In this document: positions 1 to 64,000 of the stretch, piece after piece
Layout: every line of letters begins with the position of its first letter
Numbering within the stretch: the stretch's first letter is position 1
Assembly (NCBI GenBank): GCA_963847185.1
Contig: CAWJYV010000008.1
Span: 608,001 to 672,000 of the forward strand
Source of the DNA: an uncultured Methanosarcinaceae archaeon
GTDB lineage: Archaea; Halobacteriota; Methanosarcinia; Methanosarcinales; Methanosarcinaceae
DNA: 64,000 nt
Direction: 5' to 3'
Program-made: the position numbers and the translations under genes
Notes under the pieces: model-generated
What the model saw: the letters and a program-made list of their open reading frames with translations, nothing else
What the model was told of the DNA's origin: nothing
The model's database searches: none

Positions 1-279
1 ATCTCAAGAACTTAAAAAAGAAAAAAGCGTCAGAATATGACTTTATATCAGACCGCAAGCATTTTACCGGAATCATTATGATACAATTTTATACAGCCTC
101 TTCCAATCTGTATCCGTTTCCATTCCTTATTTATATTTCAACTGAACATCATTCCTGACCCAACTTGGGGCACAGGCGGCATTCCGGCCTGCGGGAGGCA
201 GAAACGTTCTTAAGAAAACGTGTATCATTATCTTATCTGACTCTTAATCGTATCCCTTATCAAAATTAGAGGATTTATC

Positions 280-1392
280 ATGACTGGAAAAGAGATTTCA
301 ATCATTCACCCCCGTCCAAGTTCCATTGTTGCGGCTCTTTATACTCTCAGAGACTTAAATGTCGATGTAGCTATCCTTCATGGGCCCCCAGGCTGTTCTT
401 TCAAACATGCAAGGCTGCTCGAAGAAGACGGAATACATGTTGTTACCACAGGCCTTGACGAGAATGGTTTCGTATTCGGAGGGCACGACAAGCTTGTACA
501 GCTGATAAATAAATCTGTTGAGCTCTTCAATCCCAAAGTTATTGGAGTTGTCGGAACGTGTGCCAGCATGATCATAGGGGAGGAAATGCACGAAGCCGTG
601 CTTGAAGCAAACCCCGACGTACCTGTCATTGAGGTAGAGGTACACGCAGGCTATCATAACAATACAAAAGGAGTTCTCTTTGCCCTTGAATCCGCACTCG
701 ACGCAGGAATTATAGACCACAAGGAATTTACGCGCCAGGAATACCTTCTCGCAAAAGCAACTGAAGTTGAAAAGAAGTTCGGGGCAGCAAGTAAGGAATA
801 TCTGGCTCCCTCCCGCGGAGATGTCAAGTATAAAGTTGCAAAGAGGGTCATTGAACTCCTTAAAGAGGGAAAGAAGGGCCTGGTAATCATGAACGCCAAA
901 AAGGAAACCGGCTACATGTTTGCAGACATTACCCTTGCGATCAATGAGATTGCAGACACCTTCGGGAAGAAAGAAAACATCATTAATATGGCAAATATTG
1001 ACCCCAACCTTGGACTTCCGAGAGTTAGACAGCATGCCGAATATATCATGAGAGACCTGAAAGCCCATGGGATTGAAATACATGAAATCATCGGAGGCAT
1101 GGACGAGTACCCTGTAGCTGGGGAGAAGGTCAGTGAACTAATAAAGGAAAAATACAGCGATTACGATTTTGCAGTCATTACAGGCGTCCCACATGCTATC
1201 CCCATGGAGATTATAAAGCATATGGAGTTGATTTCGGTTACTAACGGCCCAAGACAGGTTCTCCCCTTAAAGGAAATGGGGCATGAGTATGTTCTTGTTG
1301 AAATTGATCTCCACCCGAAAACCCTGGGAGTCAGCGAAATCGTGGAATCCGAATTTGGAGCCACATTAAGGGAAGTTGCAAAGGAAGCCTGA
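280..1392 (+). CDS. cfbD: Ni-sirohydrochlorin a,c-diamide reductive cyclase catalytic subunit (NflD)
   Basis: Short NifD/NifK-like protein (HPRP, HGPPGC, GTCAS motifs) directly upstream of NifH-like and CbiA-like genes, which is the F430 cfb arrangement. Confidence 0.95.
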
Positions 1393-1428
1393 ACTGGAAA
1401 AGTCAGGATAGATCAGGAGGAAGACCCT

Positions 1429-2226
1429 TTGAAAAAACAAAAGATTATAGCAATCTACGGGAAAGGCGGTATAGGCAAATCAAGTACGGCTTCAAATGTT
1501 GCAGCCGCCTGTGCAGAATCCGGAAAGAAAGTCATGATCATAGGCTGCGACCCAAAAAGTGACTCGTCCATCACTCTGCTTGGAGGCAGAAGGATTCCAA
1601 CCATTCTTGACCTCCTGCGTGAAGGTGTGGATGTAAAGGAAGAAGATGTGGTTTTTGAAGGGTATGCAGGAGTCAAATGCGTAGAAGCAGGAGGCCCGGA
1701 GCCAGGCATTGGCTGTGCAGGACGCGGAATTATTGTTGCCATCCAGAAATTGAAGGCAATCTCAGGGGACCTCTTAAAAGAGCAGGACCTGATTATTTAC
1801 GACGTTCCCGGAGACATCGTTTGCGGCGGATTTGTAGCTCCTGTAAGAAAAGGCTTTGTAAACGAGGCTTATGTCCTGACCTCAGGGGAATACATGCCCC
1901 TTTATGCGGCAAATAATATCTGCAAGGGCCTTTCCAAGATAGGAATGCCCCTTAGTGGAATAATCTGCAATTCCAGAAACGCCAGCAGAGAAGAAGAAAT
2001 AGTAACAAAGTTTGCTGAAGAGATTGGCAGCCAGCTTATGGCTTTTATTCCAAAAAGACAGATAGTCCAGGATTGCGAAAGAGAGGGCTATTCAGTAATG
2101 GAAAAAGCATCCGATTCTGATATTGCTGAAATCTACCGCAAACTTGGAAAAGCGATCCTTGAAAACGAAAAGAGAGTAACAGCTGATTCCCTGAGCGACG
2201 AGCGGCTGAGAGAGCTGACAAAATAA
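1429..2226 (+). CDS. cfbC: Ni-sirohydrochlorin a,c-diamide reductive cyclase ATP-dependent reductase (NflH)
   Basis: [10 protein letters not shown]-loop, [19 protein letters not shown] and DIVCGGF NifH-family motifs; TTG start after GGAGG. Confidence 0.95.
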
Positions 2227-2449
2227 TCTTAATTAACAAATAATCCTTCAGTGGCATATCTCTCAAGCAAGTAACCTTCAGTGACAAATATCCTTCAGCG
2301 TAAAATAAACTGCAATATAAGCTACAATAATAAATGAATTGCAATAATGAAAAAGTTGCAATAATTTTCATGCAAGATAAATTATCGGGTGCAATAACAT
2401 CCAGGCAAGAGAAATTATCAGGTAAAATAAGTTAAGGGGTATTAAAAGC

Positions 2450-3961
2450 ATGTCCCATATAAAAAAAGCCGGAACAGGGGCAGGGAATATTCCCAGAGTT
2501 CTTATTTCCGCAGACCGCTCTTCCTCAGGCAAGACAACGATTTCCATGGGTCTGATGGCTGTCCTCGTTTCAAGAGGGTATAAGGTACAGCCTTTTAAGG
2601 TCGCACTGGACTACATAGATCCAAGTTATCATACCGAAATCACGGGCAGGTTTTGCCGAAACCTTGACGGTTATCTCATGAATGAGAACGGAATACTGGA
2701 TGTTTATACCCATGCCTGCGAAACAGGCGACCAGGCCGATGTTGCAATCATTGAAGGAGTTCGCGGGCTTTATGAGGGTTTTGAAAGCTTAAGCGACCTC
2801 GGGAGCACAGCCCAGATTGCAAAGATCCTGAAATGCCCGGTAATTTTTGTAATCAATGCCCGGAGTATTACCCGCTCGAGTGCTGCCCTTGTTAATGGCT
2901 ACAAAAACTTCGACCCTGATGTGGAAATTGCAGGTGTTATCCTTAATAATATCGGAGGACGTCGCCATGCTGAAAAAGCAAAAGAGGCGATAGAATATTA
3001 CACCGGCATCCCTGTTATAGGGATTATCCCCAGAGATCCCTCAATGCAAATTTCCATGCGCCACCTCGGACTCATGCCTGCTCTTGAAGGCAGGAGACGA
3101 CTTGGAGACGGAGGTTTTGAAGAGAGACTCAAAGGCATTGAAGAGATAATCAGTAAAGGAATCGATGTAGATAAGTTCCTGAGGATTGCGGACAGCGCGA
3201 AACCCCTGAAAAATCCCGAAAACAGCATTTTTTCTTCAATTGTTGATTTTTCTTCTACGGCAGGTTCCGGAATACGCAAACCTAAGATAGGTGTAGCCCT
3301 GGACGAGGCTTTTAACTTCTACTATCGCGATAACATTGACTTGTTTGAACTTGGAGGTGCAGAAATTGTTTATTTTAGCCCGGTTAAAGATTCCAGACTC
3401 CCTGAGATGGATGGGCTCTATATAGGGGGCGGCTATCCCGAGCTCTTTGCAGCCGAACTTGAAGCTAACGAGTCCATGCGCTCTGATATCAAAAAAGCTT
3501 CCTCTGCAGGCATGCCCATCTATGCCGAGTGCGGAGGGCTCATGTACCTTACGGAAAAAATTAGCACAGGCGTCCCGGGAAAAGGCACATACCACGATGC
3601 TTCAATGCCCGAATCCACGTACTCAATGGTAGGAGCGCTCCCAGGGCATACGATTATGGGACAGACCCGAGTTGTTAGCTATAATATAGGGACCCTTGAA
3701 GAAGACTGCATAATAGGGAAAAAAGGCAGCAGCTTCAAAGGGCATGAGTTTCATCACTCTGAAATCCGGGAAATCCCTGAGGATGCAAAATTTGCAATAA
3801 GCATTTCCAGAGGGACAGGGATAAAAGACGACAAAGATGGGCTTGTTTCAGGAAATACACTTGGCTCTTATGCTCACCTGCATGGGGTTGCATATAGAGA
3901 ACTCGCAGGCTCGCTTGTAGAGGCTGCCAGGAAGTTTCGGGATTTCAGGACTTTTCTGTAA
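2450..3961 (+). CDS. cfbB: Ni-sirohydrochlorin a,c-diamide synthase
   Basis: CbiA/CobB-like (SSSGKTT, DYIDP, EGVRGLYEG, AECGGLMYL, GHEFH) in the cfb cluster. Confidence 0.93.
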   Translation: MSHIKKAGTGAGNIPRVLISADRSSSGKTTISMGLMAVLVSRGYKVQPFKVALDYIDPSYHTEITGRFCRNLDGYLMNENGILDVYTHACETGDQADVAIIEGVRGLYEGFESLSDLGSTAQIAKILKCPVIFVINARSITRSSAALVNGYKNFDPDVEIAGVILNNIGGRRHAEKAKEAIEYYTGIPVIGIIPRDPSMQISMRHLGLMPALEGRRRLGDGGFEERLKGIEEIISKGIDVDKFLRIADSAKPLKNPENSIFSSIVDFSSTAGSGIRKPKIGVALDEAFNFYYRDNIDLFELGGAEIVYFSPVKDSRLPEMDGLYIGGGYPELFAAELEANESMRSDIKKASSAGMPIYAECGGLMYLTEKISTGVPGKGTYHDASMPESTYSMVGALPGHTIMGQTRVVSYNIGTLEEDCIIGKKGSSFKGHEFHHSEIREIPEDAKFAISISRGTGIKDDKDGLVSGNTLGSYAHLHGVAYRELAGSLVEAARKFRDFRTFL

Positions 3962-4139
3962 ATTCTGATTTATCAGGGAATGTGCTGGCATGCAATTAGC
4001 TCATTCAAAAGATCACAAGCTGAAGGGCTGAAGCCTTTGAATATAAGAAAAACAATATTATATTAAGTCAGACTATTAAAGGCCATATTGCATCAAGCCA
4101 GACCATTGTAACAGCTTATTTTCATTTTATTTCTTTCAG

Positions 4140-5201
4140 GTGAACTTATTGAAAACACAACTTAAAGGAGACCGGGTCCTTGCCGGGAAAGAAGCATTAG
4201 CCGAACTTTATAATACTGGATATTTCGGACGCCCTAAAGGCAATGGACTTGAACTCTCACTTGTAGAAGCCGCCTTCCTCCTGTCCAGAGGAAAGCTCGA
4301 GATAGAACTTGGTGGTGAACTGCTCGACTTCAGGGGCTTCTTCGAGCAGGCTTCTCTCAGGCAGCAGAATTTTGAGTTGAAGTATATAGTGTATAAAGAT
4401 CTTAAGGAAAGAGGGTATTATGTCCAGCCTTCAGCTGCGGATTTCAGAGTATACCCCAGAGGCAGCCATCCAGGCAAAAGTGCAGCAAGAATTTTTGTTC
4501 ATGTTCAGTCAGAAAGGCAGCTTCTTCCTGTAAAGCTCCTGCAGGAATCGGTTAGTTCGGCAGAGAACGTGCATAAACAGTTTATTCTTGCTGTAGTGGA
4601 CGAAGAAAGTGATCTTACCTTTTACGAGGTTAAAACTGCGGTTCCTGAAGGAGAAATGCCTGAACCTTATCCTGCAGTCAAAACCGATGCAACCCTTCTG
4701 GAAGACAGGGTAATAGTCTGGGACTCTCAGGCTTCCGAAACTCTTTATTCCAGAGGATTTTACGGAAAAATGCTGGACTCCGAAAGGCTACAACTTTCCC
4801 TTGTAGAGTCCCTTTACCTTCTTTCCGAAGGTGTAATAATGATTCAAGACAGGAAAGGAAAGGTTCTATCATTCGAGAAGTTCGTGGAAAAAGCCTCTGA
4901 AATTGAAAGCTCTTTTCTCAGAAAATACAGGATATATAGAAACCTGAGGAATTCCGGGAATGTGGTCAAAACCGGTTTTAAATTCGGGACGCATTTCAGA
5001 GTATACAGAAAAGTAGAGACAATAGAAAGGCTTCCCCACTCTGAATCTCTTATAAATGCCATTCCTGAGGATTTCGAATTCAGGCTTCCTGTCATGTCAG
5101 GGGCTGTCCGACTTGCAAACAGCGTGCGGAAGATAATGCTATTTGCAATCGAGAAAGGGGATGATGTTCAGTACCTGGATATTGGCAGAATGAAAATGTG
5201 A
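4140..5201 (+). CDS. endA: tRNA-intron splicing endonuclease (alpha2 type, duplicated domain)
   Basis: Two LSLVE-containing repeats; KTGFKFGTHFRVY and LANSVRK catalytic region. Confidence 0.93.
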   Translation: MNLLKTQLKGDRVLAGKEALAELYNTGYFGRPKGNGLELSLVEAAFLLSRGKLEIELGGELLDFRGFFEQASLRQQNFELKYIVYKDLKERGYYVQPSAADFRVYPRGSHPGKSAARIFVHVQSERQLLPVKLLQESVSSAENVHKQFILAVVDEESDLTFYEVKTAVPEGEMPEPYPAVKTDATLLEDRVIVWDSQASETLYSRGFYGKMLDSERLQLSLVESLYLLSEGVIMIQDRKGKVLSFEKFVEKASEIESSFLRKYRIYRNLRNSGNVVKTGFKFGTHFRVYRKVETIERLPHSESLINAIPEDFEFRLPVMSGAVRLANSVRKIMLFAIEKGDDVQYLDIGRMKM

Positions 5202-5287
5202 TTAATTTGAGAGTATATTTCCAGCTTCTGATCGTTCCCAAGAAAATATTTCATGAGAATAGGACCTAGGGCTGAAGGTGATGTATA

Positions 5288-5683
5288 GTGTGGGATATTA
5301 TTTCAGTGGATATTTCTGGCAGGCACAGGATTAAAGGAGGTTATTATATGGTCTGTGCGGCTGCAGCCCTTACAGTTTCGGCTAACCATATCGAGAAGGT
5401 AAAGCAGATCAAGATCCTGCCCCTCTGGCTCAAAAGAGCTCCCAGTCTGCTGGATATAGTACAGCTGATTGAGGACACGGCTGACCAACTCTCTTTTGAA
5501 GGCACGATCGTGGCAGAAAAAGGGGATATGTACAATAAACCGAGATGGGTGCCTGAAAGCATGTTTTCCAGGGCTTTCAAATATCAGGAATCGATAGCCG
5601 AGAGAAGGGCAATAGAACTCGTGCATCACATTTCTTTGAGCGCCCGCAACCTACTAATTAACGAACTTGAAATTGAGGCATAA
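5288..5683 (+). CDS. Conserved methanogen protein (DUF2209-like)
   Basis: VDISGRH N-terminus and HHIS near the C-terminus; GTG start after GGTGA. Confidence 0.7.
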   Translation: MWDIISVDISGRHRIKGGYYMVCAAAALTVSANHIEKVKQIKILPLWLKRAPSLLDIVQLIEDTADQLSFEGTIVAEKGDMYNKPRWVPESMFSRAFKYQESIAERRAIELVHHISLSARNLLINELEIEA

Positions 5684-6966
5684 AAATTCCAGCAGAAAAA
5701 AAATCCGGAAATGCGAGCAGAGTAATCCTCGTTAAAAGAACAGCTCCCAATTCAGACTTTGAACATGAGGAATATCTTTTCCAGGAACTCAGGGAGCTTG
5801 CAAGAGCTGCAGGTTACGTTCCAGCAGGGGAACTTGCGCAAACAAGATTTCCTGACTCAAGGTACCAGCTAGGGAGGGGGAAAATAGAGGAACTTGCCGA
5901 ACTTGTCAGAAGCACTGACGCAGAAAAAGTAGTTTTCTATAACAGACTTTCCACAATGCAGCTTTTCAATATATCGGAAATCTGCGGGTGCCATGTTATT
6001 GACAAATTCCAGCTTATTCTTGAGATCTTTGCAAAAAGAGCAACTACCCACCGCTCTAAACTCCAGGTAGAACTGGCAAGGTTAAGATACGAGGTACCCA
6101 GAGCAAGAGCTATTGTTTCTCTCGTGAGAAAGGAGGAAAGGGCAGGGTTCATGGGGCTTGGGGATTATGAAGACGCTTATGAGCAGGATCTGAAGAAAAG
6201 AATTGCGAGAATTGAAAATGAACTTGAGTCTGCAGAAAAGGATGATGAGTCTCTAAGGGCTTTCAGGCACAGGAAAGGTTTTTCATTAATTTCTCTTGCC
6301 GGATATACGAATGCAGGAAAAAGCACTCTCTTCAATGCTATTGTGAATGAAAGCGTAGAGGCAAAGGATATGCTCTTTACAACCCTTGTGCCCACTACCC
6401 GTGCCCTGGATCTGGGGGGAAGAAAAGCTCTTTTGACCGACACCGTGGGGTTTATTGAGAACCTTCCCCACTGGCTTGTTGACGCATTTAAGTCCACACT
6501 TGACGAGATTTTTCTCTCGGATCTGATCCTCCTTGTTGTGGATATAAGTGAAAGACCTGAGATGATCCTGCAGAAATTATCTACGGCACACGATACTCTC
6601 TGGGACCGAATCCAGGGAGTTCCTGTCATTACAGTACTTAACAAAACCGATCTTCTTGACGAATCCGAACTTGATACTGTTATGGAAAAGATAGGTTATA
6701 TGGCTCCTAATCCTGTATTTATCTCAGCGGAAAAAAGGGATGGGATAACGGCGTTAAAAGCAGAAATCATTAAGCATCTGCCTGCCTGGACTTTCTGCTC
6801 CCTTTCCCTTCCGAATTCAGAGAGAGGAATGTCAACTCTTTCCTGGCTTTACGAGGAAGGAATTGTGCACAGGGTCGAGTACGGAGATAGAATTCTAGTA
6901 GATTATGAAGCCAGGGAGGAAATAATTAACAGAGCTCAGGCTTTAATAAGTTCTGAGGAGAACTGA
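5680..6966 (+). CDS. hflX: GTPase HflX; the frame extends upstream of the ORF-track start (5956) to a probable ATA at 5680
   Basis: GYTNAGKST, LFTTL, DTVGF and NKTD motifs; the HflX N-domain (ELRELARAAGY, LGRGKIEEL) is in frame at about 5785-5900 with no ATG/GTG/TTG before it. Confidence 0.92.
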   Translation: MKIPAEKKSGNASRVILVKRTAPNSDFEHEEYLFQELRELARAAGYVPAGELAQTRFPDSRYQLGRGKIEELAELVRSTDAEKVVFYNRLSTMQLFNISEICGCHVIDKFQLILEIFAKRATTHRSKLQVELARLRYEVPRARAIVSLVRKEERAGFMGLGDYEDAYEQDLKKRIARIENELESAEKDDESLRAFRHRKGFSLISLAGYTNAGKSTLFNAIVNESVEAKDMLFTTLVPTTRALDLGGRKALLTDTVGFIENLPHWLVDAFKSTLDEIFLSDLILLVVDISERPEMILQKLSTAHDTLWDRIQGVPVITVLNKTDLLDESELDTVMEKIGYMAPNPVFISAEKRDGITALKAEIIKHLPAWTFCSLSLPNSERGMSTLSWLYEEGIVHRVEYGDRILVDYEAREEIINRAQALISSEEN

Positions 6967-7098
6967 GGATATCAGAGCAGCCTCAGTTTCTTCTGAAAAG
7001 TTAAAAGCTTTTTTAATTTTATAAAACCTACAAGAATATTAAGAGAACATTATTCTATATCTGTCCTTCAGAAAGTTTTTAGCATGGTTTGAGTATTG

Positions 7099-7126
7099 TT
7101 CGTATTATTACGAAAGTTATTTATAT
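7099..7126 (+). promoter_or_regulatory. BRE/TATA promoter overlapped by a TTCG-N8-CGAA palindrome
   Basis: ttcgta-ttat-tacgaa (7099-7114) runs into cgaaag-tta-tttatat, about 25 nt upstream of a structured RNA. Confidence 0.5.
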
Positions 7127-7145
7127 CGAAAAGTAGTTTGTTTAT

Positions 7146-7260
7146 TTGCGAACGGGAGTCTACTGAAGACATCAGACCCTCCTAATATCCTAAACTATAC
7201 CCCTAAACCAGATTTTTTACTATGCTGCCCGTTCGCAATTCCTCCTTCTATATTTTGTTC
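7146..7260 (+). ncRNA. Putative trans-acting small RNA with anti-RBS motifs
   Basis: Perfect 11-bp closing stem ttgcgaacggg (7146-7156) / cccgttcgcaa (7228-7238); CCTCC at 7178 and 7241; TATA upstream; T-rich tail; no ORF. Confidence 0.6.
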
Positions 7261-7487
7261 TCTTAATTCATCGTTGGTTTTTGAATCCTTTATTACTCAA
7301 TTTTTTGATCTCAATTTTTTTTTGATCTTTGAATGTATAATCAGTTTGTAATTATACGAATAAGATTTATCATCCTCCCCTTTTTCTGTACAACAAATTT
7401 ATACTAGTATTTATTATTGTACAGTATCTGTCTTTTTTCGTTTCGCTTCAAAATTTATATAAAATTTGGCTTTCATTTGAAACTAAC

Positions 7488-8162
7488 ATGAAATTTGATC
7501 TTCACGTACATTCCGAGCATTCAAAAGATAGCAGGTCAAGCCATGAAGATATCTTGGGGGTTGCCCTTAAAAGAGGATTGGACGGATTTGCTATCTGTGA
7601 TCATGATATAATTGAAGGCGGGCTTTCCTGTGCGGAAAAAGCCCTGGAACTTGGCCTTGAAATAACCGTTATTCCCGGAGTGGAGGTGAGCTCCTCAAAG
7701 GGGCATATTCTGGTTCTGGGAGTCAAAGAGAATATAGAGCCTTTGATAAGCCCGGAAGAAACTATCCGCAGGGCCCGAAAACTTGGAGGTACGGTTATCA
7801 TCCCTCATCCTTTCAAGCGCAGTTCTCATGGAATAGGAAGTTTTGAAGGGCTTGACATAGATGCTGTAGAAGTCTTCAACTCTCGCTGCCTTTTTAACGG
7901 AGCTAACAAGAAAGCCGTAACCGAAGCAAAGAGGCTTGGAATCCCAGCCGTCGCAGGAAGCGATTCCCATATTCCCGAAATGGTAGGGCAGGCATATACT
8001 GAAATTGACGCTTCTGAAAATACTCTGGAAGCTGTGCTCAGGGCAATCAGAGAAGGAAAAGTTGCTCCTGCGGGAAAGAATACTCCTACCCCGATAATCC
8101 TGAAACAGATGGCTGGAAGTGTGAAGCGGAAACTAAAGAAGAAGCTATTCGGAAATTTTTAA
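7488..8162 (+). CDS. PHP-domain phosphoesterase
   Basis: DLHVHS, CDHD, HPF and GSDSH metal-binding motifs. Confidence 0.9.
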   Translation: MKFDLHVHSEHSKDSRSSHEDILGVALKRGLDGFAICDHDIIEGGLSCAEKALELGLEITVIPGVEVSSSKGHILVLGVKENIEPLISPEETIRRARKLGGTVIIPHPFKRSSHGIGSFEGLDIDAVEVFNSRCLFNGANKKAVTEAKRLGIPAVAGSDSHIPEMVGQAYTEIDASENTLEAVLRAIREGKVAPAGKNTPTPIILKQMAGSVKRKLKKKLFGNF

Positions 8163-8392
8163 TGGGCTCAAAATAAGAAAACATCACTTAATCCTTAAGA
8201 GTCAGAAGTCTCCATAAGGTATTTCTTAAATAATTTGAGCATTTCTCTCTTCTTCATTTATCATGGAAGACTACTCGTTTAAAGAACTTGCTGCGATAAT
8301 GAAGTACAGAATCAACCTGCTGATCTCAGCAAAGAAAAAATATAAGTGCTTAAATGACTAGTGTTTTTTGTATTTTTTGGAGAAAGTAAAAC

Positions 8393-9235
8393 ATGCATAT
8401 GAAGAAACGATTGTTATTTATAGATATTTTAAAAATAATAGGTGTTGGATGCGTATTATTTTGGCACCTTTTTTATGATACAAAAAATCTCATATGGTTT
8501 TTGCCGTTTTATGGAATGATACATCTAGGGGGTATAGGTGTTATTTTATTTTTAATTGCAAGCGGCGCAGCTTTAACTTACAACCAGTACAATTTTAGCT
8601 GTACCAAAAATATTTTAATGTTTTATTATAAACGTCTAATTAGGGTTTATCCGGCTATGTGGCTAGCGATACTGTTCACATTTTTGTTACTACCCTCATT
8701 TTTCGAAAATATAGATTACCGGAAATTATTTGAAGAGATGACAGGATTTTACTATTATTTTAATAAAGACATTCCTACAATCAATTCGTCGTTATGGTTT
8801 ATTGGACTTATCGCCATCTTATATATATTATACCCATTGCTATACTATATAATAAGAAAATACAGGTATAATGGTTTTATCACCATTTTTCTAATTTCAA
8901 TGACAACTCATATCTATTTATATAATAATCCCGAATTTTTTGGCTATACTAGCTTATTTTATTTTGGAGTAATCCCGAATTTGTGGGCATATTGTCTTGG
9001 TATATTTATTATGTCAGTAAATTTATATCCAAAATTTGAATCAAAAAGTTTTGTTATCAAAGAACTCTCTAACTTATCATTTTATATATATCTTTTACAA
9101 TTTGCAATCATACCTTTTTATAAGCTAAGTATACCTTTGTTTATAATAGAACTTCTATTCTCTTCTTATATGTTGATGCTGATAGATAACAAAATAAATG
9201 AGTATCTATTATCATTAAAAATACCTTTCAGTTAA
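8393..9235 (+). CDS. Membrane O-acyltransferase (acyltransferase-3/OafA family)
   Basis: Multi-TM protein with IDILK, FLIASG, KRLIRVYP, SLWFIG and SFYIYL motifs; strongly AT-rich DNA. Confidence 0.85.
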   Translation: MHMKKRLLFIDILKIIGVGCVLFWHLFYDTKNLIWFLPFYGMIHLGGIGVILFLIASGAALTYNQYNFSCTKNILMFYYKRLIRVYPAMWLAILFTFLLLPSFFENIDYRKLFEEMTGFYYYFNKDIPTINSSLWFIGLIAILYILYPLLYYIIRKYRYNGFITIFLISMTTHIYLYNNPEFFGYTSLFYFGVIPNLWAYCLGIFIMSVNLYPKFESKSFVIKELSNLSFYIYLLQFAIIPFYKLSIPLFIIELLFSSYMLMLIDNKINEYLLSLKIPFS

Positions 9236-9310
9236 ACTCATTAAAGTTTATTCTACAACAAAACCAACCTCGAATAAGTACCCATATTAAACAACTCATA
9301 TTTTTAATTA

Positions 9311-9456
9311 TGAGTTGATTCAAAACTCAAAATTGCTTTTCTGAGGTCAGCTTGGCAGGAGTCCCCCATACGCAGGACGCTTGGAGTAAGCTTCCAAAAC
9401 GTCCCTTTTGACTCAAATTCAACTTTTTATATGGGGAGTGAAAAACAGAGAATGAT
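9311..9456. mobile_element. Structured non-coding element, probably a truncated MITE or dispersed repeat
   Basis: gagttgattcaaaactc end; ccccata (9364-70) / tatgggg (9430-36) stem enclosing a ggacg..ttgga / tccaa..cgtcc hairpin; lies between convergent genes. Confidence 0.5.
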
Positions 9457-10623
9457 TCACTTACTTGTCAGTTCATCTAGCAACTTTAAATACTTCATTT
9501 CCACTTTTTCCCAGGTATAATTCTTTGTAATATATTCCCTTCCATTATCCCCCAGTTTCTTCAAGATTATGGGATTTGAACACAAAAAATTAATACATTC
9601 TGCAAATTCATCGTAACTTCGATACCATAGGCCTGCATTACCTCTTATACAGTGGCCTTTTAAAACATCACAATCTCCATTTACAAGTACAGGAGTCCCA
9701 CATCCCATAGACTCAAGAGTAACTAAGGATAAACTTTCATAGGGAGAAGGCATAATCAAAAATTGCGCACCTTTAAGAAGAGAGTATTTTTCAGCCTCGG
9801 AAACAAAACCAAGATATTTTATTTTGTCATGTTTTGGAACGCCTATTGCATCATATCCTGCCAGAACCAGAGAGGGAATTTCTCTAGATTCCTTCAACAA
9901 TTTTTGGTAATACTCAAACAACTGGTAACATCCTTTGGAACCTTCAATCCTGCCGAGGTAAAGAATATAGTTCTGATCTTTCAGACTCTTATATTCCTGA
10001 ATAAGCTCAGGGATTTCAATGCCACATCCAACAATATCAAAGATTTTTTCTTCTTCTTTTAGGTCCGTTTTTGCTTTAATTAAATTTTTTTCTTCAGGAG
10101 TGCTGTATAGGATACCTTTGACATTTTGGAATATTTCTTTTGTAGTAGAGAGGTCAAGAGCAGGATCATCTTCTGCGAAAGGGGCAATTAGCGCTTTACT
10201 TCCTACTTCTTGGATTCCGTAATAGCTGGGGTAATATCTGAATGTGAAAAAGACAAAAGCATCATAATTCTCTTTGTTTTTGGAGATATATTCCACCAGC
10301 TCAGGACAATAAGGCCCTTGTTCGTCGATCCATAGAATTTCATCTTTCCTGCTATGAGTAGCAAAAAAAGCCTTTTCCTGAATCTTTATATGTTTATTGA
10401 GATCACGCTTTTTTGAATTTTCGAATCTTCTTACAAGAATGCCATTAATTGTTTCAGTTCCTTTTTTGTACTCATTTTTCCATGTATGATAATCTTTCGC
10501 ACAGGTGGAGAGAACCTCGATTTCATGAAATTTTATCATATGTTCAGCAATAAGTCTGGTAAGATATTCTGCACCCCCAATTATATCTTCGCCGTATCTC
10601 TGAACGACAAATGCGACCTTCAT
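9457..10623 (-). CDS. Glycosyltransferase family 4
   Basis: GGAE, LGRIEGSKG and PSPYESLSLVTLESM (EX7E) motifs. Confidence 0.9.
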   Translation of the reverse strand: MKVAFVVQRYGEDIIGGAEYLTRLIAEHMIKFHEIEVLSTCAKDYHTWKNEYKKGTETINGILVRRFENSKKRDLNKHIKIQEKAFFATHSRKDEILWIDEQGPYCPELVEYISKNKENYDAFVFFTFRYYPSYYGIQEVGSKALIAPFAEDDPALDLSTTKEIFQNVKGILYSTPEEKNLIKAKTDLKEEEKIFDIVGCGIEIPELIQEYKSLKDQNYILYLGRIEGSKGCYQLFEYYQKLLKESREIPSLVLAGYDAIGVPKHDKIKYLGFVSEAEKYSLLKGAQFLIMPSPYESLSLVTLESMGCGTPVLVNGDCDVLKGHCIRGNAGLWYRSYDEFAECINFLCSNPIILKKLGDNGREYITKNYTWEKVEMKYLKLLDELTSK

Positions 10624-13034
10624 TAATTAACTTCCTCCTTTAATTTTTCAATAATTGATTGTGCTATTATTTCCCAGGAATATTTTTGTTCAACCAGATT
10701 TCTTGCATTCATTCTCAATTTTTGTTGCAATTCTTCGCTCTCAAGTAACCTGGAAATATTTAGGCGGAACTCTTCAGACGAACATATGAGAGCATGTGCC
10801 TCATTTTCGAGGTCTAAACCTCTTGCCCCTATATGGGTACTGATAACAGGGATTCCAGCACTCATATAGTCCAGCATTTTGAGGTTTGTACCTGATCCGC
10901 TGAACATAGGGTTGATAGCAACATCTGCCAGCATATAAATTTCATACTTTTCGTCCTCATCAACAGTTCCAAAAGCCAGAACATTTTTAGGAAGTTTCCC
11001 ATATTCATGTAAATAATAATCTTTGACGCTGCCAACTACTAAAAACTTATATTCCTTATGCTTTTGAGACAGCTCATCAGTTATAAATTTTAAAGCTTCA
11101 AGATTTGGAGGGTGCCAGCTCCCAATAAAAATAACAGTTATGGAATCTGAAAGGCCTGTAAGCTCCTTTTGCTTTTCTTTATCCTCCTTATTTATGAAGT
11201 GTATTCTGGAGGTATCAACTCCATTTGGAGTTACCAGGACTTTTTCAGGGTTTGCCCCATAAATTTCAACAAGATTTTCTTTGTCTTCCTTTGATGTGCA
11301 AAGTACTAGATCTGACCTTAAAGTTGCTTCTTTTTCAGCATTATATATTTTGGTTGTATACTTAGAATCTTTAAGATAATCTTTTTTAAGTAAATATTCA
11401 AGGTTATGAGCTTCGTAGATAACTGTTTTATTGTTACCTATATACCTGTTTAAAGGCCACAAATAAGGATGGGAAAAAACGACAATATCTGAATCTACTG
11501 CTAATTCTTTTACATTCTCTACATATTCTTTTGACAGATCAATGAAATCTATCATAGCTACGTCATAGAGGTTTACACCTATTTTTTTCTCAACCTCCCA
11601 CTGAAGCTTCGCATGTTCTATACTCTGGGGTATGCAGACCTGCTTTAAACCATTATCCAGAGTAAGATTCTGATATTGCTTATTGGCTTCAATTATCGAG
11701 CAAATTGTCACATCAAAATCTTTTGCTAGTAGAGAATAAATATTATACAGTCTGTGCTGTCCTCCCCCTCTTGGAGGATAACATGAATAAGTGGACAACA
11801 CTAAAATTTTCTTTTTAACATGAGTGGAAATGTCTTTTCTATCAGGAGCAGAAGCTTTCTTATTAGCTACAAGATGGGATGCAAAATTCTTCCATGTTAT
11901 ACCTTTTATGCTCTGATATGCAGTGTTTCCCATTTTTCTGGCAATATCCGGATTTTCAATAAGATAATTTATTTTTTCAGCAATTTTTTGAGGTTCAGGT
12001 TCAACAATATAACCTGTTTCCGAATCTTTAACGAATTCCAGAGAACCCCCACTATCTTTTGCAGTAATAATCGGTTTTTTGCTCATCATTCCTTCAATAG
12101 TAATTAAACCGTAATCCTCATCAAACGGAACAAAGAGGACTGCAAGGGAATCTGAATATAATTCTACAAGTTCATCCTCACCCACAAAACCAAGAAATTC
12201 AATTCTGTGATCATTTTCGGCCATTTTTTTTAGTTTTTCCTCTTCTGGACCTGTCCCTACAATTTTCAGTTTCACATTGTGCGGAACATAACTCATTGCC
12301 TTTACCAGAAGGTCAATACGTTTTGGCCCGTCAAGACGGCTTGCAGTAAAAAGATAACTATAGTTATTGCATTCAAAATTCTCTATTTTTGAAGGAGGAT
12401 AATTTACATCTACCTGTACATCAGGAAAGTAATCTGCTCTTTTTTTTACGTTATTCGACATAGCGAGGTATCTGTTGACTCTTTCAGGAGCAAGTGCATA
12501 TTCATCAAAAAAATGGATAATTTCCCTGATAAAAGGTCCTGGGAATTTGAAAGTTTCTTTGTTATATTTTTTTTGCTCTTTTTTCAACTCAAAAAGCTTT
12601 TCAAATACTTTATTGACAGTATTTTCGTTTTTCCTACCATTCTGAATGAGATTAATAATCTCCTCAACGAGTCCTGTTCTGAGTTTGGGTGCAACCGAAT
12701 AAGCCTCATTACAGAATTTATAAGTATCAAACAATCCTCGTAAATGGTGCACCATATAAACAGTATGGTTACTGTGCTTGAGCATCCAGGAAGGATACTT
12801 GGTAGAAATAACCATATCAAAATAAGAAAGATCAAGCTGATAGAACTTATAATAGGTATCAATGAGTTCCCAGAAACTATTTTCTTTAATTGGAATTTTT
12901 AACAATTCACATTGATGAGAAGTATATTTATTTATCGAATTTTGCATTCCAAGAAAAAGCATTTCTGCACCCCCAAGGGTAAAAGGTACAGGACTCGGTG
13001 CAACAATTGCGATTCTCATTATCTTCACCGTCAT
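10623..13034 (-). CDS. Two-domain GT4 glycosyltransferase (glycan polymerase candidate)
   Basis: Two GT-B modules: GGAE...SRLDGPKR...DEDYGLITIE and GGGQHR...GSGTNLKMLDYM. Confidence 0.88.
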   Translation of the reverse strand: MTVKIMRIAIVAPSPVPFTLGGAEMLFLGMQNSINKYTSHQCELLKIPIKENSFWELIDTYYKFYQLDLSYFDMVISTKYPSWMLKHSNHTVYMVHHLRGLFDTYKFCNEAYSVAPKLRTGLVEEIINLIQNGRKNENTVNKVFEKLFELKKEQKKYNKETFKFPGPFIREIIHFFDEYALAPERVNRYLAMSNNVKKRADYFPDVQVDVNYPPSKIENFECNNYSYLFTASRLDGPKRIDLLVKAMSYVPHNVKLKIVGTGPEEEKLKKMAENDHRIEFLGFVGEDELVELYSDSLAVLFVPFDEDYGLITIEGMMSKKPIITAKDSGGSLEFVKDSETGYIVEPEPQKIAEKINYLIENPDIARKMGNTAYQSIKGITWKNFASHLVANKKASAPDRKDISTHVKKKILVLSTYSCYPPRGGGQHRLYNIYSLLAKDFDVTICSIIEANKQYQNLTLDNGLKQVCIPQSIEHAKLQWEVEKKIGVNLYDVAMIDFIDLSKEYVENVKELAVDSDIVVFSHPYLWPLNRYIGNNKTVIYEAHNLEYLLKKDYLKDSKYTTKIYNAEKEATLRSDLVLCTSKEDKENLVEIYGANPEKVLVTPNGVDTSRIHFINKEDKEKQKELTGLSDSITVIFIGSWHPPNLEALKFITDELSQKHKEYKFLVVGSVKDYYLHEYGKLPKNVLAFGTVDEDEKYEIYMLADVAINPMFSGSGTNLKMLDYMSAGIPVISTHIGARGLDLENEAHALICSSEEFRLNISRLLESEELQQKLRMNARNLVEQKYSWEIIAQSIIEKLKEEVN

Positions 13035-14398
13035 TTTTTACCGATTACTGCATAATCCTGTGCTCCGTACAGGATATCATTCAGTTTCTCGATATTATGA
13101 TTATAAGTCTCAAGATATTTTTTTGTCCATTCTTCCATTCTATCATTCAGCGGAGCTTTTTCCAGTCTTGCTTCCTCTGATACGGGAGAGAAAAACTTAG
13201 TATCTAAGTCCCTAAATCCGGCTGAACTTAGCAGGAACTTAAGGGTTTCCGGATGTATCGGCTTTTTATGAGTCATATCTATGTAAAAATTAGCAAAAGA
13301 TACTAGGGAAAGTGGATTTACAGTTTCTATAAAAATATAGTATCCATACTTGAGTTTCTGAAAACATAGCTGAAGCAGATTTATCAAGTAGTTAGGTTCA
13401 AGATGTTCAACTACCTGGTCGATGAAAATTCCATCGAGACTTTTATCATCAAGCTTTTCGAGATACGAAATAGCTTCATCTTTCACTACATTTAATCCCC
13501 TTGAAAGGCAGTAATCCACCATTGTATCGTCGAGGTCAATACCTTTTGCACCAATACCGAGATCTTTTAATAATTCAAGAAATTCGCCTCTCCCACATCC
13601 GATATCCAGAACATTTGAACAGCCAGTGAAATAAGTTATAAAATTAGACTGACGTTGTTTTATGTCTTCCCTTGAACCCCTGAACTGTTCTTCAAATCTA
13701 AAGTAATTAATATCTAAATTCCCCTTATCAGAAGTTCCTGCTTCTGATTTTTTGGACCCTTCTTTTGCTTTACTTTCAAGTATACTGGCCAACCAGGCTT
13801 TATTTTCAATATCTAATTTCATTGAGGTAATTATAGAGTTAATCTCTGACCTTATGCTGTCATTTATTTCAGACTTGAGGTTCTCTATTTCTTTTTCGAA
13901 TTCAGGTCTCAACTGCTCGATCTTATCCTCAAATTCAGGCCTTAACTTCTCGATTTTAGAATCTATTTCGGATCTCAACTGCTCGGTCTCATTATTATAA
14001 TGGTTGAACTTAGCAGCAGTATCATTAAGAAGGCGGACCGTACTCCCATTAAACACAGTTTGCTTTCCGATAATAGGATCCACATACCGTTTTATTTCTC
14101 CATTCACCAGCTCTCTGCTTTTAACCAGGACTTTTCCGACGACAGGACGATGAGAGCTTATGTAATAACTGTTATTCCCAAGGTCCCAGTTTGAGTTAAT
14201 ATATTCAAAGTCTCTCTCGATATTACTATCACCAATGTGTAGCTCGGAAAGACCCCTTTGAATTACTTCGCCTTTTCTCCCTGGAAAAACTGTTGATTCT
14301 TTTCGCTTACGGATGTTCTCCCTTATTACTCTCATTATTTCTTCAACGCTGATTTCGTTTTCACTGGTTCCTTCTTTGTTGATTTCGAATATATCCAT
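13031..14398 (-). CDS. Coiled-coil plus SAM-dependent methyltransferase (WsaE/WbdD-like glycan terminator)
   Basis: FEEQFRGS, VLDIGCGRGE, QVVEHL, ETVNP and THKKPIHP motifs; N-terminal 11-residue repeats. Confidence 0.85.
   Translation of the reverse strand: MDIFEINKEGTSENEISVEEIMRVIRENIRKRKESTVFPGRKGEVIQRGLSELHIGDSNIERDFEYINSNWDLGNNSYYISSHRPVVGKVLVKSRELVNGEIKRYVDPIIGKQTVFNGSTVRLLNDTAAKFNHYNNETEQLRSEIDSKIEKLRPEFEDKIEQLRPEFEKEIENLKSEINDSIRSEINSIITSMKLDIENKAWLASILESKAKEGSKKSEAGTSDKGNLDINYFRFEEQFRGSREDIKQRQSNFITYFTGCSNVLDIGCGRGEFLELLKDLGIGAKGIDLDDTMVDYCLSRGLNVVKDEAISYLEKLDDKSLDGIFIDQVVEHLEPNYLINLLQLCFQKLKYGYYIFIETVNPLSLVSFANFYIDMTHKKPIHPETLKFLLSSAGFRDLDTKFFSPVSEEARLEKAPLNDRMEEWTKKYLETYNHNIEKLNDILYGAQDYAVIGKK
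13855..13987 (-). repeat. About 4 degenerate 33-bp (11-aa) coding repeats
   Basis: EQLRSEIDSKI-EKLRPEFEDKI-EQLRPEFEKEI-ENLKSEINDSI. Confidence 0.8.
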
Positions 14399-14417
14399 AA
14401 AATATCACATCCCAAAC

Positions 14418-15638
14418 TCAGATCTTCCAGTTGCAAGGTACATCAAAAAGTCCAATATCTCTACACGTTGGAATTACATCAAAAGAATATTGTTTATCGT
14501 GCCAATCATACGGTTTTTGATCGTGAGTATGCACAGCTACTGTCAGTAGAAATCTTCCTGTAATCATAGGAATTCTTTCTATTATCAGGTCAACATGCCC
14601 TTTGCCTTCAAGAATATCAATTTCGATATTTTTTATTTCCGTATTTGTTCCAAAAAGATTTTCTCCGTTTTCGGAGTATAGAGCAATGCCGAATATTGGG
14701 TCAGAAACTTTATTATGTGCATTGTAAAAGATTCTGATTGTCATAGGATCAAAGGAGTTGAATCTGGAACCTTTGTTGCCAAACTTATCATAGAACTCTA
14801 CATTTGTGACCTCAATGGTCTTATCTCCCCACCGAGAAGTTTTATCCTCAGATTTTACTTCCGGTTCGTGAACTTCTGACTCGCTCTGACTTCCTGATAC
14901 AGGCGCTTCTTCTCCGCCACCATACACATAACGGTCAATTACATCTCCTGTATCTCCTATGACTATCTGCTCCCCTTTATTCAAAAGTAAAGTCCTATCA
15001 CAAAATCTTCTCACTGCCCCAAGATCATGTGAAACAAAAACAATAGTAACTCCATCTTTTCGATACTGGCTAAGGACATCCAGACATTTCTGCTGAAACT
15101 CCATGTCTCCAACTGCCAAAACTTCATCCATCAAAAGAATTTCCGGATCTGTTTGAATTGCTGTTGAAAAAGCAAGTCTTACCTGCATACCCGAGGAAAA
15201 GTTTTTGAGTTTAGCGTCCCTGAAGTTCTCAAGTCCTGCGAACTCAAGGATATCGTCCAGCTTATCATTAATTTCTCTTTTTTGCATCCCCATGATAGTT
15301 GCATAAATTTTTATATTCTCTGCAGCCGTGAGGTCAGACTGAAAGCCAACTCCAAGTTCGAGGAAGGGAGTGAGTTTCTTTAGAGAAGTGACTTTACCTG
15401 ATGAGGGACGCATGATATTTGCAATAATTTTCAATAAAGTACTCTTCCCACTTCCGTTCTCCCCAATAATTCCAAGAGCTTCACCTTCTTCAACTGTAAA
15501 ATTGATATCGTTGAGTGCTTGGAAAGTTTCATAGGTCGGAGGTTTAAAGGCTCCGGTCAAAGTCTCAAATAGAGTTGTTCTTTTTTCATGGGGTATGCGA
15601 AATGTTTTGTGCAGGTGCTTAACCTCAATTGCAACCAT
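14418..15638 (-). CDS. wzt: Polysaccharide ABC exporter ATPase with C-terminal carbohydrate-binding (Wzt_C) domain
   Basis: GENGSGKST, FSSGMQVRLAF, DEVLAVGDMEFQQKC and VSHD motifs, plus a beta-rich C-terminal extension of about 140 aa. Confidence 0.92.
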   Translation of the reverse strand: MVAIEVKHLHKTFRIPHEKRTTLFETLTGAFKPPTYETFQALNDINFTVEEGEALGIIGENGSGKSTLLKIIANIMRPSSGKVTSLKKLTPFLELGVGFQSDLTAAENIKIYATIMGMQKREINDKLDDILEFAGLENFRDAKLKNFSSGMQVRLAFSTAIQTDPEILLMDEVLAVGDMEFQQKCLDVLSQYRKDGVTIVFVSHDLGAVRRFCDRTLLLNKGEQIVIGDTGDVIDRYVYGGGEEAPVSGSQSESEVHEPEVKSEDKTSRWGDKTIEVTNVEFYDKFGNKGSRFNSFDPMTIRIFYNAHNKVSDPIFGIALYSENGENLFGTNTEIKNIEIDILEGKGHVDLIIERIPMITGRFLLTVAVHTHDQKPYDWHDKQYSFDVIPTCRDIGLFDVPCNWKI

Positions 15639-16417
15639 CAGATTTCCTCCGCAAAACGTGGTTCTAATTTGGAAAAGATAATGTATCCTACAAGGAGGAA
15701 GACTATTGATGAAAAAAACATGAATAAAAGGTCTTCTGTTTTAGCTGGAGAAGAGTAAATAATAGTATCCCTTGCAGAAATAAGAATCCGTGCGATTGGA
15801 TTCAATAGGACAAATTTCTGTAGATTTTGAGGAAATATGTCGAGGGTATAAAGTATAGGGGTTAAAAAATATCCAGCCTGCAAAAAGACCTGCCAGATAA
15901 ACTGCACGTCTCTGTAAAATACGTTCAAGGAGGAAAGCGCCAGAGAGACACCAAGCGAGAGAATAAACAGGAACAATAGGATAAGCGGTACATAGACCAG
16001 GTTGATTGAAATTGGTACCCTGAAAAATGCCATAAACATTATGAATATCAGAGACTCGAAAATGCTCATGAGCAAAGCTGTAATGCATGAGGAAATAACA
16101 AAGATATCTCTGGGGAAGTAAATTTTCTTAACCATACTTGGTTTTCCCACTATGGAAAACATTCCGATTGTAGTTGCTCTGCTAAAAAAACTCCACAAAA
16201 TGATTCCAAGAAGCAAAAACAGCTGGTAGTATTCTACCTGGACCCTCATCAAGTTAGAAAAAACAACATATAGAACCAGGAGCATAAGCATGGGTTCTAG
16301 AAGAGACCAGAAATAGCCCAGTATAGAGTTTTTATATCTTAATTTAAATTCGCTCCATGCCAGTTGCCAGATAAGATTCCTATAGCCATAGAGCTCTTTT
16401 AAGTGTTTAAAGGTCAT
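15638..16417 (-). CDS. wzm: Polysaccharide ABC exporter permease
   Basis: [31 protein letters not shown] and NP motifs; about 6 TM. Confidence 0.92.
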
Positions 16418-17490
16418 TTACTTACCACATTTTTTATCTTTTCATTGAAAATCGAAAGATCAAAGCGCTTTGCCTGCTCAAAACAAGATTCCCTGTAACT
16501 TTCAGGTTCAAGAGATATTAATTTAACAGCTTCCATAATACTGTAATTATCTGCTTTTATAAGGAGGCCCGTCTTTTCAGTTACTGTCTCTTTAAACCCA
16601 CCTTCGTTCACTGCGACAACAGGCTTTCCACTTGCCATTGCTTCCACAGGAGTTAGCCCAAAATCTTCGTCAAGTGCTGTGCAGATAAGACCCCTGCACC
16701 TGGCATAAAGATCAATTAATTCCTGTTCAGAAACCTCTCCAAGTATCTTCACGTTGGAGGGTAGTTTATTATTTATATTTTTTGCATATTTTTCAGCATG
16801 ATCACCTTTTGCATAGCCACCTACAATAATTAGTTTTTCATCAGGCATTTTTCTGAAAGCTTCTATTTGTAATTCAATTCTTTTTTCAGGATAAAGCCTG
16901 TTTACCGAGAGCCAGAAATCCCCGTATTCCTTAAACCTGAACTTTGAAATATCAACCGGAGGATAAATTATGTCAGAAGTCCTTTTATGATATTTCTCAA
17001 TTCTGTTCTGAGAGTTTTTCGAAATAGTAACAATTTGATCAATATAATTTACTGATTTTTGATCCAGCAATCTGTGGCCGTGTACCCAGGCACGAAAAGC
17101 CTGCCGGGTAATAAGATCCTGCCTCTGTAAGAAAGTATCGTAGAGATCATAAAAAGCCCTTACAGGTGTGTAGCAGTACCACATATTAGGATGATGTTTA
17201 TAGGCTGCATAATGGCTCCAGTTTCCTGTGAAGATGAAAAAGTCATAATCATTTGAAAAATTGCAGGAATAAAATTTTCCTGTAGCAGAAATCTGTTTTA
17301 GCGGGGGGACCTTCTTTGTGTGCCCGAGAGATATCACGTTTACTTTATCATTCAGTTTGTCAACTGCGTCCAGATCCGTAGTGATAATATCAGCGTTTAG
17401 TAACTTCGCTAGAGTGAGGACGACTCTCTCTCCGCCGCCAATAGCTCCAAAGTAATCATGAAAGATAGCTGTTTTCATGTTTGTTCTCAT
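16414..17490 (-). CDS. GT4 glycosyltransferase (WbaZ-like)
   Basis: HDYF..GGGERV, YTPVR and [17 protein letters not shown] motifs. Confidence 0.88.
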
Positions 17491-17933
17491 TTTTTAAATT
17501 ATTTCACTTTAAATTTAAATTGGGATTTATATGTGTTTCGAAGCGATTTTTAATTTGAACAGAAACTCAGATATTTATGCTAAATTTACTGTTAAATTTA
17601 CTGCTAATATGTTTTATTGATTCAAATAAAAACCCGGCTATCTGCCTGCTTAATGGAGTTAAGTTTAATATCCAGATTTCAGTAAGCAAATTTTTTCGCT
17701 TATGAGGTCACCCGGTCTCATCCCCATTAAGGCACTTAACAAGAAAAATCCTGAGACAACCATTCTGATCTTACAGAGTAATAATAACTTAACATAAAAT
17801 TAACAAAAATTTGGCATATCAATTAGTTTATATAGATTAAGAAGATATGCTTTTTGCAAAGGGAGCTACGTTTTTAAGATAAATAAAGTCCTATCTCCTG
17901 CAACATAAGAATTGGGAGCAATAAGGTGATTCC

Positions 17934-18956
17934 TTGACAAAGGTCGCACTGATCACAGGCATAACAGGCCAGGACGGCACATATATTTCAAAACTTTTAT
18001 TAGATAAGGGGTATGTAGTCCATGGAATAAAAAGAGAATCTTCTACCAGAATAGAAGATAAGGAGAAAGAACAGAAAAATCCGAATCTTCATATTCACTT
18101 CTGTGATATGGCCGATTATTCAAAGCTCATCAGAATTATTCAAGAAGTCTGTCCGGACGAAATCTATAATCTGGCAGCCCAAAGCAATGTACAGGTTTCT
18201 TTTGACAGACCGGAATACACAGCAGAAATTAACGCCTTTGGTACTCTCCGTCTTCTTGAAGCTATACGCACCCTTGGTCTTGAAAAGAAAACGAGGTTTT
18301 TTCAGGCTTCTACCGGAGACTTATTTGGGAACTCACCTGAAATTCCGCAAAATGAAAATACTCCCTTTAACCCTTTAAATCCTTATGCGGTGTCCAAACT
18401 ATATGCTTACTGTATTGCAAAAAACTACCGTGAAGCTTATAAAATGTTTATCTGCAATGGTATCCTGTTTAATCATGAATCTCCAATAAGACCAGATAGT
18501 TTCGTTACGAGAAAAATTACCAGATCTGCAGTCAGAATAAAAAAAGGGCTCCAGGAGAAACTCTACCTTGGGAATCTGAATGCAAAAAGAGATTGGGGAT
18601 TTGCAGGAGATTATGTTGAAGCCATGTGGCTTATGTTACAACAGGATAAACCGGATGACTATGTAATTGCAACAGGTGAAACACATTCAGTACAGGAAAT
18701 GGTGGAGTTTGCATTCAAAGAAGTCGGGATCGAGATAGAATGGGAAGGAGAAGGGATTGAGAAAAAAGGGAGAAATGCTGCAACAGGTAAGATCCTGATT
18801 GAGGTGGACCCTCAGTTTTACAGGCCTCTTGAGTCAAATTTATTGGTAGGAGATCCTTCAAAAGCCAGGAAAAAACTCGGATGGGTACCCAGGGTAAATT
18901 TTGAAGAACTTGTCAAATTGATGGTCAAAAATGATCTGGAATTAGTGAAATGTTAA
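17934..18956 (+). CDS. gmd: GDP-mannose 4,6-dehydratase paralogue with altered active site
   Basis: GITGQDG, YxxxK and FNHES motifs; QASTGD in place of QASTSE. Confidence 0.8.
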
Positions 18957-18986
18957 AAAATTTATTTGCTTAATTGTGTGGTAAAA

Positions 18987-20015
18987 ATGTCTAAAGTCGC
19001 ATTACTTACAGGTGTAACCGGTCAGGATGGAGCATACCTTGCCGAATTCTTACTAAACAAAGGGTATACTGTGCACGGGATGCACAGAAGATCGTCTCTG
19101 AGCAACACAGGACGAATAGATTGTCTCCTGAAAGACCCTCATCAAAAAGATTGTAAATTTTTTTTGCATTACGGAGACCTGACAGATTCAGCAAATGTTA
19201 TCAGACTTATCAAGAATATAGAGCCTGATGAAATTTACAACCTTGGAGCTCAGAGCCATGTCCAGGTTTCTTTTGAGACTCCGGAGTACACTGCAAACTC
19301 GGACGGGATTGGAGCCCTTCGTATTCTGGAAGCAATAAGAATTCTTGAACTTGAGGACAAATCGAAGTTTTATCAGGCATCAACCAGTGAATTATTCGGG
19401 AAAGTACGTGAAGTCCCCCAAAAAGAAACTACTCCTTTCTACCCCCGGAGTCCCTATTCAGTAGCTAAACTGTATGCTTACTGGATTGCGATAAACTATC
19501 GTGAAGCCTATAATATGTTTACCTGCAACGGTATCCTGTTTAATCATGAGTCTCCTTTGAGAGGAGAAACTTTCGTTACCAGAAAGATTACAATAGCCGC
19601 ATCAAAGATAAAGAAAGGGCTTCAGGAGAAACTGTACCTTGGGAATCTCAATGCTCAGCGCGACTGGGGATTTGCAGGAGATTATGTAGAAGCCATGTGG
19701 CTTATGTTACAACAGGATAGGCCCGATGATTATGTCGTAGCTACAGGGGAAACTCATTCAGTTAGAGAATTTACCGAACTGGCTTTTAAAGAAGCAGGTA
19801 TTGACCTCGAATGGGAAGGCGAAGGAGTTAACGAGATTGGAAAGGATATAAACAGCGGAAAAGTACTCGTCGAGGTTGATCCGATGTTTTACAGACCTAC
19901 AGAAGTAGATCTGTTGATAGGAGACTCTTCAAAGGCCAGGGAAAAACTTGGATGGAAGCCAAAGGTAAGTTTTGAAGAACTGATCAGAATGATGGTAAAA
20001 AGTGATATGAAATAA
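18987..20015 (+). CDS. gmd: GDP-mannose 4,6-dehydratase
   Basis: [31 protein letters not shown] and [14 protein letters not shown] motifs; ATG at 18987. Confidence 0.95.
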
Positions 20016-20123
20016 ATCCGGTGGAAGGGGGTAGAGATATTTTTGTGAAAAATTTTTTAAATTGGAAATAAAATATAGAAACATTTAGAAATAAATGTGA
20101 GTAAAAAAATAAATGTGAGTAAA

Positions 20124-22649
20124 ATGGAGAAGTCAGAAAAAATCAGTCAGAATAAAGATGCACGAAAAAAAGATCCGAAAGAGATCCTCGTGCTTGGAGC
20201 TGCTCTCTTAGCTGGCTTCATCATGCGCATGCTCTCGTATGCCGCAGTTACTGCAAACGGGAGCATAACCTTCCCTGGATATGATGATTATTATCATATG
20301 CGGCGCATTCTTTATGCAGTTTCAAGTTTTCCCAATTCACTTAATTTCGATTCTTACCTCAACTATCCTTATGGCTATGAAATCGGATGGCCTCCTTTTT
20401 TTGACCTGTTAGGTGCTCTGCTTGCAAAAATTCTCGGAGGAGGGCAGCCTGATCCGCATACTATCGAATTTGCAGGAGCATTACTGCCGGTACTTCTCGG
20501 AACTCTGACAATAATCCCACTGTATATAGCAGCCAGCTCGGTTTTTGACAAAAAAACCGGACTTCTCGGGGCTTTCATTTTCGCAGTCATTCCAGCCCAT
20601 TTATACGTATCCCGTTTTGGAGCGGCTGACCATCACGTAGCAGAGGCACTCCTATCTACGGCAGCTTATGCATGTTTTATACTTGCCTTGAAAATTGCAA
20701 ATAAAAAAAATCTTTCCTTAAATTCGCTTAAGAACATATCAGAAAAAAGAGACCTTATAACTTCTCTGGTTCTTGCAGCGGTTTCAGGGCTGTTTCTTGC
20801 ACTCCTAATTTACACATGGGTAGGAGCTCCTGTTTTTGTAAGTTTTATCGTATTGTATGCATTCATACAGACCACAATCGATCTCAAAGCTGGAAAAGAA
20901 TCCGATTACCTATTTATCTGCTCAATTACATGCATTGTTTCAACACTTCTGTTTACTATTCCCCTGTCAGCCGGATCAGTGCGACCAGGTCTGGAAATGA
21001 GTGCAGTATACATTTCCTGGTTTCAGGTATTTTATGTGCTCAGCATGCTAGTTGGAGCTTTCCTCCTCTGGGGGCTTTCTGGATCTGTCTCAAAAAAGGC
21101 TCTGGACTGGAAGTTTTATCCTGGAATCTTAATTCTGGTTTTAGGTGCAGGTATTCTCTCTCTGCGAATTTTTTCCGCAGAATCCTACTCTTTTGTGATG
21201 GAAGGTCTGAGATTCTTCACAGGAAAAGGGGAATATATAGGAACCATTTCCGAAGCTGTGCCTTTATTTTTGACAGGACAGGGAAATCTTACTTTCGGAC
21301 CGGTACTGGGAAGTTTTGGACTCTGCTTTATTGCAGCTTTGATAGCTTTCTTCCTGCTCGGACTTGAGTGGAAAGGTGAGAACTCAAAGCCAGAAGGAAT
21401 ATATCTCCTTTTATGGACAGCCTTTTCCGCATATCTCGTTCTTTCGCAGAGGCGTTTCTCGTATCTTTTTTCAGTAAATGTTGCAATTCTTACCTCCTAT
21501 TTACTCTGGATTTTGTTTGAATCGCTCAATTTTGAAACTGAAGTAAGGAACCTGTTAAAACTCGGAAAAAAGAATCAAAATAATAAAACTACTCATCAGG
21601 TTTCAAAAGAAACAAAATTAAAGACAAAGTCAAAAGTAAAAGCAAAGAATGAATCAGCAAAGAATGAATTAACAAAGGATAGGTTACTAAAGAACAGATC
21701 AGGATCGAAAAGTAATCAGAACCCTGATTACTTCAAAATTGTTTCATCACTGGTTCTTTTAGGGCTTGTCTTTGTACCCTGTATATGGGCAGGAGTTGCT
21801 TTTGCAAAAAGTACGAGTTCGATTGATGGAGCCTGGCAGGACTCTCTGCAATGGTTAGAAACTTCCAGCCCCGAGACTTCTTATTACCTTCAGCCTTCTC
21901 AAACTCCAGAGTATGGAGTTCTGAGCTGGTGGGACTATGGAAACTGGATCGTATATCTCTCAAAAAGGCCTGCAGTCTCGAATAATTTCCAGACAGGCGT
22001 TGAAGATTCTGCACATTTTTTCATAACTGACTCAGAACAGGAAGCAAAAGCTATCATCGAAAAACTCAAGGTAAAATATGTGATAACCGATACACTGATG
22101 GCAGGTGGCAAATTTTCGGCTATTTCTGAACTTGCAGGAAAAAACGTCACGGATTATTTTGATGTTCAAACAGTCAAAGGAAAAACGGGTCTTCAGACGG
22201 TTGCAACTCCGAAAAATGCCTTTATGAATACTGAAGTATATAAGCTTCAAGAACTTGACGGCTCAAATCTCGGAAACTTGCGGCTCATTCACGAAAGTGT
22301 AGCAAATAGCACGGAGAATAAAAATAACAAAGATAATACTGTAAAGGTATTCGAATATGTTTCAGGAGCTAGGCTTTCAGGTACTGTAAATCCAAAAGAG
22401 ACTGTTACTGCGACACTTGAATTGCGCTCAAATACAGGTAGAGGATTCACATATCAGAACAAAGCGGCGGCAGATGAAAAAGGTTTATTTGAAATAACCG
22501 TGCCTTATTCGACAGAAAATACTGGAACCGAAACCACTGCTACGTCAACCTATTCCATTAGCTCAGAAGAAAACGTTACAGCAACAGGAATCCAGGTAAA
22601 AGAAAGTGATGTTCTGAACGGGAACACAATAGAAGTAAACAATTCCTGA
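20124..22649 (+). CDS. aglB: Oligosaccharyltransferase AglB (STT3 family)
   Basis: DDYYH, DHH, TISE and WWDYG motifs with many TM helices; the upstream GTG start lies in a short tandem duplication, so ATG 20124 is preferred. Confidence 0.93.
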   Translation: MEKSEKISQNKDARKKDPKEILVLGAALLAGFIMRMLSYAAVTANGSITFPGYDDYYHMRRILYAVSSFPNSLNFDSYLNYPYGYEIGWPPFFDLLGALLAKILGGGQPDPHTIEFAGALLPVLLGTLTIIPLYIAASSVFDKKTGLLGAFIFAVIPAHLYVSRFGAADHHVAEALLSTAAYACFILALKIANKKNLSLNSLKNISEKRDLITSLVLAAVSGLFLALLIYTWVGAPVFVSFIVLYAFIQTTIDLKAGKESDYLFICSITCIVSTLLFTIPLSAGSVRPGLEMSAVYISWFQVFYVLSMLVGAFLLWGLSGSVSKKALDWKFYPGILILVLGAGILSLRIFSAESYSFVMEGLRFFTGKGEYIGTISEAVPLFLTGQGNLTFGPVLGSFGLCFIAALIAFFLLGLEWKGENSKPEGIYLLLWTAFSAYLVLSQRRFSYLFSVNVAILTSYLLWILFESLNFETEVRNLLKLGKKNQNNKTTHQVSKETKLKTKSKVKAKNESAKNELTKDRLLKNRSGSKSNQNPDYFKIVSSLVLLGLVFVPCIWAGVAFAKSTSSIDGAWQDSLQWLETSSPETSYYLQPSQTPEYGVLSWWDYGNWIVYLSKRPAVSNNFQTGVEDSAHFFITDSEQEAKAIIEKLKVKYVITDTLMAGGKFSAISELAGKNVTDYFDVQTVKGKTGLQTVATPKNAFMNTEVYKLQELDGSNLGNLRLIHESVANSTENKNNKDNTVKVFEYVSGARLSGTVNPKETVTATLELRSNTGRGFTYQNKAAADEKGLFEITVPYSTENTGTETTATSTYSISSEENVTATGIQVKESDVLNGNTIEVNNS

Positions 22650-22803
22650 GAAGTAGCCAACTTCTGAGTAGAATAAAAAAAGAGGAGAAGCAAGAAAAAG
22701 AGAAAAATCTTTTTCTTCTTTTAATCCTTATAATTTATAAATAATTTCCTAACTTTTTTCTAAAACTTTCAGTGAAGACCATTATCCTTATTTTAATAAA
22801 AAA

Positions 22804-24270
22804 TTATTCTCCTCCGCTTTCTACCCCGACTGCACTCAAGAATCTTTTGACTACTGCTTCGTTAACTAGCCTCAAGAGTGTCTGTCTATCTTTTGTAGCG
22901 CTGAAAACCCCTAAAGGAATCTGGGCTCCTGCCGCATTTGCGTGCCCTCCGGCATCTTCCCCAAAAGCCTGACGCATAATTTCACCCAGATTAACTCTAA
23001 TGTCATTGCTGCGTCCGGAGATATAAATACGATCTTCGGTAACTCCAAAAACTACTGTTGTGGAAATCCCCTCAAGGCCCAAAAGATAATCTGCGGCCTG
23101 CGGTAGGGTATCTCGATCCCTTATATTACCTACATTCGAAAGGAGATAACTTCCTATTACCTGTCGATTTCGAATTGCCTCTCCAAGTACCTCAAGGGTT
23201 TCAATAGCCATTGAAGGTTGTTCAAGCTGATCAAGAATGCCGTGGTTCGAAAGTGGATAGAGGTACGAAGCAGCTGAGAGATCTGCAGGGTCGGTTTTCC
23301 TCTTAAAGTCCTGGGTATCGGTCCGAATCCCATAAAGTAAAGCTGTTGCCATGGTCTTGGTAATATTGATATTAAGCTGCTGCAAGTACTTTGTCATTAT
23401 AGTGGCAGTTGCCCCGAAGTTAGGCCGAATGTCTATATAATCAGCCTTTATCTCAATTTCTCCCGGAGGATGGTGATCAATAACAATACCTACATATGAA
23501 TTTGGAGGTACCATATTGTTAACCCCGGGAACTGCGCAGTCTATCAGGGCAATTTCATCGAATTTTTTAAGATCGTATTCTTCCATCTTGCCAAGATCAA
23601 TCCCAAGCAGATTTACAAAAGCTTTGTTTTCCTGATGACCTATCCTGCCGTGGTAGAGAATGTTCGCCTCTACACCAAGATTTTTTGCAATCTCCTTTAA
23701 GGCAAGACCGCTGGAGATGGCATCTGGATCAGGGTTATCATGAATTACAATAGCAAGTTTCTTATCTCGTATTCCCTTCAGCCACCTGGCAAGCCTGTTA
23801 CCCCTGTGGACTGACTCAGCCCTCTCAAGCGAACGGGAAAGAGAGCTTGCAACAAGCTTAGAAGGCATAAAGACATAATCTGCCCCAAGATCTTCCATCT
23901 TTTCCTTGTTGATAATATCTGAAGCCCGGGAAAAGAGCTGGACATCGGGGTTGATAGCCTTCTTGAAATTTTCAATACCCTTCCTGTTTGCCTCGTTATT
24001 GGAAGTAAGAAAAAGTATAACAACAACATTCTTAATATCAATTTTAGTAACGAGCTCAGGATCCGAAATGTCACCTACAATCGTTTCGAAACCTTCCTCT
24101 CTGAGAGTCTCTACTTTGGCTTCGTCTTTATCTACAATAATTACAAGTTTATTACTTTCTCTGAGCTCTTTTGCAAGCGCAAAACCAATACTTCCACTGC
24201 CAAGAACCAGGTATCTGGGTTTGACTGTGCTCTTAAGGTTGCTATCCGCATCTTTTGAAAAACTAGACAA
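22804..24270 (-). CDS. TrkA-N (RCK) domain fused to DHH/DHHA1 phosphoesterase
   Basis: LGSGSIG Rossmann motif; NPDPDA, IDHH, GIRTDT and GGHANAAG motifs. Confidence 0.88.
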   Translation of the reverse strand: MSSFSKDADSNLKSTVKPRYLVLGSGSIGFALAKELRESNKLVIIVDKDEAKVETLREEGFETIVGDISDPELVTKIDIKNVVVILFLTSNNEANRKGIENFKKAINPDVQLFSRASDIINKEKMEDLGADYVFMPSKLVASSLSRSLERAESVHRGNRLARWLKGIRDKKLAIVIHDNPDPDAISSGLALKEIAKNLGVEANILYHGRIGHQENKAFVNLLGIDLGKMEEYDLKKFDEIALIDCAVPGVNNMVPPNSYVGIVIDHHPPGEIEIKADYIDIRPNFGATATIMTKYLQQLNINITKTMATALLYGIRTDTQDFKRKTDPADLSAASYLYPLSNHGILDQLEQPSMAIETLEVLGEAIRNRQVIGSYLLSNVGNIRDRDTLPQAADYLLGLEGISTTVVFGVTEDRIYISGRSNDIRVNLGEIMRQAFGEDAGGHANAAGAQIPLGVFSATKDRQTLLRLVNEAVVKRFLSAVGVESGGE

Positions 24271-24838
24271 AAATAATCCTCCCTATATCATGTAAGTCCG
24301 GACACATGCAAAGGAAAGCAAACATTTGATCAGAGTCCTGCCCATTTACAGTTTTACTGAAGTCAATAATTATCAGTTGACTGTTAGTTAACTGCGATAG
24401 TGGCGTTTTTATTTAATGATAATTACTCTTATTAATTATTAATTTTGTTGATCTTCGTTATTCAGGCTAAAATTGACTTTCTCTATACAGGCTTAATTTC
24501 CTTCTGGGATACATTCTATGTTTTACCAGATTATATGGCTTTTCCAAATAACTTAGTCCTTCAGATATATATGTTATATCAAATTGTAACGTATATATAA
24601 TAAACCAAATAAGTTTTCCTTAAGGTAAAAATATAATATAAAGTTTATGCGAATCAAATCTTCCGCACTTCAATTTGACATTTTAATACTTGATTTCCCG
24701 ATGCGCGGATTGCACTTTGATTTGATCGAAGTCTGGAGGCTTTAGCTTTGCAGAGAAGCGTGAAAGAAGAGCGTGAGATGCCTTCCCAACTGCCCCGGAA
24801 TAATAACTCTGATGAGAATAAATATACGGGTGATTAAC

Positions 24839-26347
24839 ATGAAGTTAATCAATTCTTCGCGGATGAAAGCAATCGACAGAAATTGCGAACACCTTGGCCT
24901 GCTTCCTATCCAGCTAATGGAAAATGCGGGAGCTGTTATTGCACAGAATATAGGAGAGAGACTTGAAAGCGGCAAAATACTATTTGTCGCAGGCCGTGGA
25001 AACAATGGAGGAGATGCTTTTGTTGCCTCAAGACACCTTGCAGGCTCTTCAGGATACACTGTGAAGGTAATTCTGCTCGGGAAAGCCCAGGACATAAAAA
25101 CCAGGGAGGCTGTCCACAACTTTTCCCTGTTAAGATTTAGCAATGTGCAGATTCTGGAAATAAGAGATTCAAGTCAACTTACAGCCGAGGCTTCAAACTG
25201 GTTCTTAGAAGCGGACGTAATAGTAGATGCCGTGTTCGGGACAGGAGTAAAAGGCAATATAAAAGAACCCGAATCAACAGCCATTAATCTCATAAACAGA
25301 GCAGGAAAATCAGGGAAAACCGTAATTTCTGTCGATATTCCCTCCGGGCTTGACCCTGATGGAGGGGACTTTGGAAAAGCAGTAAATGCGGAACTTACGG
25401 TTACTTTTCACCGCATGAAAATCGGACTTTTAAGCGAAAAGGCAAAAGAATATACCGGCACGATAAAGGTGGCAGAGATAGGAGTCTGTGCGGATGCCGA
25501 GCAGTACGTGGGCCCAGGAGACCTGACTATGTTGCACAGGCGAAAGTCGGAAGGGCATAAAGGAGATTCAGGAAAGATCCTTGTAATAGGAGGAGGCCCA
25601 TATTCAGGTGCTCCAGCCCTTGCAGCCCTCGCGGCTCTGAAAGCAGGCACTGACCTGGTAACTGTAGCAGTTCCTGCGCCGGTAGCCGAAATCGTTGCAT
25701 CTTATTCTCCGGATCTTATAGTTAGAAAACTCTCTTCAAATATTCTCTGTCCGGAAGATCTTCCAGTCCTTTCTGACCTTATTAATTCTCATGATGTTGT
25801 TGTTATGGGGATGGGACTAGGAAGAGCGCAGGAAACTTTTGAAACCGTCCGAAAAATCCTGCCCTTCTGCAGGAGAGCCGTCCTTGATGCAGATGCCCTC
25901 TCAGCTCTCTCAGGCTCTATTTTTGAGACCCTTGCCGGGAACTGTGAACTGATAGTAACTCCTCACGCAGGAGAATTTGCCCGTTTGAGGGGCATGGAAA
26001 CTCCTGAAAACCATGAGGCTCGCATGAAAGCAGTAAGAGAGTTTTCAGAAGAAAAAGGAGTAGTAACACTCCTAAAAGGAAAAATAGACATTATTTCGGA
26101 CGGGAAACAGATCCTCCAGAACAGGACAGGAAATGCAGGTATGACAGTAGGAGGTACGGGAGATGTCCTTGCAGGCCTTACAGGAGCTCTTTTTTCCAGA
26201 AACCCTGCATTTCTTGCTGCAGCCTGTGCTGCATACATTAACGGATCAGCCGGAGATCTGGTTTTTGAGAAATCCGGAAACGGACTTCTTGCCACGGACG
26301 TGGTAGAAAAAATTCCTGAAATAATTAAAGAGGCAGATATAGGGTGA
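24839..26347 (+). CDS. nnr: Bifunctional NAD(P)H-hydrate epimerase/dehydratase
   Basis: LMENAG, GNNGGD, DIPSG, HKGDSG, TPHAGEF and GGTGDVLAG motifs; ATG 24839 after GGTGA. Confidence 0.93.
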   Translation: MKLINSSRMKAIDRNCEHLGLLPIQLMENAGAVIAQNIGERLESGKILFVAGRGNNGGDAFVASRHLAGSSGYTVKVILLGKAQDIKTREAVHNFSLLRFSNVQILEIRDSSQLTAEASNWFLEADVIVDAVFGTGVKGNIKEPESTAINLINRAGKSGKTVISVDIPSGLDPDGGDFGKAVNAELTVTFHRMKIGLLSEKAKEYTGTIKVAEIGVCADAEQYVGPGDLTMLHRRKSEGHKGDSGKILVIGGGPYSGAPALAALAALKAGTDLVTVAVPAPVAEIVASYSPDLIVRKLSSNILCPEDLPVLSDLINSHDVVVMGMGLGRAQETFETVRKILPFCRRAVLDADALSALSGSIFETLAGNCELIVTPHAGEFARLRGMETPENHEARMKAVREFSEEKGVVTLLKGKIDIISDGKQILQNRTGNAGMTVGGTGDVLAGLTGALFSRNPAFLAAACAAYINGSAGDLVFEKSGNGLLATDVVEKIPEIIKEADIG

Positions 26348-26536
26348 CAGAAATGAAGTGTAGAAGTTTAGAAGCATAGAAGCGCGTTATGGCATCGAAA
26401 AGTAGGCATCAAAACATTAAAATTAATATCAGAATTAATATTTATATAAGGCGAATTTCCATGATCTATATAGCATAATAAGGTATAAAACAAAAGGTAT
26501 GGGTAAAAAGATTGGACATAAAAGGGGAGATAACAG

Positions 26537-26722
26537 ATGGTAGAGGGAATTGACAGGAAAATTGAAGTGGAGATCGAGAGGAACAGAATAAGAATTACGG
26601 TTTTTCACGGGGAAGATGAGGAGATTATAAAACTTAAGCTTGAGGAAGCCGAAAAGCTTTCGGAAGAACTTAAGCAGGCATTTGAAGACTATTCAAAGAG
26701 AAAACAGATCAGGATTGACTGA
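26537..26722 (+). CDS. Small hypothetical protein
   Basis: GGGGAG RBS, own TATA-like box, plausible acidic 61-aa protein. Confidence 0.7.
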   Translation: MVEGIDRKIEVEIERNRIRITVFHGEDEEIIKLKLEEAEKLSEELKQAFEDYSKRKQIRID

Positions 26723-26748
26723 GCAGAAAGGAAAAACGCGGTGATTTT

Positions 26749-27291
26749 GTGGAAAAGGTATTTACTCATATAGAATCCGGCAGAGCGCATATGGTTAACG
26801 TCAGTGAAAAGAGTGATGTTCCGAGACTGGCTCGGGCTGCAGGGGAAATAGTACTTTCCAGAGAAACCATACAAAAAATAAAGACCGGAAATGTGGAGAA
26901 AGGAAACGTACTTGCAACTGCGCGAGTTGCAGCTATACTTGCAGTTAAAAAAACTCCTGAAATAATTCCCATGTGCCATCCCATTATGATCACCGCCGCA
27001 GATGTGGATTTCGAAATAAGGGATGAGGTAATCTCAGCCATAGTAGAAGTTCAAACTGTGGGGAAAACAGGGGTTGAGATGGAAGCTCTCACAGGAGTTT
27101 CGGCAGCGTTACTGACGATATGGGATATGGTAAAGTCGGCTGAAAAAGACGAGAGCGGGAATTATCCCCATACCTCGATAAGAAATATCAGAGTACTGGA
27201 AAAACTTAAAGGTAAACATTTTGTAACCATTCAATCTACAGAAAATCCTGTTGATATTAATTTTGAAGTAACAGATAAATGTGACTACTAA
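26749..27291 (+). CDS. moaC: Cyclic pyranopterin monophosphate synthase
   Basis: MVNVSEK, IPMCHP, KTGVEMEAL and IWDMVKS motifs. Confidence 0.95.
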   Translation: MEKVFTHIESGRAHMVNVSEKSDVPRLARAAGEIVLSRETIQKIKTGNVEKGNVLATARVAAILAVKKTPEIIPMCHPIMITAADVDFEIRDEVISAIVEVQTVGKTGVEMEALTGVSAALLTIWDMVKSAEKDESGNYPHTSIRNIRVLEKLKGKHFVTIQSTENPVDINFEVTDKCDY

Positions 27292-27462
27292 TAAGAGTTA
27301 ATAATATCAAAGCTATCTGTTTACAATCTTGTTTATCTGTATTTCAAGAGCTCTGTTAGTATACTTGCCAGGTAGCCTGCGAGAGCCCAGACAGTAAGAC
27401 TTGTGAAAAATAAGCTTTTTAAAGGATGGGTTATATCAAGACGGGAGACTGAGGTATATATC

Positions 27463-28317
27463 TTGAAGATCTTAGGTGGACCAGCATCACAGTTACTTGC
27501 CAGCCGTACTGCCCGGGCTTTAGGGACAGAGCCAGTGCTTTGCGAGTTTAACCGGTTCCCTGATGGGGAACTTTACCTTCGAATAGCAGATGAGATAGAA
27601 AACGAGAAAGTAACGATTATCCAGAGCACACCCACTGATTCCGACCTTGTTTCTTTGCTCCAGCTTATCGATGCCTGTGAGGGGGCAAAAGAGCTCAATG
27701 TCGTAATCCCTTATATGGGATACGCCAGGCAGGACAAGAAGTTCAAGTCCGGAGAGCCAATAAGTGCTCGTGCAGTTGCCCGCTCCCTCAACGCTGACCG
27801 GATTTTCACAGTGAATATACATGAGAAAAGTGTTCTTGAACATTTCCTGGCCCCCGCCAAAAACCTTGATGCGGCAAAACTGCTTGGGGAATATATTGCA
27901 GGCTTCGGGCTGGAAAATCCTATTCTTGTTGCTCCTGATGAGGGAGCTGAAGGCCTTGTTAAGAATGTGTCTTCTGGTCCGGGTTTAGACCATGATCACC
28001 TGCAGAAAACCAGGCTCAGCGGAGATACGGTTATAATCAAGACAAAGAGTGTCGATGTAACCGGCAGGCACGTTGTCCTTGTTGATGATATGATCGCAAC
28101 AGGAGGGACAATGGCCGAATCTATCAGGATGCTGAGAGATCAGGGAGCAGTCGATGTTCACCTTGTCTGTGTACACCCTGTCCTTGCAAGAAACGCGGCT
28201 TTGAGGCTTTTCAATGCAGGAGTAAAAGATATTATCTCAACCGATACCCTCGAAAAAGCTGAAAGCAGAATAAGTGTTGCCCCTCTTATAGCAAATGCCC
28301 TGAAAGGGCTTCAATGA
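27463..28317 (+). CDS. prs: Ribose-phosphate pyrophosphokinase
   Basis: FPDGE, YARQDK, APDEG and VDDMIATGGT motifs; TTG at 27463 after GAGGT. Confidence 0.93.
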   Translation: MKILGGPASQLLASRTARALGTEPVLCEFNRFPDGELYLRIADEIENEKVTIIQSTPTDSDLVSLLQLIDACEGAKELNVVIPYMGYARQDKKFKSGEPISARAVARSLNADRIFTVNIHEKSVLEHFLAPAKNLDAAKLLGEYIAGFGLENPILVAPDEGAEGLVKNVSSGPGLDHDHLQKTRLSGDTVIIKTKSVDVTGRHVVLVDDMIATGGTMAESIRMLRDQGAVDVHLVCVHPVLARNAALRLFNAGVKDIISTDTLEKAESRISVAPLIANALKGLQ

Positions 28318-28374
28318 GTTGCTTTAATTTTTATAACCGTTAACTATTTTTTATATTCTGCTATTCTTAATATT

Positions 28375-29091
28375 ATGTCCCTACCAGAAATCTGTCCACT
28401 TGATGAAACCCAGATATGCAAAGGGCGGGAGTGCCATCTCTTCTGTCTGGAATGGAGAACTAGAGAACCTACTTGTCTTATAGGTTACAGTACGACAAGT
28501 AAAGTAAAGTCCGGAAATGAGGGTCGTAAGAAGGATACTTACGCTGAAGAAACCTTCAGGAAGTTAGGCAGGCAGCCTCTCTCTAAAAAAAGACACTCTT
28601 CTGAAAATGGGGATTGGACTCCTAAGAGGCCCATAGAAAAACCCCAGGGAAGACCTGTTGAAAGAAAAGAGGAAATATTCACTCCGGCAGCAAATTTTCA
28701 GGAACCAGTTGCAAGAAATCCTGAGCTAAAACCTGAGAAAGATCATGATGAAAGGTTGAAAGAAAGATTTGCCTTCGGTGAAGCCGAGAAAGCATCTATG
28801 AGACTTGAGGCCCGGCTAAAAAAAGAGCCTGGTGAAGAACAACAAATAATATATGGAAAAACTCAGCCAAAACTTCAGGAAAAACCGAAAGTACCGGAAA
28901 AAATAATTTCAAGAGATAGGAATACAACGATTTTTGTATCCAGTGATGCGGACGAAAAGAAAGACCTTTACCTGTCAGAGAGAGAAGAAAAAGCAAAAAA
29001 AAACCTGGAAAACAGGGAAAAACGTAAGAAGCTTGAAGAAGTCATGGAGATAGACCTTCCTGACGGTTATAAAGAGGAATTCTGGAGCTAA
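28375..29091 (+). CDS. Hypothetical protein: Cys-rich N-terminus, charged disordered body, EEFW C-terminus
   Basis: CPL..C...C..FC...C followed by E/K/P-rich sequence; TATA about 25 nt upstream suggests a leaderless transcript. Confidence 0.65.
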   Translation: MSLPEICPLDETQICKGRECHLFCLEWRTREPTCLIGYSTTSKVKSGNEGRKKDTYAEETFRKLGRQPLSKKRHSSENGDWTPKRPIEKPQGRPVERKEEIFTPAANFQEPVARNPELKPEKDHDERLKERFAFGEAEKASMRLEARLKKEPGEEQQIIYGKTQPKLQEKPKVPEKIISRDRNTTIFVSSDADEKKDLYLSEREEKAKKNLENREKRKKLEEVMEIDLPDGYKEEFWS

Positions 29092-29258
29092 CAGAGCGTT
29101 ACCTGAAAAGAAGGAGATACTCAACAAACAACAGAAGGAATTATGAGTGAATCAATTTCACGCTTGAAAAGGCCTTTGATATTGAGAATTTTTCGTCACT
29201 CATGCTGTTTGGTTTTCGTTTTGCATGCTCCGGAAAAAACAAAATATGGATATGATGA

Positions 29259-30053
29259 TTGAGGATGGACCGCCAGACATACCAGAAAATATACAGTTCA
29301 CTGCATGACTTTAAAGACGTTTTCCGCCTCTCGGAAGAATACGCCGAACCTCCAGGCACGTTAGCTACGATTCTGAACCAGAAAGTAGTGAAAATGACAA
29401 GATTCAAGCACAGAAGAATTTATTCCAGAGAGCAGGAGCTTTTTTTAAAATGGAAGCAGGGACGTTCAATTCTTGATCTTGCGGAATATACCGGTTTTCC
29501 CCCTACCCTCATGGCGGCTCTCATCATGAAAAATTGTGATATCTCCAAGAAATCTGTAAACTGGTTTTTCAAGAATATTGATCTTATTGAAAACCGCCGC
29601 CTTAGAAAGGAGGTTAAAAAAGCCCTTGAGGTAGACCATTTCTTCTCCCCTCATGCCCACGAGATGCAGTGTAAGAAAGGTGCAATGGGAGAAGAAGTTA
29701 TTCGAAAATGGCTGGATGACAGGGGGATTCTTTACTGTACTGAAGCAGAAATTCGGGCTAAGGGAGATGGAAAGACCCCTGACTTTGTCCTGGCAAACCC
29801 TCTATGCGTAGATGATCTCATGGTCAACTGGATTGAAAGCAAAGCTCTTTTCGGAGATGACTTCGAACATGAGCATTATTCTAAAAAACAATTCAGGGAA
29901 TACGCCGAGATTTTCGGAGAAGGCATGGTTGTATACTGGTATGGTTGCCTTGAAGATCTTCCTGCAGAGGGCTACCTGGTAAAGAATCACAGCTTTTTTG
30001 ACGATTATCAGGAAGAAGTCAACGAATTGTTTAATTATCTGGTGTACTGGTAA
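29259..30053 (+). CDS. C15orf41/CDIN1-like (TPD-domain) PD-(D/E)XK nuclease-fold protein
   Basis: KTPDF...WIESKALFGD...Q...Y...FGEG.VVYWYG signature. Confidence 0.8.
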   Translation: MRMDRQTYQKIYSSLHDFKDVFRLSEEYAEPPGTLATILNQKVVKMTRFKHRRIYSREQELFLKWKQGRSILDLAEYTGFPPTLMAALIMKNCDISKKSVNWFFKNIDLIENRRLRKEVKKALEVDHFFSPHAHEMQCKKGAMGEEVIRKWLDDRGILYCTEAEIRAKGDGKTPDFVLANPLCVDDLMVNWIESKALFGDDFEHEHYSKKQFREYAEIFGEGMVVYWYGCLEDLPAEGYLVKNHSFFDDYQEEVNELFNYLVYW

Positions 30054-30260
30054 TCGTCTAGTGCAATTTAAATCTCTTTTTAAAGACAATTCCTATTAAA
30101 TACATTACTAATTTATTAGTAATGCATTAGATAGACCTTGTTTTTGCAGTTGTATGACACTTTATTACGCTCCATGAGTAGAGAAATTTATGTGACCATA
30201 CAATTATTAACGTGAAAATATAATTATCCAATATTCAACTGAAAAGTACTGGGGGGTAAT

Positions 30261-31256
30261 ATGCTTAAATTAGGCTACAAAATCGCACCTGAACAATTTC
30301 CGCCTTTGGAAATGCTGGAACAGGTAATTGCAGCTGAAAAAAATGGATTTGAAAGTATTGATGCCAGTGACCATTTTCATCCCTGGAGTGAAGAAGGACA
30401 GGCATGTTTTATCTGGAGCTGGCTTGGAGCCGCAGCTGCAAGGACAAAGACTATTGAACTGGGCACAGGTGTAACATGCCCTATCCTGCGTTATAATCCG
30501 GCTGTCATTGCTCAGGCAGCAGCAACTGTTTCTTCTCTTGCTGAAGGGAGAACCTATCTTGGAGTTGGGACTGGAGAGGCACTTAACGAATATTCGATAA
30601 CTTACGAATGGCCGACTTTTATAGAGCGTCAGGCAAGAATGATAGAAGCTATACAGCTTATCCGTAATTTATGGACAGGAGAAAAAACAGATTTTGAAGG
30701 GTGTTATTACCCTACAAGGCAGGCTAAACTGTATACCTTACCTAAAAATGATATTCCGATATACATCTCTTCACTTGTACCTGAAAGTGCCTACCTTGCC
30801 GGATATTATGGAGATGGGCTTATAACCGTAGGAGGTCTTGAGATGCAGGAATATGAACAAATGCTTTCCGAGACCAGAAGAGGAGCTATCGATGCGGGCA
30901 GAGACTTTGAGAGGATGCCAAAAGCCATAGAACTTAAGGTAGAATACACCGATAATCCCGAAAAGGCTATTGAGAGCTTCAAAAAGTACTGGGCAGGAGC
31001 CACAGTACATGCCCTTTTCCTGAACAAAATATATACTCCAGCAATGTCTGCGCAGAACGGTCGGATAGTAGGCAAAGATGTTATTCAGAAAATGATCTGT
31101 ATTTCGGACGACCCGCAGAAACATATTGATTTTGTAAAACCATACATTGATGCAGGTTTTACGCATATATACTTCCATTCGACAATTCCGGATCAAGTCT
31201 CCTTTTTGGAAGCATATGGAAAAGATGTCCTACCTGCCTTAAGGAAAATGGGATAA
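30261..31256 (+). CDS. F420-dependent LLM-class oxidoreductase (G6PDH/Adf-like family)
   Basis: PEQF, SDHFHPW, GTGVTCP and GTGEALNE motifs. Confidence 0.9.
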   Translation: MLKLGYKIAPEQFPPLEMLEQVIAAEKNGFESIDASDHFHPWSEEGQACFIWSWLGAAAARTKTIELGTGVTCPILRYNPAVIAQAAATVSSLAEGRTYLGVGTGEALNEYSITYEWPTFIERQARMIEAIQLIRNLWTGEKTDFEGCYYPTRQAKLYTLPKNDIPIYISSLVPESAYLAGYYGDGLITVGGLEMQEYEQMLSETRRGAIDAGRDFERMPKAIELKVEYTDNPEKAIESFKKYWAGATVHALFLNKIYTPAMSAQNGRIVGKDVIQKMICISDDPQKHIDFVKPYIDAGFTHIYFHSTIPDQVSFLEAYGKDVLPALRKMG

Positions 31257-31338
31257 ATACTCAATTATTTATTTTTAATGTTTATTTTTAACTGCTCGTA
31301 ACTTGTTTCATATTTCATGAGTATTTTCAATTAATATC

Positions 31339-34300
31339 TCAAAGTCTCATGATCGAAGACATATTGGTAAGAGGGTCTTTTTCTACCTGGAAGATATGAT
31401 CTGCCGAATCGATAAGGGATTCGTCGTGAGAAACCACGATAATCTGGCCTACTCCTATACTGCGCATCATATCTATGAGTTTCAAAAGCTGCCTTATATG
31501 CCCGCGGTCCAGAAAAACCGTTGGCTCGTCAAGAATCATTGGGGGAAGCCCATCCCCTCGACTTCCGCCAAAACCAAGCGCAAGGAGCCTGTAAATAGCA
31601 CAGCGCAGGACCAGGTTAAAAATAGCACGTTCTCCACCACTGAGGAGTTTTGGTTCAAGAGGGGTTCCATCCTTTCTATAAACCGTAAGGTTGTACTCAG
31701 GGTCAAGTTCTATGTGGGAATAGGCGTTGTTTGCATACATGAAGCCAAACATCTCATTTAAAAGGGCTGAAAGAGCCCCTATATTCCTTGCCCTCATGTC
31801 AGCCCTGACTCGCATATAGGTGTTTTCAAGCTCTTCTGTATTGCTGTATACAGCTTCGAGATACAGCCTCCTGTTTTCGAGAGCCCTGAGTTCATCTTTA
31901 AGTTCCCTGAGGCGGTTTAATCTGTTTTCAACCATACCGATTTCTTTTAAAAGCGTGTCTTTCTCAGCAGTCGCTTGCCGGATTTTTTCTGTTATGTTTG
32001 CCTGAGCCTCTTCAAACTGGGCGCGTTTTAGCTGAAGTTCTTCGAGCCTGTTTCCTTCTAATTTTTCTTCAAGCTGTTTTATCCTTTCATTTCTTTCAAG
32101 AATCTCACGGTCAAAGAAACCGACCTTTTCCACCAGATTCCGGATCAAAGTTTCAAGCTCAGAGATTTTGTGCTTGACGTTATCCATCCTGAACAGGTTT
32201 GCCTGAACTTTTTTTGCTTGCAGGAGAAGCTTCTCAAACTCCTGATGGGCCTTTTTTGCTTCCTCTTCACTTTTCCGCAGGCTCTCGATTTCAAGTCCCA
32301 GGACTTTAAGACTTTCTTTTTCCCGTTTTTCCCTTTCTGCAAGCTCTCTCAACTTCTCATTAAGTTCTCCAAGCCTTTGCCCGTAATTTTCAATCAGCGC
32401 AAGGGAAGTTCTGATTTTCCCGTTCAGAGCTTCAATCTCCGAAGTGTTTTCAACAAACTTCTTTTCAAAGGCCTTTACTTCCTGAAGCGTTTTTTCACTT
32501 TCACTATGAGCTTTTTGAGCTGCTTCTTCCAGGCCCTGCAGGGCTTTAATGTCGGGGAGAAGCTGGTTCACTTCAGCCTCAAGTTTCTGTTTCTGGGCAT
32601 TAAGGCCTTCCAGCTTAAGATAATCTTCCTCGAGCCTGGCTTTATGGATCTTCATCCGTTCTTCAAGATCCTTTGCCTTGATCCTGAGTTTCTCGATTTC
32701 AAGCTCGTAATCAGAAATCCGTTTCTCCAGTTTTTTTGCATCCTTGAGCCGGTTGAGCTTTTTCTCGATTTCCTCCTGCTGGAGTTTTATTTCCATGAGT
32801 TCTGCTGAAAGCTTTTCTTTTTTCTGTTCGGATTCCTCGGTTGTGCAGGCAATTTCAGACCCTTTAAGCTCCTGTCCGCAGGTAGGGCATTTTCCTTCTG
32901 CAAGAAGCTCCAGGTTTTTGCGGAGAACCTTCTCAAGCTCTCTGATAGTTGCTTCAAGCTCTTTTTCCCTCCCATGCAGTCTATTTTTGTTTTCCTGCAA
33001 AAGCTCGCTGAAGTATTCAAGGTCATCGAGCTGTTCTCCGGTAAAACTAAGCCCTTTTAACCCTGTAAAAGCTTCGGATTTCTGCTCCTGAACCTCCAGA
33101 ATTACTCTTTCGTTCTCCCTCAGTTCTTCTTCAAGAGTTTCGATCTCGGTTTTACCTTTTTTGACTGAAAACTCGCAATTTTGAAGCTCTTTTTCAAGCG
33201 CCAGTAAATTTACATCGCCGGTTTCTTTTTCTTTGAAAGCAAGGGCAAGCTTTGCCGAGATTTCACTCTTTCTGTCACGCAGAAGACGTTCTTTTTCTTC
33301 CAGCTCTTTTATGACTGAAGGGATTTCTTGAGTTTCTCCAAACCCTGCCTTTGCTTTAATTGCCTTATTATCCTCTTCGATTTTCCGGATATTTTTCCTG
33401 TTTCCTTCAATTTCCCCGTTTGCAGCTCCGATATCGACTCTGCACTGAGCAAAAATGCGCTCAGTTTCAGCCTTTTCTTTTTCGAAGTCACTTAAGGTTT
33501 TCTTGAGGGTTTCCTCTTCTCTGAAGAGGAGAGCAAGTTCTTTTGAAATGCCATTTACCTTTTCCCTGGCAAGAAACTCTTCTTTTTCCTGCCTTAAGAT
33601 CAGGGCTTCAATATCAAGGGCTCCAAAGCTACATTCTTCTCTGATTGTATTATTTTCCTCTCCCAGTTCAAGCAAAATTTGTCTTTGCTCATGGATTTCC
33701 CCTGATAAAGTTTCTTTTTCCCGGAAGCAGCCAGCTTTGTTTTCTTGAGAGGTTACAATCGCCTGTTTCAGGATGTTGATTTCCTTCAGCCTTTCCCTGT
33801 ACTCTGCAATCATAAGGTCAAACTTTTCTCTACGGGAACTGGCAGCCTCTTTCATTTCATTAAACTTTTTCAAATCACTATCGATTTCCTTTACCTTCTG
33901 CCTGAGTCCATTCAGTATCCTAACGGGTTCTGCACTTTCAACATCCTCAATCTCGGCTTTCACACCCGAAAGACTGTTTTTCGTATCCCTCTCAAGCCTT
34001 CGGACAGCCGTTTTCGCGCTACTTGCTCTTTCCCTGTACTCTTCGAGCTTGCCAAGCTGCAGAAGGTCATCGATCATGCGTTGCCTGTCTTTAGGCTTTG
34101 CATTAATAAGTACATCAATCTCTCCCTGCCGGATGTAAGCACAGTTCCTGTATGCATCTTCATCCATATTCAAAAGGGCACAGACTTCTTCGTAAGTCTT
34201 TGTGGCCTGATCGACAATGCTTTTTCCATCAGCATAGAGTACGCATTTTGAGCTTGAAGCCGTTTCATTTTTTTGAGAATACCGAAAAGCCTGATCAATA

Positions 34301-34551
34301 AGATATTCCCTTCCCAGATGCTCGAATCCAAGGCCAATTCTGGCGTTTTCAGCTCCTTTGAAAATTATGTCTGCAAGCACAAAATCCTTTGAAAGGATCT
34401 TGCTTCCGAAAAGTCCCATGAAACAGGCTTCAAGAAGACTTGACTTCCCGCTTCCGTTTACCCCGGAAATTACCGTTACTCCGTCTTCGAAATTGAAATC
34501 CAGCTTTTTATAGCTCCGGATATTTTCGATATGCAGGCTTTTAAGTTTCAC
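31339..34551 (-). CDS. rad50: DNA double-strand break repair ATPase Rad50
   Basis: GVNGSGKSS, YIRQGE, CPTCG zinc hook, LSGGE, LDEPT and VSHD motifs. Confidence 0.95.
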   Translation of the reverse strand: MKLKSLHIENIRSYKKLDFNFEDGVTVISGVNGSGKSSLLEACFMGLFGSKILSKDFVLADIIFKGAENARIGLGFEHLGREYLIDQAFRYSQKNETASSSKCVLYADGKSIVDQATKTYEEVCALLNMDEDAYRNCAYIRQGEIDVLINAKPKDRQRMIDDLLQLGKLEEYRERASSAKTAVRRLERDTKNSLSGVKAEIEDVESAEPVRILNGLRQKVKEIDSDLKKFNEMKEAASSRREKFDLMIAEYRERLKEINILKQAIVTSQENKAGCFREKETLSGEIHEQRQILLELGEENNTIREECSFGALDIEALILRQEKEEFLAREKVNGISKELALLFREEETLKKTLSDFEKEKAETERIFAQCRVDIGAANGEIEGNRKNIRKIEEDNKAIKAKAGFGETQEIPSVIKELEEKERLLRDRKSEISAKLALAFKEKETGDVNLLALEKELQNCEFSVKKGKTEIETLEEELRENERVILEVQEQKSEAFTGLKGLSFTGEQLDDLEYFSELLQENKNRLHGREKELEATIRELEKVLRKNLELLAEGKCPTCGQELKGSEIACTTEESEQKKEKLSAELMEIKLQQEEIEKKLNRLKDAKKLEKRISDYELEIEKLRIKAKDLEERMKIHKARLEEDYLKLEGLNAQKQKLEAEVNQLLPDIKALQGLEEAAQKAHSESEKTLQEVKAFEKKFVENTSEIEALNGKIRTSLALIENYGQRLGELNEKLRELAEREKREKESLKVLGLEIESLRKSEEEAKKAHQEFEKLLLQAKKVQANLFRMDNVKHKISELETLIRNLVEKVGFFDREILERNERIKQLEEKLEGNRLEELQLKRAQFEEAQANITEKIRQATAEKDTLLKEIGMVENRLNRLRELKDELRALENRRLYLEAVYSNTEELENTYMRVRADMRARNIGALSALLNEMFGFMYANNAYSHIELDPEYNLTVYRKDGTPLEPKLLSGGERAIFNLVLRCAIYRLLALGFGGSRGDGLPPMILDEPTVFLDRGHIRQLLKLIDMMRSIGVGQIIVVSHDESLIDSADHIFQVEKDPLTNMSSIMRL

Positions 34552-36467
34552 AGGTAATCACCAAGGTTATGCTGTCGAGGAATTGCAGGCTTCCCTTTTC
34601 CCTTTTTCTGTCCTGAATTAGCTATCCCACCTATATCCGAAACCTTGTCAGGTTTTTCTTCCGGGACTTTGATTGATTTTTCTTCAGACAGGTTATTTGC
34701 CTTTAACTCATCTGGTTTTACTTCACCTGTTTTTTTATCTCTGGCCCCTTCCTTTTCGGAGTTAATTTCAGCTCCAGACCTTAACCCGGATTCAGAAAGC
34801 ATTCTAATCTTTTGTTCAGGCTTATTTATTCCTTTTTTTGAAAGCTCAATCTCATTTCCAATCTTTTCTTTATCGGATTCGGAAGCCTCGCATGGAAAAG
34901 CCGATTTGAAGGCATTTTCAGGGGTAGGTTCAGAAGATGAAAGTTCAGAAGATAAAGATTCAGGTACAGGTTCAGAAGATACAGGTTCAAAAGACGCAAG
35001 TTCAGAAGATACAGGTTCAGAGATGGATTTGGAAGGAAGTTCAGATAAAAATTCGGACAATGGTTGGGATTCAGCTACAGGTTCAGAAGAAGGCTCTGAT
35101 GGAAGTTTAGACTCTGAATCATGTTCGGATTCAAGAACCGAATCAGGCACTGATCCAGATATTTCCAGATTCAAAGTGGAAGTTCCAGATTCGATATCCC
35201 CTTGAAATTCGGTCTCTTTTGTGGGGTTGGAATCTTCAACATATTTAATTTCATCATCAGGTCTGATAGAAATTTCCATCCTGAAATTCGGATCTTTAAA
35301 ATCAATAGCCTCAATCAGCTTTGAAAGTCGGCCTTCGGTTTCTTCGTCCACTCTTGATCTTGAAATAATCGGGTTTCGGACAATTTCATCAATAATCAAC
35401 CCGCCGTCATTTAAGCTCAGTCTTTTGATTTCGTTTGCAACCGCATGGTCAGGGTCCGAAAATGCTACTTTTAAAACATCATCTGGTAAGGACTCTTTTG
35501 TCCTCAGGTCTCTGACCCTTGGCACAAGAACTCCTTTACTCAGCAGGTACTCTTCGATCTCACTGAGGGATAGAACCATTCCCGAATCTCCGGAAATCTC
35601 CAGAAACACAACTGATCCGGACAACTCTTCAAGATGCTCATTTACCGCAGAAAATATCTGTTCAAAGGGTTTCTCTTCCTCACTGAGAGTAACCGGAATA
35701 GTAAGAAAATGGCGCGTAGGAATTGTGCGCCTGCTGATCTCCATCCCTTCACCTGAAAGAGTGATAATATTGTAGGAACGGGGCTCGCTTTCGGATGCAC
35801 TGTTTCGTTCCGTACTTCCTGGATATGTAGCCCAGGCATCCCCTACCTTAATTTTTTCATATTTATGATAATCGCCAAGAAGGATTGCATCAATTTTAAA
35901 AGGAAGCTTTTCAAGCACCTCAGCACAGTCCCATTCAGCATATGGGAAAGGTTGCACAATCTGATGCATTACAAGTAATTTTCTGCAGCTTTCCGGAAGA
36001 GAAGTACAACTTTCCGGAGTTCCAAACCCGGAATAATCGAAGACAGGGATCTTTGACTTCGGGACACTGTCGATTCCGTAAATTGCCACCGAATCACCAT
36101 TTCCACCTCTCGTTTCTATAATCCGCGGCTTCTTTCCAAGCCGTGCCGCAAGCTCCATTTCCTCAAAAAGGTCAAGCCATTGCGTATTCTGCTTGCTTTC
36201 ATGGTTCCCGACAATTCCAAAAAAAGGTATGTCTGCAGCCTTCAATCTTGACAGGATGCTTATTGTCTCCAGAAGATCTTCAAGAGCAGGGTTCCTTGAA
36301 TCAAAAAGGTCTCCGGCATGCACGACAGCATCGACCTGCATATCAACAGCATCATTTATAACAAGTTCAAAAGCCTTAAAAAAGTCCTGCCTCCGGACCT
36401 CGCTGTGGTACTGCCTGTAACCAAGATGCGTGTCTGCAGTGTGGAGTATCCTTATTTCCCTGTCCAT
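34548..36467 (-). CDS. mre11: Mre11 nuclease with long acidic low-complexity tail
   Basis: DTHLG, GDLFD, GNHE, GDYH and YPGS motifs; 4-nt overlap with rad50. Confidence 0.93.
   Translation of the reverse strand: MDREIRILHTADTHLGYRQYHSEVRRQDFFKAFELVINDAVDMQVDAVVHAGDLFDSRNPALEDLLETISILSRLKAADIPFFGIVGNHESKQNTQWLDLFEEMELAARLGKKPRIIETRGGNGDSVAIYGIDSVPKSKIPVFDYSGFGTPESCTSLPESCRKLLVMHQIVQPFPYAEWDCAEVLEKLPFKIDAILLGDYHKYEKIKVGDAWATYPGSTERNSASESEPRSYNIITLSGEGMEISRRTIPTRHFLTIPVTLSEEEKPFEQIFSAVNEHLEELSGSVVFLEISGDSGMVLSLSEIEEYLLSKGVLVPRVRDLRTKESLPDDVLKVAFSDPDHAVANEIKRLSLNDGGLIIDEIVRNPIISRSRVDEETEGRLSKLIEAIDFKDPNFRMEISIRPDDEIKYVEDSNPTKETEFQGDIESGTSTLNLEISGSVPDSVLESEHDSESKLPSEPSSEPVAESQPLSEFLSELPSKSISEPVSSELASFEPVSSEPVPESLSSELSSSEPTPENAFKSAFPCEASESDKEKIGNEIELSKKGINKPEQKIRMLSESGLRSGAEINSEKEGARDKKTGEVKPDELKANNLSEEKSIKVPEEKPDKVSDIGGIANSGQKKGKGKPAIPRQHNLGDYL
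34925..35110 (-). repeat. Degenerate 12-15 bp coding repeats (SEPVS/SSE) in the Mre11 tail
   Basis: Recurrent (g/a)gttcagaagat on the + strand. Confidence 0.75.
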
Positions 36468-36954
36468 GGTTTCATCAGTCTCTGGTTTTTACGTTATAAG
36501 GATTTCTATATTAGTATTTAACTCATTTCCACAGAAAATCCACTTGAGCCGAATAAGGAAATTTGGGATCTAGACAAAACAAGCTGCAGTTGATTGATTT
36601 CCTACTATTTACAGAGCAGTTACTGCCCTATATCAAGCGATAGGGTATTTTAATGTGAAATAACTGCAAAAATGGAACATTGATAAGAGAATTCTCTAAA
36701 TTCACTTTTATAAAAAGTTGTTAGATAATTACATAGTTTACGAAAGGCGGGAAAGAAAAAAAGAGATGATCCTCATACAATTTGTGAATGAAGAAGAAGT
36801 TTGAGAAAAGGAAGAATTAAAATTGCAGGAAAAATTTACCGGAAGATAAAGCATAAAAGTGCCTCCCTGCCGAAAATAAGCCATATTTAGGTATCAAACT
36901 ATCCAAAGACCTTGGTCATTTTAGTGTAGATTTAAGAACGGTTTAACGAACGGT

Positions 36955-37287
36955 TTAACGAACGGGTAATTTTTTTCCAGCAGTATATCCCTTGCCGTAT
37001 CCGTCTCTATATCCGTTGAAGTGTCCGCCTGTGTACCCTGAATCCGGTCCGTAATATATCATGATGAATACACGTGGATCTTTACCATTTATACCGTCAT
37101 TAAATCCATCAACATATCCTTTATGATGTCCGTCTTTGTATCCGCGAGCATAGCTGTCATAATTTTCGTTACCATATTTTCCCGAAGAAGCTGCATTTAC
37201 TGGTGCAGCTGCCAGTGAAGTTATAAAAATAACTAACAAGAGAATACCCAGTGCCTTTGTTATGCTGACAATTGCTTGTTTCCCCAT
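36955..37287 (-). CDS. Small secreted protein with GY/DG repeats
   Basis: Signal peptide; GYKDG/GYVDG/GFNDG/GYRDGY motifs; ATG 37287 after GGAGGG. Confidence 0.7.
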   Translation of the reverse strand: MGKQAIVSITKALGILLLVIFITSLAAAPVNAASSGKYGNENYDSYARGYKDGHHKGYVDGFNDGINGKDPRVFIMIYYGPDSGYTGGHFNGYRDGYGKGYTAGKKLPVR

Positions 37288-37377
37288 TTGTTTACCCTCC
37301 AAATTATTGCTTATTTAATGTGAATGATATAGTTATTCACTACTCAAGCGATTGATGTTTAAAAATCCCTGTGTGAA

Positions 37378-37417
37378 TCCATAATTAAATTCATAGTTCC
37401 ATAATTAAATTCATAGT
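37378..37417. repeat. Perfect 20-bp tandem duplication
   Basis: tccataattaaattcatagt x2. Confidence 0.85.
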
Positions 37418-38194
37418 AACTGATTTTTGAACAATTAAAATGTGCGTCTATGTTTTCAGATTGCCGTGTCATAGAGTAATAGATCTAAGTATTGACTGTC
37501 AACTTTGAATGTTAAATTATTGGATGTTAATTTTGACCGCTGATATCCATATATACGGACAACTGGAAAATAGATAAATTCTGTAGAATAAAATTTCCTT
37601 ATAATTAATAATTCCATAAATTAAGACAATAAAAGTGCAAGAAGATCGAGAGCTAAAGAGATATAAATTAGAATTTTTTCCGAACATTTTAAATAAGAGG
37701 AGTTCATACTAACATTATTTAAAATGTAGGTTTTTTGCGACTTTTTATTGCACAAGTTGGGTAATTTTATTTTTTGCATGGCTTATTTAGAGAAGGAGTG
37801 TAAGGAGTTATTCCGAATAAAAGAAAGTTACCTTAATATTGGAAAATTTCAAAAATTATCAACGAAAATTTCTATCAAAATGTAGGGGCTAATTTGTAAA
37901 TTCCAAGAGACTTGAACAAAACTTTGATAATCTCAACAAAATGAAGAATCTAGATAAGTTTTGGGATCTCTAAGTTTAATACAAAATTAGCCTCTTAACG
38001 ATTTATGGATCGTGGGGGAAACTATAACCAAGTCTGAAAAAACAGGGGTATCATCCAAGTTTGGGAAAATAGAGGTCTTAATTTGCGGCATTGAGGAACT
38101 CGCCCTCGACCATAAATCAATGAAACACGGAAATTGTTAATAATAGCTGGCAATCGGTTTGCTTAGGATAAGCTTTGGATATGGGGGTGTAAAT

Positions 38195-39526
38195 ATGAGA
38201 GAGAGGTATTATGAGTTCCCACTGGAGGATTTTGTTTCCAGAGAGTATTTTAAAGAAATAAAAAAATATTCTCAGGATAAAGATACACCTTTTTTAATCA
38301 TTGATCTACAGAAAATAGAGCGGAGTTATGAAGAGCTGGTAGAGCACATGCCTTTTGCAAAAATTCACTATGCTGTAAAGGCAAACCCTATGGATGAAGT
38401 TGTGCTTACTCTGAAGAATAAAGGCTCTAATTTTGATGTGGCAACGGTTTATGAACTGGATCAGTTACTCAGGCTCGGGGTGGAACCTGAGAGAATCAGT
38501 TATGGAAACACAATTAAAAAGGAAAAAGATATAGCTTATGTATATGAAAAGGGAGTAAGGCTTTTTGTTACTGATTCTGAAAGTGACTTAAATAAGTTAG
38601 CTAGAAGAGCCCCGGGTTCCAGAGTTTTTTTCCGGATCCTTACTGAAGGCTATGGGGCTGACTGGCCTCTTTCACGGAAGTTCGGATCGCACCCTGACCT
38701 TATATACAAACTTATTCTGAAGGCTGATAAACTTGGACTTGAACCTTATGGGCTTTCTTTTCATGTTGGTTCCCAGCAAAGGGACATTGGGCAGTGGGAC
38801 AATGCTATTTCCAAATGCAAATACCTCTTTGAAGCAGTGGCTGAAAAAGGTATCCGTTTAAAAATGATCAACCTCGGAGGAGGTTTTCCCGCAAAATACC
38901 AGTCGCAGGCTCATGACCTTGAAACTTATGCCTGTGAAATCCGCCGTTTTTTGCATGAAGACTTTGGAGAAAAGCTGCCGGAAATTATTATTGAACCAGG
39001 CCGCTCTATGGTAGCAAACGCCGGCATAATCGTAAGTGAAGTTATAATGATCGCAAAAAAGGCCAGGTTCAATCAGTATAAATGGGTTTATCTCGACATT
39101 GGCAAGTATGGAGGCCTTATAGAAACTCTTGACGAAGCCATCAAGTATCCCATATTCTGCGACAAAAAAGGTTGTGCCGAAGAAGTTATCCTTGCAGGTC
39201 CAACCTGCGACAGCATGGATATTCTTTACGAACATCACAAATATTCCTTCCCTCACACAATGAGAGAAGGAAATCGAGTATATATCTTTACAACAGGTGC
39301 ATACACTCAAAGCTGTAGTTCTGTGGGTTTTAACGGATTCCCTCCACTAAGGTCTTATTTTATACAGAATGAGAAACTGGATTCAAAGGTAGAAATAGAG
39401 ACAGAAACCCGGCCTTATTCAAAAAAGAAAAAACAACTGGAAAAGATCCCACAATACACACAGCATTATAACTCAGAACTCTCTGATCCCTTGAAATCGG
39501 AGAGTTCAAGATCAGAGAGTTCTTAA
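38195..39526 (+). CDS. Ornithine (or lysine/ornithine) decarboxylase, fold-type III PLP enzyme
   Basis: YAVKAN, FDVA, SFHVGSQ, NLGGGF, IEPGR, GPTCDSMD, GAYT and FNGF motifs; ATG 38195 after GGGGGT. Confidence 0.9.
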   Translation: MRERYYEFPLEDFVSREYFKEIKKYSQDKDTPFLIIDLQKIERSYEELVEHMPFAKIHYAVKANPMDEVVLTLKNKGSNFDVATVYELDQLLRLGVEPERISYGNTIKKEKDIAYVYEKGVRLFVTDSESDLNKLARRAPGSRVFFRILTEGYGADWPLSRKFGSHPDLIYKLILKADKLGLEPYGLSFHVGSQQRDIGQWDNAISKCKYLFEAVAEKGIRLKMINLGGGFPAKYQSQAHDLETYACEIRRFLHEDFGEKLPEIIIEPGRSMVANAGIIVSEVIMIAKKARFNQYKWVYLDIGKYGGLIETLDEAIKYPIFCDKKGCAEEVILAGPTCDSMDILYEHHKYSFPHTMREGNRVYIFTTGAYTQSCSSVGFNGFPPLRSYFIQNEKLDSKVEIETETRPYSKKKKQLEKIPQYTQHYNSELSDPLKSESSRSESS

Positions 39527-39561
39527 GAATTTGTATATAATTGCGCCGACAATTAGGAAAA

Positions 39562-39663
39562 AAAGTATCCATAACCACAAAAGAGCTGTCGTTTCAGACA
39601 TAAATGGCTCAAAAATCATAAATATAATCAAGCTAGGGAATTATAAAAACTTATGGATACTTT
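39562..39663. mobile_element. MITE-like element, 102 bp
   Basis: Perfect 13-bp terminal inverted repeat aaagtatccataa / ttatggatacttt. Confidence 0.45.
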
Positions 39664-39696
39664 CAGTATCTTAAATACAGATCCGGTTTCAAACAA

Positions 39697-39758
39697 GCTC
39701 TGTTAAATAGCTTCCGTTCCTGTTAAATAGATTGTTTTAGACTCTTTTTTAACAGAGC
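39697..39758. mobile_element. MITE-like element or IS end relic, 62 bp
   Basis: Perfect 11-bp inverted repeat gctctgttaaa / tttaacagagc; internal ctgttaaatag duplicated. Confidence 0.45.
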
Positions 39759-40383
39759 CCTTTTAAAATGTTCCTCTTAGAAACCGCTTTTAAAATACCC
39801 ATCTTAAGATACCCTACTTAAATAGACATCTTTTACGTTTTTTATACTCAATGTGTTTTAAGAATTTTATTTTCTTTTTTTCGCGGTTTAGTCTGTCCTC
39901 TCATATACAGATCAAAACCAGAACATTTAGGGCAGGAATGCAAGTGAACTGACACACCTTTCTCACTGTTAAAATGTTTTCCACAATATGGGCACTCTGA
40001 CATATTTTATATTATCCTTTTTTATCAATATGAAATTTTCCATAAACTTATATTGTTGGAAGACTCTGAAAAGAAATGAAGTATCCCTTTCTCTTACTGT
40101 ATACATAAATTATGCAGCATCTCCCGATATGCAGAATGATCTCCTGCTTCAGGCTCCCTAATGTATATTTTCTTTCAAGACAGCATCTTCAGAAGTAACT
40201 GCTTTAATATCCTCCCAAAACTAAAAAGGCTTTTATTCTCTAAATTCAAATGAAAATGAATATGATTTACGCAGTCTGATTTACGCAGTTAAACTGGGAA
40301 TAGTAAAATGAAATCTCAAATCACCTAATCTAGATTAAAGATATAAAATGAATTTACAAACCTATGGAAAAAGAGGTGCCTAA

Positions 40384-40932
40384 ATGAAAAAGATGACAGA
40401 ACAACATCTTATAAATGCATTTGGTGGAGAAAGTCAGGCGAATATGAGGTATTTACATTTTGCAAACAAGGCCGACAAAGAAAAATTTGATAATGTAGCC
40501 CGCTTATTCCGTGCAATAGCTCATGCTGAATATATACACGCAGGAGACCATTACCGGGAGTTAAGACACCTCGACGGAGGATTTGTTGCAAACAGCATGG
40601 CAGCTTTTGGTCCCGGTGATACCAGGAAGAACCTTCAACTGGCCATTGCAGGTGAAACATTTGAAATCGAGGAAATGTATCCAGTGTATATAGAAGTAGC
40701 AAAATTCCAGGGAGAAAAAAGCGCACAAAGAAGTTTTGAATGGTCATATAGCACTGAAAAGATGCATAAAATGCTCTTTGAAAAAGCTCTAGAATCAGTT
40801 AATTTAGGAAAAGATGTGGAACTCGGTCCAGTTCAGGTTTGCGAAGTATGCGGATACACCCTTGAAGGAGAAGCACCCGATAGATGTCCCGTATGCAATG
40901 CATTAAAAGATAAATTTACTGCATTCATATAA
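40384..40932 (+). CDS. rbr: Rubrerythrin
   Basis: AFGGESQA, AEYIHA, GETFE..EMYP and EKMH motifs; C-terminal CEVCGY...CPVC. Confidence 0.92.
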   Translation: MKKMTEQHLINAFGGESQANMRYLHFANKADKEKFDNVARLFRAIAHAEYIHAGDHYRELRHLDGGFVANSMAAFGPGDTRKNLQLAIAGETFEIEEMYPVYIEVAKFQGEKSAQRSFEWSYSTEKMHKMLFEKALESVNLGKDVELGPVQVCEVCGYTLEGEAPDRCPVCNALKDKFTAFI

Positions 40933-41012
40933 GCGCATTTCTTAAACAGGCAAATCTGATTATAAAGCTCATCAGTAACCGGAATTGTAAGAATAATTCA
41001 TAAATCCACCCA

Positions 41013-41072
41013 GAAAGGCGAAAGGATAGTTTTACCAGCTTTGGACATGATGTATATTGCCTTTCGCCTTTC
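41013..41072. terminator. Inverted repeat between convergent genes
   Basis: gaaaggcgaaagg / cctttcgcctttc (13 bp perfect), followed by T-runs. Confidence 0.45.
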
Positions 41073-41208
41073 ATTTTATTCAAACAAATACTTGCATTTT
41101 TTACTTCTTGCTGTATGTATTTTTTTGATTTTACTCTGTTGAAGTACTATCTATTTCCGAATTTTCAGAACCACAGCGGCTTTCTTAACGGTTTCTAAGC
41201 AAAGTTTT

Positions 41209-41841
41209 TCACCTGCGTAATAGGGAAAAAGCCAATGCAAGAACTGAAACAGAGCCCACAAGTGTGAAAGCTGATGTTGATGCAGACGAAGAAGTGGATC
41301 CTGAAGAGGATGTGGGCGAAGGTTCGGCTTCTGTAACTGGCTGTTCCTTAGAAGTGGGAATTTCACCTTCATAGCGTTCGTTGGAAATAGTGCAGTAGGC
41401 GACTGTAAAACCACCATTAACAAGAGGTTCAGATTCACCATGAGCAAGAATTGTATAATAGATATCTAGAGGTAACGACCCACCTTTCCATCTTTCAGTC
41501 GGTTTTACAGTCCACTCATACTCTCTAGAAGTATTTGCTTCCAAGATATCTCCTTTTGAGTATTCTTCTATTTTTGAAGTTGGACCATTTATAATTTCAA
41601 AAGAATTTCTTTCCATACAAGATAAAGAGACATAGACATCACTTTTTTGATATACTGTGAGATTAATTTTAACTTTAAATGGTTCTTCTACTTTTAAAAA
41701 TGGTTTAGCCATTTCATTTCCAGGTATAATTTTTCCATTGTAATATACATCTATTGAACCGTAAGGAGATTCTGCAAAAGTAATATTTGGTGTAAGCAAA
41801 AAAACTGTAATTAAAAGAAATATACATTTCATTCTCATCAT
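41209..41841 (-). CDS. Sarcinarray/MAST-domain-like surface protein
   Basis: Signal peptide, SPYGSIDVYYNG..KP.LK..EPF motif, S/T linker, C-terminal TM plus RR sorting-like signal. Confidence 0.7.
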   Translation of the reverse strand: MMRMKCIFLLITVFLLTPNITFAESPYGSIDVYYNGKIIPGNEMAKPFLKVEEPFKVKINLTVYQKSDVYVSLSCMERNSFEIINGPTSKIEEYSKGDILEANTSREYEWTVKPTERWKGGSLPLDIYYTILAHGESEPLVNGGFTVAYCTISNERYEGEIPTSKEQPVTEAEPSPTSSSGSTSSSASTSAFTLVGSVSVLALAFSLLRR

Positions 41842-44800
41842 AATTTCCCTCCTAACTCATCCAAAAGAGTTGCATAATCTTCAGATTCTTCACTGGAGCC
41901 TCCAATTTTGTCTCCAACTCCTTTTGGTCCTGGGCCCACTATTGTTGTTGAATAGCCACTAAAATAAAAAGTAATCATTTCATTAGTCCCTAGTCTTGAT
42001 GCGATTCCACTCTTATCTTTTTTAAAAGGATGAAATATTGGTGATTTTTCTCTCACATACCTCTGCCCTTTATGTCCAAAATAAGGCTCTGGAATCACCT
42101 CGTTATCATTGTCAATAACAGTAAACGACTGATACTTTCCTACAATCTCATACGTCCACACATTCACAGTAAAAATCCAGTGCGGAGGCAATATTGGCAG
42201 ACCACATGGAACAGCTGCCATTGTTCGATCCAGTCTTTTTGAAACCAGGGAGACTTTTTCACCGGAATACTTCCTGGATATTTCGGTTTCCATATTTTTC
42301 AGTTCATTATCGAATCTTACAAAACTGGCATCAAGGGCTTTTCCTCTGGTTGTTGTGACTGCGCAGATGCCGTTTGCAACACCAATTCTGACGTCAGTGT
42401 CGACTCTGTTGAGAGCTGCTTCCAGTTCATCGGGATTGACAGGCGGGTTTGAATTTCGGATTTCTGTTTTGATGGCGGCGGAAAGTTCGGATGCGAACTC
42501 GTCTGTTGTAGTTTTTTCGATCAATTCGTCAGCGGAAAGACTCCTGAAGTAGCTGTATATGACTTCACGCAGACTTTCTTCACTGATCCAGCCTGAAATG
42601 ACAGGATTTGATTTTACTTCGGAGACTACCTCTTTAGTTATTTGAGCTATCATTTCCAAAACGTATGTGTACTTTATGCTGTAGAATTCCCGATTAAGGG
42701 AAGTTGTATCCAGGGAAATGTTCTGTTCGCTAAGATTTTGCCTGAGAAGGAAAAACTCGGTATTCAGGTTGGAAATGCTCTGGCTCATCTGATGGGCGGT
42801 TTCGGTTTTTACGTATTCATCGCTTGAAGCTAAGGCGTCTGCAATTTCCTCGGAGATGCCGGTTGTGAAAATACAGGTGTTCCGAACGCCGAGGGGATAA
42901 ATTGTCTTTCCTGTCATGGAATCGGTCCACTCATATTCTCCTCTGAGGTCGAAATCCGGGTCATGATAGAGATAGTTCGGCTTCTGGTCAATAATCAGGG
43001 TCAGGTTTTCGGTCCAGTTGTACTTGCTCTCTGGCTGGCCGGTAACGGTCATTGTTGAAATGATGCCCATGTCTTTTCCAAGTGCTGAAGAAGCCTTTTT
43101 TATTGCAGGGTTATTGAAAAGAGTCATCGAGCCTGAGGTCACGCTGTCAAGTACGCCAGTATCAAGACCTTTTTTCTTAAGTGCACCCAAAATATAGGAA
43201 TTGAGGTTAGAATCCAGCTTACTGTTTTTCTCTTCGATATCTTTGAGCAGCCTGTTGTAGGCTTCATTTTTTGCAATGTAGCGAGCTGAGTCACTTGAAG
43301 TGTAAATTTTTCCTGAAGGATTGAGGTACTGATTTTTATTTACATAGGAATTCCGGTCTGATTCTAGTTTTCGGATAAGTTTTTCGGAAGCCTTGACCTG
43401 CAGATCTGTCGGATCCTGGCCAGGAGAAGCAACCAGAGAGTAATTGAAGGCTGGATTGTCCTTTTTGACAGAATCAAGCATTGAAAGTACTTCTTCTGCC
43501 ATTAACCTGTGTAACCAGGGTGGAATATCACAGCTGACAACATGTCGGGCAAGATATTTTCGGTCAGGATAAGCCCAGAAACTGCTTTCGATCTTTCTGA
43601 AATCCACATACTTATCCCTATATTTGTCGGCAGCATCGGAACAGCAGGGGTCAAACCTGTTTGTTCCGTTAACATAAACATTCGTTTCTCTATATTCCCT
43701 CGCTGAAGAGCCGGCGTAGCTCGATATGCCTCTATAACCACCTGTAGGAGGGCGCCTGTGGTATATTACTGCCAGGTTCTCAGATTCGGTTTCGGTGTGA
43801 GAAGAAGATTCAGAGTCTATGTAACTTTCAGTTTCGGATTTCGAGCCGCTTGAGGTATCATAATGGGTTACAGTCGTATAATTGCCATCCGGCAATTTCT
43901 CCCTGGTATTCCACTTGTAAGTGTAATCATAACTGTAATCAATTTTCCACTTTGTCCTTATTATGTAGGAGATGCCATAACTGACTTCCCAGTCAAAAAT
44001 ATGATCTTCCCTATTCAGGTAACCTTCACTCCTGTCCGTAACTGTGACTCTGTCGTTACTCTTGTAAAAGTAACGAGGCTCGATTCTCACATCACCTATA
44101 CCAGCAGAAAGCAAACTAACCGAAGCTCCTGTAAGAGACCAGCTGACCATTTTCCCTTTTGGAGGATTAATTGAAGGATTTAAAGATTTAGAATAAGAAT
44201 TTGTAACTACATCACTCCAGGGATAAGAAGGTACAAGAGACCCTGTATGCATTCCTGATGAAAAATAGACTGCTTCCCATCTGACAGTATGCCCGTCAAA
44301 ATGAACTGAATCGCTGTTCAGTTCCGCCGTAAGCTTTGAATCCAGTACACTGGGAGAATCAAAACCGTCTCTAACAATCTGCCCCTGTACAGGAGCCGTG
44401 TAAACGCTATCTGTGACGGTATGAATAAGGTCAGGATTTTCTTTTGTCCACACATGGTCATTGAAAGCCCATCCATCGAGAACGTCATCTATGTAGTCAG
44501 AAGCAGAGACGTTTATTTTCGAATATTCAGAGAGTTGGCCAAAAGATGTATTTCCCTGTTCGATAGATTCCGTGATATCTTTTTCAACGTCCATGGAAAA
44601 GGACCTGTTCTTTGAGAGGGAATCGTAAGTGGTTGTAAGGTTTACGCTCCTGTCCTTTTCATAGAGAGACCCTGAAGCATTGAGGTGGGATGAATAATTT
44701 CCGGTATCGGTATTCTTATTTCTGGAGGCAGAAACGTCTTCATAAAATACCTTTCCGTTGTAATAAGTAGTATAAGTGAGAGCCAGGGGATCAACAGAGT

Positions 44801-45947
44801 CAAAAACTCGTTTCTGAGTGTAAAGCGTGGCTCCGTTAATAGAGCTTGAAAGGGCAGGATTTGTTAGAATATTAAGAGGGCCATTTGCATAATGCTGCCA
44901 GGGGCCGTAAATAAAAGTCCTCAAATTTGTTGCTCCAAGCACGATATTCGATGTAGAATCAGGCCCTGAAGAATTTGCAAGATCAATTTCATATTCCCTG
45001 ACAAGCTCCTCGAGCAGAGGTTCCCTCGAAGTCACAAGCGTTGAAAGAGTCGTACTGCCGTTGAATATTTCTCCTGATTGAAGGTTCACAAAGGTATAAT
45101 TTAGAACAGGAATTTCGAAAACATAGTAAATAGTATAATTTTTAGTCGGAGGTGATATTTCCCTCTGCAAAGTTCCCCTTACTTTTCTTATCCTTATCTG
45201 CTCTGGCTTTATATCAGGTTCTACGTTCACGGCATATTGCATGAAAGTATGGCTATTACTCTGGTAATTTGCAGAAAGCAGCCTGTTAAAAGAGTCTGCC
45301 GTAATATCCTTTACAGGGCTTTCTCCAATCATAAACCAGTCTGCGGCTTTCAGTTCATCTCCGTAATGGAGTTCAATAGATGCATATCCAGAAGCTACAG
45401 AATCCGGAATTTTTGCATATTCCTCGAATGAAACTTTTTGAAAAAAACCAGTAGCTCTTCCGTAGTTAAGATTTTTAATTTCATTGCCTGAAGAATCTTT
45501 GACAATTAGAATAACATCTCGTTTTTTCCAGATACTTTCGATTTTGCCCCACACATCTGAGGGCAGATTTATGGAAATTTGAAGTGTATCTCCTCTTTCA
45601 AGATTCTGATTTTTTACGATAACTTGAAACCCGTTTTTAGAAAGCCTTTCAACAGGCGTACCCTCAGGCAGGATTACAGGATGTTCACCCTGCCATTCAA
45701 GGGCTTCCATTCCTGCATAATTAAGGCAGCGAGCAAGATCGGATACAGCAAGGTTGACAGCTGTCTTCCTGGGATCACTTTTATTTGTTGTATAAATCGT
45801 TTCGGCTACTTCACTGTCCATTTTCAGAAGGTAAACTGAAGTAAAAGTTGCGGCAAGTACAAAGAAAATTCCAATTACAGCAAAAGGGATATACGCACCC
45901 GTACTCCGAAAAAAGCACGATAATTCTTCAGAGAACTTTCCAGTCGT
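41838..45947 (-). CDS. Very large exported protein with prepilin-like (class III) N-terminus; probable ACG start at 45947
   Basis: Frame is open 42 codons beyond ATG 45821, encoding TGKFSEELSCFFRSTG-AYIPFAVIGIFFVLAATFTSVYLLK; C-terminal VPCGLPILPPHW.FTVNVW. Confidence 0.75.
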   Translation of the reverse strand, partial: TTGKFSEELSCFFRSTGAYIPFAVIGIFFVLAATFTSVYLLKMDSEVAETIYTTNKSDPRKTAVNLAVSDLARCLNYAGMEALEWQGEHPVILPEGTPVERLSKNGFQVIVKNQNLERGDTLQISINLPSDVWGKIESIWKKRDVILIVKDSSGNEIKNLNYGRATGFFQKVSFEEYAKIPDSVASGYASIELHYGDELKAADWFMIGESPVKDITADSFNRLLSANYQSNSHTFMQYAVNVEPDIKPEQIRIRKVRGTLQREISPPTKNYTIYYVFEIPVLNYTFVNLQSGEIFNGSTTLSTLVTSREPLLEELVREYEIDLANSSGPDSTSNIVLGATNLRTFIYGPWQHYANGPLNILTNPALSSSINGATLYTQKRVFDSVDPLALTYTTYYNGKVFYEDVSASRNKNTDTGNYSSHLNASGSLYEKDRSVNLTTTYDSLSKNRSFSMDVEKDITESIEQGNTSFGQLSEYSKINVSASDYIDDVLDGWAFNDHVWTKENPDLIHTVTDSVYTAPVQGQIVRDGFDSPSVLDSKLTAELNSDSVHFDGHTVRWEAVYFSSGMHTGSLVPSYPWSDVVTNSYSKSLNPSINPPKGKMVSWSLTGASVSLLSAGIGDVRIEPRYFYKSNDRVTVTDRSEGYLNREDHIFDWEVSYGISYIIRTKWKIDYSYDYTYKWNTREKLPDGNYTTVTHYDTSSGSKSETESYIDSESSSHTETESENLAVIYHRRPPTGGYRGISSYAGSSAREYRETNVYVNGTNRFDPCCSDAADKYRDKYVDFRKIESSFWAYPDRKYLARHVVSCDIPPWLHRLMAEEVLSMLDSVKKDNPAFNYSLVASPGQDPTDLQVKASEKLIRKLESDRNSYVNKNQYLNPSGKIYTSSDSARYIAKNEAYNRLLKDIEEKNSKLDSNLNSYILGALKKKGLDTGVLDSVTSGSMTLFNNPAIKKASSALGKDMGIISTMTVTGQPESKYNWTENLTLIIDQKPNYLYHDPDFDLRGEYEWTDSMTGKTIYPLGVRNTCIFTTGISEEIADALASSDEYVKTETAHQMSQSISNLNTEFFLLRQNLSEQNISLDTTSLNREFYSIKYTYVLEMIAQITKEVVSEVKSNPVISGWISEESLREVIYSYFRSLSADELIEKTTTDEFASELSAAIKTEIRNSNPPVNPDELEAALNRVDTDVRIGVANGICAVTTTRGKALDASFVRFDNELKNMETEISRKYSGEKVSLVSKRLDRTMAAVPCGLPILPPHWIFTVNVWTYEIVGKYQSFTVIDNDNEVIPEPYFGHKGQRYVREKSPIFHPFKKDKSGIASRLGTNEMITFYFSGYSTTIVGPGPKGVGDKIGGSSEESEDYATLLDELGGKL

Positions 45948-46118
45948 TTATCCAACCCCCAAAGAACAGAGAAATAGATTAGGGAATTTCAGTAAATAAC
46001 ATGATATAAACTATTACTAAAATATTTAAGAGTTGTGTGAATAAATATTTTGCCTTAAAGGTAGAAAATTAGAAAAGTATGAGTAAGAGATAAAACTGAA
46101 AGGAAAAAATAGATCTGT

Positions 46119-46355
46119 TTATCCTTTCAACGTTCCGACAACCGGATAGTCCTTAAATATCTCAGGCCCGTGAGGTGCTTCATCCATGGCTTCAGTAAGA
46201 TCCTTTCCTGCATCATGGAGGCCCTGGTGAACTCCACCTTCCCAAAGGTAACTATCCGAAACATCGTATACCTGTCCCTGATAGGCAATATAGATCTTTC
46301 CAGTTTTACCGTTGTATTCTGCAAGTTCTTGTAGCGTATATTCTTTCATTTCCAT
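46119..46355 (-). CDS. Cytochrome b5-like heme/steroid-binding protein
   Basis: YTLQELAEYNG, VYDVS, W.GG.H, AGKDLT and APHG motifs. Confidence 0.88.
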   Translation of the reverse strand: MEMKEYTLQELAEYNGKTGKIYIAYQGQVYDVSDSYLWEGGVHQGLHDAGKDLTEAMDEAPHGPEIFKDYPVVGTLKG

Positions 46356-46434
46356 AATTTCCCTACCCCTGTTCCGATTCAGTATTTTTTCTAAAGACTG
46401 TGATTTTAACGATTATCATGAATTCTTGCTATCT

Positions 46435-48528
46435 TCAGACATTTAACATCTTCAGCATTTCATTGACTTCAGCAGTCGGAAGCTGGCATTCGTAATTCTG
46501 GCAGACGTATGCTGTAGCTTTTCCCCCTATGGGAACCTGAACTTTCGTATATGTTGCCACTTTAGTAATTTCCGGTTCTCTCCCCTCAGGTCTGAAAACA
46601 AGCACTTTATTAGGAATGAAATATGCCCAGAGTTCTTCAAGCATGTGTTGGGTGTCAGCGGCTTTGATATCTCCAGAGATTACTACTTCATATGAAGGAC
46701 CCAACCTGAAATCAAGGGCTGAAAGGAACTGGGTATATCCTGAAGGCATTTTTCGGAGAAGTTTCGAAAAAGCTCTTTCCAGCCCGGCAGCTATCTCTTC
46801 AAGCTCAGTACTTGCAGTCATTCTTGAAAGACGAAGAAGATTCAACATTTCTATGGAGTTTCCGGAGGGTATGGCTGCATCAGTGAATTCTTTTTGTCTG
46901 AAAATAAGGGACTCGCTGTTATAGGCAGTGAAAAAAAGACCTCCATGCATAGGATCCCAGAAGCGCTCAAGAAGTTCCCGATTAAGAGAAAGAGCTGCTT
47001 TAAGATAGCGCAGTTCGAATCCTGCCTCATAAAGTTCAAGGAGCCCGTGAATCAGGAAGGCATAATCATCTGCAGTTCCAGAGATGCCGGCATTTCCATC
47101 TCTATAACGGTGAAGTAACTGTTTTTTGGAATTGTAAAGAATTTTGAGAATAAAATCAGCGGCTTTTTCAGCAGCTTTCAGATATTTTTCCTCTCCAAAG
47201 GCCTGAAAACCTTTTGCAAAAGCTGCAATCATAAGGCCGTTCCAGTCAGTAAGAATCTTATCGTCTCTTGAAGGTCTTATACGCTTGTTTCGGGCTTCAA
47301 GGAGTTTATTTTTAGCTGTATCTATTCGGCTCTCAATTTCTTCAGTTGGTATTTTGAGTTCGGCAGCAAGAAGTCCAAGAGGCTGGGACATATAAAGCAG
47401 GTTGGTTCCTGTCTTTTTACCCCTTATCTCTTCTTCAAAGTTACCTCCTTCCTTTAAATTGAAAACTTTTATAATTAGTTCGGCGTCCCCGGACTCAAGA
47501 ATATTTTTTATCTCTTTGACGGTCCAGAGGTAATATGCTCCTTCTTCCCCCTCTACATCTGCATCTTCCCCACAATAAAATCCTCCTTCCGGAGAAGTCA
47601 GGTCTCTTAGAACGTAATTAAAAATTCCTTCTGCCGTTTCTTTATAGAGCTCTTTTCCGGTAACCTGATAGGCTTCAGTGTATGCAATCGCAAGAAGTGC
47701 CTGATCATATAACATTTTTTCAAAATGAGGGACAATCCACATTCTATCCGTAGAGTAGCGGTGGAAACCCGAACCAAGATGGTCATGGATTCCTCCCCTA
47801 TACATATTTTGCAGAGTATGTTCTACCATATGGAGAGCTTCGGGGTTTCCACTGCGCCTCCAGTAGCGAAGTAAAAAGGAGATTTTGTGAGGAGTAGGGA
47901 ATTTAGGGGCATTCTCAAACCCTCCATATGCAGTGTCAAAAGAGTTCAGTATTTCATCGTAAGCCTCCTCAATTATTGTTTCTCCTATCTCTTCTCCTGC
48001 AGTTTGTGAGACCATATTCTGGATCGTAGAGGTGATTTTCTCAGCCGAATCAAGCACCTCTTCATGTTGCCGATACCAGATTTCCCCTATTCTTGGCACA
48101 AGTTCGAGCATTCCTGTCTGGTTGAAACGAGAATTTTTTGGGATATAGGTTCCTGCAAAGAAAGGTTTTTTATTCGGGGTCAGGATAATATTAAGTGGCC
48201 ATCCACCTCTTCCAAGAATTATCTGGCAGACTGTCATGTAAACGTTATCGATATCTGGACGTTCTTCTCTATCTACTTTTATGCTAACAAAAGCTCTGTT
48301 CATAAGCTCTGCCACTTCTTCATCCTCAAAAGACTCATGCGCCATTACGTGACACCAGTGACAGGTTGAATAACCAATTGAGAGAAAAATAGGTTTGTTT
48401 TCGTTCCTTGCTTTTTCAAAAGCCTCTTCTCCCCATGGATACCAGTCTACAGGATTATATGCATGCTGCAAGAGATACGGACTCTTTTCATTGATCAGGC
48501 GGTTAGGTTTTCTATGCTCTTTTCCCAG
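46435..48528 (-). CDS. YyaL/SPATA20-family thioredoxin-domain protein; probable CTG start at 48528
   Basis: [42 protein letters not shown] and [11 protein letters not shown] motifs. Confidence 0.9.
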
Positions 48529-49084
48529 TAAAAATCCCTCCGGCTTCTTCAGGTTTCAACCCAGGGCCTCTGACGCAGGCCCTGAAAGAATAGGAATTTA
48601 GTTCCCATCGGTTTAGCTCCCACTCTAATGTCAATTCCAAATCCTCTCTCTAACGATGATGCCGCCAAAAGTTTGACTCAAAATGACCAGTCTTGTAGTG
48701 GATTCACTATCCTTCCGGATATAATAGTAATCCCTTCTCAAAAATTTGGGTTAACCCTGCAAACTGAAAAATCAGGTATAGCCAAATTTCCCCAATTCAA
48801 ATAGTCATCCGTTAAATATCAATATATCGGTATTTAGATTGCTATTTTCACTGCATGTATAAAAATAAGGAAAAAAATTTAGAAATAAAAAGAAGAAAGA
48901 TTTAAAAATAAAAAACAGAAAAGTTTAGTTTAATAGCTATTAGTTTCTGTATGATGTTTTCTAAAGGTTCCTTTCACATAACCATTTATTTAGTTATGAT
49001 AACAACTATTTTTTAAATAATTATAAAGGTTTGCAGGAGAATTTGAGGGAATTCCTGTTGTTTACTGACAAAGGCATTGTAGCT

Positions 49085-49996
49085 TTAAATTTTTTCCCCA
49101 TGCTTTCCTATGCTCAGGAAGTCAACAACCGTTGAAATTCTATATGAATGCTCCTGTTTTCTTTCAGCTTTTCTGGCTTGATAAACCCTTACAGAGCGCA
49201 AAAGATCGATTTTTCTAAATTCTGGCCAGAAAGGAGCGCAGAAATATGTTGCACATTCGCTTCCGTTAGCCTGCCAGGGTAGGAAATTAGAAACTCTCTC
49301 ATCACCGCCAGTGCGGATGATTAGATCCACATTCGGAACCGAAACTCCCGGAGCAGGATAGAGATGTTTCGAAATAAGATTTTCATCCACTTCTTCAAGG
49401 GAAATTTTCCCACTGGATACACAACCCGCAATATCCCGGACAGCATGAATAATATCTTGCCTGCCACCATAGGCAATAGCCACATTGAGATAGAATTTCC
49501 TGTAATGTTCTGTAGCTTTTTCTATCCTATCAATCGACTCATTTAGAAAAGCGGGCAATTTTGATCTATCGCCTATAACCCGGACTTGCATTTCTTTCTC
49601 ATGAGTTCTCGTATCGGAATAAAGCTTCTTGAATTTTTCGTCAATTAGACTGAAGAGTCCGCCAACTTCTTCTTCGGAACGCTGGAAATTTTCAGTAGAA
49701 AAGGCATAGAGAGTAAGTTGTTTCACTCCGATTTCATAACACCACTCGATCACCTTTTCGGTAACTTCTGCTCCCATCGCATGCCCGAAGCTTTTAGCCT
49801 TTCCCATCTGTCCTGCATACCTGCGGTTTCCGTCCATAATAACAGCTATGTGATGAGGGATTTCCGAACTCAGAATCTCTTTTTCGAGTATTCCCTCATA
49901 TCTTTGATAGAATACACTAAAAGTTCTATTTTTTAAGAAACGGAGTCCCGCCCAGAAGACTCCTCTTCGTGATAAATTAATTTTTAATTTCGTCAC
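49085..49996 (-). CDS. uppS: Polyprenyl (cis-prenyl) diphosphate synthase
   Basis: [21 protein letters not shown] and [15 protein letters not shown] motifs. Confidence 0.93.
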
Positions 49997-50418
49997 TGTG
50001 CCCCCTTCAATAAGGCTGAGAGAACTATGTAATTCGTATAGCTTTTATGATATATCTTTTGCGCTATTTCATTATAATTATTTTCAATATGTATGCATCA
50101 AAAGAATTTAATTTTTTGGGTATAAAAAACAGAATACGCGGAATTCTTGTCTTCAGAAATTTCGCATGCTTTTTGATATTTCATACAGTTAATTCCAACC
50201 TTCCTCAATTTTCAGGCATTCTCTCTATTTTACTTAATTATCGTCACGAGAATTCAATTGAATTTAATGTCTGCCGTTTTCAGAAAATAAGAGGAAGCAT
50301 AAAGCCTCCATCCAAAATTATGGTTTAGATCATTTTAGATCATTATACATACTCAGATTTCCGAGGTTTGTTGAAATTCTCTAAAAACAGCACATATAAT
50401 AAAGCTCAGACATAAAAA

Positions 50419-50721
50419 TTAGTAATTCTCAAGCACAGAACCGACAATGTTTTTATAACTTTCTTTCAGGGAATAAACGTTATGATCGCCGCTGACGTTT
50501 ATGCTCAGGATGCCAAGTCTCGTGTTCATAAGCCCAACCATGGCTGACACTCCCCGGTAGCTTACCTCGAAGTTACCTTTGTCGAGGAAGTCATAAACTT
50601 CACCGGTGGTGAACTTGTCTCCGGTCAGGAAGAGATTGAGCACAACTTTGCGTATCCCGTTTTCATCCCTGCCGAGATACTTTATCAATCTCGCTCTTAC
50701 CCTTTCTTCCGCAGTTTGCAG
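50419..50721 (-). CDS. Winged-helix-like conserved methanogen protein (DUF2551-like); probable CTG start at 50721
   Basis: KYLGRD.NGIRK.VL...VSAMVGLMNTRLGIL motif; GAGGTG 7 nt upstream of an in-frame CTG. Confidence 0.7.
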   Translation of the reverse strand: MQTAEERVRARLIKYLGRDENGIRKVVLNLFLTGDKFTTGEVYDFLDKGNFEVSYRGVSAMVGLMNTRLGILSINVSGDHNVYSLKESYKNIVGSVLENY

Positions 50722-51260
50722 TTTCGGACACCTCAGTTAATGATAATTTGAATTATACTTCTTGTATTCATTGACTTATATTGATTTTGTATTATATCCA
50801 TACTGTTTTGATTTCAGCTTCTACAGCCCTTGACACGCAACTCTTTAGTGGAACGCTAAGAAACGAATACCCTATATCCTTATCGTTTATATATTTTAGG
50901 ATTGCTTCTTTGAGAGATTTTAAGACCCTCATACAGATTATAAACCTATATATTCCATATAATCCTAAGAGAGTGTATCTAAAACCTCTGAAGATAACAA
51001 ACTGTTAAAATACATTCATCTTTTTATTGAGTTCAATACATTATAAATTTATATTTTTAATATAATAATCTTTCACTTTCTTAAGCTAGTGTCTTTTAAA
51101 ATTTTGTTAAAAGTCGTTGAAGAATGGGATATAAATAAGGTTCTTTCTAGAAGAAAATCTTAAAGAGTCTCTGGCTGGATAGAACATTTAACTTTTCAAG
51201 ATTGTAGAAAGTTCTAGTTACTGCGTTTAAAATACAAACAACTAGTAAATATATCTTTAA

Positions 51261-51983
51261 ATGAATTTATTGTGGAAAGACATGTGCCCTATAGAGTTAA
51301 AATTACCATCTCCACTTCCTCTTGAAAATATACCTGATTTATGGAAACAAAATGAGATTCTAATTTTTCTGATTGACCTTAACAGTTATAACATTCTGAG
51401 TACTGAGCACCTTGACAAGACCGAAAAAGAGCATCTGGAAACATTAAAAACAAACTATTTTAAAAAAAGATATATAGTCTCCAGGATGGTTCTAAAAAAT
51501 ATTGTGATGTATATCCAGGGCGATATATTAAAAGGACAGTCTCTTTCTGATATAGGCACATATAATGATGAATACGGAAAAGTTTGCATACGGAACCATA
51601 GAGAGTTGAACATATGCATTTCATACACAGGGAACATTGCTTCCCTCGCAATATCGAAAGTTGAAGTCGGGATTGATATAGAGCTTAAAAGATTGATCCC
51701 CCCTGGAAATATGTCAAAGTATCTGTGCATTACAGCCTCAGAAGCAGAAGATTTCGGAAACGAGCCTGACTTATTGAGAATATGGACTCTCAAAGAAGCA
51801 TACTGTAAATTTTCGAACAGAACTATGTTATCTACTCTTATCAGAAAACTGGATCTAAGTGGTGTGTTTCATTCAAGCTTTACTTTGAACGACAAATATA
51901 TACTTTCTGTAATTAGCGATACAAACTCACATTCCCTCAACATAAGTTGTCTGTCGAAGATAGAATTATATGAAGATTCTTAA
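51261..51983 (+). CDS. Sfp-type 4'-phosphopantetheinyl transferase
   Basis: YGK, ISYT (SH/SY position), VGIDIE and WTLKEAYCK motifs. Confidence 0.85.
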   Translation: MNLLWKDMCPIELKLPSPLPLENIPDLWKQNEILIFLIDLNSYNILSTEHLDKTEKEHLETLKTNYFKKRYIVSRMVLKNIVMYIQGDILKGQSLSDIGTYNDEYGKVCIRNHRELNICISYTGNIASLAISKVEVGIDIELKRLIPPGNMSKYLCITASEAEDFGNEPDLLRIWTLKEAYCKFSNRTMLSTLIRKLDLSGVFHSSFTLNDKYILSVISDTNSHSLNISCLSKIELYEDS

Positions 51984-52247
51984 CATTTGAATAAAATATA
52001 CAAACTTACCTTATAATGTAAAGCTCTCTAAAGCAACAGATTGACTTCTCACACGTCTATCAGCAACTCTTTTCTAGGCTATCTTGCTTCTGTTTTTTTG
52101 GAATATTTATTTTATACTTATAAAAAATCCTTCAAATTATTTATATAGTTGAATAACATAATTAGTTTTGGGGCTTTCAGATGATAACGGACAGAGTGCA
52201 CTATTCACAATCGATCCGCTAAACGAAAGCAAAGGGGATAACGATAT

Positions 52248-52493
52248 ATGGAACCGATAAAAGATTGTATAATTGATTATTTGAAGGCTAATTCTTTTAT
52301 GGATAAGGACGCTCACGTCAGTGACGTTGACTCTCTTACTCAGAATGGCATTGTAGATTCTATTGGGCTGCTTGAACTTATGGATTATATCTGTGAAAAA
52401 TATTCTATCGAAATTCCAGAAGACATGCTAACTCCAGAGAATTTTGACACACTACAGGGAATTACCAATATGATAGGTAAACTGGCGAAGTGA
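52248..52493 (+). CDS. Acyl/peptidyl carrier protein
   Basis: 81-aa acidic protein with GIVDSIGLLEL (Ppant Ser) and IEIPEDMLTPENFDT. Confidence 0.92.
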   Translation: MEPIKDCIIDYLKANSFMDKDAHVSDVDSLTQNGIVDSIGLLELMDYICEKYSIEIPEDMLTPENFDTLQGITNMIGKLAK

Positions 52494-52509
52494 AACGAAG
52501 TGAAGAAAT

Positions 52510-53988
52510 ATGCGACTTGATGCGTATATTACTGAATACGCCAGAGAAACTCCTCAAAATATTGCCCTGGAAGAGGGCAAAAATTCAATTTCCTATAGCT
52601 GTCTTGATAAAGACATAAATATCATTGTTTCGCCCCTGATGAATTTTAAACAGTGCAGATTTGCAGTACTGGCAGAATCTGGCATACAGTATGTAAAATT
52701 ACTTATGGCAGTATATAGGTCAGAAAATATCGCAATACCTCTGCCGATAGAATTTCCTAAGTTCAGTCTTGAGCGAATACTTGATTCTGCATATGTCAAA
52801 AATATAATTACGACTGAGACGCAATACTCAAGGTTTGGGGAGATTTTTTTTGAGCGTTTTGGAACAGTGATCATTGTTTCGGGAGATGCTTCAGTAAAGG
52901 TTCTAAGAAATAAAATCGAAGTTGAAAATAATAACCCGGAACTGAGGCTGGTCCTGTACACGTCGGGTACAACAGGCACCCCAAAAGGGGTAATGTTGAG
53001 TGACAGAAACCTTGCAGTAAATGGAGAATCAATAATAAAAGTTATTGGAATCACTTCTAAAGATAAAGGGGCCCTGATAATATCCCCACATCATGCTTTC
53101 GGGAATTCTATAATCAATTCCCACCTGATGGCTGGAGGCTCTATCCGAATCGGAAACATGAATTTTATAGACTCGGTTTTCAATCTTATTGAGTCAAAAG
53201 TATCAATTTTCTACGGAGTGCCAAGCACCTATCGTATGCTTCTCAAGTATCCGGACAGATTCAAAAAAGCCTTTAGTAGTGTCAGGACCGCTGCTTCCGC
53301 AGGTGGAGGCATGGACAGGACAATTGTAAAGGAAATTCGGGGCCTGGTTCCTGGAATTGAGATTCTACCAATGTACGGGCAAACAGAAGCTACTGCAAGG
53401 CTTGCCTATGTGCCAGCAGAAGATGTTGATAAATTCTTAGACACAATAGGAAAAGCTATTCCTGGAGTTACTCTGGACGTTTTTGATTCTGAGTGCAGGC
53501 CAGTTGGGTCAAACATAACAGGGGAACTGGTCGCCAGAGGAGACAATATCCTGTTAGGCTACCTTGACGATGAAATCGCTACTAAAAAGAGGATCATAAA
53601 CGGCTGGCTTCATACAGGAGATCTCGCACAAAAGCTGCCAAATGGGTATATAAGGCTGCTGGGGCGCAAGGATGACCTTATAAAAATTGGGGACCATCGG
53701 GTGAATCCCAGAGAAATTGAGAGGCTCATTGAAGAGAATAATGATGTTTCCAAGGTTTTCGTTGTGCCTGTATCCCACGAACTTATGGGAACTGCAATCA
53801 GCCTTATGGTCATACCTGCAGAAAAGACAGAACTTGAGAGTCTATTTGCCTTCTGCAGGAAGAGCCTGCCAGCTTACCTGTGCCCGAGAGAAATACTGTT
53901 CATCGATCATCTTCCATTGAGCGAGAACGGGAAAATATCCAATCGATCCATAATAGAGGAATACAATCATGTCAAAGCTAGTGTGTAA
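52510..53988 (+). CDS. Stand-alone adenylate-forming (ANL) enzyme / acyl-ACP ligase
   Basis: YTSGTTGTPKG, MYGQTEA, LHTGDL, GRKDDLIK..HRVNPREIE and LPLSENGKI motifs. Confidence 0.92.
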   Translation: MRLDAYITEYARETPQNIALEEGKNSISYSCLDKDINIIVSPLMNFKQCRFAVLAESGIQYVKLLMAVYRSENIAIPLPIEFPKFSLERILDSAYVKNIITTETQYSRFGEIFFERFGTVIIVSGDASVKVLRNKIEVENNNPELRLVLYTSGTTGTPKGVMLSDRNLAVNGESIIKVIGITSKDKGALIISPHHAFGNSIINSHLMAGGSIRIGNMNFIDSVFNLIESKVSIFYGVPSTYRMLLKYPDRFKKAFSSVRTAASAGGGMDRTIVKEIRGLVPGIEILPMYGQTEATARLAYVPAEDVDKFLDTIGKAIPGVTLDVFDSECRPVGSNITGELVARGDNILLGYLDDEIATKKRIINGWLHTGDLAQKLPNGYIRLLGRKDDLIKIGDHRVNPREIERLIEENNDVSKVFVVPVSHELMGTAISLMVIPAEKTELESLFAFCRKSLPAYLCPREILFIDHLPLSENGKISNRSIIEEYNHVKASV

Positions 53989-55021
53989 AAAGTGTGTTCT
54001 GGATTCGGATATTCCAGGTATAACTTTTAATAAGGAAACAGGGCTATGCCATTTCTGTGAGACATATGCTCCCCTTTCTGTTCAGGAAAAAAATGAATAT
54101 CTGACAAAAATTGAGGAGCTTTTTAAGGAATACCGGGGGAAAGGTACCTATGATGTAATTTATGCCCTTTCCGGGGGGAAAGATTCTTCGTACACACTTT
54201 ACAAGCTCAAAAAAGACTATCCCTTCCTGAAGGTGCTGGCTGTCCAGTTTCAAAATGGATTCACCTCCGAAGGTGCGGTAAAAAATGCAAAAAAGATGTG
54301 TAAGATAACAGGCTCCGATTATTTTCAGCTGACTATGGAAAAGGAAATTCTTTATGAGACTTTCCGGAAGGCGGCAGAATCTTATGATGCATTTCCGAAG
54401 TTTGCTAAATACCGGGCGAGTGATATCTGCAATACCTGTATTACTATCATCAAACAGAAACTGATAGAACAGGCAATTGTTCACAAAGCACCTTTTATTG
54501 TATTTGCTTTTACAGGCGGACAGTCTCCAAACCCAATCATTAACCTTTCACCCAACTTTATACAGTGGTCCAGAAGCCTGTTTGAGAAACAGCTTGAAAA
54601 AATAGGTATTAACGATAAAGATGAACTCTTCCTCATCAAAAAAGAGATCGTTGAAAATATGGGGGACTCTGCCCTAAGTATTCTGCATCCTCTCTGTCTA
54701 TGGGAATACAGTGAAGATAAAGTAGTGGATACACTTTTGAAGATTGGATGGGAGCAGCCTAATATTAATGACAGTAATTCAACCAATTGTACCTTGAACG
54801 CTTTCGCATGCTATAACCACCTGGAAAAATACGGGTTCCATCCATACGCCTTTGATACGGCAGGACTTGTGCGAAGCGGGGAAATGTCCAGGGAAGAAGG
54901 GTTTGAAAAAATCAATCAGGAATTATCAAGACCATTAATAGAAGAAGCTGCAAAGAAGCTTAAAATGAATGTTAAGAGCTTGAATGTAAAAGACTCTCAT
55001 AAAATACTAACGACAATTTGA
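53969..55021 (+). CDS. Cys-rich N-type ATP pyrophosphatase (AANH; WbuX- or YcfA/CtaC-like)
   Basis: CKKC..CHFC N-terminus, SGGKDS PP-loop, CNTC, STNC and HPY..LVRSG.MSREE; overlaps the ANL gene by 20 nt. Confidence 0.8.
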   Translation: MSKLVCKKCVLDSDIPGITFNKETGLCHFCETYAPLSVQEKNEYLTKIEELFKEYRGKGTYDVIYALSGGKDSSYTLYKLKKDYPFLKVLAVQFQNGFTSEGAVKNAKKMCKITGSDYFQLTMEKEILYETFRKAAESYDAFPKFAKYRASDICNTCITIIKQKLIEQAIVHKAPFIVFAFTGGQSPNPIINLSPNFIQWSRSLFEKQLEKIGINDKDELFLIKKEIVENMGDSALSILHPLCLWEYSEDKVVDTLLKIGWEQPNINDSNSTNCTLNAFACYNHLEKYGFHPYAFDTAGLVRSGEMSREEGFEKINQELSRPLIEEAAKKLKMNVKSLNVKDSHKILTTI

Positions 55022-55096
55022 GCTGGAAGTACAGTTCACTAATTTAACAATAGACATTCGTATAAAAATCGTTCCAATAATTATGGGGGAAAAACT

Positions 55097-56089
55097 ATGC
55101 AGGTAGCAAAAGAAATGAACATAAACATAATGGAAGAGCTGACTAGAGACATTGGAAGTGTAGCTCTAAATCTAAGAAGTTTTATTAAAGACCAAATCGT
55201 AGGTTTTAAGAAAAAAGGAGCAGTGTTAGGAGTATCCGGCGGAATTGATTCGGCTGTAGCTCTTACCCTTTGCGTGCAGGAGTTGGGGAAGGAAAATGTT
55301 TACGGGATCCTGCTGCCTGAGAAAGAGTCGGCTCCTTCAAGCAAAGTTCTGGGTGCAGAAATTTGCGAAAGTCTTGGTGTAGAATATGAGGAAGTTCCTA
55401 TCTCTCCAATTCTTAAATCACTTAACATTTATAAGAAGAAAGATGACCTTATAAAAAGGGTCTGTCCGGAGTATAACCCCAGGATACATAAAACCTCGCT
55501 GGTTCTTCCTGATTTCCTTGAGCAGGGCCTTTTGAACGTTCCTTACATTCGATTGATGAAAGGTGATGAAACTGTTGGGAAGTACAGGTTGAAGGCAAAT
55601 GACTATCTGGAACTTATCGGGTTACAGGGTGTCAAGCAGAGGTCCAGAATGATGGTTCAGTATATGTATGCCGAACAGATGAACTATGTAGTTTGCGGCA
55701 CAACAAATAAAACCGAGCTGGTCCTGGGTCAGTTTGTGAAATACGGAGACGGAGGTGTAGATCTCGAACCCCTTGCTGATTGTTATAAGACACAGATCTA
55801 CGCTCTTGGTAGACATTTAAAAGTCAACGAAGAGATTATGAAGCGTCCTCCAAGTGCCGATACCTGGAGCCATTATACAACTGACCAGGAATTCTACTGG
55901 CGGATGCCTATAAATATTATGGATCAGTTGCTGTATTCATTTGAACATAAATTACCTTGTAGTGTAATTGAAAAGAATACAGGCCTCCCCAGAGACAAGA
56001 TAGAAAAAACTAGAAGGCACCTCGGAAGAATAAAGAGTACAACAGAATATATTAGGTCCACTCCTCCGGTTTATTATCTTGACAGATAA
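55097..56089 (+). CDS. nadE: NadE-like amide synthetase (divergent NH3-dependent NAD synthetase paralogue)
   Basis: GVSGGIDS, GTTNKTE, FVKYGDGG, YKTQIY and PPSAD motifs; large central insertion. Confidence 0.75.
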   Translation: MQVAKEMNINIMEELTRDIGSVALNLRSFIKDQIVGFKKKGAVLGVSGGIDSAVALTLCVQELGKENVYGILLPEKESAPSSKVLGAEICESLGVEYEEVPISPILKSLNIYKKKDDLIKRVCPEYNPRIHKTSLVLPDFLEQGLLNVPYIRLMKGDETVGKYRLKANDYLELIGLQGVKQRSRMMVQYMYAEQMNYVVCGTTNKTELVLGQFVKYGDGGVDLEPLADCYKTQIYALGRHLKVNEEIMKRPPSADTWSHYTTDQEFYWRMPINIMDQLLYSFEHKLPCSVIEKNTGLPRDKIEKTRRHLGRIKSTTEYIRSTPPVYYLDR

Positions 56090-56305
56090 GCTGTAGAAGA
56101 CGAATCTTGAAGGTGAAGTAATAAATCGTAGAGATTTACAGCTTTTCCTTCAAAAAATAACTTTTTTAAGCTAACATTCCGAGTTGAATCGGAGAAAAAA
56201 CGGTTTTAGATTATTTTTATACTTGTTTTGGAATGCAGAAAAGACAAAATTAATTTAACAAGATTGTATAATTAACAATACTGTACAAAATATTAAAGTG
56301 TGATT

Positions 56306-57439
56306 ATGAATACCAAGGTTTCTATTGTTCGCTGTAGCGATTATTCAAAAGCAAAAGATGCAATTAGAGAGTCGCTTAATTTGATAGGCGGCTTTGAGAA
56401 GATCATATCTCCTGGAAGCCGCGTACTGCTCAAACCCAATGTACTTGCCGCTCGGCCTCCAGAGGATGCTGTCACAACTCATCCGGCAGTAGTTTCTGCA
56501 ATGTGTGAACTGATTTTGGAGATTGGCGGAATTCCGGTTATAGGAGATGGGTCAGGAATTGTAGGGTCAGGATCTACAAACACTTCTAAAGCGTTTAAAA
56601 TATCGGGAATTGAAGATGTCGCGTCCAGTTGCGAGGTAGAATTAATCAACTTTGAGACCTCTGGTTATATTGAAGTCGATGTTCCCAATGCCAGGGAATT
56701 CCAGCGTCTGCACATAGCAAAAGCCGTACTCGAAGCAGATGTAATAATTTCACTTCCAAAGCTCAAGACCCATGAGCTCACACTCTACACGGGAGCTGTA
56801 AAAAATTTCTTTGGTACTATTCCTCAGAAAAACAGAAAACAGGCTCATTTCCTGGAAGACCGTGATCGCTTTGGAAATGCAGTTGTCGATATATACTCAA
56901 TCGTCAAACCTCATCTCGCAGTCATGGACGGGGTGCTTGGAATGGAGGGCAACGGCCCTTCAAACGGTGCGCCTGTTTTTGCAGGTGTGATCATGGCAAG
57001 CTATGACTGTGTATCCCTGGATATTGCGGCTTCCGAACTCATAGGATTTGACCCCTTGAAGGTCCCTACAAATAAAGCTGCTCTCTCAAGAGGGTTTGGA
57101 ACCGAACATCCCGAGATTGTAGGAGTACCACTGGACAGTTTAAAGGTCAAGTTTAAAGAGCCAGAAGGTGGAATTACTGCCCATGTGCCACATTTCCTTA
57201 TGAGGGTCCTCCGAAAGCAGTTAACTGTAAAACCTTTTATCAACACTTCAACCTGCGCCTTTTGTAAAGCCTGCGTTTTAAACTGTTCAGCACATGCTAT
57301 TGAGGAAGCGGGAAAAACACTTAAAATTAACCAAAAAAAATGTATCCAGTGCTATTGTTGTCGGGAACTTTGTCCCAATGATGCAGTAGAAATAAGGAAA
57401 TCCTTTATATTGAGACTTGTAACTAGAATTAAAAGCTAA
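56306..57439 (+). CDS. DUF362 protein with C-terminal 2x[4Fe-4S] ferredoxin domain
   Basis: LLKPN, TTHP, PKLKTH, GAVKN and GMEGNGP motifs; CAFCKAC...C and CIQCYCCRELCP. Confidence 0.88.
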   Translation: MNTKVSIVRCSDYSKAKDAIRESLNLIGGFEKIISPGSRVLLKPNVLAARPPEDAVTTHPAVVSAMCELILEIGGIPVIGDGSGIVGSGSTNTSKAFKISGIEDVASSCEVELINFETSGYIEVDVPNAREFQRLHIAKAVLEADVIISLPKLKTHELTLYTGAVKNFFGTIPQKNRKQAHFLEDRDRFGNAVVDIYSIVKPHLAVMDGVLGMEGNGPSNGAPVFAGVIMASYDCVSLDIAASELIGFDPLKVPTNKAALSRGFGTEHPEIVGVPLDSLKVKFKEPEGGITAHVPHFLMRVLRKQLTVKPFINTSTCAFCKACVLNCSAHAIEEAGKTLKINQKKCIQCYCCRELCPNDAVEIRKSFILRLVTRIKS

Positions 57440-57564
57440 AAAAAGATTTATTTTAAAAAAATGACATCCTAAAAACTTATTAATAAATCCGAAACTGTGG
57501 GAAGTTATTTATTCTTTAAAGAGTAATGGAAAGTTAGGAATTATATATAAAGGGGGGCACTGCC

Positions 57565-58098
57565 ATGAGTGAAGTAATATCTAACAGAGATAAAGTAACT
57601 TTTAATGAGGTAGCCGATCATTATCATAGTAACAAACTCCTTTTTGGACTAAAATATTTTAAGAACTGGGTTCTGGAAAGACTGGCTTCATGCGTTCCTG
57701 TTCCTACCTGGAGGGTAAAATTTCACAGAATGAGAGGAGTTAATCTCGGGAAGAATGTTTATGTAGGTTATGATGTTGTTTTTGATCGCATTCATCCTGA
57801 ATTAATTACGGTAGGAGATTATTCAGAAATTGGGGATAGATGCATCCTCTCTGCACATTCGAGAGGCAGTTTAACTACAAGACAGGCTTATCCGAGAAGT
57901 ATGGAACCTATCATAATTGGACGTGGAGTATCTGTTAATCCTGGATGCATAATTACTCAAGGGGTCGAGATAGGAGATAATTCCATAATAGGAATAGGAT
58001 CAGTAGTTACCCGTGATATTTCTCCAAATAGTCTTGCTCTTGGCTACCCTGCCAAAGTTGTTAAAAAACTTGAGGGTGTAGGCGAGCTTCAAACCTGA
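57565..58098 (+). CDS. Hexapeptide-repeat (left-handed beta-helix) acyltransferase
   Basis: GVNLGKNVYVG, LSAH, GVEIGDNSIIGIGSVVTRD and GYPAKVVK motifs. Confidence 0.88.
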   Translation: MSEVISNRDKVTFNEVADHYHSNKLLFGLKYFKNWVLERLASCVPVPTWRVKFHRMRGVNLGKNVYVGYDVVFDRIHPELITVGDYSEIGDRCILSAHSRGSLTTRQAYPRSMEPIIIGRGVSVNPGCIITQGVEIGDNSIIGIGSVVTRDISPNSLALGYPAKVVKKLEGVGELQT

Positions 58099-58358
58099 TT
58101 TTGATAATCCTATTATCTCTTATAAGGGGATTTATAATCTTTATTTCCCTTCTTTATTTTCCCTTCTTTATTTTTCCTTCAATTTTAAAGTCAAATTTTT
58201 TCTGATTTCAATGAGAGGAAATCTTGATCGTATATTTCTATTCTTAGCGTCTAATTCCTGATTCCTGAGCACTTGTTCAAAGAAAGACTAAGGAAAAAGA
58301 AGAATAATAGGATTGGAAAAACAGGAATAAGTCTAAAAAATGAGACAAAGAAAAGAGA

Positions 58359-58943
58359 TCATTTATCGGATTTGTATTTGAATTCGAAACCAAGCTTATT
58401 CAGAGCAAAAAGTGCCATCATTATCACAAAGAAAACAGCAAATACCGATACAAAAGACTTTAAGAGATAGAGCATGAGCCCATTTTCTTGAAAACCCGAA
58501 TCCATCAAAGAGGACAATTTTATTGTTCCATCGTATATCGGATATAAGTAATTAATACCGTTTTCACTAACGTCATCAAGTAAGAGATGAGTCAGGAAAG
58601 CCGCTTCTCCAAATAGACCCAAATATATTGCTTTGTCAAGTTTCCGGTATGCAAGATAACCCACAAGCGTTCCAAATATTATTGCAGAGGAACTAAATAA
58701 TAATGAATGCGTTGGGATCGGGCCAGCCCAGCAATGCCCTAAATTACCGTTTACGAATATATTATAAACGGCCATAATATCCGGAAATAGAGTGCATAAA
58801 CTGCCTATAAACAGAAGCAATAGGAGTGAGGGCATGTCCCTTAATGAGAGCTCCCCGCGAAAAAGAGATCTTATAACCGCATAGACAGCTACTGCGCTGA
58901 TGCAGAACACAAAGAATAAAACATGCGCAACTGGATAGGGCAT
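58359..58943 (-). CDS. Membrane metal-dependent hydrolase (YdjM-like)
   Basis: N-terminal H, PD, THS and THLLLD motifs in TM helices. Confidence 0.8.
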   Translation of the reverse strand: MPYPVAHVLFFVFCISAVAVYAVIRSLFRGELSLRDMPSLLLLLFIGSLCTLFPDIMAVYNIFVNGNLGHCWAGPIPTHSLLFSSSAIIFGTLVGYLAYRKLDKAIYLGLFGEAAFLTHLLLDDVSENGINYLYPIYDGTIKLSSLMDSGFQENGLMLYLLKSFVSVFAVFFVIMMALFALNKLGFEFKYKSDK

Positions 58944-59068
58944 AATAGGACACTTTTTTAATATATTTATTTGAATTAAAAGAGAAGATGTTTTGTAAGT
59001 ATATAATACTTATCACAAATATTGAAAGAGAATCCAATATTTATTACGATATTTAAAAAAGAATCTCC

Positions 59069-60130
59069 TTAGAGAGGGATTAATTCTACAACCAGTCCAT
59101 CTTCAAAGGGATGTCTTTCAACAATGAAAATCCTGGTCTCAGAATGCTGCAGCTCTTCTTTTAACTCATCTTTTAACTCTTCCAGTAACCACCAGGCGAT
59201 TTCAATTTTCCCATCCTTTATTTCAAACAGTTCTGAGGGAATTTCCATATTTTTCAGAATATCGTCTGCAAGTCCTATGTTTCCACCTTCAATGACCCCA
59301 TAGACAAGAGTCCCGTCTTCAGTGATTTCATCAAACTCTCTTGCAGTATTCTTTGCAATCCGCTGAAACCTTTTGCGGAGCTGGACTGCATCCTTATAGG
59401 TTGAGGAACAAAAGTGTATTTTTTTGCCTGCTGAAAAAGCGTTCTTAGCGTAGTTACAGGAACCTGAAGCTGCGCTTGATGTGTCTGATTCGAGGAAGAA
59501 GCCGTTTTTAAGAAGAGCTTTTGAATTATTATCCGAAAATTCCAGTTCATTCAGGTTAAGGAAAACTCCCATTTCTGCTGCAAAAGCTGCGACATTTTCC
59601 ACTCCTTCAAGAGACGGAATTTCAATTCCAGCTTCAATTCCAAGCTCTTTTGCAATTTGAATGGAACTTTTGTACGGACTGCTCTTTAGCCCTGTCCAGC
59701 TTTCCTGGGGTGGATGGAAACGAATTTCATCAAGGCCGGCATCGGCAAGTTTTTCTAGAGTCTGTCTCTCAGGAGCCAGAGAAGTGTAAAGATGGATGTG
59801 ATGTTCTTCTCCAAAAAATGATTTTAGAATTCTGATATAATGAAGAACTTTTTCTATTTTCAGAAGAGGCTCCCCGCCTGTAATCCCTGTCCCGAGTGCA
59901 TCCATAAGCTCAGCTTCTCTCAGCAAATCCTCATCGCCGTTTACGGCTCTTTCGTTTGCAAAAACAAGATCCTTTCCTCGCCTTTCATCAGAAAGTGGAC
60001 AGTAAAAGCAGCTTTTTGGGCAAAGGCCGGTTATAAAGAGCACCATTTTTGCTCCTTCCTGGCAGAGCCTGCAGCCTTCAGAAAGATAGCTGCAAAAAGA
60101 GCCGGTCTCATCTTGAGTGAACTTATCCAT
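59069..60130 (-). CDS. Radical SAM protein (conserved archaeal family)
   Basis: CPKSCFYC, ITGGEP, EIRFHP and LNELE motifs. Confidence 0.88.
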   Translation of the reverse strand: MDKFTQDETGSFCSYLSEGCRLCQEGAKMVLFITGLCPKSCFYCPLSDERRGKDLVFANERAVNGDEDLLREAELMDALGTGITGGEPLLKIEKVLHYIRILKSFFGEEHHIHLYTSLAPERQTLEKLADAGLDEIRFHPPQESWTGLKSSPYKSSIQIAKELGIEAGIEIPSLEGVENVAAFAAEMGVFLNLNELEFSDNNSKALLKNGFFLESDTSSAASGSCNYAKNAFSAGKKIHFCSSTYKDAVQLRKRFQRIAKNTAREFDEITEDGTLVYGVIEGGNIGLADDILKNMEIPSELFEIKDGKIEIAWWLLEELKDELKEELQHSETRIFIVERHPFEDGLVVELIPL

Positions 60131-60289
60131 ATCTGAATCTGCATATTCTGTTTTTATATATAAGGCTTTTTTAAAGCACCGTTTTTATAAGAGTAGTGGG
60201 GGATCTAAGTAAGGGTAAATAGCAATTGCTCGGCGAGAATTTTCCGGGCTTAGAAAGCAATATATCCGTAGAATTCCAAAGGTTAGCTA

Positions 60290-60475
60290 ATGTCAGAAAA
60301 AAATGGATACGTCGTGGTTTTCGGCTGCAAAAGGTGCGGAAAATGCAGGGATATCTGCCCTGTAGGCGCAATCTACGAGGAAAACGAGCTTGCAAAAGTC
60401 AACCCGAAAAAATGTACTCTATGCATGAAATGCATCGATGAGTGTACGAATAGATCAATTATCTATATGGAATAA
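60290..60475 (+). CDS. 2x[4Fe-4S] ferredoxin
   Basis: CKRCGKCRDICP and CTLCMKCIDEC motifs. Confidence 0.85.
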   Translation: MSEKNGYVVVFGCKRCGKCRDICPVGAIYEENELAKVNPKKCTLCMKCIDECTNRSIIYME

Positions 60476-60476
60476 A

Positions 60477-61232
60477 ATGAAACAAAGCTATTGGGATAAG
60501 GTGCATAAAGTGGAAAAAATTTCGGTTAAGGGAAAAATCATAGATATTACAATTCCTATTTCTCCTTTTATGCGAGTTTTCCCCGGAGACCCGAAACCCT
60601 CAATAAAGAAAATCTGTACTCTTGAAAAAGAAGGTTTCGCTCTATCCGATTTAAGACTGGGAAGCCACACCGGCACCCATGTTGATGCCCAATCTCATGT
60701 TTTAGACAATGGTCTGCCTGTTGACAAACTTGAACTTGAAAATCTAATGGGCATGGCACTTTTACTGGATTTTACATCAATTGCAGGTGCACTGACCGCT
60801 GACATCCTTGAAAAAGCCCTGCAGAATACAGGAGTCTCCGAAGATATCCCAATTCTTCTTCTGAAAACGGAAGGTACTTCCAGAGAGCTGAAAGGCATAG
60901 AAGATATTGATTTTCAGAGCATGAAATCAGAATTCCAGAATGAAGAATACGAGGAAGGAGAGACTTGCCCTGCATACCTTGATGAAAGTGCAGCATCATG
61001 GATTCTTAAGAAAGGGTTTAAAACCGTAGGAATAGACAGTTTTTCCATAGATAATTTACATTCCGAAAGCCTGCCGGTTCACCATTTGCTGCTTTCAAAC
61101 AACGTGAATATAGTGGAATGCCTTGAACTCAGTTCGGTAGAAGCGGGAATTTATTTCTTCCTGTGCTTGCCTCTGAAAATAGAAGGTTGTGACGGCGCGC
61201 CAGCAAGAGCTTTATTGATCTCTTATCCTTGA
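60477..61232 (+). CDS. Cyclase-family (kynurenine formamidase-like) metallohydrolase
   Basis: FPGDP, HTGTHVDA, VGID.FSID, HHLLL and GCDGAPARA motifs; start at 60477 or 60510 is uncertain. Confidence 0.85.
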   Translation: MKQSYWDKVHKVEKISVKGKIIDITIPISPFMRVFPGDPKPSIKKICTLEKEGFALSDLRLGSHTGTHVDAQSHVLDNGLPVDKLELENLMGMALLLDFTSIAGALTADILEKALQNTGVSEDIPILLLKTEGTSRELKGIEDIDFQSMKSEFQNEEYEEGETCPAYLDESAASWILKKGFKTVGIDSFSIDNLHSESLPVHHLLLSNNVNIVECLELSSVEAGIYFFLCLPLKIEGCDGAPARALLISYP

Positions 61233-61400
61233 CTTTTCTTATCTTTATTATATCGTTGACTTTTACTTTTTCTACTATCTTTATTTATATTTGTGACTTT
61301 TACCCTTTTGTGACTTTTACCCTTAATAGTACTTCAATTTTACATTTCTTGCCCTTTAACTTCGAAATTTATCCCCCGCATTATCTCTAACAATTATTTT

Positions 61401-62000
61401 TCAAAATTGAGACATAGTATATCTTATCCCGTCCTGAGTGACCATTTCAAACAGGAATTCTCCCGAAATAGGGGATTTTATTACCACTCCCCTTTCTTCA
61501 AGAGGCAAAACCTCTTCAGTGTTTTCCTGATTTCCAGCAGGAATCCATAATCCTTCTGAGTTGCTTTCTCCCTTTACGAAATAGACAGGCTGCCCTTCAA
61601 GAAATACCCTTTCTTTAACTCCATTCTTATACTGGTAAATTATTGTATTATTTTCCAGTAACCAATCGGAATCACTCAGGTTTCCGTTGCATTCGGGGTC
61701 CGGGTCAACTCCGAAACTTAGGTACCTGACTGAAGCAGGTAGAGAAAATTTGAGAATACACGTACTCCCTTCAGGACTGAATTCTTCAGCAGGATTTCGG
61801 GCATATCCTGCCTGGATTGAGCGGATTGAGAGAGCAGCAGTTTCGACCTGATCTTTAATTTCCGCATCCTCCAGAAGAGGAATTGCTGTACTCCAGCCCT
61901 GAGCCAATAAAATTAAGATTGCTGAAAGTAACCCCAGATATACGACGAGCTTGAGCGGGATCGTATCAGCTGCTACAGTATCAGAAAAGAACTGTTTCAT
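61401..62000 (-). CDS. Membrane-anchored, pilin-like exported protein
   Basis: Short charged N-terminus (MKQFFSDTVA) then a hydrophobic helix (IPLKLVVYLGLLSAILILLA). Confidence 0.6.
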   Translation of the reverse strand: MKQFFSDTVAADTIPLKLVVYLGLLSAILILLAQGWSTAIPLLEDAEIKDQVETAALSIRSIQAGYARNPAEEFSPEGSTCILKFSLPASVRYLSFGVDPDPECNGNLSDSDWLLENNTIIYQYKNGVKERVFLEGQPVYFVKGESNSEGLWIPAGNQENTEEVLPLEERGVVIKSPISGEFLFEMVTQDGIRYTMSQF

Positions 62001-62321
62001 ATACTAACTAAGAGACATACAGAATAAAAAATTTTACTTTTAATGAGCTCCAAAGAATTTGTTTCCAGTGAAAACAAACGACTTTTGAGAATTAAAAATT
62101 AAAAAGGAAAACTTGAAGGATAAGGAACAGACTAAAGATAAATGAGAGAAACTAAAGCAAATTAGATTAAAAATTAGATTAAAAATTAAAGAAGAACTCA
62201 AACAAAAAGCGGATAAGAAAAAAACTAAGGCTTAATAGTTGAGGCTAATATTAGGGCTTAATAGGATCTAAGCCTGGATTTGAACAAAGTCCAGATTAAG
62301 AGATAAAATAAGCTAGAAAAG

Positions 62322-62369
62322 AATGAGCTAAAAAAATGAGCTAAAAAAATGAGCTAAAAAAATGAGCTA
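62322..62369. repeat. 13-bp tandem repeat, about 4 copies
   Basis: tgagctaaaaaaa units starting at 62324, 62337, 62350 and 62363. Confidence 0.9.
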
Positions 62370-62407
62370 GAAGACAAAATAAAACAAAAAACCTGGGAGG
62401 GTTTGGG

Positions 62408-62875
62408 ATAAACGAAGAATCTGAAGAAAACCTGCTTTGCATACCCTTTTCAGAGGAGCAGCTCGAAGAGGTAAAAAAATATGCGGCTCTGAACAAGATG
62501 GAGGTTGAAGAGTTTATAAGGAATGTTTGCCTAACTCACTGCCTCCAGCAAATGGAATATATATATGGGCAGAGAGGAGAAGTACCTCCCGAATGTGGAG
62601 GAGGGCCTGCAAAACCGGAAAGCGGATCAAAAACCGAGCCAAGGAAAATTGAAGTAAGTGAGCAAAAGAAAATTGAAATGAAAGGTAAGCCAACTTCAAA
62701 AGATCTGCTCGATGGGCCGCTAATTCTGGATCAGCAGTGCATAATGGATTTATTTGCAATCAAACGAGAGTTCTGTGATACTTCAAATAACAAAATAATT
62801 ACTGTTGCCCTGAAGCTGGGTTTAAATCAGCTCAGTGTGGCTCTTGACATGCTCAAGCATAAACTGAAAGAATGA
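62408..62875 (+). CDS. Putative ribbon-helix-helix-like protein; probable ATA start at 62408
   Basis: GGAGGG 6 nt before an in-frame ATA; the extension gives LCIPFSEEQLEEVKKYAALNKMEVEEFIRNV (beta-alpha-alpha pattern). Confidence 0.55.
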   Translation: MNEESEENLLCIPFSEEQLEEVKKYAALNKMEVEEFIRNVCLTHCLQQMEYIYGQRGEVPPECGGGPAKPESGSKTEPRKIEVSEQKKIEMKGKPTSKDLLDGPLILDQQCIMDLFAIKREFCDTSNNKIITVALKLGLNQLSVALDMLKHKLKE

Positions 62876-63023
62876 CTGAAGCAAAAAAGGAGAAATTAAA
62901 GATAAAGATCTAAAGTCCCTTTGTAAGCAATTTTTTGCAGGTACGGTTTTTGAATGAGGAACTTCGGATCTTTCAGATTTTACCGTTTTTTAGGTCTTGC
63001 TATTTGATTTTATATCTTATTTT

Positions 63024-63578
63024 TTATGCCTTACTGTTAAACCATTCAAGGAACTTATCAATGGCCCTGCGCCGGTGGGAAACCTTATTCTTCTCGGCAT
63101 CTCCGAGTTCTCCGAAGGTTATGCCGTTATACTCAAAAATTGGATCATACCCAAAACCGCCTGTGCCTCTCTCTTCGTATGCTATTTTTCCTTCGACAAC
63201 GCCTGGAAAAACCAGAGGCTCTTTTCCGGGTTCGCAGTACCCGATTACGGTCTTGAAATAAGCGCTCCTGTCTTCTTCTCCTTCCATCAGTTTGAGCACT
63301 TTAGGGTTTCCGAGTTTGTCCTCTATAAAACGTGAGTAAGGGCCTGGAAAGCCATTTAAGGCATTTATGAATATACCTGAGTCATCAACCATTACAGGCA
63401 TGTTGAGTTTATTTGCAACATATTGCGCTCCATAAGCTGCAATAGGTTCAAGTTCATCTTCCTGAAGTTCGGGGTAGCCGTCTTTATCCTGAATAACTTC
63501 TATTCCGAAAGCTGTGAGAATGTCCCTTACTTCAGCAAACTTGCCCTTATTTCCAGTAACAAAAACAATCTTATGCAT
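63024..63578 (-). CDS. rdgB: XTP/dITP diphosphatase
   Basis: TGNKGK, DDSG, GFPGPYS, GFGYDPIF and KNKVSHR motifs. Confidence 0.95.
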   Translation of the reverse strand: MHKIVFVTGNKGKFAEVRDILTAFGIEVIQDKDGYPELQEDELEPIAAYGAQYVANKLNMPVMVDDSGIFINALNGFPGPYSRFIEDKLGNPKVLKLMEGEEDRSAYFKTVIGYCEPGKEPLVFPGVVEGKIAYEERGTGGFGYDPIFEYNGITFGELGDAEKNKVSHRRRAIDKFLEWFNSKA

Positions 63579-64000
63579 AGCGAGCCCTCTTTTTTATTTC
63601 TTCAACGCGCTTGAGCACATCCTCTGAATCTATAAAAGTACTTTGATACCCTTTTTTGAAAGCTTCTATAAGAGCTTCATGAGCCTGGTGTGTGCTCTCA
63701 AAAGTCTGGAAAAGCACATGAACATCTACACCTCTTGCTTCCAGGCCTTTATCAAAATAAGCAAGCCCGAAGTCCACCAGATATAGCCTCTCGCCTGCAA
63801 GCAGGAGATTTGAGGTGGTCAGGTCTCCGTGTACTATTCCCGAGCTGTGGAGTTTTCCTACAAGTTCCCCTACTTTTTCTGAAATTTCAGGCGTAATCAG
63901 GTACTTTATGGGAACTCCTTCGATAAACTGCATCTTGAGCTTGAAATCTTCTACATCGTAGATAATCGGTGTTGAAACTCCACTGCGCCGGGCTTCAGAC
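63571..64000 (-). CDS. bud32: KEOPS kinase Bud32 (3' part, truncated by the window edge; may be Kae1-fused)
   Basis: SEARRSGVSTP, HGDLTTSN, DFGL, ARGVDVHV and RARY motifs. Confidence 0.9.
   Translation of the reverse strand, partial: SEARRSGVSTPIIYDVEDFKLKMQFIEGVPIKYLITPEISEKVGELVGKLHSSGIVHGDLTTSNLLLAGERLYLVDFGLAYFDKGLEARGVDVHVLFQTFESTHQAHEALIEAFKKGYQSTFIDSEDVLKRVEEIKKRARYA

Follow-up and report, generated by a model that had tools for sequence, protein, structure and literature searches.

The ORF listing of the window (the whole 64,000-nucleotide stretch of DNA analysed here) confirmed seven open reading frames at 51261..58098, all on the plus strand and followed by a convergent gene for a membrane protein (Table 1). 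The spacing given in a first-pass annotation of this DNA was right: the genes of the acyl carrier protein (ACP) and the ANL enzyme are 16 nt apart, and those of ANL and AANH share 20 nt. Wider gaps lie between PPTase and ACP (264 nt), NadE-like and DUF362 (210 nt) and DUF362 and LbH (125 nt), and because of the first of these the PPTase gene probably forms its own transcription unit. RNA contigs from four runs of one sludge study (95-99% alike), which stem from a related strain and may include DNA carry-over, cover ACP, ANL, AANH, NadE and LbH and bridge the ACP-ANL and ANL-AANH junctions, although a single transcript is not provable from them. As had been annotated, family scans found no ketosynthase, condensation or thioesterase domain in the cluster. 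A profile search of the whole genome gave no match to the condensation domain PF00668 and one weak match to PF00109 (25.9 bits), located about 250 kb from the cluster.

Table 1. Genes of the cluster and the adjoining convergent gene, with their family matches.
Feature	Position	Strand	Length	Family match
PPTase, Sfp-type 4'-phosphopantetheinyl transferase	51261-51983	+	240 aa	ACPS 26.5 bits
ACP, stand-alone acyl carrier protein	52248-52493	+	81 aa	PP-binding 20.4 bits
ANL adenylate-forming enzyme	52510-53988	+	492 aa	AMP-binding 174.5 bits
AANH, NASAT-fold PP-loop ATP pyrophosphatase	53969-55021	+	350 aa	TIGR03573 126.6 bits
NadE-like PP-loop enzyme	55097-56089	+	330 aa	NAD_synthase 178.5 bits
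DUF362 + ferredoxin protein	56300-57439	+	379 aa	DUF362 209.2 bits + Fer4
LbH, left-handed beta-helix hexapeptide acyltransferase	57565-58098	+	177 aa	Hexapep 38.2 bits
YdjM-family membrane protein, convergent with the cluster	58359..58943	-		PF04307 40.4 bits

The first-pass annotation had tied its reading to the genes being syntenic in relatives, and they are. Among 24 related loci in genome contigs, all seven genes occur in the same order in 14, all from Methanosarcina, and since the order is kept in these 14 loci the association of the genes is more than chance. The part from PPTase through ACP, ANL and AANH to NadE is retained in two further loci of the 24, from Methanococcoides, while contig ends cut six of the 24. 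Two loci with full flanks, L003 and L011, gave no PPTase match at the thresholds used, and L003 also gave no NadE match. Of 34 sampled Methanosarcina genomes, 32 carry the cluster. Across the family, the gene was not found in 9 of the 16 sampled genera, and some genomes hold two to three copies.

The PPTase passes the Pfam threshold for PF01648 (25 bits) and scores 45.8 bits on the AusB-like model NF047349; the GIDIE and WTLKEA motifs are present in the translation, in agreement with the motifs noted before. The ACP stays 0.4 bits under the gathering threshold of PF00550 (20.8 bits), scores 19.2 bits in the genome scan, also under that threshold, and reaches 42.8 bits on the AmcB-type ACP model NF058660, below its cut-off of 80. 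Its D37-S38 pair, which contains the serine pointed out earlier, is invariant in 83/83 sequences (the window's ACP and 82 homologues). Within the genome (completeness 99.8%), the PPTase is the sole ACPS match and the ACP the sole PP-binding match, so that the description as a dedicated pair holds. This is unusual for archaea: the accessible portion of one paper places ACP machinery in a few unrelated archaea only, probably acquired by transfer (PMC3533463). The PPTase diverges faster than its neighbours, with 43-61% identity in other species compared to 64-89% for the neighbouring genes, and with 89% compared to 96-99% in a near-identical locus (L001).

The ANL enzyme possesses the AMP-binding core, the C-terminal subdomain (AMP-binding_C, 47 bits), the A3 motif and the catalytic Lys of its superfamily. 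Its core motifs, claimed from the sequence before, are confirmed by the invariance of T151, S152, G153, T155, K159, G160 and K475 in 24 sequences. The top NCBIfam matches are TIGR03098 (207 bits) and models resembling fatty-acid-CoA ligases, all under their cut-offs, and the score on TIGR01733 (176.5 bits) is below the required 317.4. At the A4 position the enzyme has H-A-F-G, compared to F-D-x-T/S in eight NRPS adenylation domains; it lacks the Asp that binds the alpha-amino group and so does not qualify as an NRPS adenylation domain. These residues suggest that ANL is an ACP-loading ligase for a carboxylic acid other than an alpha-amino acid, since the A4 Asp is absent. Of the substrates proposed in the first-pass annotation, an acid or an amino acid, the acid thus stands and the alpha-amino acid falls, while the remainder of its interpretation, i.e., a carrier-protein cluster with a PPTase/ACP pair, two PP-loop enzymes and a glycan as one option, is retained.

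The two ATP pyrophosphatases of that interpretation are indeed two PP-loop enzymes beside ANL and ACP, but AANH can be described more specifically. It carries an N-terminal tetracysteine Zn ribbon, a PP-loop and a CxxC...C triad formed by C154, C157 and C274. In 57 sequences C6, C9, C27, C30, G69, S73, C154, C157 and C274 are invariant; D72, S73, C157 and C274 occur in 123/123 sequences and C154 in 121/123, with Ser at the C154 position in the L044 fusion. The only NCBIfam match is WbuX (TIGR03573), with a score under the cut-off of 203.2 bits; distant relatives reach about 150 bits and a second Methanosarcina paralogue 184.9 bits on the same model. Foldseek with the AF2 model (pLDDT 94.7) placed the NASAT structure 8wex on top (TM 0.67-0.69, E 2e-13), followed by NcsA, TtuA and LarE, and AANH shares the NASAT fold over its whole length, including Zn ribbon and PP-loop. 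In addition, hhalign aligned the C154xxC157 motif with the CxxC of the LarE-type protein encoded in this genome (probability 95.9%), and the AANH profile matches 8cnz, 6scy and 5mko; on PF00733 it gives 17.9 bits. Relatives exist as ANL-AANH fusions (P0126, P0137, L044) and within NRPS modules, where the domain is inserted between A-core and A-sub, before the T domain. The tree places the NRPS-embedded domains in a clade of their own (100*), apart from the archaeal clade. The Cys triad, of the CtaC/LarE/TtuA type, suggests that AANH may be a [4Fe-4S]-dependent, CtaC-like enzyme.

The second PP-loop enzyme is a member of family NF002048 (PRK00876), on which it scores 472.9 bits at a cut-off of 313, and contains about 60 residues (110-170) that solved NadE structures lack. 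We rejected it as the NAD synthase of the organism: a canonical NadE is encoded elsewhere in the genome (C2:15114-15839; PF02540 292 bits), which passes NF010587 (332 bits) and fails NF002048 (183.5 bits), and the enzyme of the cluster is a paralogue belonging to the latter family. NadE-like partners in 8/8 tested distant loci, L044 and pSymB pass NF002048 as well. By analogy to NAD synthase, the enzyme may amidate a carboxyl group.

The DUF362 protein exceeds the PF04015 threshold of 24, and the same polypeptide also contains a 2x[4Fe-4S] ferredoxin domain (Fer4 families); on NF052623 the protein reaches 183.5 bits, under the cut-off of 500. It is found in the loci of Methanosarcina as well as in L113 and L115. 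LbH passes the Hexapep threshold (27) and reached no specific NCBIfam equivalog, with 64.6 bits on the WcaF family (NF007797), below the cut-off; its identity across other Methanosarcina species is 82-89%. The resemblance to WcaF makes LbH a candidate for a transfer step. In L105 and L110, which are second copies at new locations, and in L115, the YdjM gene is again next to LbH, and it is possibly an eighth member of the cluster; we propose that it and the DUF362-ferredoxin protein are lineage-specific helpers. Several of these observations would also suit a different acyl target, namely an isoprenoid lipid, a dolichol-linked carrier or a protein, or the production of a cofactor. LbH scores 60.9 bits on the model of heptaprenylglyceryl-phosphate O-acetyltransferase (NF058585), a gene for the cis-prenyltransferase UppS lies 1.3 kb upstream of the cluster on the opposite strand, the YdjM membrane protein co-travels with the cluster, and, going by the available part of the source, Pfam clan CL0471 holds both DUF362 and LarA (PMC11770544), with a LarE-like gene occurring in the genome. 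However, LbH remains far under the model's cut-off of 300, and the UppS adjacency is lost in the relocated copies and sister genera (L105, L110, L112, L113, L115). The nine sampled genera in which the gene was not found and the occurrence of two to three copies in some genomes also fit poorly with a core cofactor, and we regard such a target as highly unlikely.

A wider comparison was based on metagenome loci, the best 80 of 510, of which 25 were annotated; as these were picked for long flanks or NadE, they are not a random sample. Among the 21 distant loci with long flanks (from the best 80 of 510), ANL was found within 5 kb of AANH in 20, ACP in 14 and the NadE-like enzyme in nine; DUF362 occurred in none of the 21, LbH in two and PPTase in one. 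The part that is conserved consists of ACP-ANL-AANH, to which the NadE-like enzyme may be added, and DUF362, LbH and PPTase are not kept in distant loci. This lack of conservation, together with gaps wide enough for separate promoters (264, 210 and 125 nt), is what might be expected if the seven genes were neighbours without a common function. Nevertheless, gene order is retained across genera, duplicated copies show that the module relocated as one unit, the core partners are still found together where AANH identity is down to 31-40%, and gene fusions exist, so that a chance neighbourhood is disfavoured and, in our view, scarcely credible.

The surroundings of the module favour the glycan substituent among the options listed in the first-pass annotation. 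Polysaccharide genes or an exosortase context were found in 18 of the 25 annotated distant loci (best 80 of 510), with EpsH in five; seven of the 25 (L047, L062, L068, L069, L073, L075, L077) have no polysaccharide genes. Extra copies in genome G110 adjoin two GT2 genes and a Wzx-type flippase, L039 adjoins a flippase, L115 a polysaccharide deacetylase and DUF354, and L113 a disaggregatase-repeat protein. The window's own cluster contains no glycosyltransferase or flippase according to the family scans, and the nearest glycan genes, an AglB island, are about 29 kb away. The missing glycosyltransferase would be compatible with a free small molecule, e.g., a thioamide-bearing metabolite, metal binder or signal, which is released and not bound to a glycan. 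Antibiotic biosynthesis is known to employ enzymes of the CtaC type, and thiotemplated genes, in many cases NRPSs, are found close to about 75% of CtaC homologues (PMC6772006). The AANH family includes the NRPS-embedded domains, and L077, which is on the tree branch holding the archaeal clade (support 85), contains a ketosynthase, a sortase, a second ANL and an ABC transporter. A released product is nevertheless distinctly unlikely, as release enzymes (thioesterase, condensation or other) are missing from the cluster and the genome has no condensation domain, the NRPS-embedded domains group separately from the archaeal clade, and stand-alone forms occur mainly in polysaccharide loci (the 18 of 25 among the best 80 of 510). 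The presence in nearly all genomes of the genus is also more typical of an envelope function than of an accessory metabolite.

The reading we prefer, to which we give slightly less than an even chance and which draws on analogy to characterized enzymes, is a thiotemplated acyl-tailoring cassette whose acyl group, destined for a surface glycan, would first receive an amide and then probably a thioamide. Gene content, synteny, membership in families and motifs, the status of the NadE-like enzyme as a paralogue, and the genomic context are direct observations. We infer each chemical step, as well as the order of amidation and sulfur transfer, the sulfur itself and the acceptor, as follows. The Sfp-type PPTase would convert the genome's only ACP into the holo form, and ANL would adenylate a carboxylic acid, not an alpha-amino acid, and load it onto the ACP as a thioester. 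The NadE-like enzyme would adenylate a free carboxyl of the substrate to give an amide. AANH would then adenylate the amide oxygen (or a carboxyl oxygen) of the ACP-bound substrate, and sulfide on a [4Fe-4S] cluster at C154, C157 and C274 would replace the oxygen, leading to a thioamide (or thioacid), as CtaC does. The finished acyl group would pass to a cell-surface glycan or a lipid-linked precursor, in Methanosarcina probably via LbH.

It is the Cys motif of AANH that points to the sulfur step, and the same cassette and glycan target could also be envisaged with no sulfur involved. AANH would then, like WbuX/NASAT, use ammonia to convert an amide to an amidine (or a carboxylate to an amide), the triad would be a structural metal site and the product would be an acyl group bearing an amide or amidine. 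To our knowledge, amidine formation is the sole characterized chemistry of the NASAT fold. NASAT is the best whole-length structural match of AANH and WbuX its only NCBIfam match, and nitrogen installers recur around the module: besides the NadE-like enzyme in nine of the 21 long-flank loci, AsnB occurs in eight and a class-III aminotransferase in three of the 25 annotated loci (all from the best 80 of 510), and a HisF-like gene lies near the module in L082. Moreover, the 25 annotated loci (best 80 of 510) yielded neither a sulfur-carrier nor a desulfurase gene, although the cluster of CtaC likewise has none. On the other hand, AANH scores below the WbuX cut-off, its triad CxxC aligns with [4Fe-4S] sulfur insertases, and the window's cluster has no HisH/HisF pair. 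The near-invariant triad also lies outside the conservation given for NASATs in the accessible portion of the literature, and 8wex has Asp opposite C274. We therefore consider chemistry of this kind possible but doubtful.

A broader form of the sulfur-based glycan reading is that Methanosarcina and the many bacteria whose polysaccharide loci contain the related module decorate a surface glycan with a carrier-assembled acyl group bearing a thioamide or thioacid, made by the NadE-like enzyme and the Fe-S variant of the NASAT fold. We rate this generalization as rather unlikely. If true, it would provide the first glycan substituent with sulfur in place of oxygen and the first CtaC-type chemistry beyond antibiotic pathways, and it would define a functional ACP pathway in a methanogen for the first time.

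The cluster shares features with several known systems. LarE (T. maritima, M. maripaludis), TtuA and NcsA combine PP-loop and CXXC-C motif as does AANH, and in LarE(Tm) this motif holds the sulfur-transferring [4Fe-4S] cluster, according to the available part of the source (PMC9283937); however, they have only the PP-loop core in common with AANH (TM 0.32-0.39) and act on nucleotides or tRNA, not on carrier-bound acyl groups. The likeness to NASAT/WbuX (LpNASAT, 8wex) extends to the fold, the Zn tetracysteine ribbon, the SGGKDS PP-loop and the occurrence in polysaccharide loci. AANH differs in its score under the family cut-off and in the extra Cys triad, whose C274 faces an Asp in the Legionella enzyme, and family scans detected no HisH/HisF partners of NASAT in the window's cluster. 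We know of no NASATs that are partnered with ACP and ANL or fused to adenylation domains. In bacterial NASATs, only the Zn tetracysteine is reported as conserved in the accessible portion of PMC10607449.

CtaC from the closthioamide pathway of Ruminiclostridium cellulolyticum likewise has a stand-alone carrier protein and an ANL-type loader as partners; its mutated [4Fe-4S] ligands are C154/C157/C284 and its PP-loop residues D77/S78 (PMC6772006), which by published residue numbers, not by alignment, resemble C154/C157/C274 and D72/S73 of AANH. With the PP-loop Asp-Ser, the CxxC...C motif and the association with a carrier protein and thiotemplated enzymes, AANH shares three features with this type. 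In contrast, the product of the closthioamide cluster is a free polythioamide antibiotic, made with ATP-grasp and protease-like ligases, whereas the archaeal cluster contains a NadE-like enzyme and no amide-bond-forming ligase, and its context is surface polysaccharide. The exosortase A (XrtA/PEP-CTERM) set comprises a TIGR03098 ligase, an ACP, TIGR03100/03101 hydrolases and a TIGR03108 amidotransferase. TIGR03098 is also the closest model for the ANLs of the module, with 372-508 bits in distant loci in addition to the window's 207, all under the cut-off, and L094 and L095 have Hydrolase-1/2-like and XrtA-amidotransferase-like genes nearby that score under the model cut-offs. The archaeal cluster differs from this set in having no exosortase A.

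The closest counterpart to the gene arrangement is the tight S. meliloti pSymB operon asnB-ACP(SMb20651)-ligase(SMb20650)-nadE, in which the ligase also follows directly 3' of a stand-alone ACP and nadE is of the NF002048 type. The homologous ACP (33% identity, E 1e-11), ANL (31%, E 4e-48) and NF002048 enzyme (NadE, 32%) are likewise adjacent in the archaeal cluster. As far as the source is accessible, the S. meliloti ligase acylates the neighbouring ACP in vivo and is no substitute for FadD, and AcpS was used as PPTase in the work cited there (PMC7232532). The pSymB operon has a glutamine-dependent AsnB but no NASAT-fold AANH, dedicated PPTase, DUF362 or LbH, while no Asn_synthase-family protein above threshold was found in the archaeal cluster. 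Because the cluster occurs in 32 of 34 genomes of the genus and a bacterial cassette exists whose ACP and ligase have been studied in S. meliloti, it is less singular than the first-pass annotation implied, and the Methanosarcina cluster appears to be the archaeal counterpart of a gene kit that is widespread in bacteria.

The seven co-oriented genes that a first-pass annotation had grouped into a carrier-protein cluster are borne out by the list of open reading frames and by Pfam and NCBIfam models, which agree with every label. The genes for the ACP and the adenylate-forming ligase (ANL) are spaced by 16 nt, and the latter overlaps by 20 nt the gene for the AANH, a PP-loop ATP pyrophosphatase with the fold of N-acetyl sugar amidotransferases (NASAT). 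The DS serine of the ACP is kept, D37-S38 being invariant in all 83 sequences compared (the window's ACP and 82 homologues), and both expected PPTase motifs are present. As had also been stated, Pfam and NCBIfam scans found no KS, condensation or TE domain in the cluster; across the whole genome (99.8% complete), PF00668 had no match and PF00109 a single weak one, about 250 kb away. We tentatively read the cluster as a thiotemplated cassette, all of whose chemistry we infer, in which a sulfur-bearing acyl group would be built on the ACP and put on a surface glycan.

Genes of the carrier-protein cluster and the evidence for their identity
Gene	Position	Strand	Evidence
PPTase	51261-51983	+	ORF; passes PF01648; motifs GIDIE and WTLKEA
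ACP	52248-52493	+	ORF; 0.4 bits under the Pfam gathering score; D37-S38
ANL	52510-53988	+	ORF; Pfam and NCBIfam
AANH	53969-55021	+	ORF; Pfam and NCBIfam; WbuX model 126.6 bits (cut-off 203.2)
NadE-like	55097-56089	+	ORF; NF002048, 472.9 bits
DUF362-ferredoxin	56300-57439	+	ORF; Pfam and NCBIfam
LbH (hexapeptide acyltransferase)	57565-58098	+	ORF; Pfam and NCBIfam

The PPTase and ACP genes are separated by an AT-rich gap of 264 nt, in which we read a T-run and a TATA-like stretch; because of these elements, the PPTase gene is probably transcribed alone, as its own unit. Scans of the window for sigma-70 promoters, the consensus of which is unsuited to archaea, and for terminators gave no excess of hits over chance (29 against 25.9 and 6 against 5.9 expected, respectively), and no tRNA genes were found within the window. 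In four sludge metatranscriptome runs of one study, RNA contigs 95-99% alike cover the ACP, ANL, AANH, NadE and LbH genes, and the ACP-ANL and ANL-AANH junctions are each bridged by single contigs; these stem from a related strain, may include DNA and do not by themselves prove a single transcript. The PPTase and most of DUF362 are without cover, an absence to which contig data give no meaning.

The gene order is syntenic in relatives, and all seven genes occur in order in 14 of 24 related loci from species genomes. Two Methanococcoides loci hold the PPTase, ACP, ANL, AANH and NadE genes only, a PPTase match is absent at the thresholds used from two loci with full flanks, and six loci are cut by contig ends. 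Beside this shared order, we give next to no credence to the view that the seven genes lie together without a common function. A survey of 151 sampled genomes of the family detected the AANH gene in the window's genus (32 of 34 genomes) and in four further genera (12/13, 5/6, 11/11 and 7/34 genomes); nine genera gave no match, and of the 70 positives three are weak paralogue matches. Among 301 genomes sampled across the phylum, 21 hold an orthologue at E <= 1e-40, namely that of the window, 19 of the 40 further family members and a single genome of another family (50% identity).

Some Methanosarcina genomes contain two or three copies of the cluster, the extra ones consisting of ACP-ANL-AANH with or without NadE, DUF362, LbH and the membrane-protein gene YdjM; no second PPTase was found with them. 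In three of these genomes (loci L105, 1783-5398; L108, 12125-15849; L110, 12131-15773) the extra copy is preceded by co-oriented genes for a CbiA/MinD-like ATPase and an IorA/IorB-type pair, a 2-oxoacid:ferredoxin oxidoreductase. This pair could be a clue to the acid loaded, e.g., an aryl- or alkyl-acetate; neither neighbour stands beside the copy in the window. At the syntenic copy of genome G110 (L109, 7944-9261), the ANL is matched as two overlapping tblastn pieces and the AANH match begins about 140 nt later than expected, so this copy may be frameshifted or decaying; the genome has two further ones. The window's AANH, although at the syntenic site, is 85% identical to the relocated second copy of genome G128 versus 77% to its syntenic copy, and these identities suggest copy exchange or replacement within the genus. 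A 2.5-kb contig filed under a Bacteroidales MAG (L019), with AANH and NadE-like proteins 80% and 74% identical to those of the window, is most likely a mis-binned Methanosarcinaceae contig.

Archaea are held to manage without acyl carrier proteins. The PPTase is the only ACPS match and the ACP the only PP-binding match in the genome, and the two are therefore a dedicated pair. The accessible text of an earlier study describes ACP machinery in a few unrelated archaea only, probably acquired from bacteria (PMC3533463). At the A4 position, the ANL has H-A-F-G in place of the F-D-x-T/S of the NRPS A domains compared, and hence lacks the Asp that binds the alpha-amino group. Its best models, all below cut-off, are fatty-acid-CoA-ligase-like ones and TIGR03098, that of an exosortase A-associated acyl-CoA ligase.

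The NadE-like enzyme is a paralogue, as the genome has a separate canonical NadE (262 aa, on another contig) which passes NF010587 and fails NF002048. The NF002048 model (PRK00876) is passed by the protein of the window and by those of L039, L044, L047, L062, L068, L078, L085, L089, L094 and L128, and thus by every NadE-like partner of the module tested, including eight of eight in distant loci. Relative to solved NadE structures, the enzyme carries an insertion of about 60 residues. The family name 'NAD(+) synthase' is thus probably misleading, judging from these model matches, and NF002048 behaves as a partner of carrier-protein modules rather than as a housekeeping enzyme.

Databases name the AANH only as 'hypothetical' or 'TilS/MesJ-like', also in M. 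acetivorans, the orthologue of which is UniProt Q8TRY2; a protein atlas returned nothing beyond generic names. An exhaustive search returned 2746 relatives at E <= 1e-3. Nine columns are invariant among 57 aligned sequences: C6, C9, C27 and C30, which form a Zn ribbon, G69 and S73 of the PP-loop, and C154, C157 and C274. When fused and NRPS forms are included (123 sequences), C157 and C274 are kept throughout and C154 is kept in 121. An AF2 model (pLDDT 94.7) matches over its whole length the Legionella N-acetyl sugar amidotransferase 8wex (TM 0.67-0.69), followed by the [4Fe-4S] enzymes NcsA, TtuA and LarE, which match in the PP-loop core only. In the alignment, 8wex has an Asp opposite C274, and in the accessible text of the paper on this structure the Zn tetracysteine is the sole feature described as conserved (PMC10607449). 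In hhalign, C154xxC157 falls on the CxxC of the genome's LarE-type protein; for LarE of T. maritima, the text available states that the CXXC-C motif binds a sulfur-transferring [4Fe-4S] cluster (PMC9283937). The AANH remains below the cut-off of the WbuX amidotransferase model. Among AANH enzymes, CtaC (Ccel_3258) of closthioamide biosynthesis is, to our knowledge, the only one with an established carrier-bound substrate. This thioamide synthetase has PP-loop residues D77/S78 and cluster ligands C154, C157 and C284 (PMC6772006), a parallel by motif and spacing, not by alignment, which we weigh as the most telling indication of what the AANH may do. That the pathway is identical but without sulfur, yielding an amide or amidine, appears to us rather unlikely, the whole-length match to an amidotransferase notwithstanding.

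Three candidate comparisons were discarded. The entries 8weu, 8wev and 8wex, taken from their consecutive PDB codes as one study of an ANL with a NASAT, are not such a set, 8wex being a stand-alone Legionella structure; L116, intended as an NcsA/TtuA control, is GuaA-like; and L119-L121 from sister genomes, intended as 'true WbuX' controls, carry the Cys triad too, so the contrast with bacterial NASAT is drawn from the 8wex alignment and paper only. The latter loci reveal a second NASAT-fold family in Methanosarcina (379-402 aa; L119, 585-1724; L120, 510-1718; L121, 317-1456) with Zn ribbon, PP-loop and CxxC...C triad (hhalign probability 99.95%; TIGR03573 184.9 bits, under cut-off), which was not found in the window's genome. 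In a tree built by a quick method, Methanosarcinaceae AANH proteins form a single clade (98*), sister to the Methanomicrobiaceae type (99*) and then to ANL-AANH fusions on long branches (97*), apart from an NRPS-embedded clade (100*) and a large EPS/exosortase group.

Such fusions are P0126, P0137 and an 826-aa ORF of L044, and in Paenibacillus and Brevibacillus NRPS modules the AANH is inserted between A-core and A-sub, before the T domain. This insertion site is the place of tailoring domains that act on tethered substrates. Within 5 kb of the AANH in 67 metagenome loci (AANH identity <60%), we found ANL in 42, ACP in 34 and NadE-like genes in 22; where both flanks reached 3 kb or more (21 loci), the counts were ANL 20, ACP 14, NadE-like 9, LbH 2, PPTase 1 and DUF362 0. 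Twenty-five of the 67 were annotated, 12 picked for NadE and 13 without NadE by flank length, and polysaccharide genes were present in 18 (9/12 and 9/13, respectively): Wzx, Wzy, Wza/Wzz, glycosyltransferases, Bac_transf, UDP-sugar enzymes and polysaccharide deacetylase-DUF3473. Exosortase EpsH occurred in five, AsnB in eight and a class-III aminotransferase in three. A lipid, protein or cofactor as the target seems very unlikely. L077 instead holds a ketosynthase, a second ANL, an ABC transporter and a sortase; release of the product as a small molecule seems unlikely. Downstream of the two extra copies in G110 come two GT2 genes, a 544-aa ORF and a Wzx-type flippase; L115 adjoins a polysaccharide deacetylase and DUF354, L113 a disaggregatase-repeat protein, and L039, a Methanomicrobiaceae-type locus, a flippase.

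The Methanosarcinaceae versions have DUF362-ferredoxin, LbH and YdjM as accessory genes. According to PMC11770544, DUF362 and LarA belong to one Pfam clan; a structure prediction of DUF362 from a shallow alignment of 12 sequences reached a pLDDT of 45.6. Downstream, at 60290-61232, a 'putative cyclase' gene (PF04199) is overlapped at its start by the ORF of a 61-aa 2x[4Fe-4S] ferredoxin. Most Methanosarcina loci keep this cyclase gene and the radical-SAM gene beside it (59069-60130, minus strand) in synteny with the cluster. An N-glycosylation island (8393-22649) lies upstream, at a distance of about 29 kb, and comprises an AT3 acyltransferase, four GT1-family genes (one an 803-aa double GT), a MetW-like methyltransferase, a Wzm/Wzt ABC exporter, two GDP-mannose-4,6-dehydratase-family genes and the oligosaccharyltransferase AglB; as a glycan link it is only circumstantial. 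At 280-3961, NifD-like, NifH-like and CobB/CobQ-like amidotransferase genes stand in a row, which we read as the coenzyme F430 genes cfbD, cfbC and cfbB.

In the preferred thiotemplated cassette, the PPTase would prime the ACP, the ANL would load an acid onto it and the NadE-like enzyme would turn a free carboxyl into an amide; the Fe-S AANH would then exchange oxygen for sulfur on the tethered substrate, and LbH or another transferase would pass the acyl group to a surface glycan. The first-pass reading was broadly right, except that the cluster is no singular oddity but the archaeal variant of a widespread cassette. The literature searched held no characterisation of the archaeal cluster; the supplements of the CtaC papers, which may list archaeal homologues, lay outside the search. 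We regard three points as new, namely that a carrier-protein partner comes from the Fe-S branch of the NASAT fold, that the NF002048 'NAD synthase' is a paralogue and that tractable methanogens possess a dedicated ACP system in complete form. The genus in which this PPTase-ACP-ligase system is conserved counts genetically tractable model methanogens among its members, and the role of the system is therefore directly testable. Three strands are joined here: the NF002048 subfamily, the cassette of ACP and ligase that bacteria have in polysaccharide and exosortase loci, and the Fe-S NASAT branch, which is large and also embedded in NRPS modules. The motif of this branch suggests that it inserts sulfur; if it does, cell envelopes would make use of thioamide or thioacid chemistry far more widely than is known.

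Among known systems, a search of plasmid records with the window's NadE-like protein matched 116 records, mostly Sinorhizobium pSymB, where the order is asnB, ACP, adenylate-forming enzyme and nadE. The proteins of this S. meliloti operon are homologous to those of the window's cluster, and the ligase of the operon, SMb20650, is reported to share a transcript with the ACP SMb20651, to acylate it in vivo and to be unable to stand in for FadD (PMC7232532).

Follow-up and report, generated by a model that had tools for sequence, protein, structure and literature searches.

What does a PP-loop ATPase of the AANH superfamily do in a methanogen, where its gene stands between those of an acyl ligase and a NadE-like enzyme? 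The gene in question lies in the window, that is, the whole 64,000-nucleotide stretch of DNA analysed here, from an uncultured Methanosarcinaceae archaeon (contig CAWJYV010000008.1, positions 608,001 to 672,000). Members of its subfamily are currently auto-named 'N-acetyl sugar amidotransferase', 'TilS/MesJ', 'asparagine synthase-related' or 'hypothetical'. A first-pass annotation had read the cysteines of the protein as those of a sulfur insertase and had proposed a YcaO-independent route to a thioamide. Thioamides are rare in biology and, to our knowledge, the thioglycine of methyl-coenzyme M reductase (YcaO-TfuA) is the only one known in methanogens.

The gene and its neighbours

The features used below, in window coordinates, are the following.

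51261..51983, forward strand: 4'-phosphopantetheinyl transferase (PPTase; Sfp/AcpT-like), 240 aa; Pfam ACPS 26.5 bits (cut-off 25)
52248..52493, forward strand: stand-alone acyl carrier protein (ACP), 81 aa; Pfam PP-binding, E 6e-4
52359-52361, forward strand: phosphopantetheine serine Ser38 of the ACP, motif GIVDSIG
52510..53988, forward strand: acyl ligase of the AMP-forming ANL family, 492 aa; Pfam AMP-binding (174.5 bits) and AMP-binding_C
53969..55021, forward strand: AANH protein (NASAT-fold PP-loop ATPase, AANH superfamily), 350 aa; a single open frame by translation
53984-54058, forward strand: putative Zn motif of the AANH protein, Cys6/9/27/30 (C6xxC9-x15-G25-L-C27xxC30; C6 codon 53984-53986)
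54170-54187, forward strand: PP-loop SGGKDS of the AANH protein, residues 68-73
54428-54439, forward strand: C154-N-T-C157 of the AANH protein, candidate [4Fe-4S] ligands
54788-54790, forward strand: Cys codon of S-T-N-C274 of the AANH protein, candidate [4Fe-4S] ligand
55097..56089, forward strand: predicted NadE-like PP-loop amide synthase, PRK00876 type, 330 aa; NF002048 472.9 bits (cut-off 313)
55235-55252, forward strand: PP-loop SGGIDS of the NadE-like protein
56300..57439, forward strand: DUF362 protein, 379 aa, with a 2x[4Fe-4S] ferredoxin domain at its C-terminus; Pfam DUF362 (209 bits) and Fer4
57565..58098, forward strand: hexapeptide-repeat acyltransferase, 177 aa; Pfam Hexapep 38 bits

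The paired CxxC, SGGKDS, CNTC and STNC motifs that had been called in the AANH protein all proved to lie where they had been placed. NCBIfam profiles describe the PPTase as AusB-like (E 4.7e-12) and the ACP as AmcB-like (E 4.5e-11); among 28 archaeal and bacterial ACPs of such cassettes, residues D37 and S38 never vary. The best NCBIfam matches of the ligase, all under their cut-offs, are fatty-acyl ligases and TIGR03098, an exosortase-associated ligase. This enzyme presumably loads the carrier protein, and the last 20 nt of its gene, as read from the sequence, overlap the start of the AANH gene. The GC content of the cassette (0.39) is close to that of the window (0.397), and composition gives no signal of a recent horizontal transfer.

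A cysteine triad in a NASAT-type fold

The closest relatives of the AANH protein by fold are the NASATs (WbuX, WbpG and LpNASAT, structure 8WEX), with which it has the full-length fold, the tetracysteine, the PP-loop and the C-terminal domain in common. The best structural match of its AF2 model (pLDDT 94.7) was 8WEX, with a VIA Z of 23.5, an rmsd of 3.7 over 322 aligned residues and a Foldseek TM of 0.67-0.69. The 8WEX profile matched the family with an E of 1.4e-24, and the NASAT/WbuX model TIGR03573 matched the protein from end to end (protein residues 5-338, model positions 3-339 of 344). This similarity favours an alternative in which the enzyme is a NASAT-type amidotransferase with a nitrogen nucleophile. 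It would adenylate the amide or carboxylate of a carrier-bound unit, or of a sugar, and turn it into an amidine or amide by adding ammonia or an amine; the three cysteines discussed below would form a second structural metal site.

The TIGR03573 score of 126.6 bits is, however, below the curated NCBIfam cut-off of 203.2. In a tree, which includes no CtaC, WbuX, PseA or YcfA sequences, the protein falls within the part whose members carry the three cysteines, apart from the archaeal NASATs without them, several of which are linked to HisH/HisF. By this score and this tree it does not cluster firmly with the WbuX/PseA group, the placement that the first-pass annotation had held to speak against its own reading. 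The two subfamilies are nevertheless close, since two triad-bearing proteins, P0235 (236.9 bits) and L139 (247 bits), exceed the same cut-off.

The cysteines set the two groups apart. A family search (E<=1e-3) returned 2746 clusters at 50% identity. In a 117-row alignment, made of the query and 116 of the 150 best cluster representatives at this identity (the 34 left out are fragments or unsegmented long proteins), 116 rows have Cys at each of positions 154, 157 and 274, and the sole exception, P0237, has none of the three. Three further cysteines, C111, C243 and C281, are not conserved in the same alignment. Among 57 sequences with 23-48% identity to the query, C154, C157 and C274 are invariant throughout, and the only other invariant columns are the four Zn-motif cysteines and S68, G69, G70, D72 and S73 of the PP-loop. 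A fourth invariant Cys or His was found among neither the invariant nor the near-invariant columns of these 57 sequences. On these alignments, the cysteine layout is far beyond chance.

The N-terminal tetracysteine fits the NASAT pattern CXXCXn[GN]XCXXC, a motif that binds Zn in 8WEX according to PMC10607449, and its four cysteines are predicted to form a structural Zn ribbon, kept as in NASATs. Because these four are accounted for in this way, the only candidate cluster ligands are C154, C157 and C274, all three of which are missing from 8WEX. The triad most likely holds a [4Fe-4S] cluster in which one iron is left free, like the clusters of TtuA, NcsA and CtaC. In TtuA, as PMC7138817 describes it, the cluster is held by three cysteines and the free Fe is used for sulfur or sulfide. 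The sulfur-insertase-like layout that had been proposed holds up as a conserved three-cysteine arrangement, which may correspond to that of TtuA and CtaC.

Comparison with characterised sulfur insertases places the CxxC, but not the third cysteine, at residue level. A profile search sets the family motif 'iCnsC' against 'pCsfC' of NcsA 6scy, a structure solved with its [4Fe-4S] cluster. In an hhalign comparison with the TtuA-like protein of this genome (probability 98.9%), the same CxxC pairs with C138/C141, although this match stops near residue 190, short of C274. The structural alignment does span C274 (model 41-301 to TtuA 33-233), as ranges only and not as residue pairs. The AANH protein resembles TtuA, NcsA and TtcA in its PP-loop, its N-terminal putative Zn ribbon and a CxxC at the homologous position, whereas its C-terminal half differs and lacks their C-terminal Zn finger. 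NcsA (Z 13.1) and TtuA (Z 12.6) are the next structural matches after 8WEX, tied with generic PP-loop enzymes at Z 11-12.4. The genes also differ in distribution: the TtuA/NcsA-like gene of this genome (L002) was found in 61/61 genomes of the class, whereas a search of 121 genomes of the order found the AANH gene in 19. LarE of M. maripaludis ([4Fe-4S]-dependent; 8cnz/8cp4), also a PP-loop sulfur insertase and a structural neighbour of the model (Z 11.9), acts on a small-molecule carboxylate. It is NadE-like in size and fold and has neither the NASAT C-terminal domain nor the Zn ribbon, and its profile match to the AANH family is restricted to the PP-loop region.

Several of these observations sit poorly with an amidotransferase. 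Three ligands without a conserved fourth would be unusual for a Zn site, and the CxxC stands at the position homologous to that of the cluster ligands in NcsA and TtuA. Two relatives of the AANH protein, P0235 and P0236, have a NifU Fe-S scaffold domain at the C-terminus, which points to Fe-S. Gene context separates the groups as well, in a comparison that covers archaeal NASATs. The neighbours of the AANH gene are an ACP, a ligase and a NadE-like gene, whereas NASATs often have HisH/HisF; as the first-pass annotation had noted, no HisH/HisF-like pair adjoins the AANH gene, none being present among the 14 neighbouring ORFs scanned. Its further statement that WbuX-type enzymes travel with these partners is borne out in the archaeal sample: both genes lie within 1.5 kb in 7 of 16 triad-less loci, and HisF in one more, whereas neither occurs in any of the 7 triad-bearing loci. 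The triad itself was present in only 1 of the 21 above-cut-off TIGR03573 loci of 301 Halobacteriota genomes. This contrast suggests that the ammonia-delivery partner and the triad are alternatives.

A cassette built around a carrier protein

The order ACP, ligase, AANH, NadE-like gene is identical in all 11 Methanosarcinaceae loci examined, with a PPTase homologue upstream in 9 of them. A search of 121 Methanosarcinales genomes found PRK00876 in exactly the 19 that have an AANH orthologue, and always adjacent to it; in the remaining 102 genomes neither was found. M. acetivorans has PRK00876, as a control search showed. Since a separate canonical NadE is encoded elsewhere in the genome (292 bits on PF02540) and PRK00876 tracks the cassette exactly, we rejected the NadE-like protein as the housekeeping NAD synthase. 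As far as sequence and gene order can tell, it is a paralogue of that enzyme and an integral member of the cassette. A homologue search with it returned close Methanosarcina orthologues only. The DUF362 protein follows the cassette in 6/11 Methanosarcinaceae loci versus 2/58 loci of other phyla, and the hexapeptide acyltransferase occurs in 5/11 and 9/58, respectively; both are possibly accessory, the latter for example in a transfer step.

Outside the archaea the same set recurs. Related loci were collected from bacteria (80 loci, which are best matches to one clade and not independent), and the count for other phyla was made on 58 loci with at least 4 kb of upstream sequence. Of the 58, 55 have an ACP, 53 have a ligase and 49 have a gene for a NadE-like or AsnB-like enzyme; in 21 an AsnB-type amidotransferase stands in for the NadE-like gene. 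No homologues of the other families of the bacterial cassettes that were sought (two downstream ORF families, one upstream family and a GNAT family) were found in the window. Sulfur-carrier, rhodanese and cysteine desulfurase genes were not seen among the annotated recurrent neighbour families, of which 22 cluster representatives were scanned; this counts against sulfur insertion.

The bacterial cassettes sit in exopolysaccharide/exosortase loci, which again suits the amidotransferase alternative. Amidino and amide decorations are known in polysaccharide loci, and we know of no thioamide sugar substituent. The cassette also brings its own ammonia-using enzyme, either NadE-like or a glutamine-dependent AsnB-like one. 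Weighed against the lack of the triad in the sampled canonical NASATs, the absence of HisH/HisF from every triad-bearing locus examined and the signs of an Fe-S site, we consider this explanation unlikely, but the most serious of the rivals.

The near-constant amide-forming partner would also fit a two-enzyme nitrile synthetase that divides between its members the half-reactions of QueC: the NadE/AsnB-like enzyme would make a carboxamide, and the AANH protein would activate it and eliminate AMP to leave a carrier-bound nitrile. Pfam QueC (PF06508) does match the AANH protein weakly (17.4 bits, PP-loop region only, residues 63-124) and its NRPS-embedded relatives at 24-34 bits, the structural neighbours include the nitrile synthetase ArtA (9lei; Z 12.4), and the ESM Atlas neighbours are only unnamed or auto-named PP-loop clusters, the nearest of them 'QueC family'. 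However, the score of the AANH protein is under the Pfam cut-off of 22, the four-Cys Zn site of QueC probably lies at another position than the triad, and both the NifU fusions and the alignment of the CxxC with sulfur-insertase ligands would be left unexplained. We regard a nitrile product as quite improbable.

A last alternative accepts the sulfur chemistry and moves it off the carrier. The enzyme would thionate an acetamido or carboxyl group that is either free or attached to a nucleotide sugar, and the ACP and ligase would serve a separate step of the pathway. Triad-bearing paralogues without an ACP do occur in polysaccharide loci, for example L139, L142-L145 and L147, where the adjacent genes include glycosyltransferases, a flippase and a FemAB-like gene. 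The NASAT fold, predicted here for the AANH protein, has a wide, sugar-type pocket in 8WEX according to PMC10607449. Against this stand the overlap of the ligase and AANH genes in the window, the ACP of nearly all other-phyla loci and a series of gene fusions. P0127 and P0138 are ligase-AANH fusion proteins, and in all 7 NRPS-sized relatives scanned the AANH domain is inserted between AMP-binding and AMP-binding_C, with a PP-binding domain after it. In L101, NadE and AANH are joined in one open frame. We therefore consider off-carrier action very unlikely. The carrier-bound action that had been suggested at the outset is backed by this synteny and by the fusions, as far as such evidence reaches. 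A complex prediction of the AANH protein with the ACP and a 4Fe-4S cluster (score 0.09, mark 0.32) carries no weight either way.

A possible thioamide synthetase for carrier-bound substrates

The characterised enzyme that the AANH protein resembles most in its proposed action is CtaC (Ccel_3258), the closthioamide thioamide synthetase of Ruminiclostridium cellulolyticum. According to PMC6772006, CtaC is an Fe-S AANH enzyme with PP-loop residues D77/S78 and ligands C154, C157 and C284; its thioamidation, for which it uses ATP and sulfide, is confined to PCP-bound substrates. The corresponding residues here are D72/S73, C154, C157 and C274, in the same order and at nearly equal spacing, a likeness of residue numbers and not of aligned positions. 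As far as that account of the CtaC cluster goes, the two systems also have in common a thiotemplate context (PPTase, carrier protein and adenylating enzyme), an anaerobic host and the lack of a sulfur-mobilising gene. They differ in that CtaC is bacterial and the AANH protein archaeal, and in that the AANH cassette is minimal, with four to five genes, one ACP, one ligase and none of the peptide-assembling enzymes of the CtaC cluster. The amide to be thionated would also differ, being a peptide bond for CtaC and probably a primary carboxamide from the NadE-like enzyme here.

None of 271 proteins fits the CtaC residue numbers D77, S78, C154, C157 and C284; the nearest spacing is that of P0131 and P0162 (PP-loop Ser 73, CxxC 157, third Cys 285 or 283). 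The genome search with a 13-sequence alignment placed no R. cellulolyticum locus among the 80 related loci. Our literature searches found no characterised carrier-protein-dependent thioamide synthetase besides bacterial CtaC, no adenine-nucleotide-type thioamide enzyme in Methanosarcina, nothing that joins WbuX with Fe-S, and only a general review on interrupted adenylation with thioamide; among the papers listed for a Methanosarcina acyl carrier protein and phosphopantetheinyl transferase, none covers this cluster, judged by titles and abstracts.

These findings are in agreement with the following pathway. The PPTase would prime the 81-aa carrier protein, onto which the AMP-ligase would load a carboxylic acid as a thioester; this acid may be a dicarboxylate and is unlikely to be an alpha-amino acid. 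The NadE-like enzyme, or its AsnB-like counterpart in many bacteria, would then turn the free carboxylate of the tethered unit into a carboxamide. Finally, the AANH protein would adenylate the amide oxygen with ATP, and a cluster-bound sulfide would replace that oxygen, giving a carrier-bound thioamide independently of YcaO. We infer the cluster binding, the sulfur nucleophile, the order of the steps, the substrate and the fate of the product. The first-pass annotation had left open thioamide or thiocarboxylate chemistry; the NadE-like gene in the cassette favours the former, an amide-to-thioamide step, and speaks against the latter. Its wider reading, a sulfur insertase on a YcaO-independent thioamide route, is the hypothesis that the sequence-level tests favour. 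We give roughly even chances to the AANH protein being a CtaC-like, cluster-dependent thioamide synthetase that acts on a carrier-bound amide; its product is probably a thioamide, a sulfur-containing building block so far not described in archaea. More tentative is the general proposal that a widespread and hitherto undescribed cassette of four genes, with a carrier, an acyl-ACP ligase, a NadE/AsnB amide synthase and a [4Fe-4S] NASAT-fold AANH enzyme, builds a carrier-bound primary thioamide (thiocarboxamide) without YcaO, which we hold to be possible but doubtful.

As the cassette is small, with four to five genes, and M. acetivorans, which holds PRK00876, is genetically tractable, the hypothesis is directly testable. 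If the reading of the AANH protein as a thioamide synthetase is true, a large auto-annotated subfamily would consist of Fe-S sulfur insertases, and the 'NAD synthase' label of PRK00876 beside the AANH gene would probably be wrong. The exopolysaccharide loci of many uncultured anaerobes would encode a sulfur chemistry that has not been sought there, and Methanosarcina would have a second thioamide route, unrelated to YcaO-TfuA. Under the more tentative general proposal, the cassettes in exosortase/exopolysaccharide loci of many anaerobic bacterial phyla would lead to sulfur-decorated surface polymers or a small metal-binding thioamide, and peptides would be thioamidated in cis by the AANH domains that interrupt NRPS adenylation domains. 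In the Methanosarcinaceae, the stand-alone operon would then give a role to a rare archaeal ACP and PPTase.

Motifs and predicted fold of the PP-loop ATPase

The gene under study is an uninterrupted open reading frame on the plus strand (53969-55021), and its translation product is the 350-residue PP-loop ATPase AANH. The window belongs to a Methanosarcina, and the AANH orthologues of 70-98% identity are named from M. acetivorans, M. thermophila, M. siciliae and Methanolobus. The motifs listed in the first-pass annotation were all recovered at their positions, namely C6/C9/C27/C30, SGGKDS at residues 68-73, C154-N-T-C157 (54428-54439) and C274 (54788-54790). The further cysteines C111, C243 and C281 are unconserved in the alignment of representatives.

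Pfam gave only sub-threshold PP-loop matches to AANH. The NCBIfam model TIGR03573 (WbuX, N-acetyl sugar amidotransferase; NASAT) matched over the full length, also below threshold, scoring 126.6 bits where the cut-off is 203.2. According to an excerpt of the paper on the structure 8WEX (PMC10607449), the NASAT family is defined by a PP-loop and a zinc-binding tetracysteine CXXCXn[GN]XCXXC, and C6xxC9...G-L-C27xxC30 of AANH fits this pattern exactly. This fit accounts for the N-terminal cysteines as a predicted Zn ribbon and leaves C154, C157 and C274, the triad, to be explained.

An AlphaFold2 model of AANH, for which 57 relatives served as input, is confident, at a mean pLDDT of 94.7. It matched Legionella 8WEX, the sole solved NASAT, along its entire length (Foldseek TM 0.67-0.69; VIA Z 23.5, rmsd 3.7, 322 residues aligned). 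The next matches were the [4Fe-4S] tRNA thiolases NcsA (Z 13.1) and TtuA (Z 12.6), whose VIA scores lie within about 1 Z of those of generic PP-loop enzymes.

The cysteine triad and its likeness to sulfur insertases

Querying 1.84 billion cluster representatives with AANH gave 2746 clusters at E<=1e-3. We aligned the query with 116 of the best 150, the 34 omitted being fragments of less than 290 aa or uncut long proteins. Positions 154, 157 and 274 are each Cys in 116 of the 117 rows, and the one remaining row, P0237, has none of the three. When 57 sequences that are 23-48% identical to the query were aligned, full invariance was confined to the triad, the four Zn cysteines and five residues of the PP-loop, and there was no fourth invariant Cys or His. 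8WEX has a gap where the CxxC aligns and an Asp in the third triad position.

The triad sets a subfamily apart. TIGR03573 scored above cut-off at 21 loci in 301 genomes of the phylum, and a single one of these (L139) carries the triad, which is present in seven of nine sub-threshold loci, including the window's own and its same-genus orthologue; the other two are a gene truncated beside a transposase and one without the triad. Flanks of 1.5 kb were scanned around 23 TIGR03573 loci, leaving aside L132, L134 and L136 (close kin of L129/L131), L140/L141 (broken) and L149/L150 (the window itself and the orthologue). Genes for a class-I glutaminase and for a HisF-like protein both adjoin 7 of the 16 triad-less loci, HisF alone adjoins one more, and some others adjoin NeuB. 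No HisH/HisF-type gene was found beside the triad-bearing loci (0/7). The missing HisH/HisF ammonia-supplying pair beside AANH had been remarked on before, and indeed a scan of 14 ORFs around it turned up nothing like HisH or HisF. That AANH carries out nitrogen chemistry, with the triad binding a structural metal, appears unlikely.

In a FastTree tree of 144 rows, with the TtuA-like protein of the window's genome as root and built without CtaC, WbuX and PseA sequences, the triad state changes only three times. AANH belongs to a clade of seven rows, supported at 99, that also contains its nearest representatives and one ligase-fused form; this clade stands apart from the HisH/HisF-linked group, in a quick tree whose long branches allow coarse placement only.

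Two triad-bearing relatives are of separate note. P0235 scores 236.9 bits on TIGR03573, above the cut-off, and yet bears the triad; hence, the NCBI WbuX model fails to split triad-bearing from triad-less proteins. L142, a second and ACP-less triad-bearing paralogue in the Methanosarcinaceae genome G112 (186.9 bits on TIGR03573), adjoins YdjM-like and hexapeptide transferase genes, and both families also follow the window cassette (57565-58943).

In the AANH-family profile, 'iCnsC' aligns with 'pCsfC' of NcsA, whose solved structure contains the [4Fe-4S] cluster. In a profile-profile alignment to the TtuA/NcsA-like protein encoded in the genome (probability 98.9%), C154/C157 fall on C138/C141, and the match stops near residue 190, short of C274. 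In TtuA three cysteines hold the cluster and the free iron carries the sulfur (PMC7138817, excerpt). CtaC of closthioamide biosynthesis is described, in the portion of the source available, as an Fe-S AANH enzyme that requires D77 and S78, is impaired by C154A, C157A or C284A, and, with ATP and sulfide, thioamidates a substrate solely when the carrier protein CtaE bears it; thiotemplate genes lie close to about 75% of 100 homologues of CtaC (PMC6772006). Compared by residue numbers alone, these positions of CtaC (D77/S78, C154/C157/C284) may correspond to D72/S73 and C154/C157/C274 of AANH. Two relatives, P0235 and P0236, have a C-terminal NifU Fe-S scaffold domain fused to AANH.

A carrier-protein cassette in archaea and bacteria

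Genes flanking AANH in the window
41838-45821, minus strand: 1327-aa protein with DUF7286 at its C-terminus as sole match
46435-48471, minus strand: neighbouring 678-aa thioredoxin-DsbH (DUF255) protein with an epimerase-like alpha-barrel tail
49085-49996: cis-prenyltransferase (UppS), after the DsbH (DUF255) gene
51261-51983, plus strand: PPTase
52248-52493, plus strand: ACP, 81 aa
52510-53988, plus strand: AMP-forming ligase, 3' end overlapping the AANH start by 20 nt
55097-56089, plus strand: NadE-like protein, PRK00876 (NF002048), 472.9 bits, downstream of AANH

The order ACP-ligase-AANH-NadE is kept in all 11 Methanosarcinaceae loci, with the PPTase upstream in nine, a DUF362-ferredoxin after the cassette in six and a hexapeptide acyltransferase in five. 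At L031 the PPTase is split over two ORFs (4255-4545 and 4549-5001). G108, a genome of the same genus, has two copies of all four cassette genes (L025 and L026); around the second copy, neither a PPTase nor a DUF362-ferredoxin lies within 15 kb.

Of 121 Methanosarcinales genomes, 19 contain the AANH orthologue, and the same 19 contain PRK00876; in a twentieth, the only AANH is a paralogue of 28% identity and PRK00876 is missing. Among 14 control genomes PRK00876 matched in M. acetivorans alone. We ruled out the window protein as the housekeeping NAD synthase because a canonical NadE is encoded on another contig of the genome. The name 'NAD(+) synthase' of PRK00876 is probably a mis-annotation of a pathway-specific amide synthase.

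Asp37-Ser38 of the ACP is invariant across 28 cassette ACPs, and P0127 and P0138 are fusions of the ligase with AANH. Downstream of its TSGTTG motif the ligase reads 'SPHHAFGNS', in the stretch that contains 'FDxS' in amino-acid-activating domains; this is a weak hint from sequence that the substrate is not an alpha-amino acid. In NRPS-sized relatives AANH lies between AMP-binding and AMP-binding_C, followed by PP-binding (7 of 7 scanned). P0225, P0231, P0234, P0252, P0254, P0263 and P0268 are such modules of 1200-2700 aa with a triad-bearing AANH inside the adenylation domain, and eight embedded rows of the FastTree tree (P0225, P0228, P0231, P0234, P0244, P0252, P0263 and P0265; P0254 and P0268 are absent from it) form one clade with support 100. 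The embedded AANH would be an 'interrupted A domain' thioamidating in cis. Beyond a general review, the literature searched gave no account of thioamides with interrupted adenylation domains. Sulfur insertion away from the carrier is improbable, the least likely of the alternatives that we weighed.

Genomes scanned with an alignment of 13 bacterial-type relatives yielded 80 loci in other phyla (Zixibacteria, Krumholzibacteriota, Omnitrophota, Nitrospirota, Thermodesulfobacteriota, Planctomycetota, Methanomassiliicoccales and others), all best matches to one clade and non-independent. Where the contig extends 4 kb or more upstream (58 loci), the ACP occurs in 55 and the ligase in 53; 31 of these loci hold a NadE-like gene and 21 a glutamine-dependent AsnB-like gene, and 49 hold at least one of the two. 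In an uncultured member of the Eubacteriales, a 654-aa ORF at the contig end (L101:2298-4259, plus strand) joins the NadE-like protein to the N-terminal 276 residues of AANH, either by natural fusion or through an error of assembly.

These cassettes (L041-L120, on bacterial and archaeal MAG contigs from many uncultured anaerobic phyla) sit amid exopolysaccharide/exosortase genes: EpsH, Wzz-kinase, flippase, glycosyltransferases, DUF3473 deacetylase, and exosortase-type hydrolases and ligase. They are often trailed by an unnamed family of about 350 aa without a Pfam match (for example L115:10280-11335 and L054:9003-10058) or, alternatively, by one of about 280 aa (L082:9040-9852). No such genes adjoin the window cassette. 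A surface-glycan locus at 8390-22646 lies about 30 kb from it, on the far side of intervening housekeeping genes. Besides the oligosaccharyltransferase AglB (20079-22646) and a Wzm/Wzt ABC exporter, this locus encodes an acyltransferase-3, a methyltransferase and several GT4 glycosyltransferases, and it has two GDP-mannose 4,6-dehydratase-like genes. At 241-3958 (plus strand) lie nitrogenase-component-1-like, NifH-like and CobB/CobQ-type amidotransferase genes in a row, which resemble CfbC/D/B of coenzyme F430 biosynthesis.

Proposed chemistry

NadE-type and AsnB-type enzymes both convert a carboxylate to a carboxamide and substitute for each other in the cassette, and the amide oxygen is the target of AANH enzymes of this kind, among which NASAT gives an amidine and CtaC a thioamide. 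QueC reportedly gives a nitrile; that AANH does so too, on an amide made by its partner, seems improbable. The exchangeable amide-forming partners, together with the amide-oxygen chemistry of AANH kin, lead us to propose a four-step thioamide route. The ligase would put an acid on holo-ACP, the NadE-like enzyme would amidate a free carboxylate, AANH would adenylate the amide oxygen, and cluster-bound sulfide would displace AMP to leave a carrier-bound thioamide. That AANH is a cluster-dependent maker of such a thioamide has, in our judgement, an even chance of being correct; the cluster, sulfur nucleophile, step order and substrate are what we infer.

Bacteria are known to have CtaC-type enzymes. 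The literature searched gave no link of WbuX-like proteins to Fe-S, nor of thioamide AANH enzymes to Methanosarcina. The variant described here is an AANH of NASAT fold that carries the triad and is encoded, together with a dedicated amide synthase, in a minimal ACP cassette; it occurs in archaea and is widespread among anaerobes. An excerpt of a review states that ACP and its processing enzymes occur in a few archaea only, gained from bacteria (PMC3533463); the cassette would supply a role for them in Methanosarcina.
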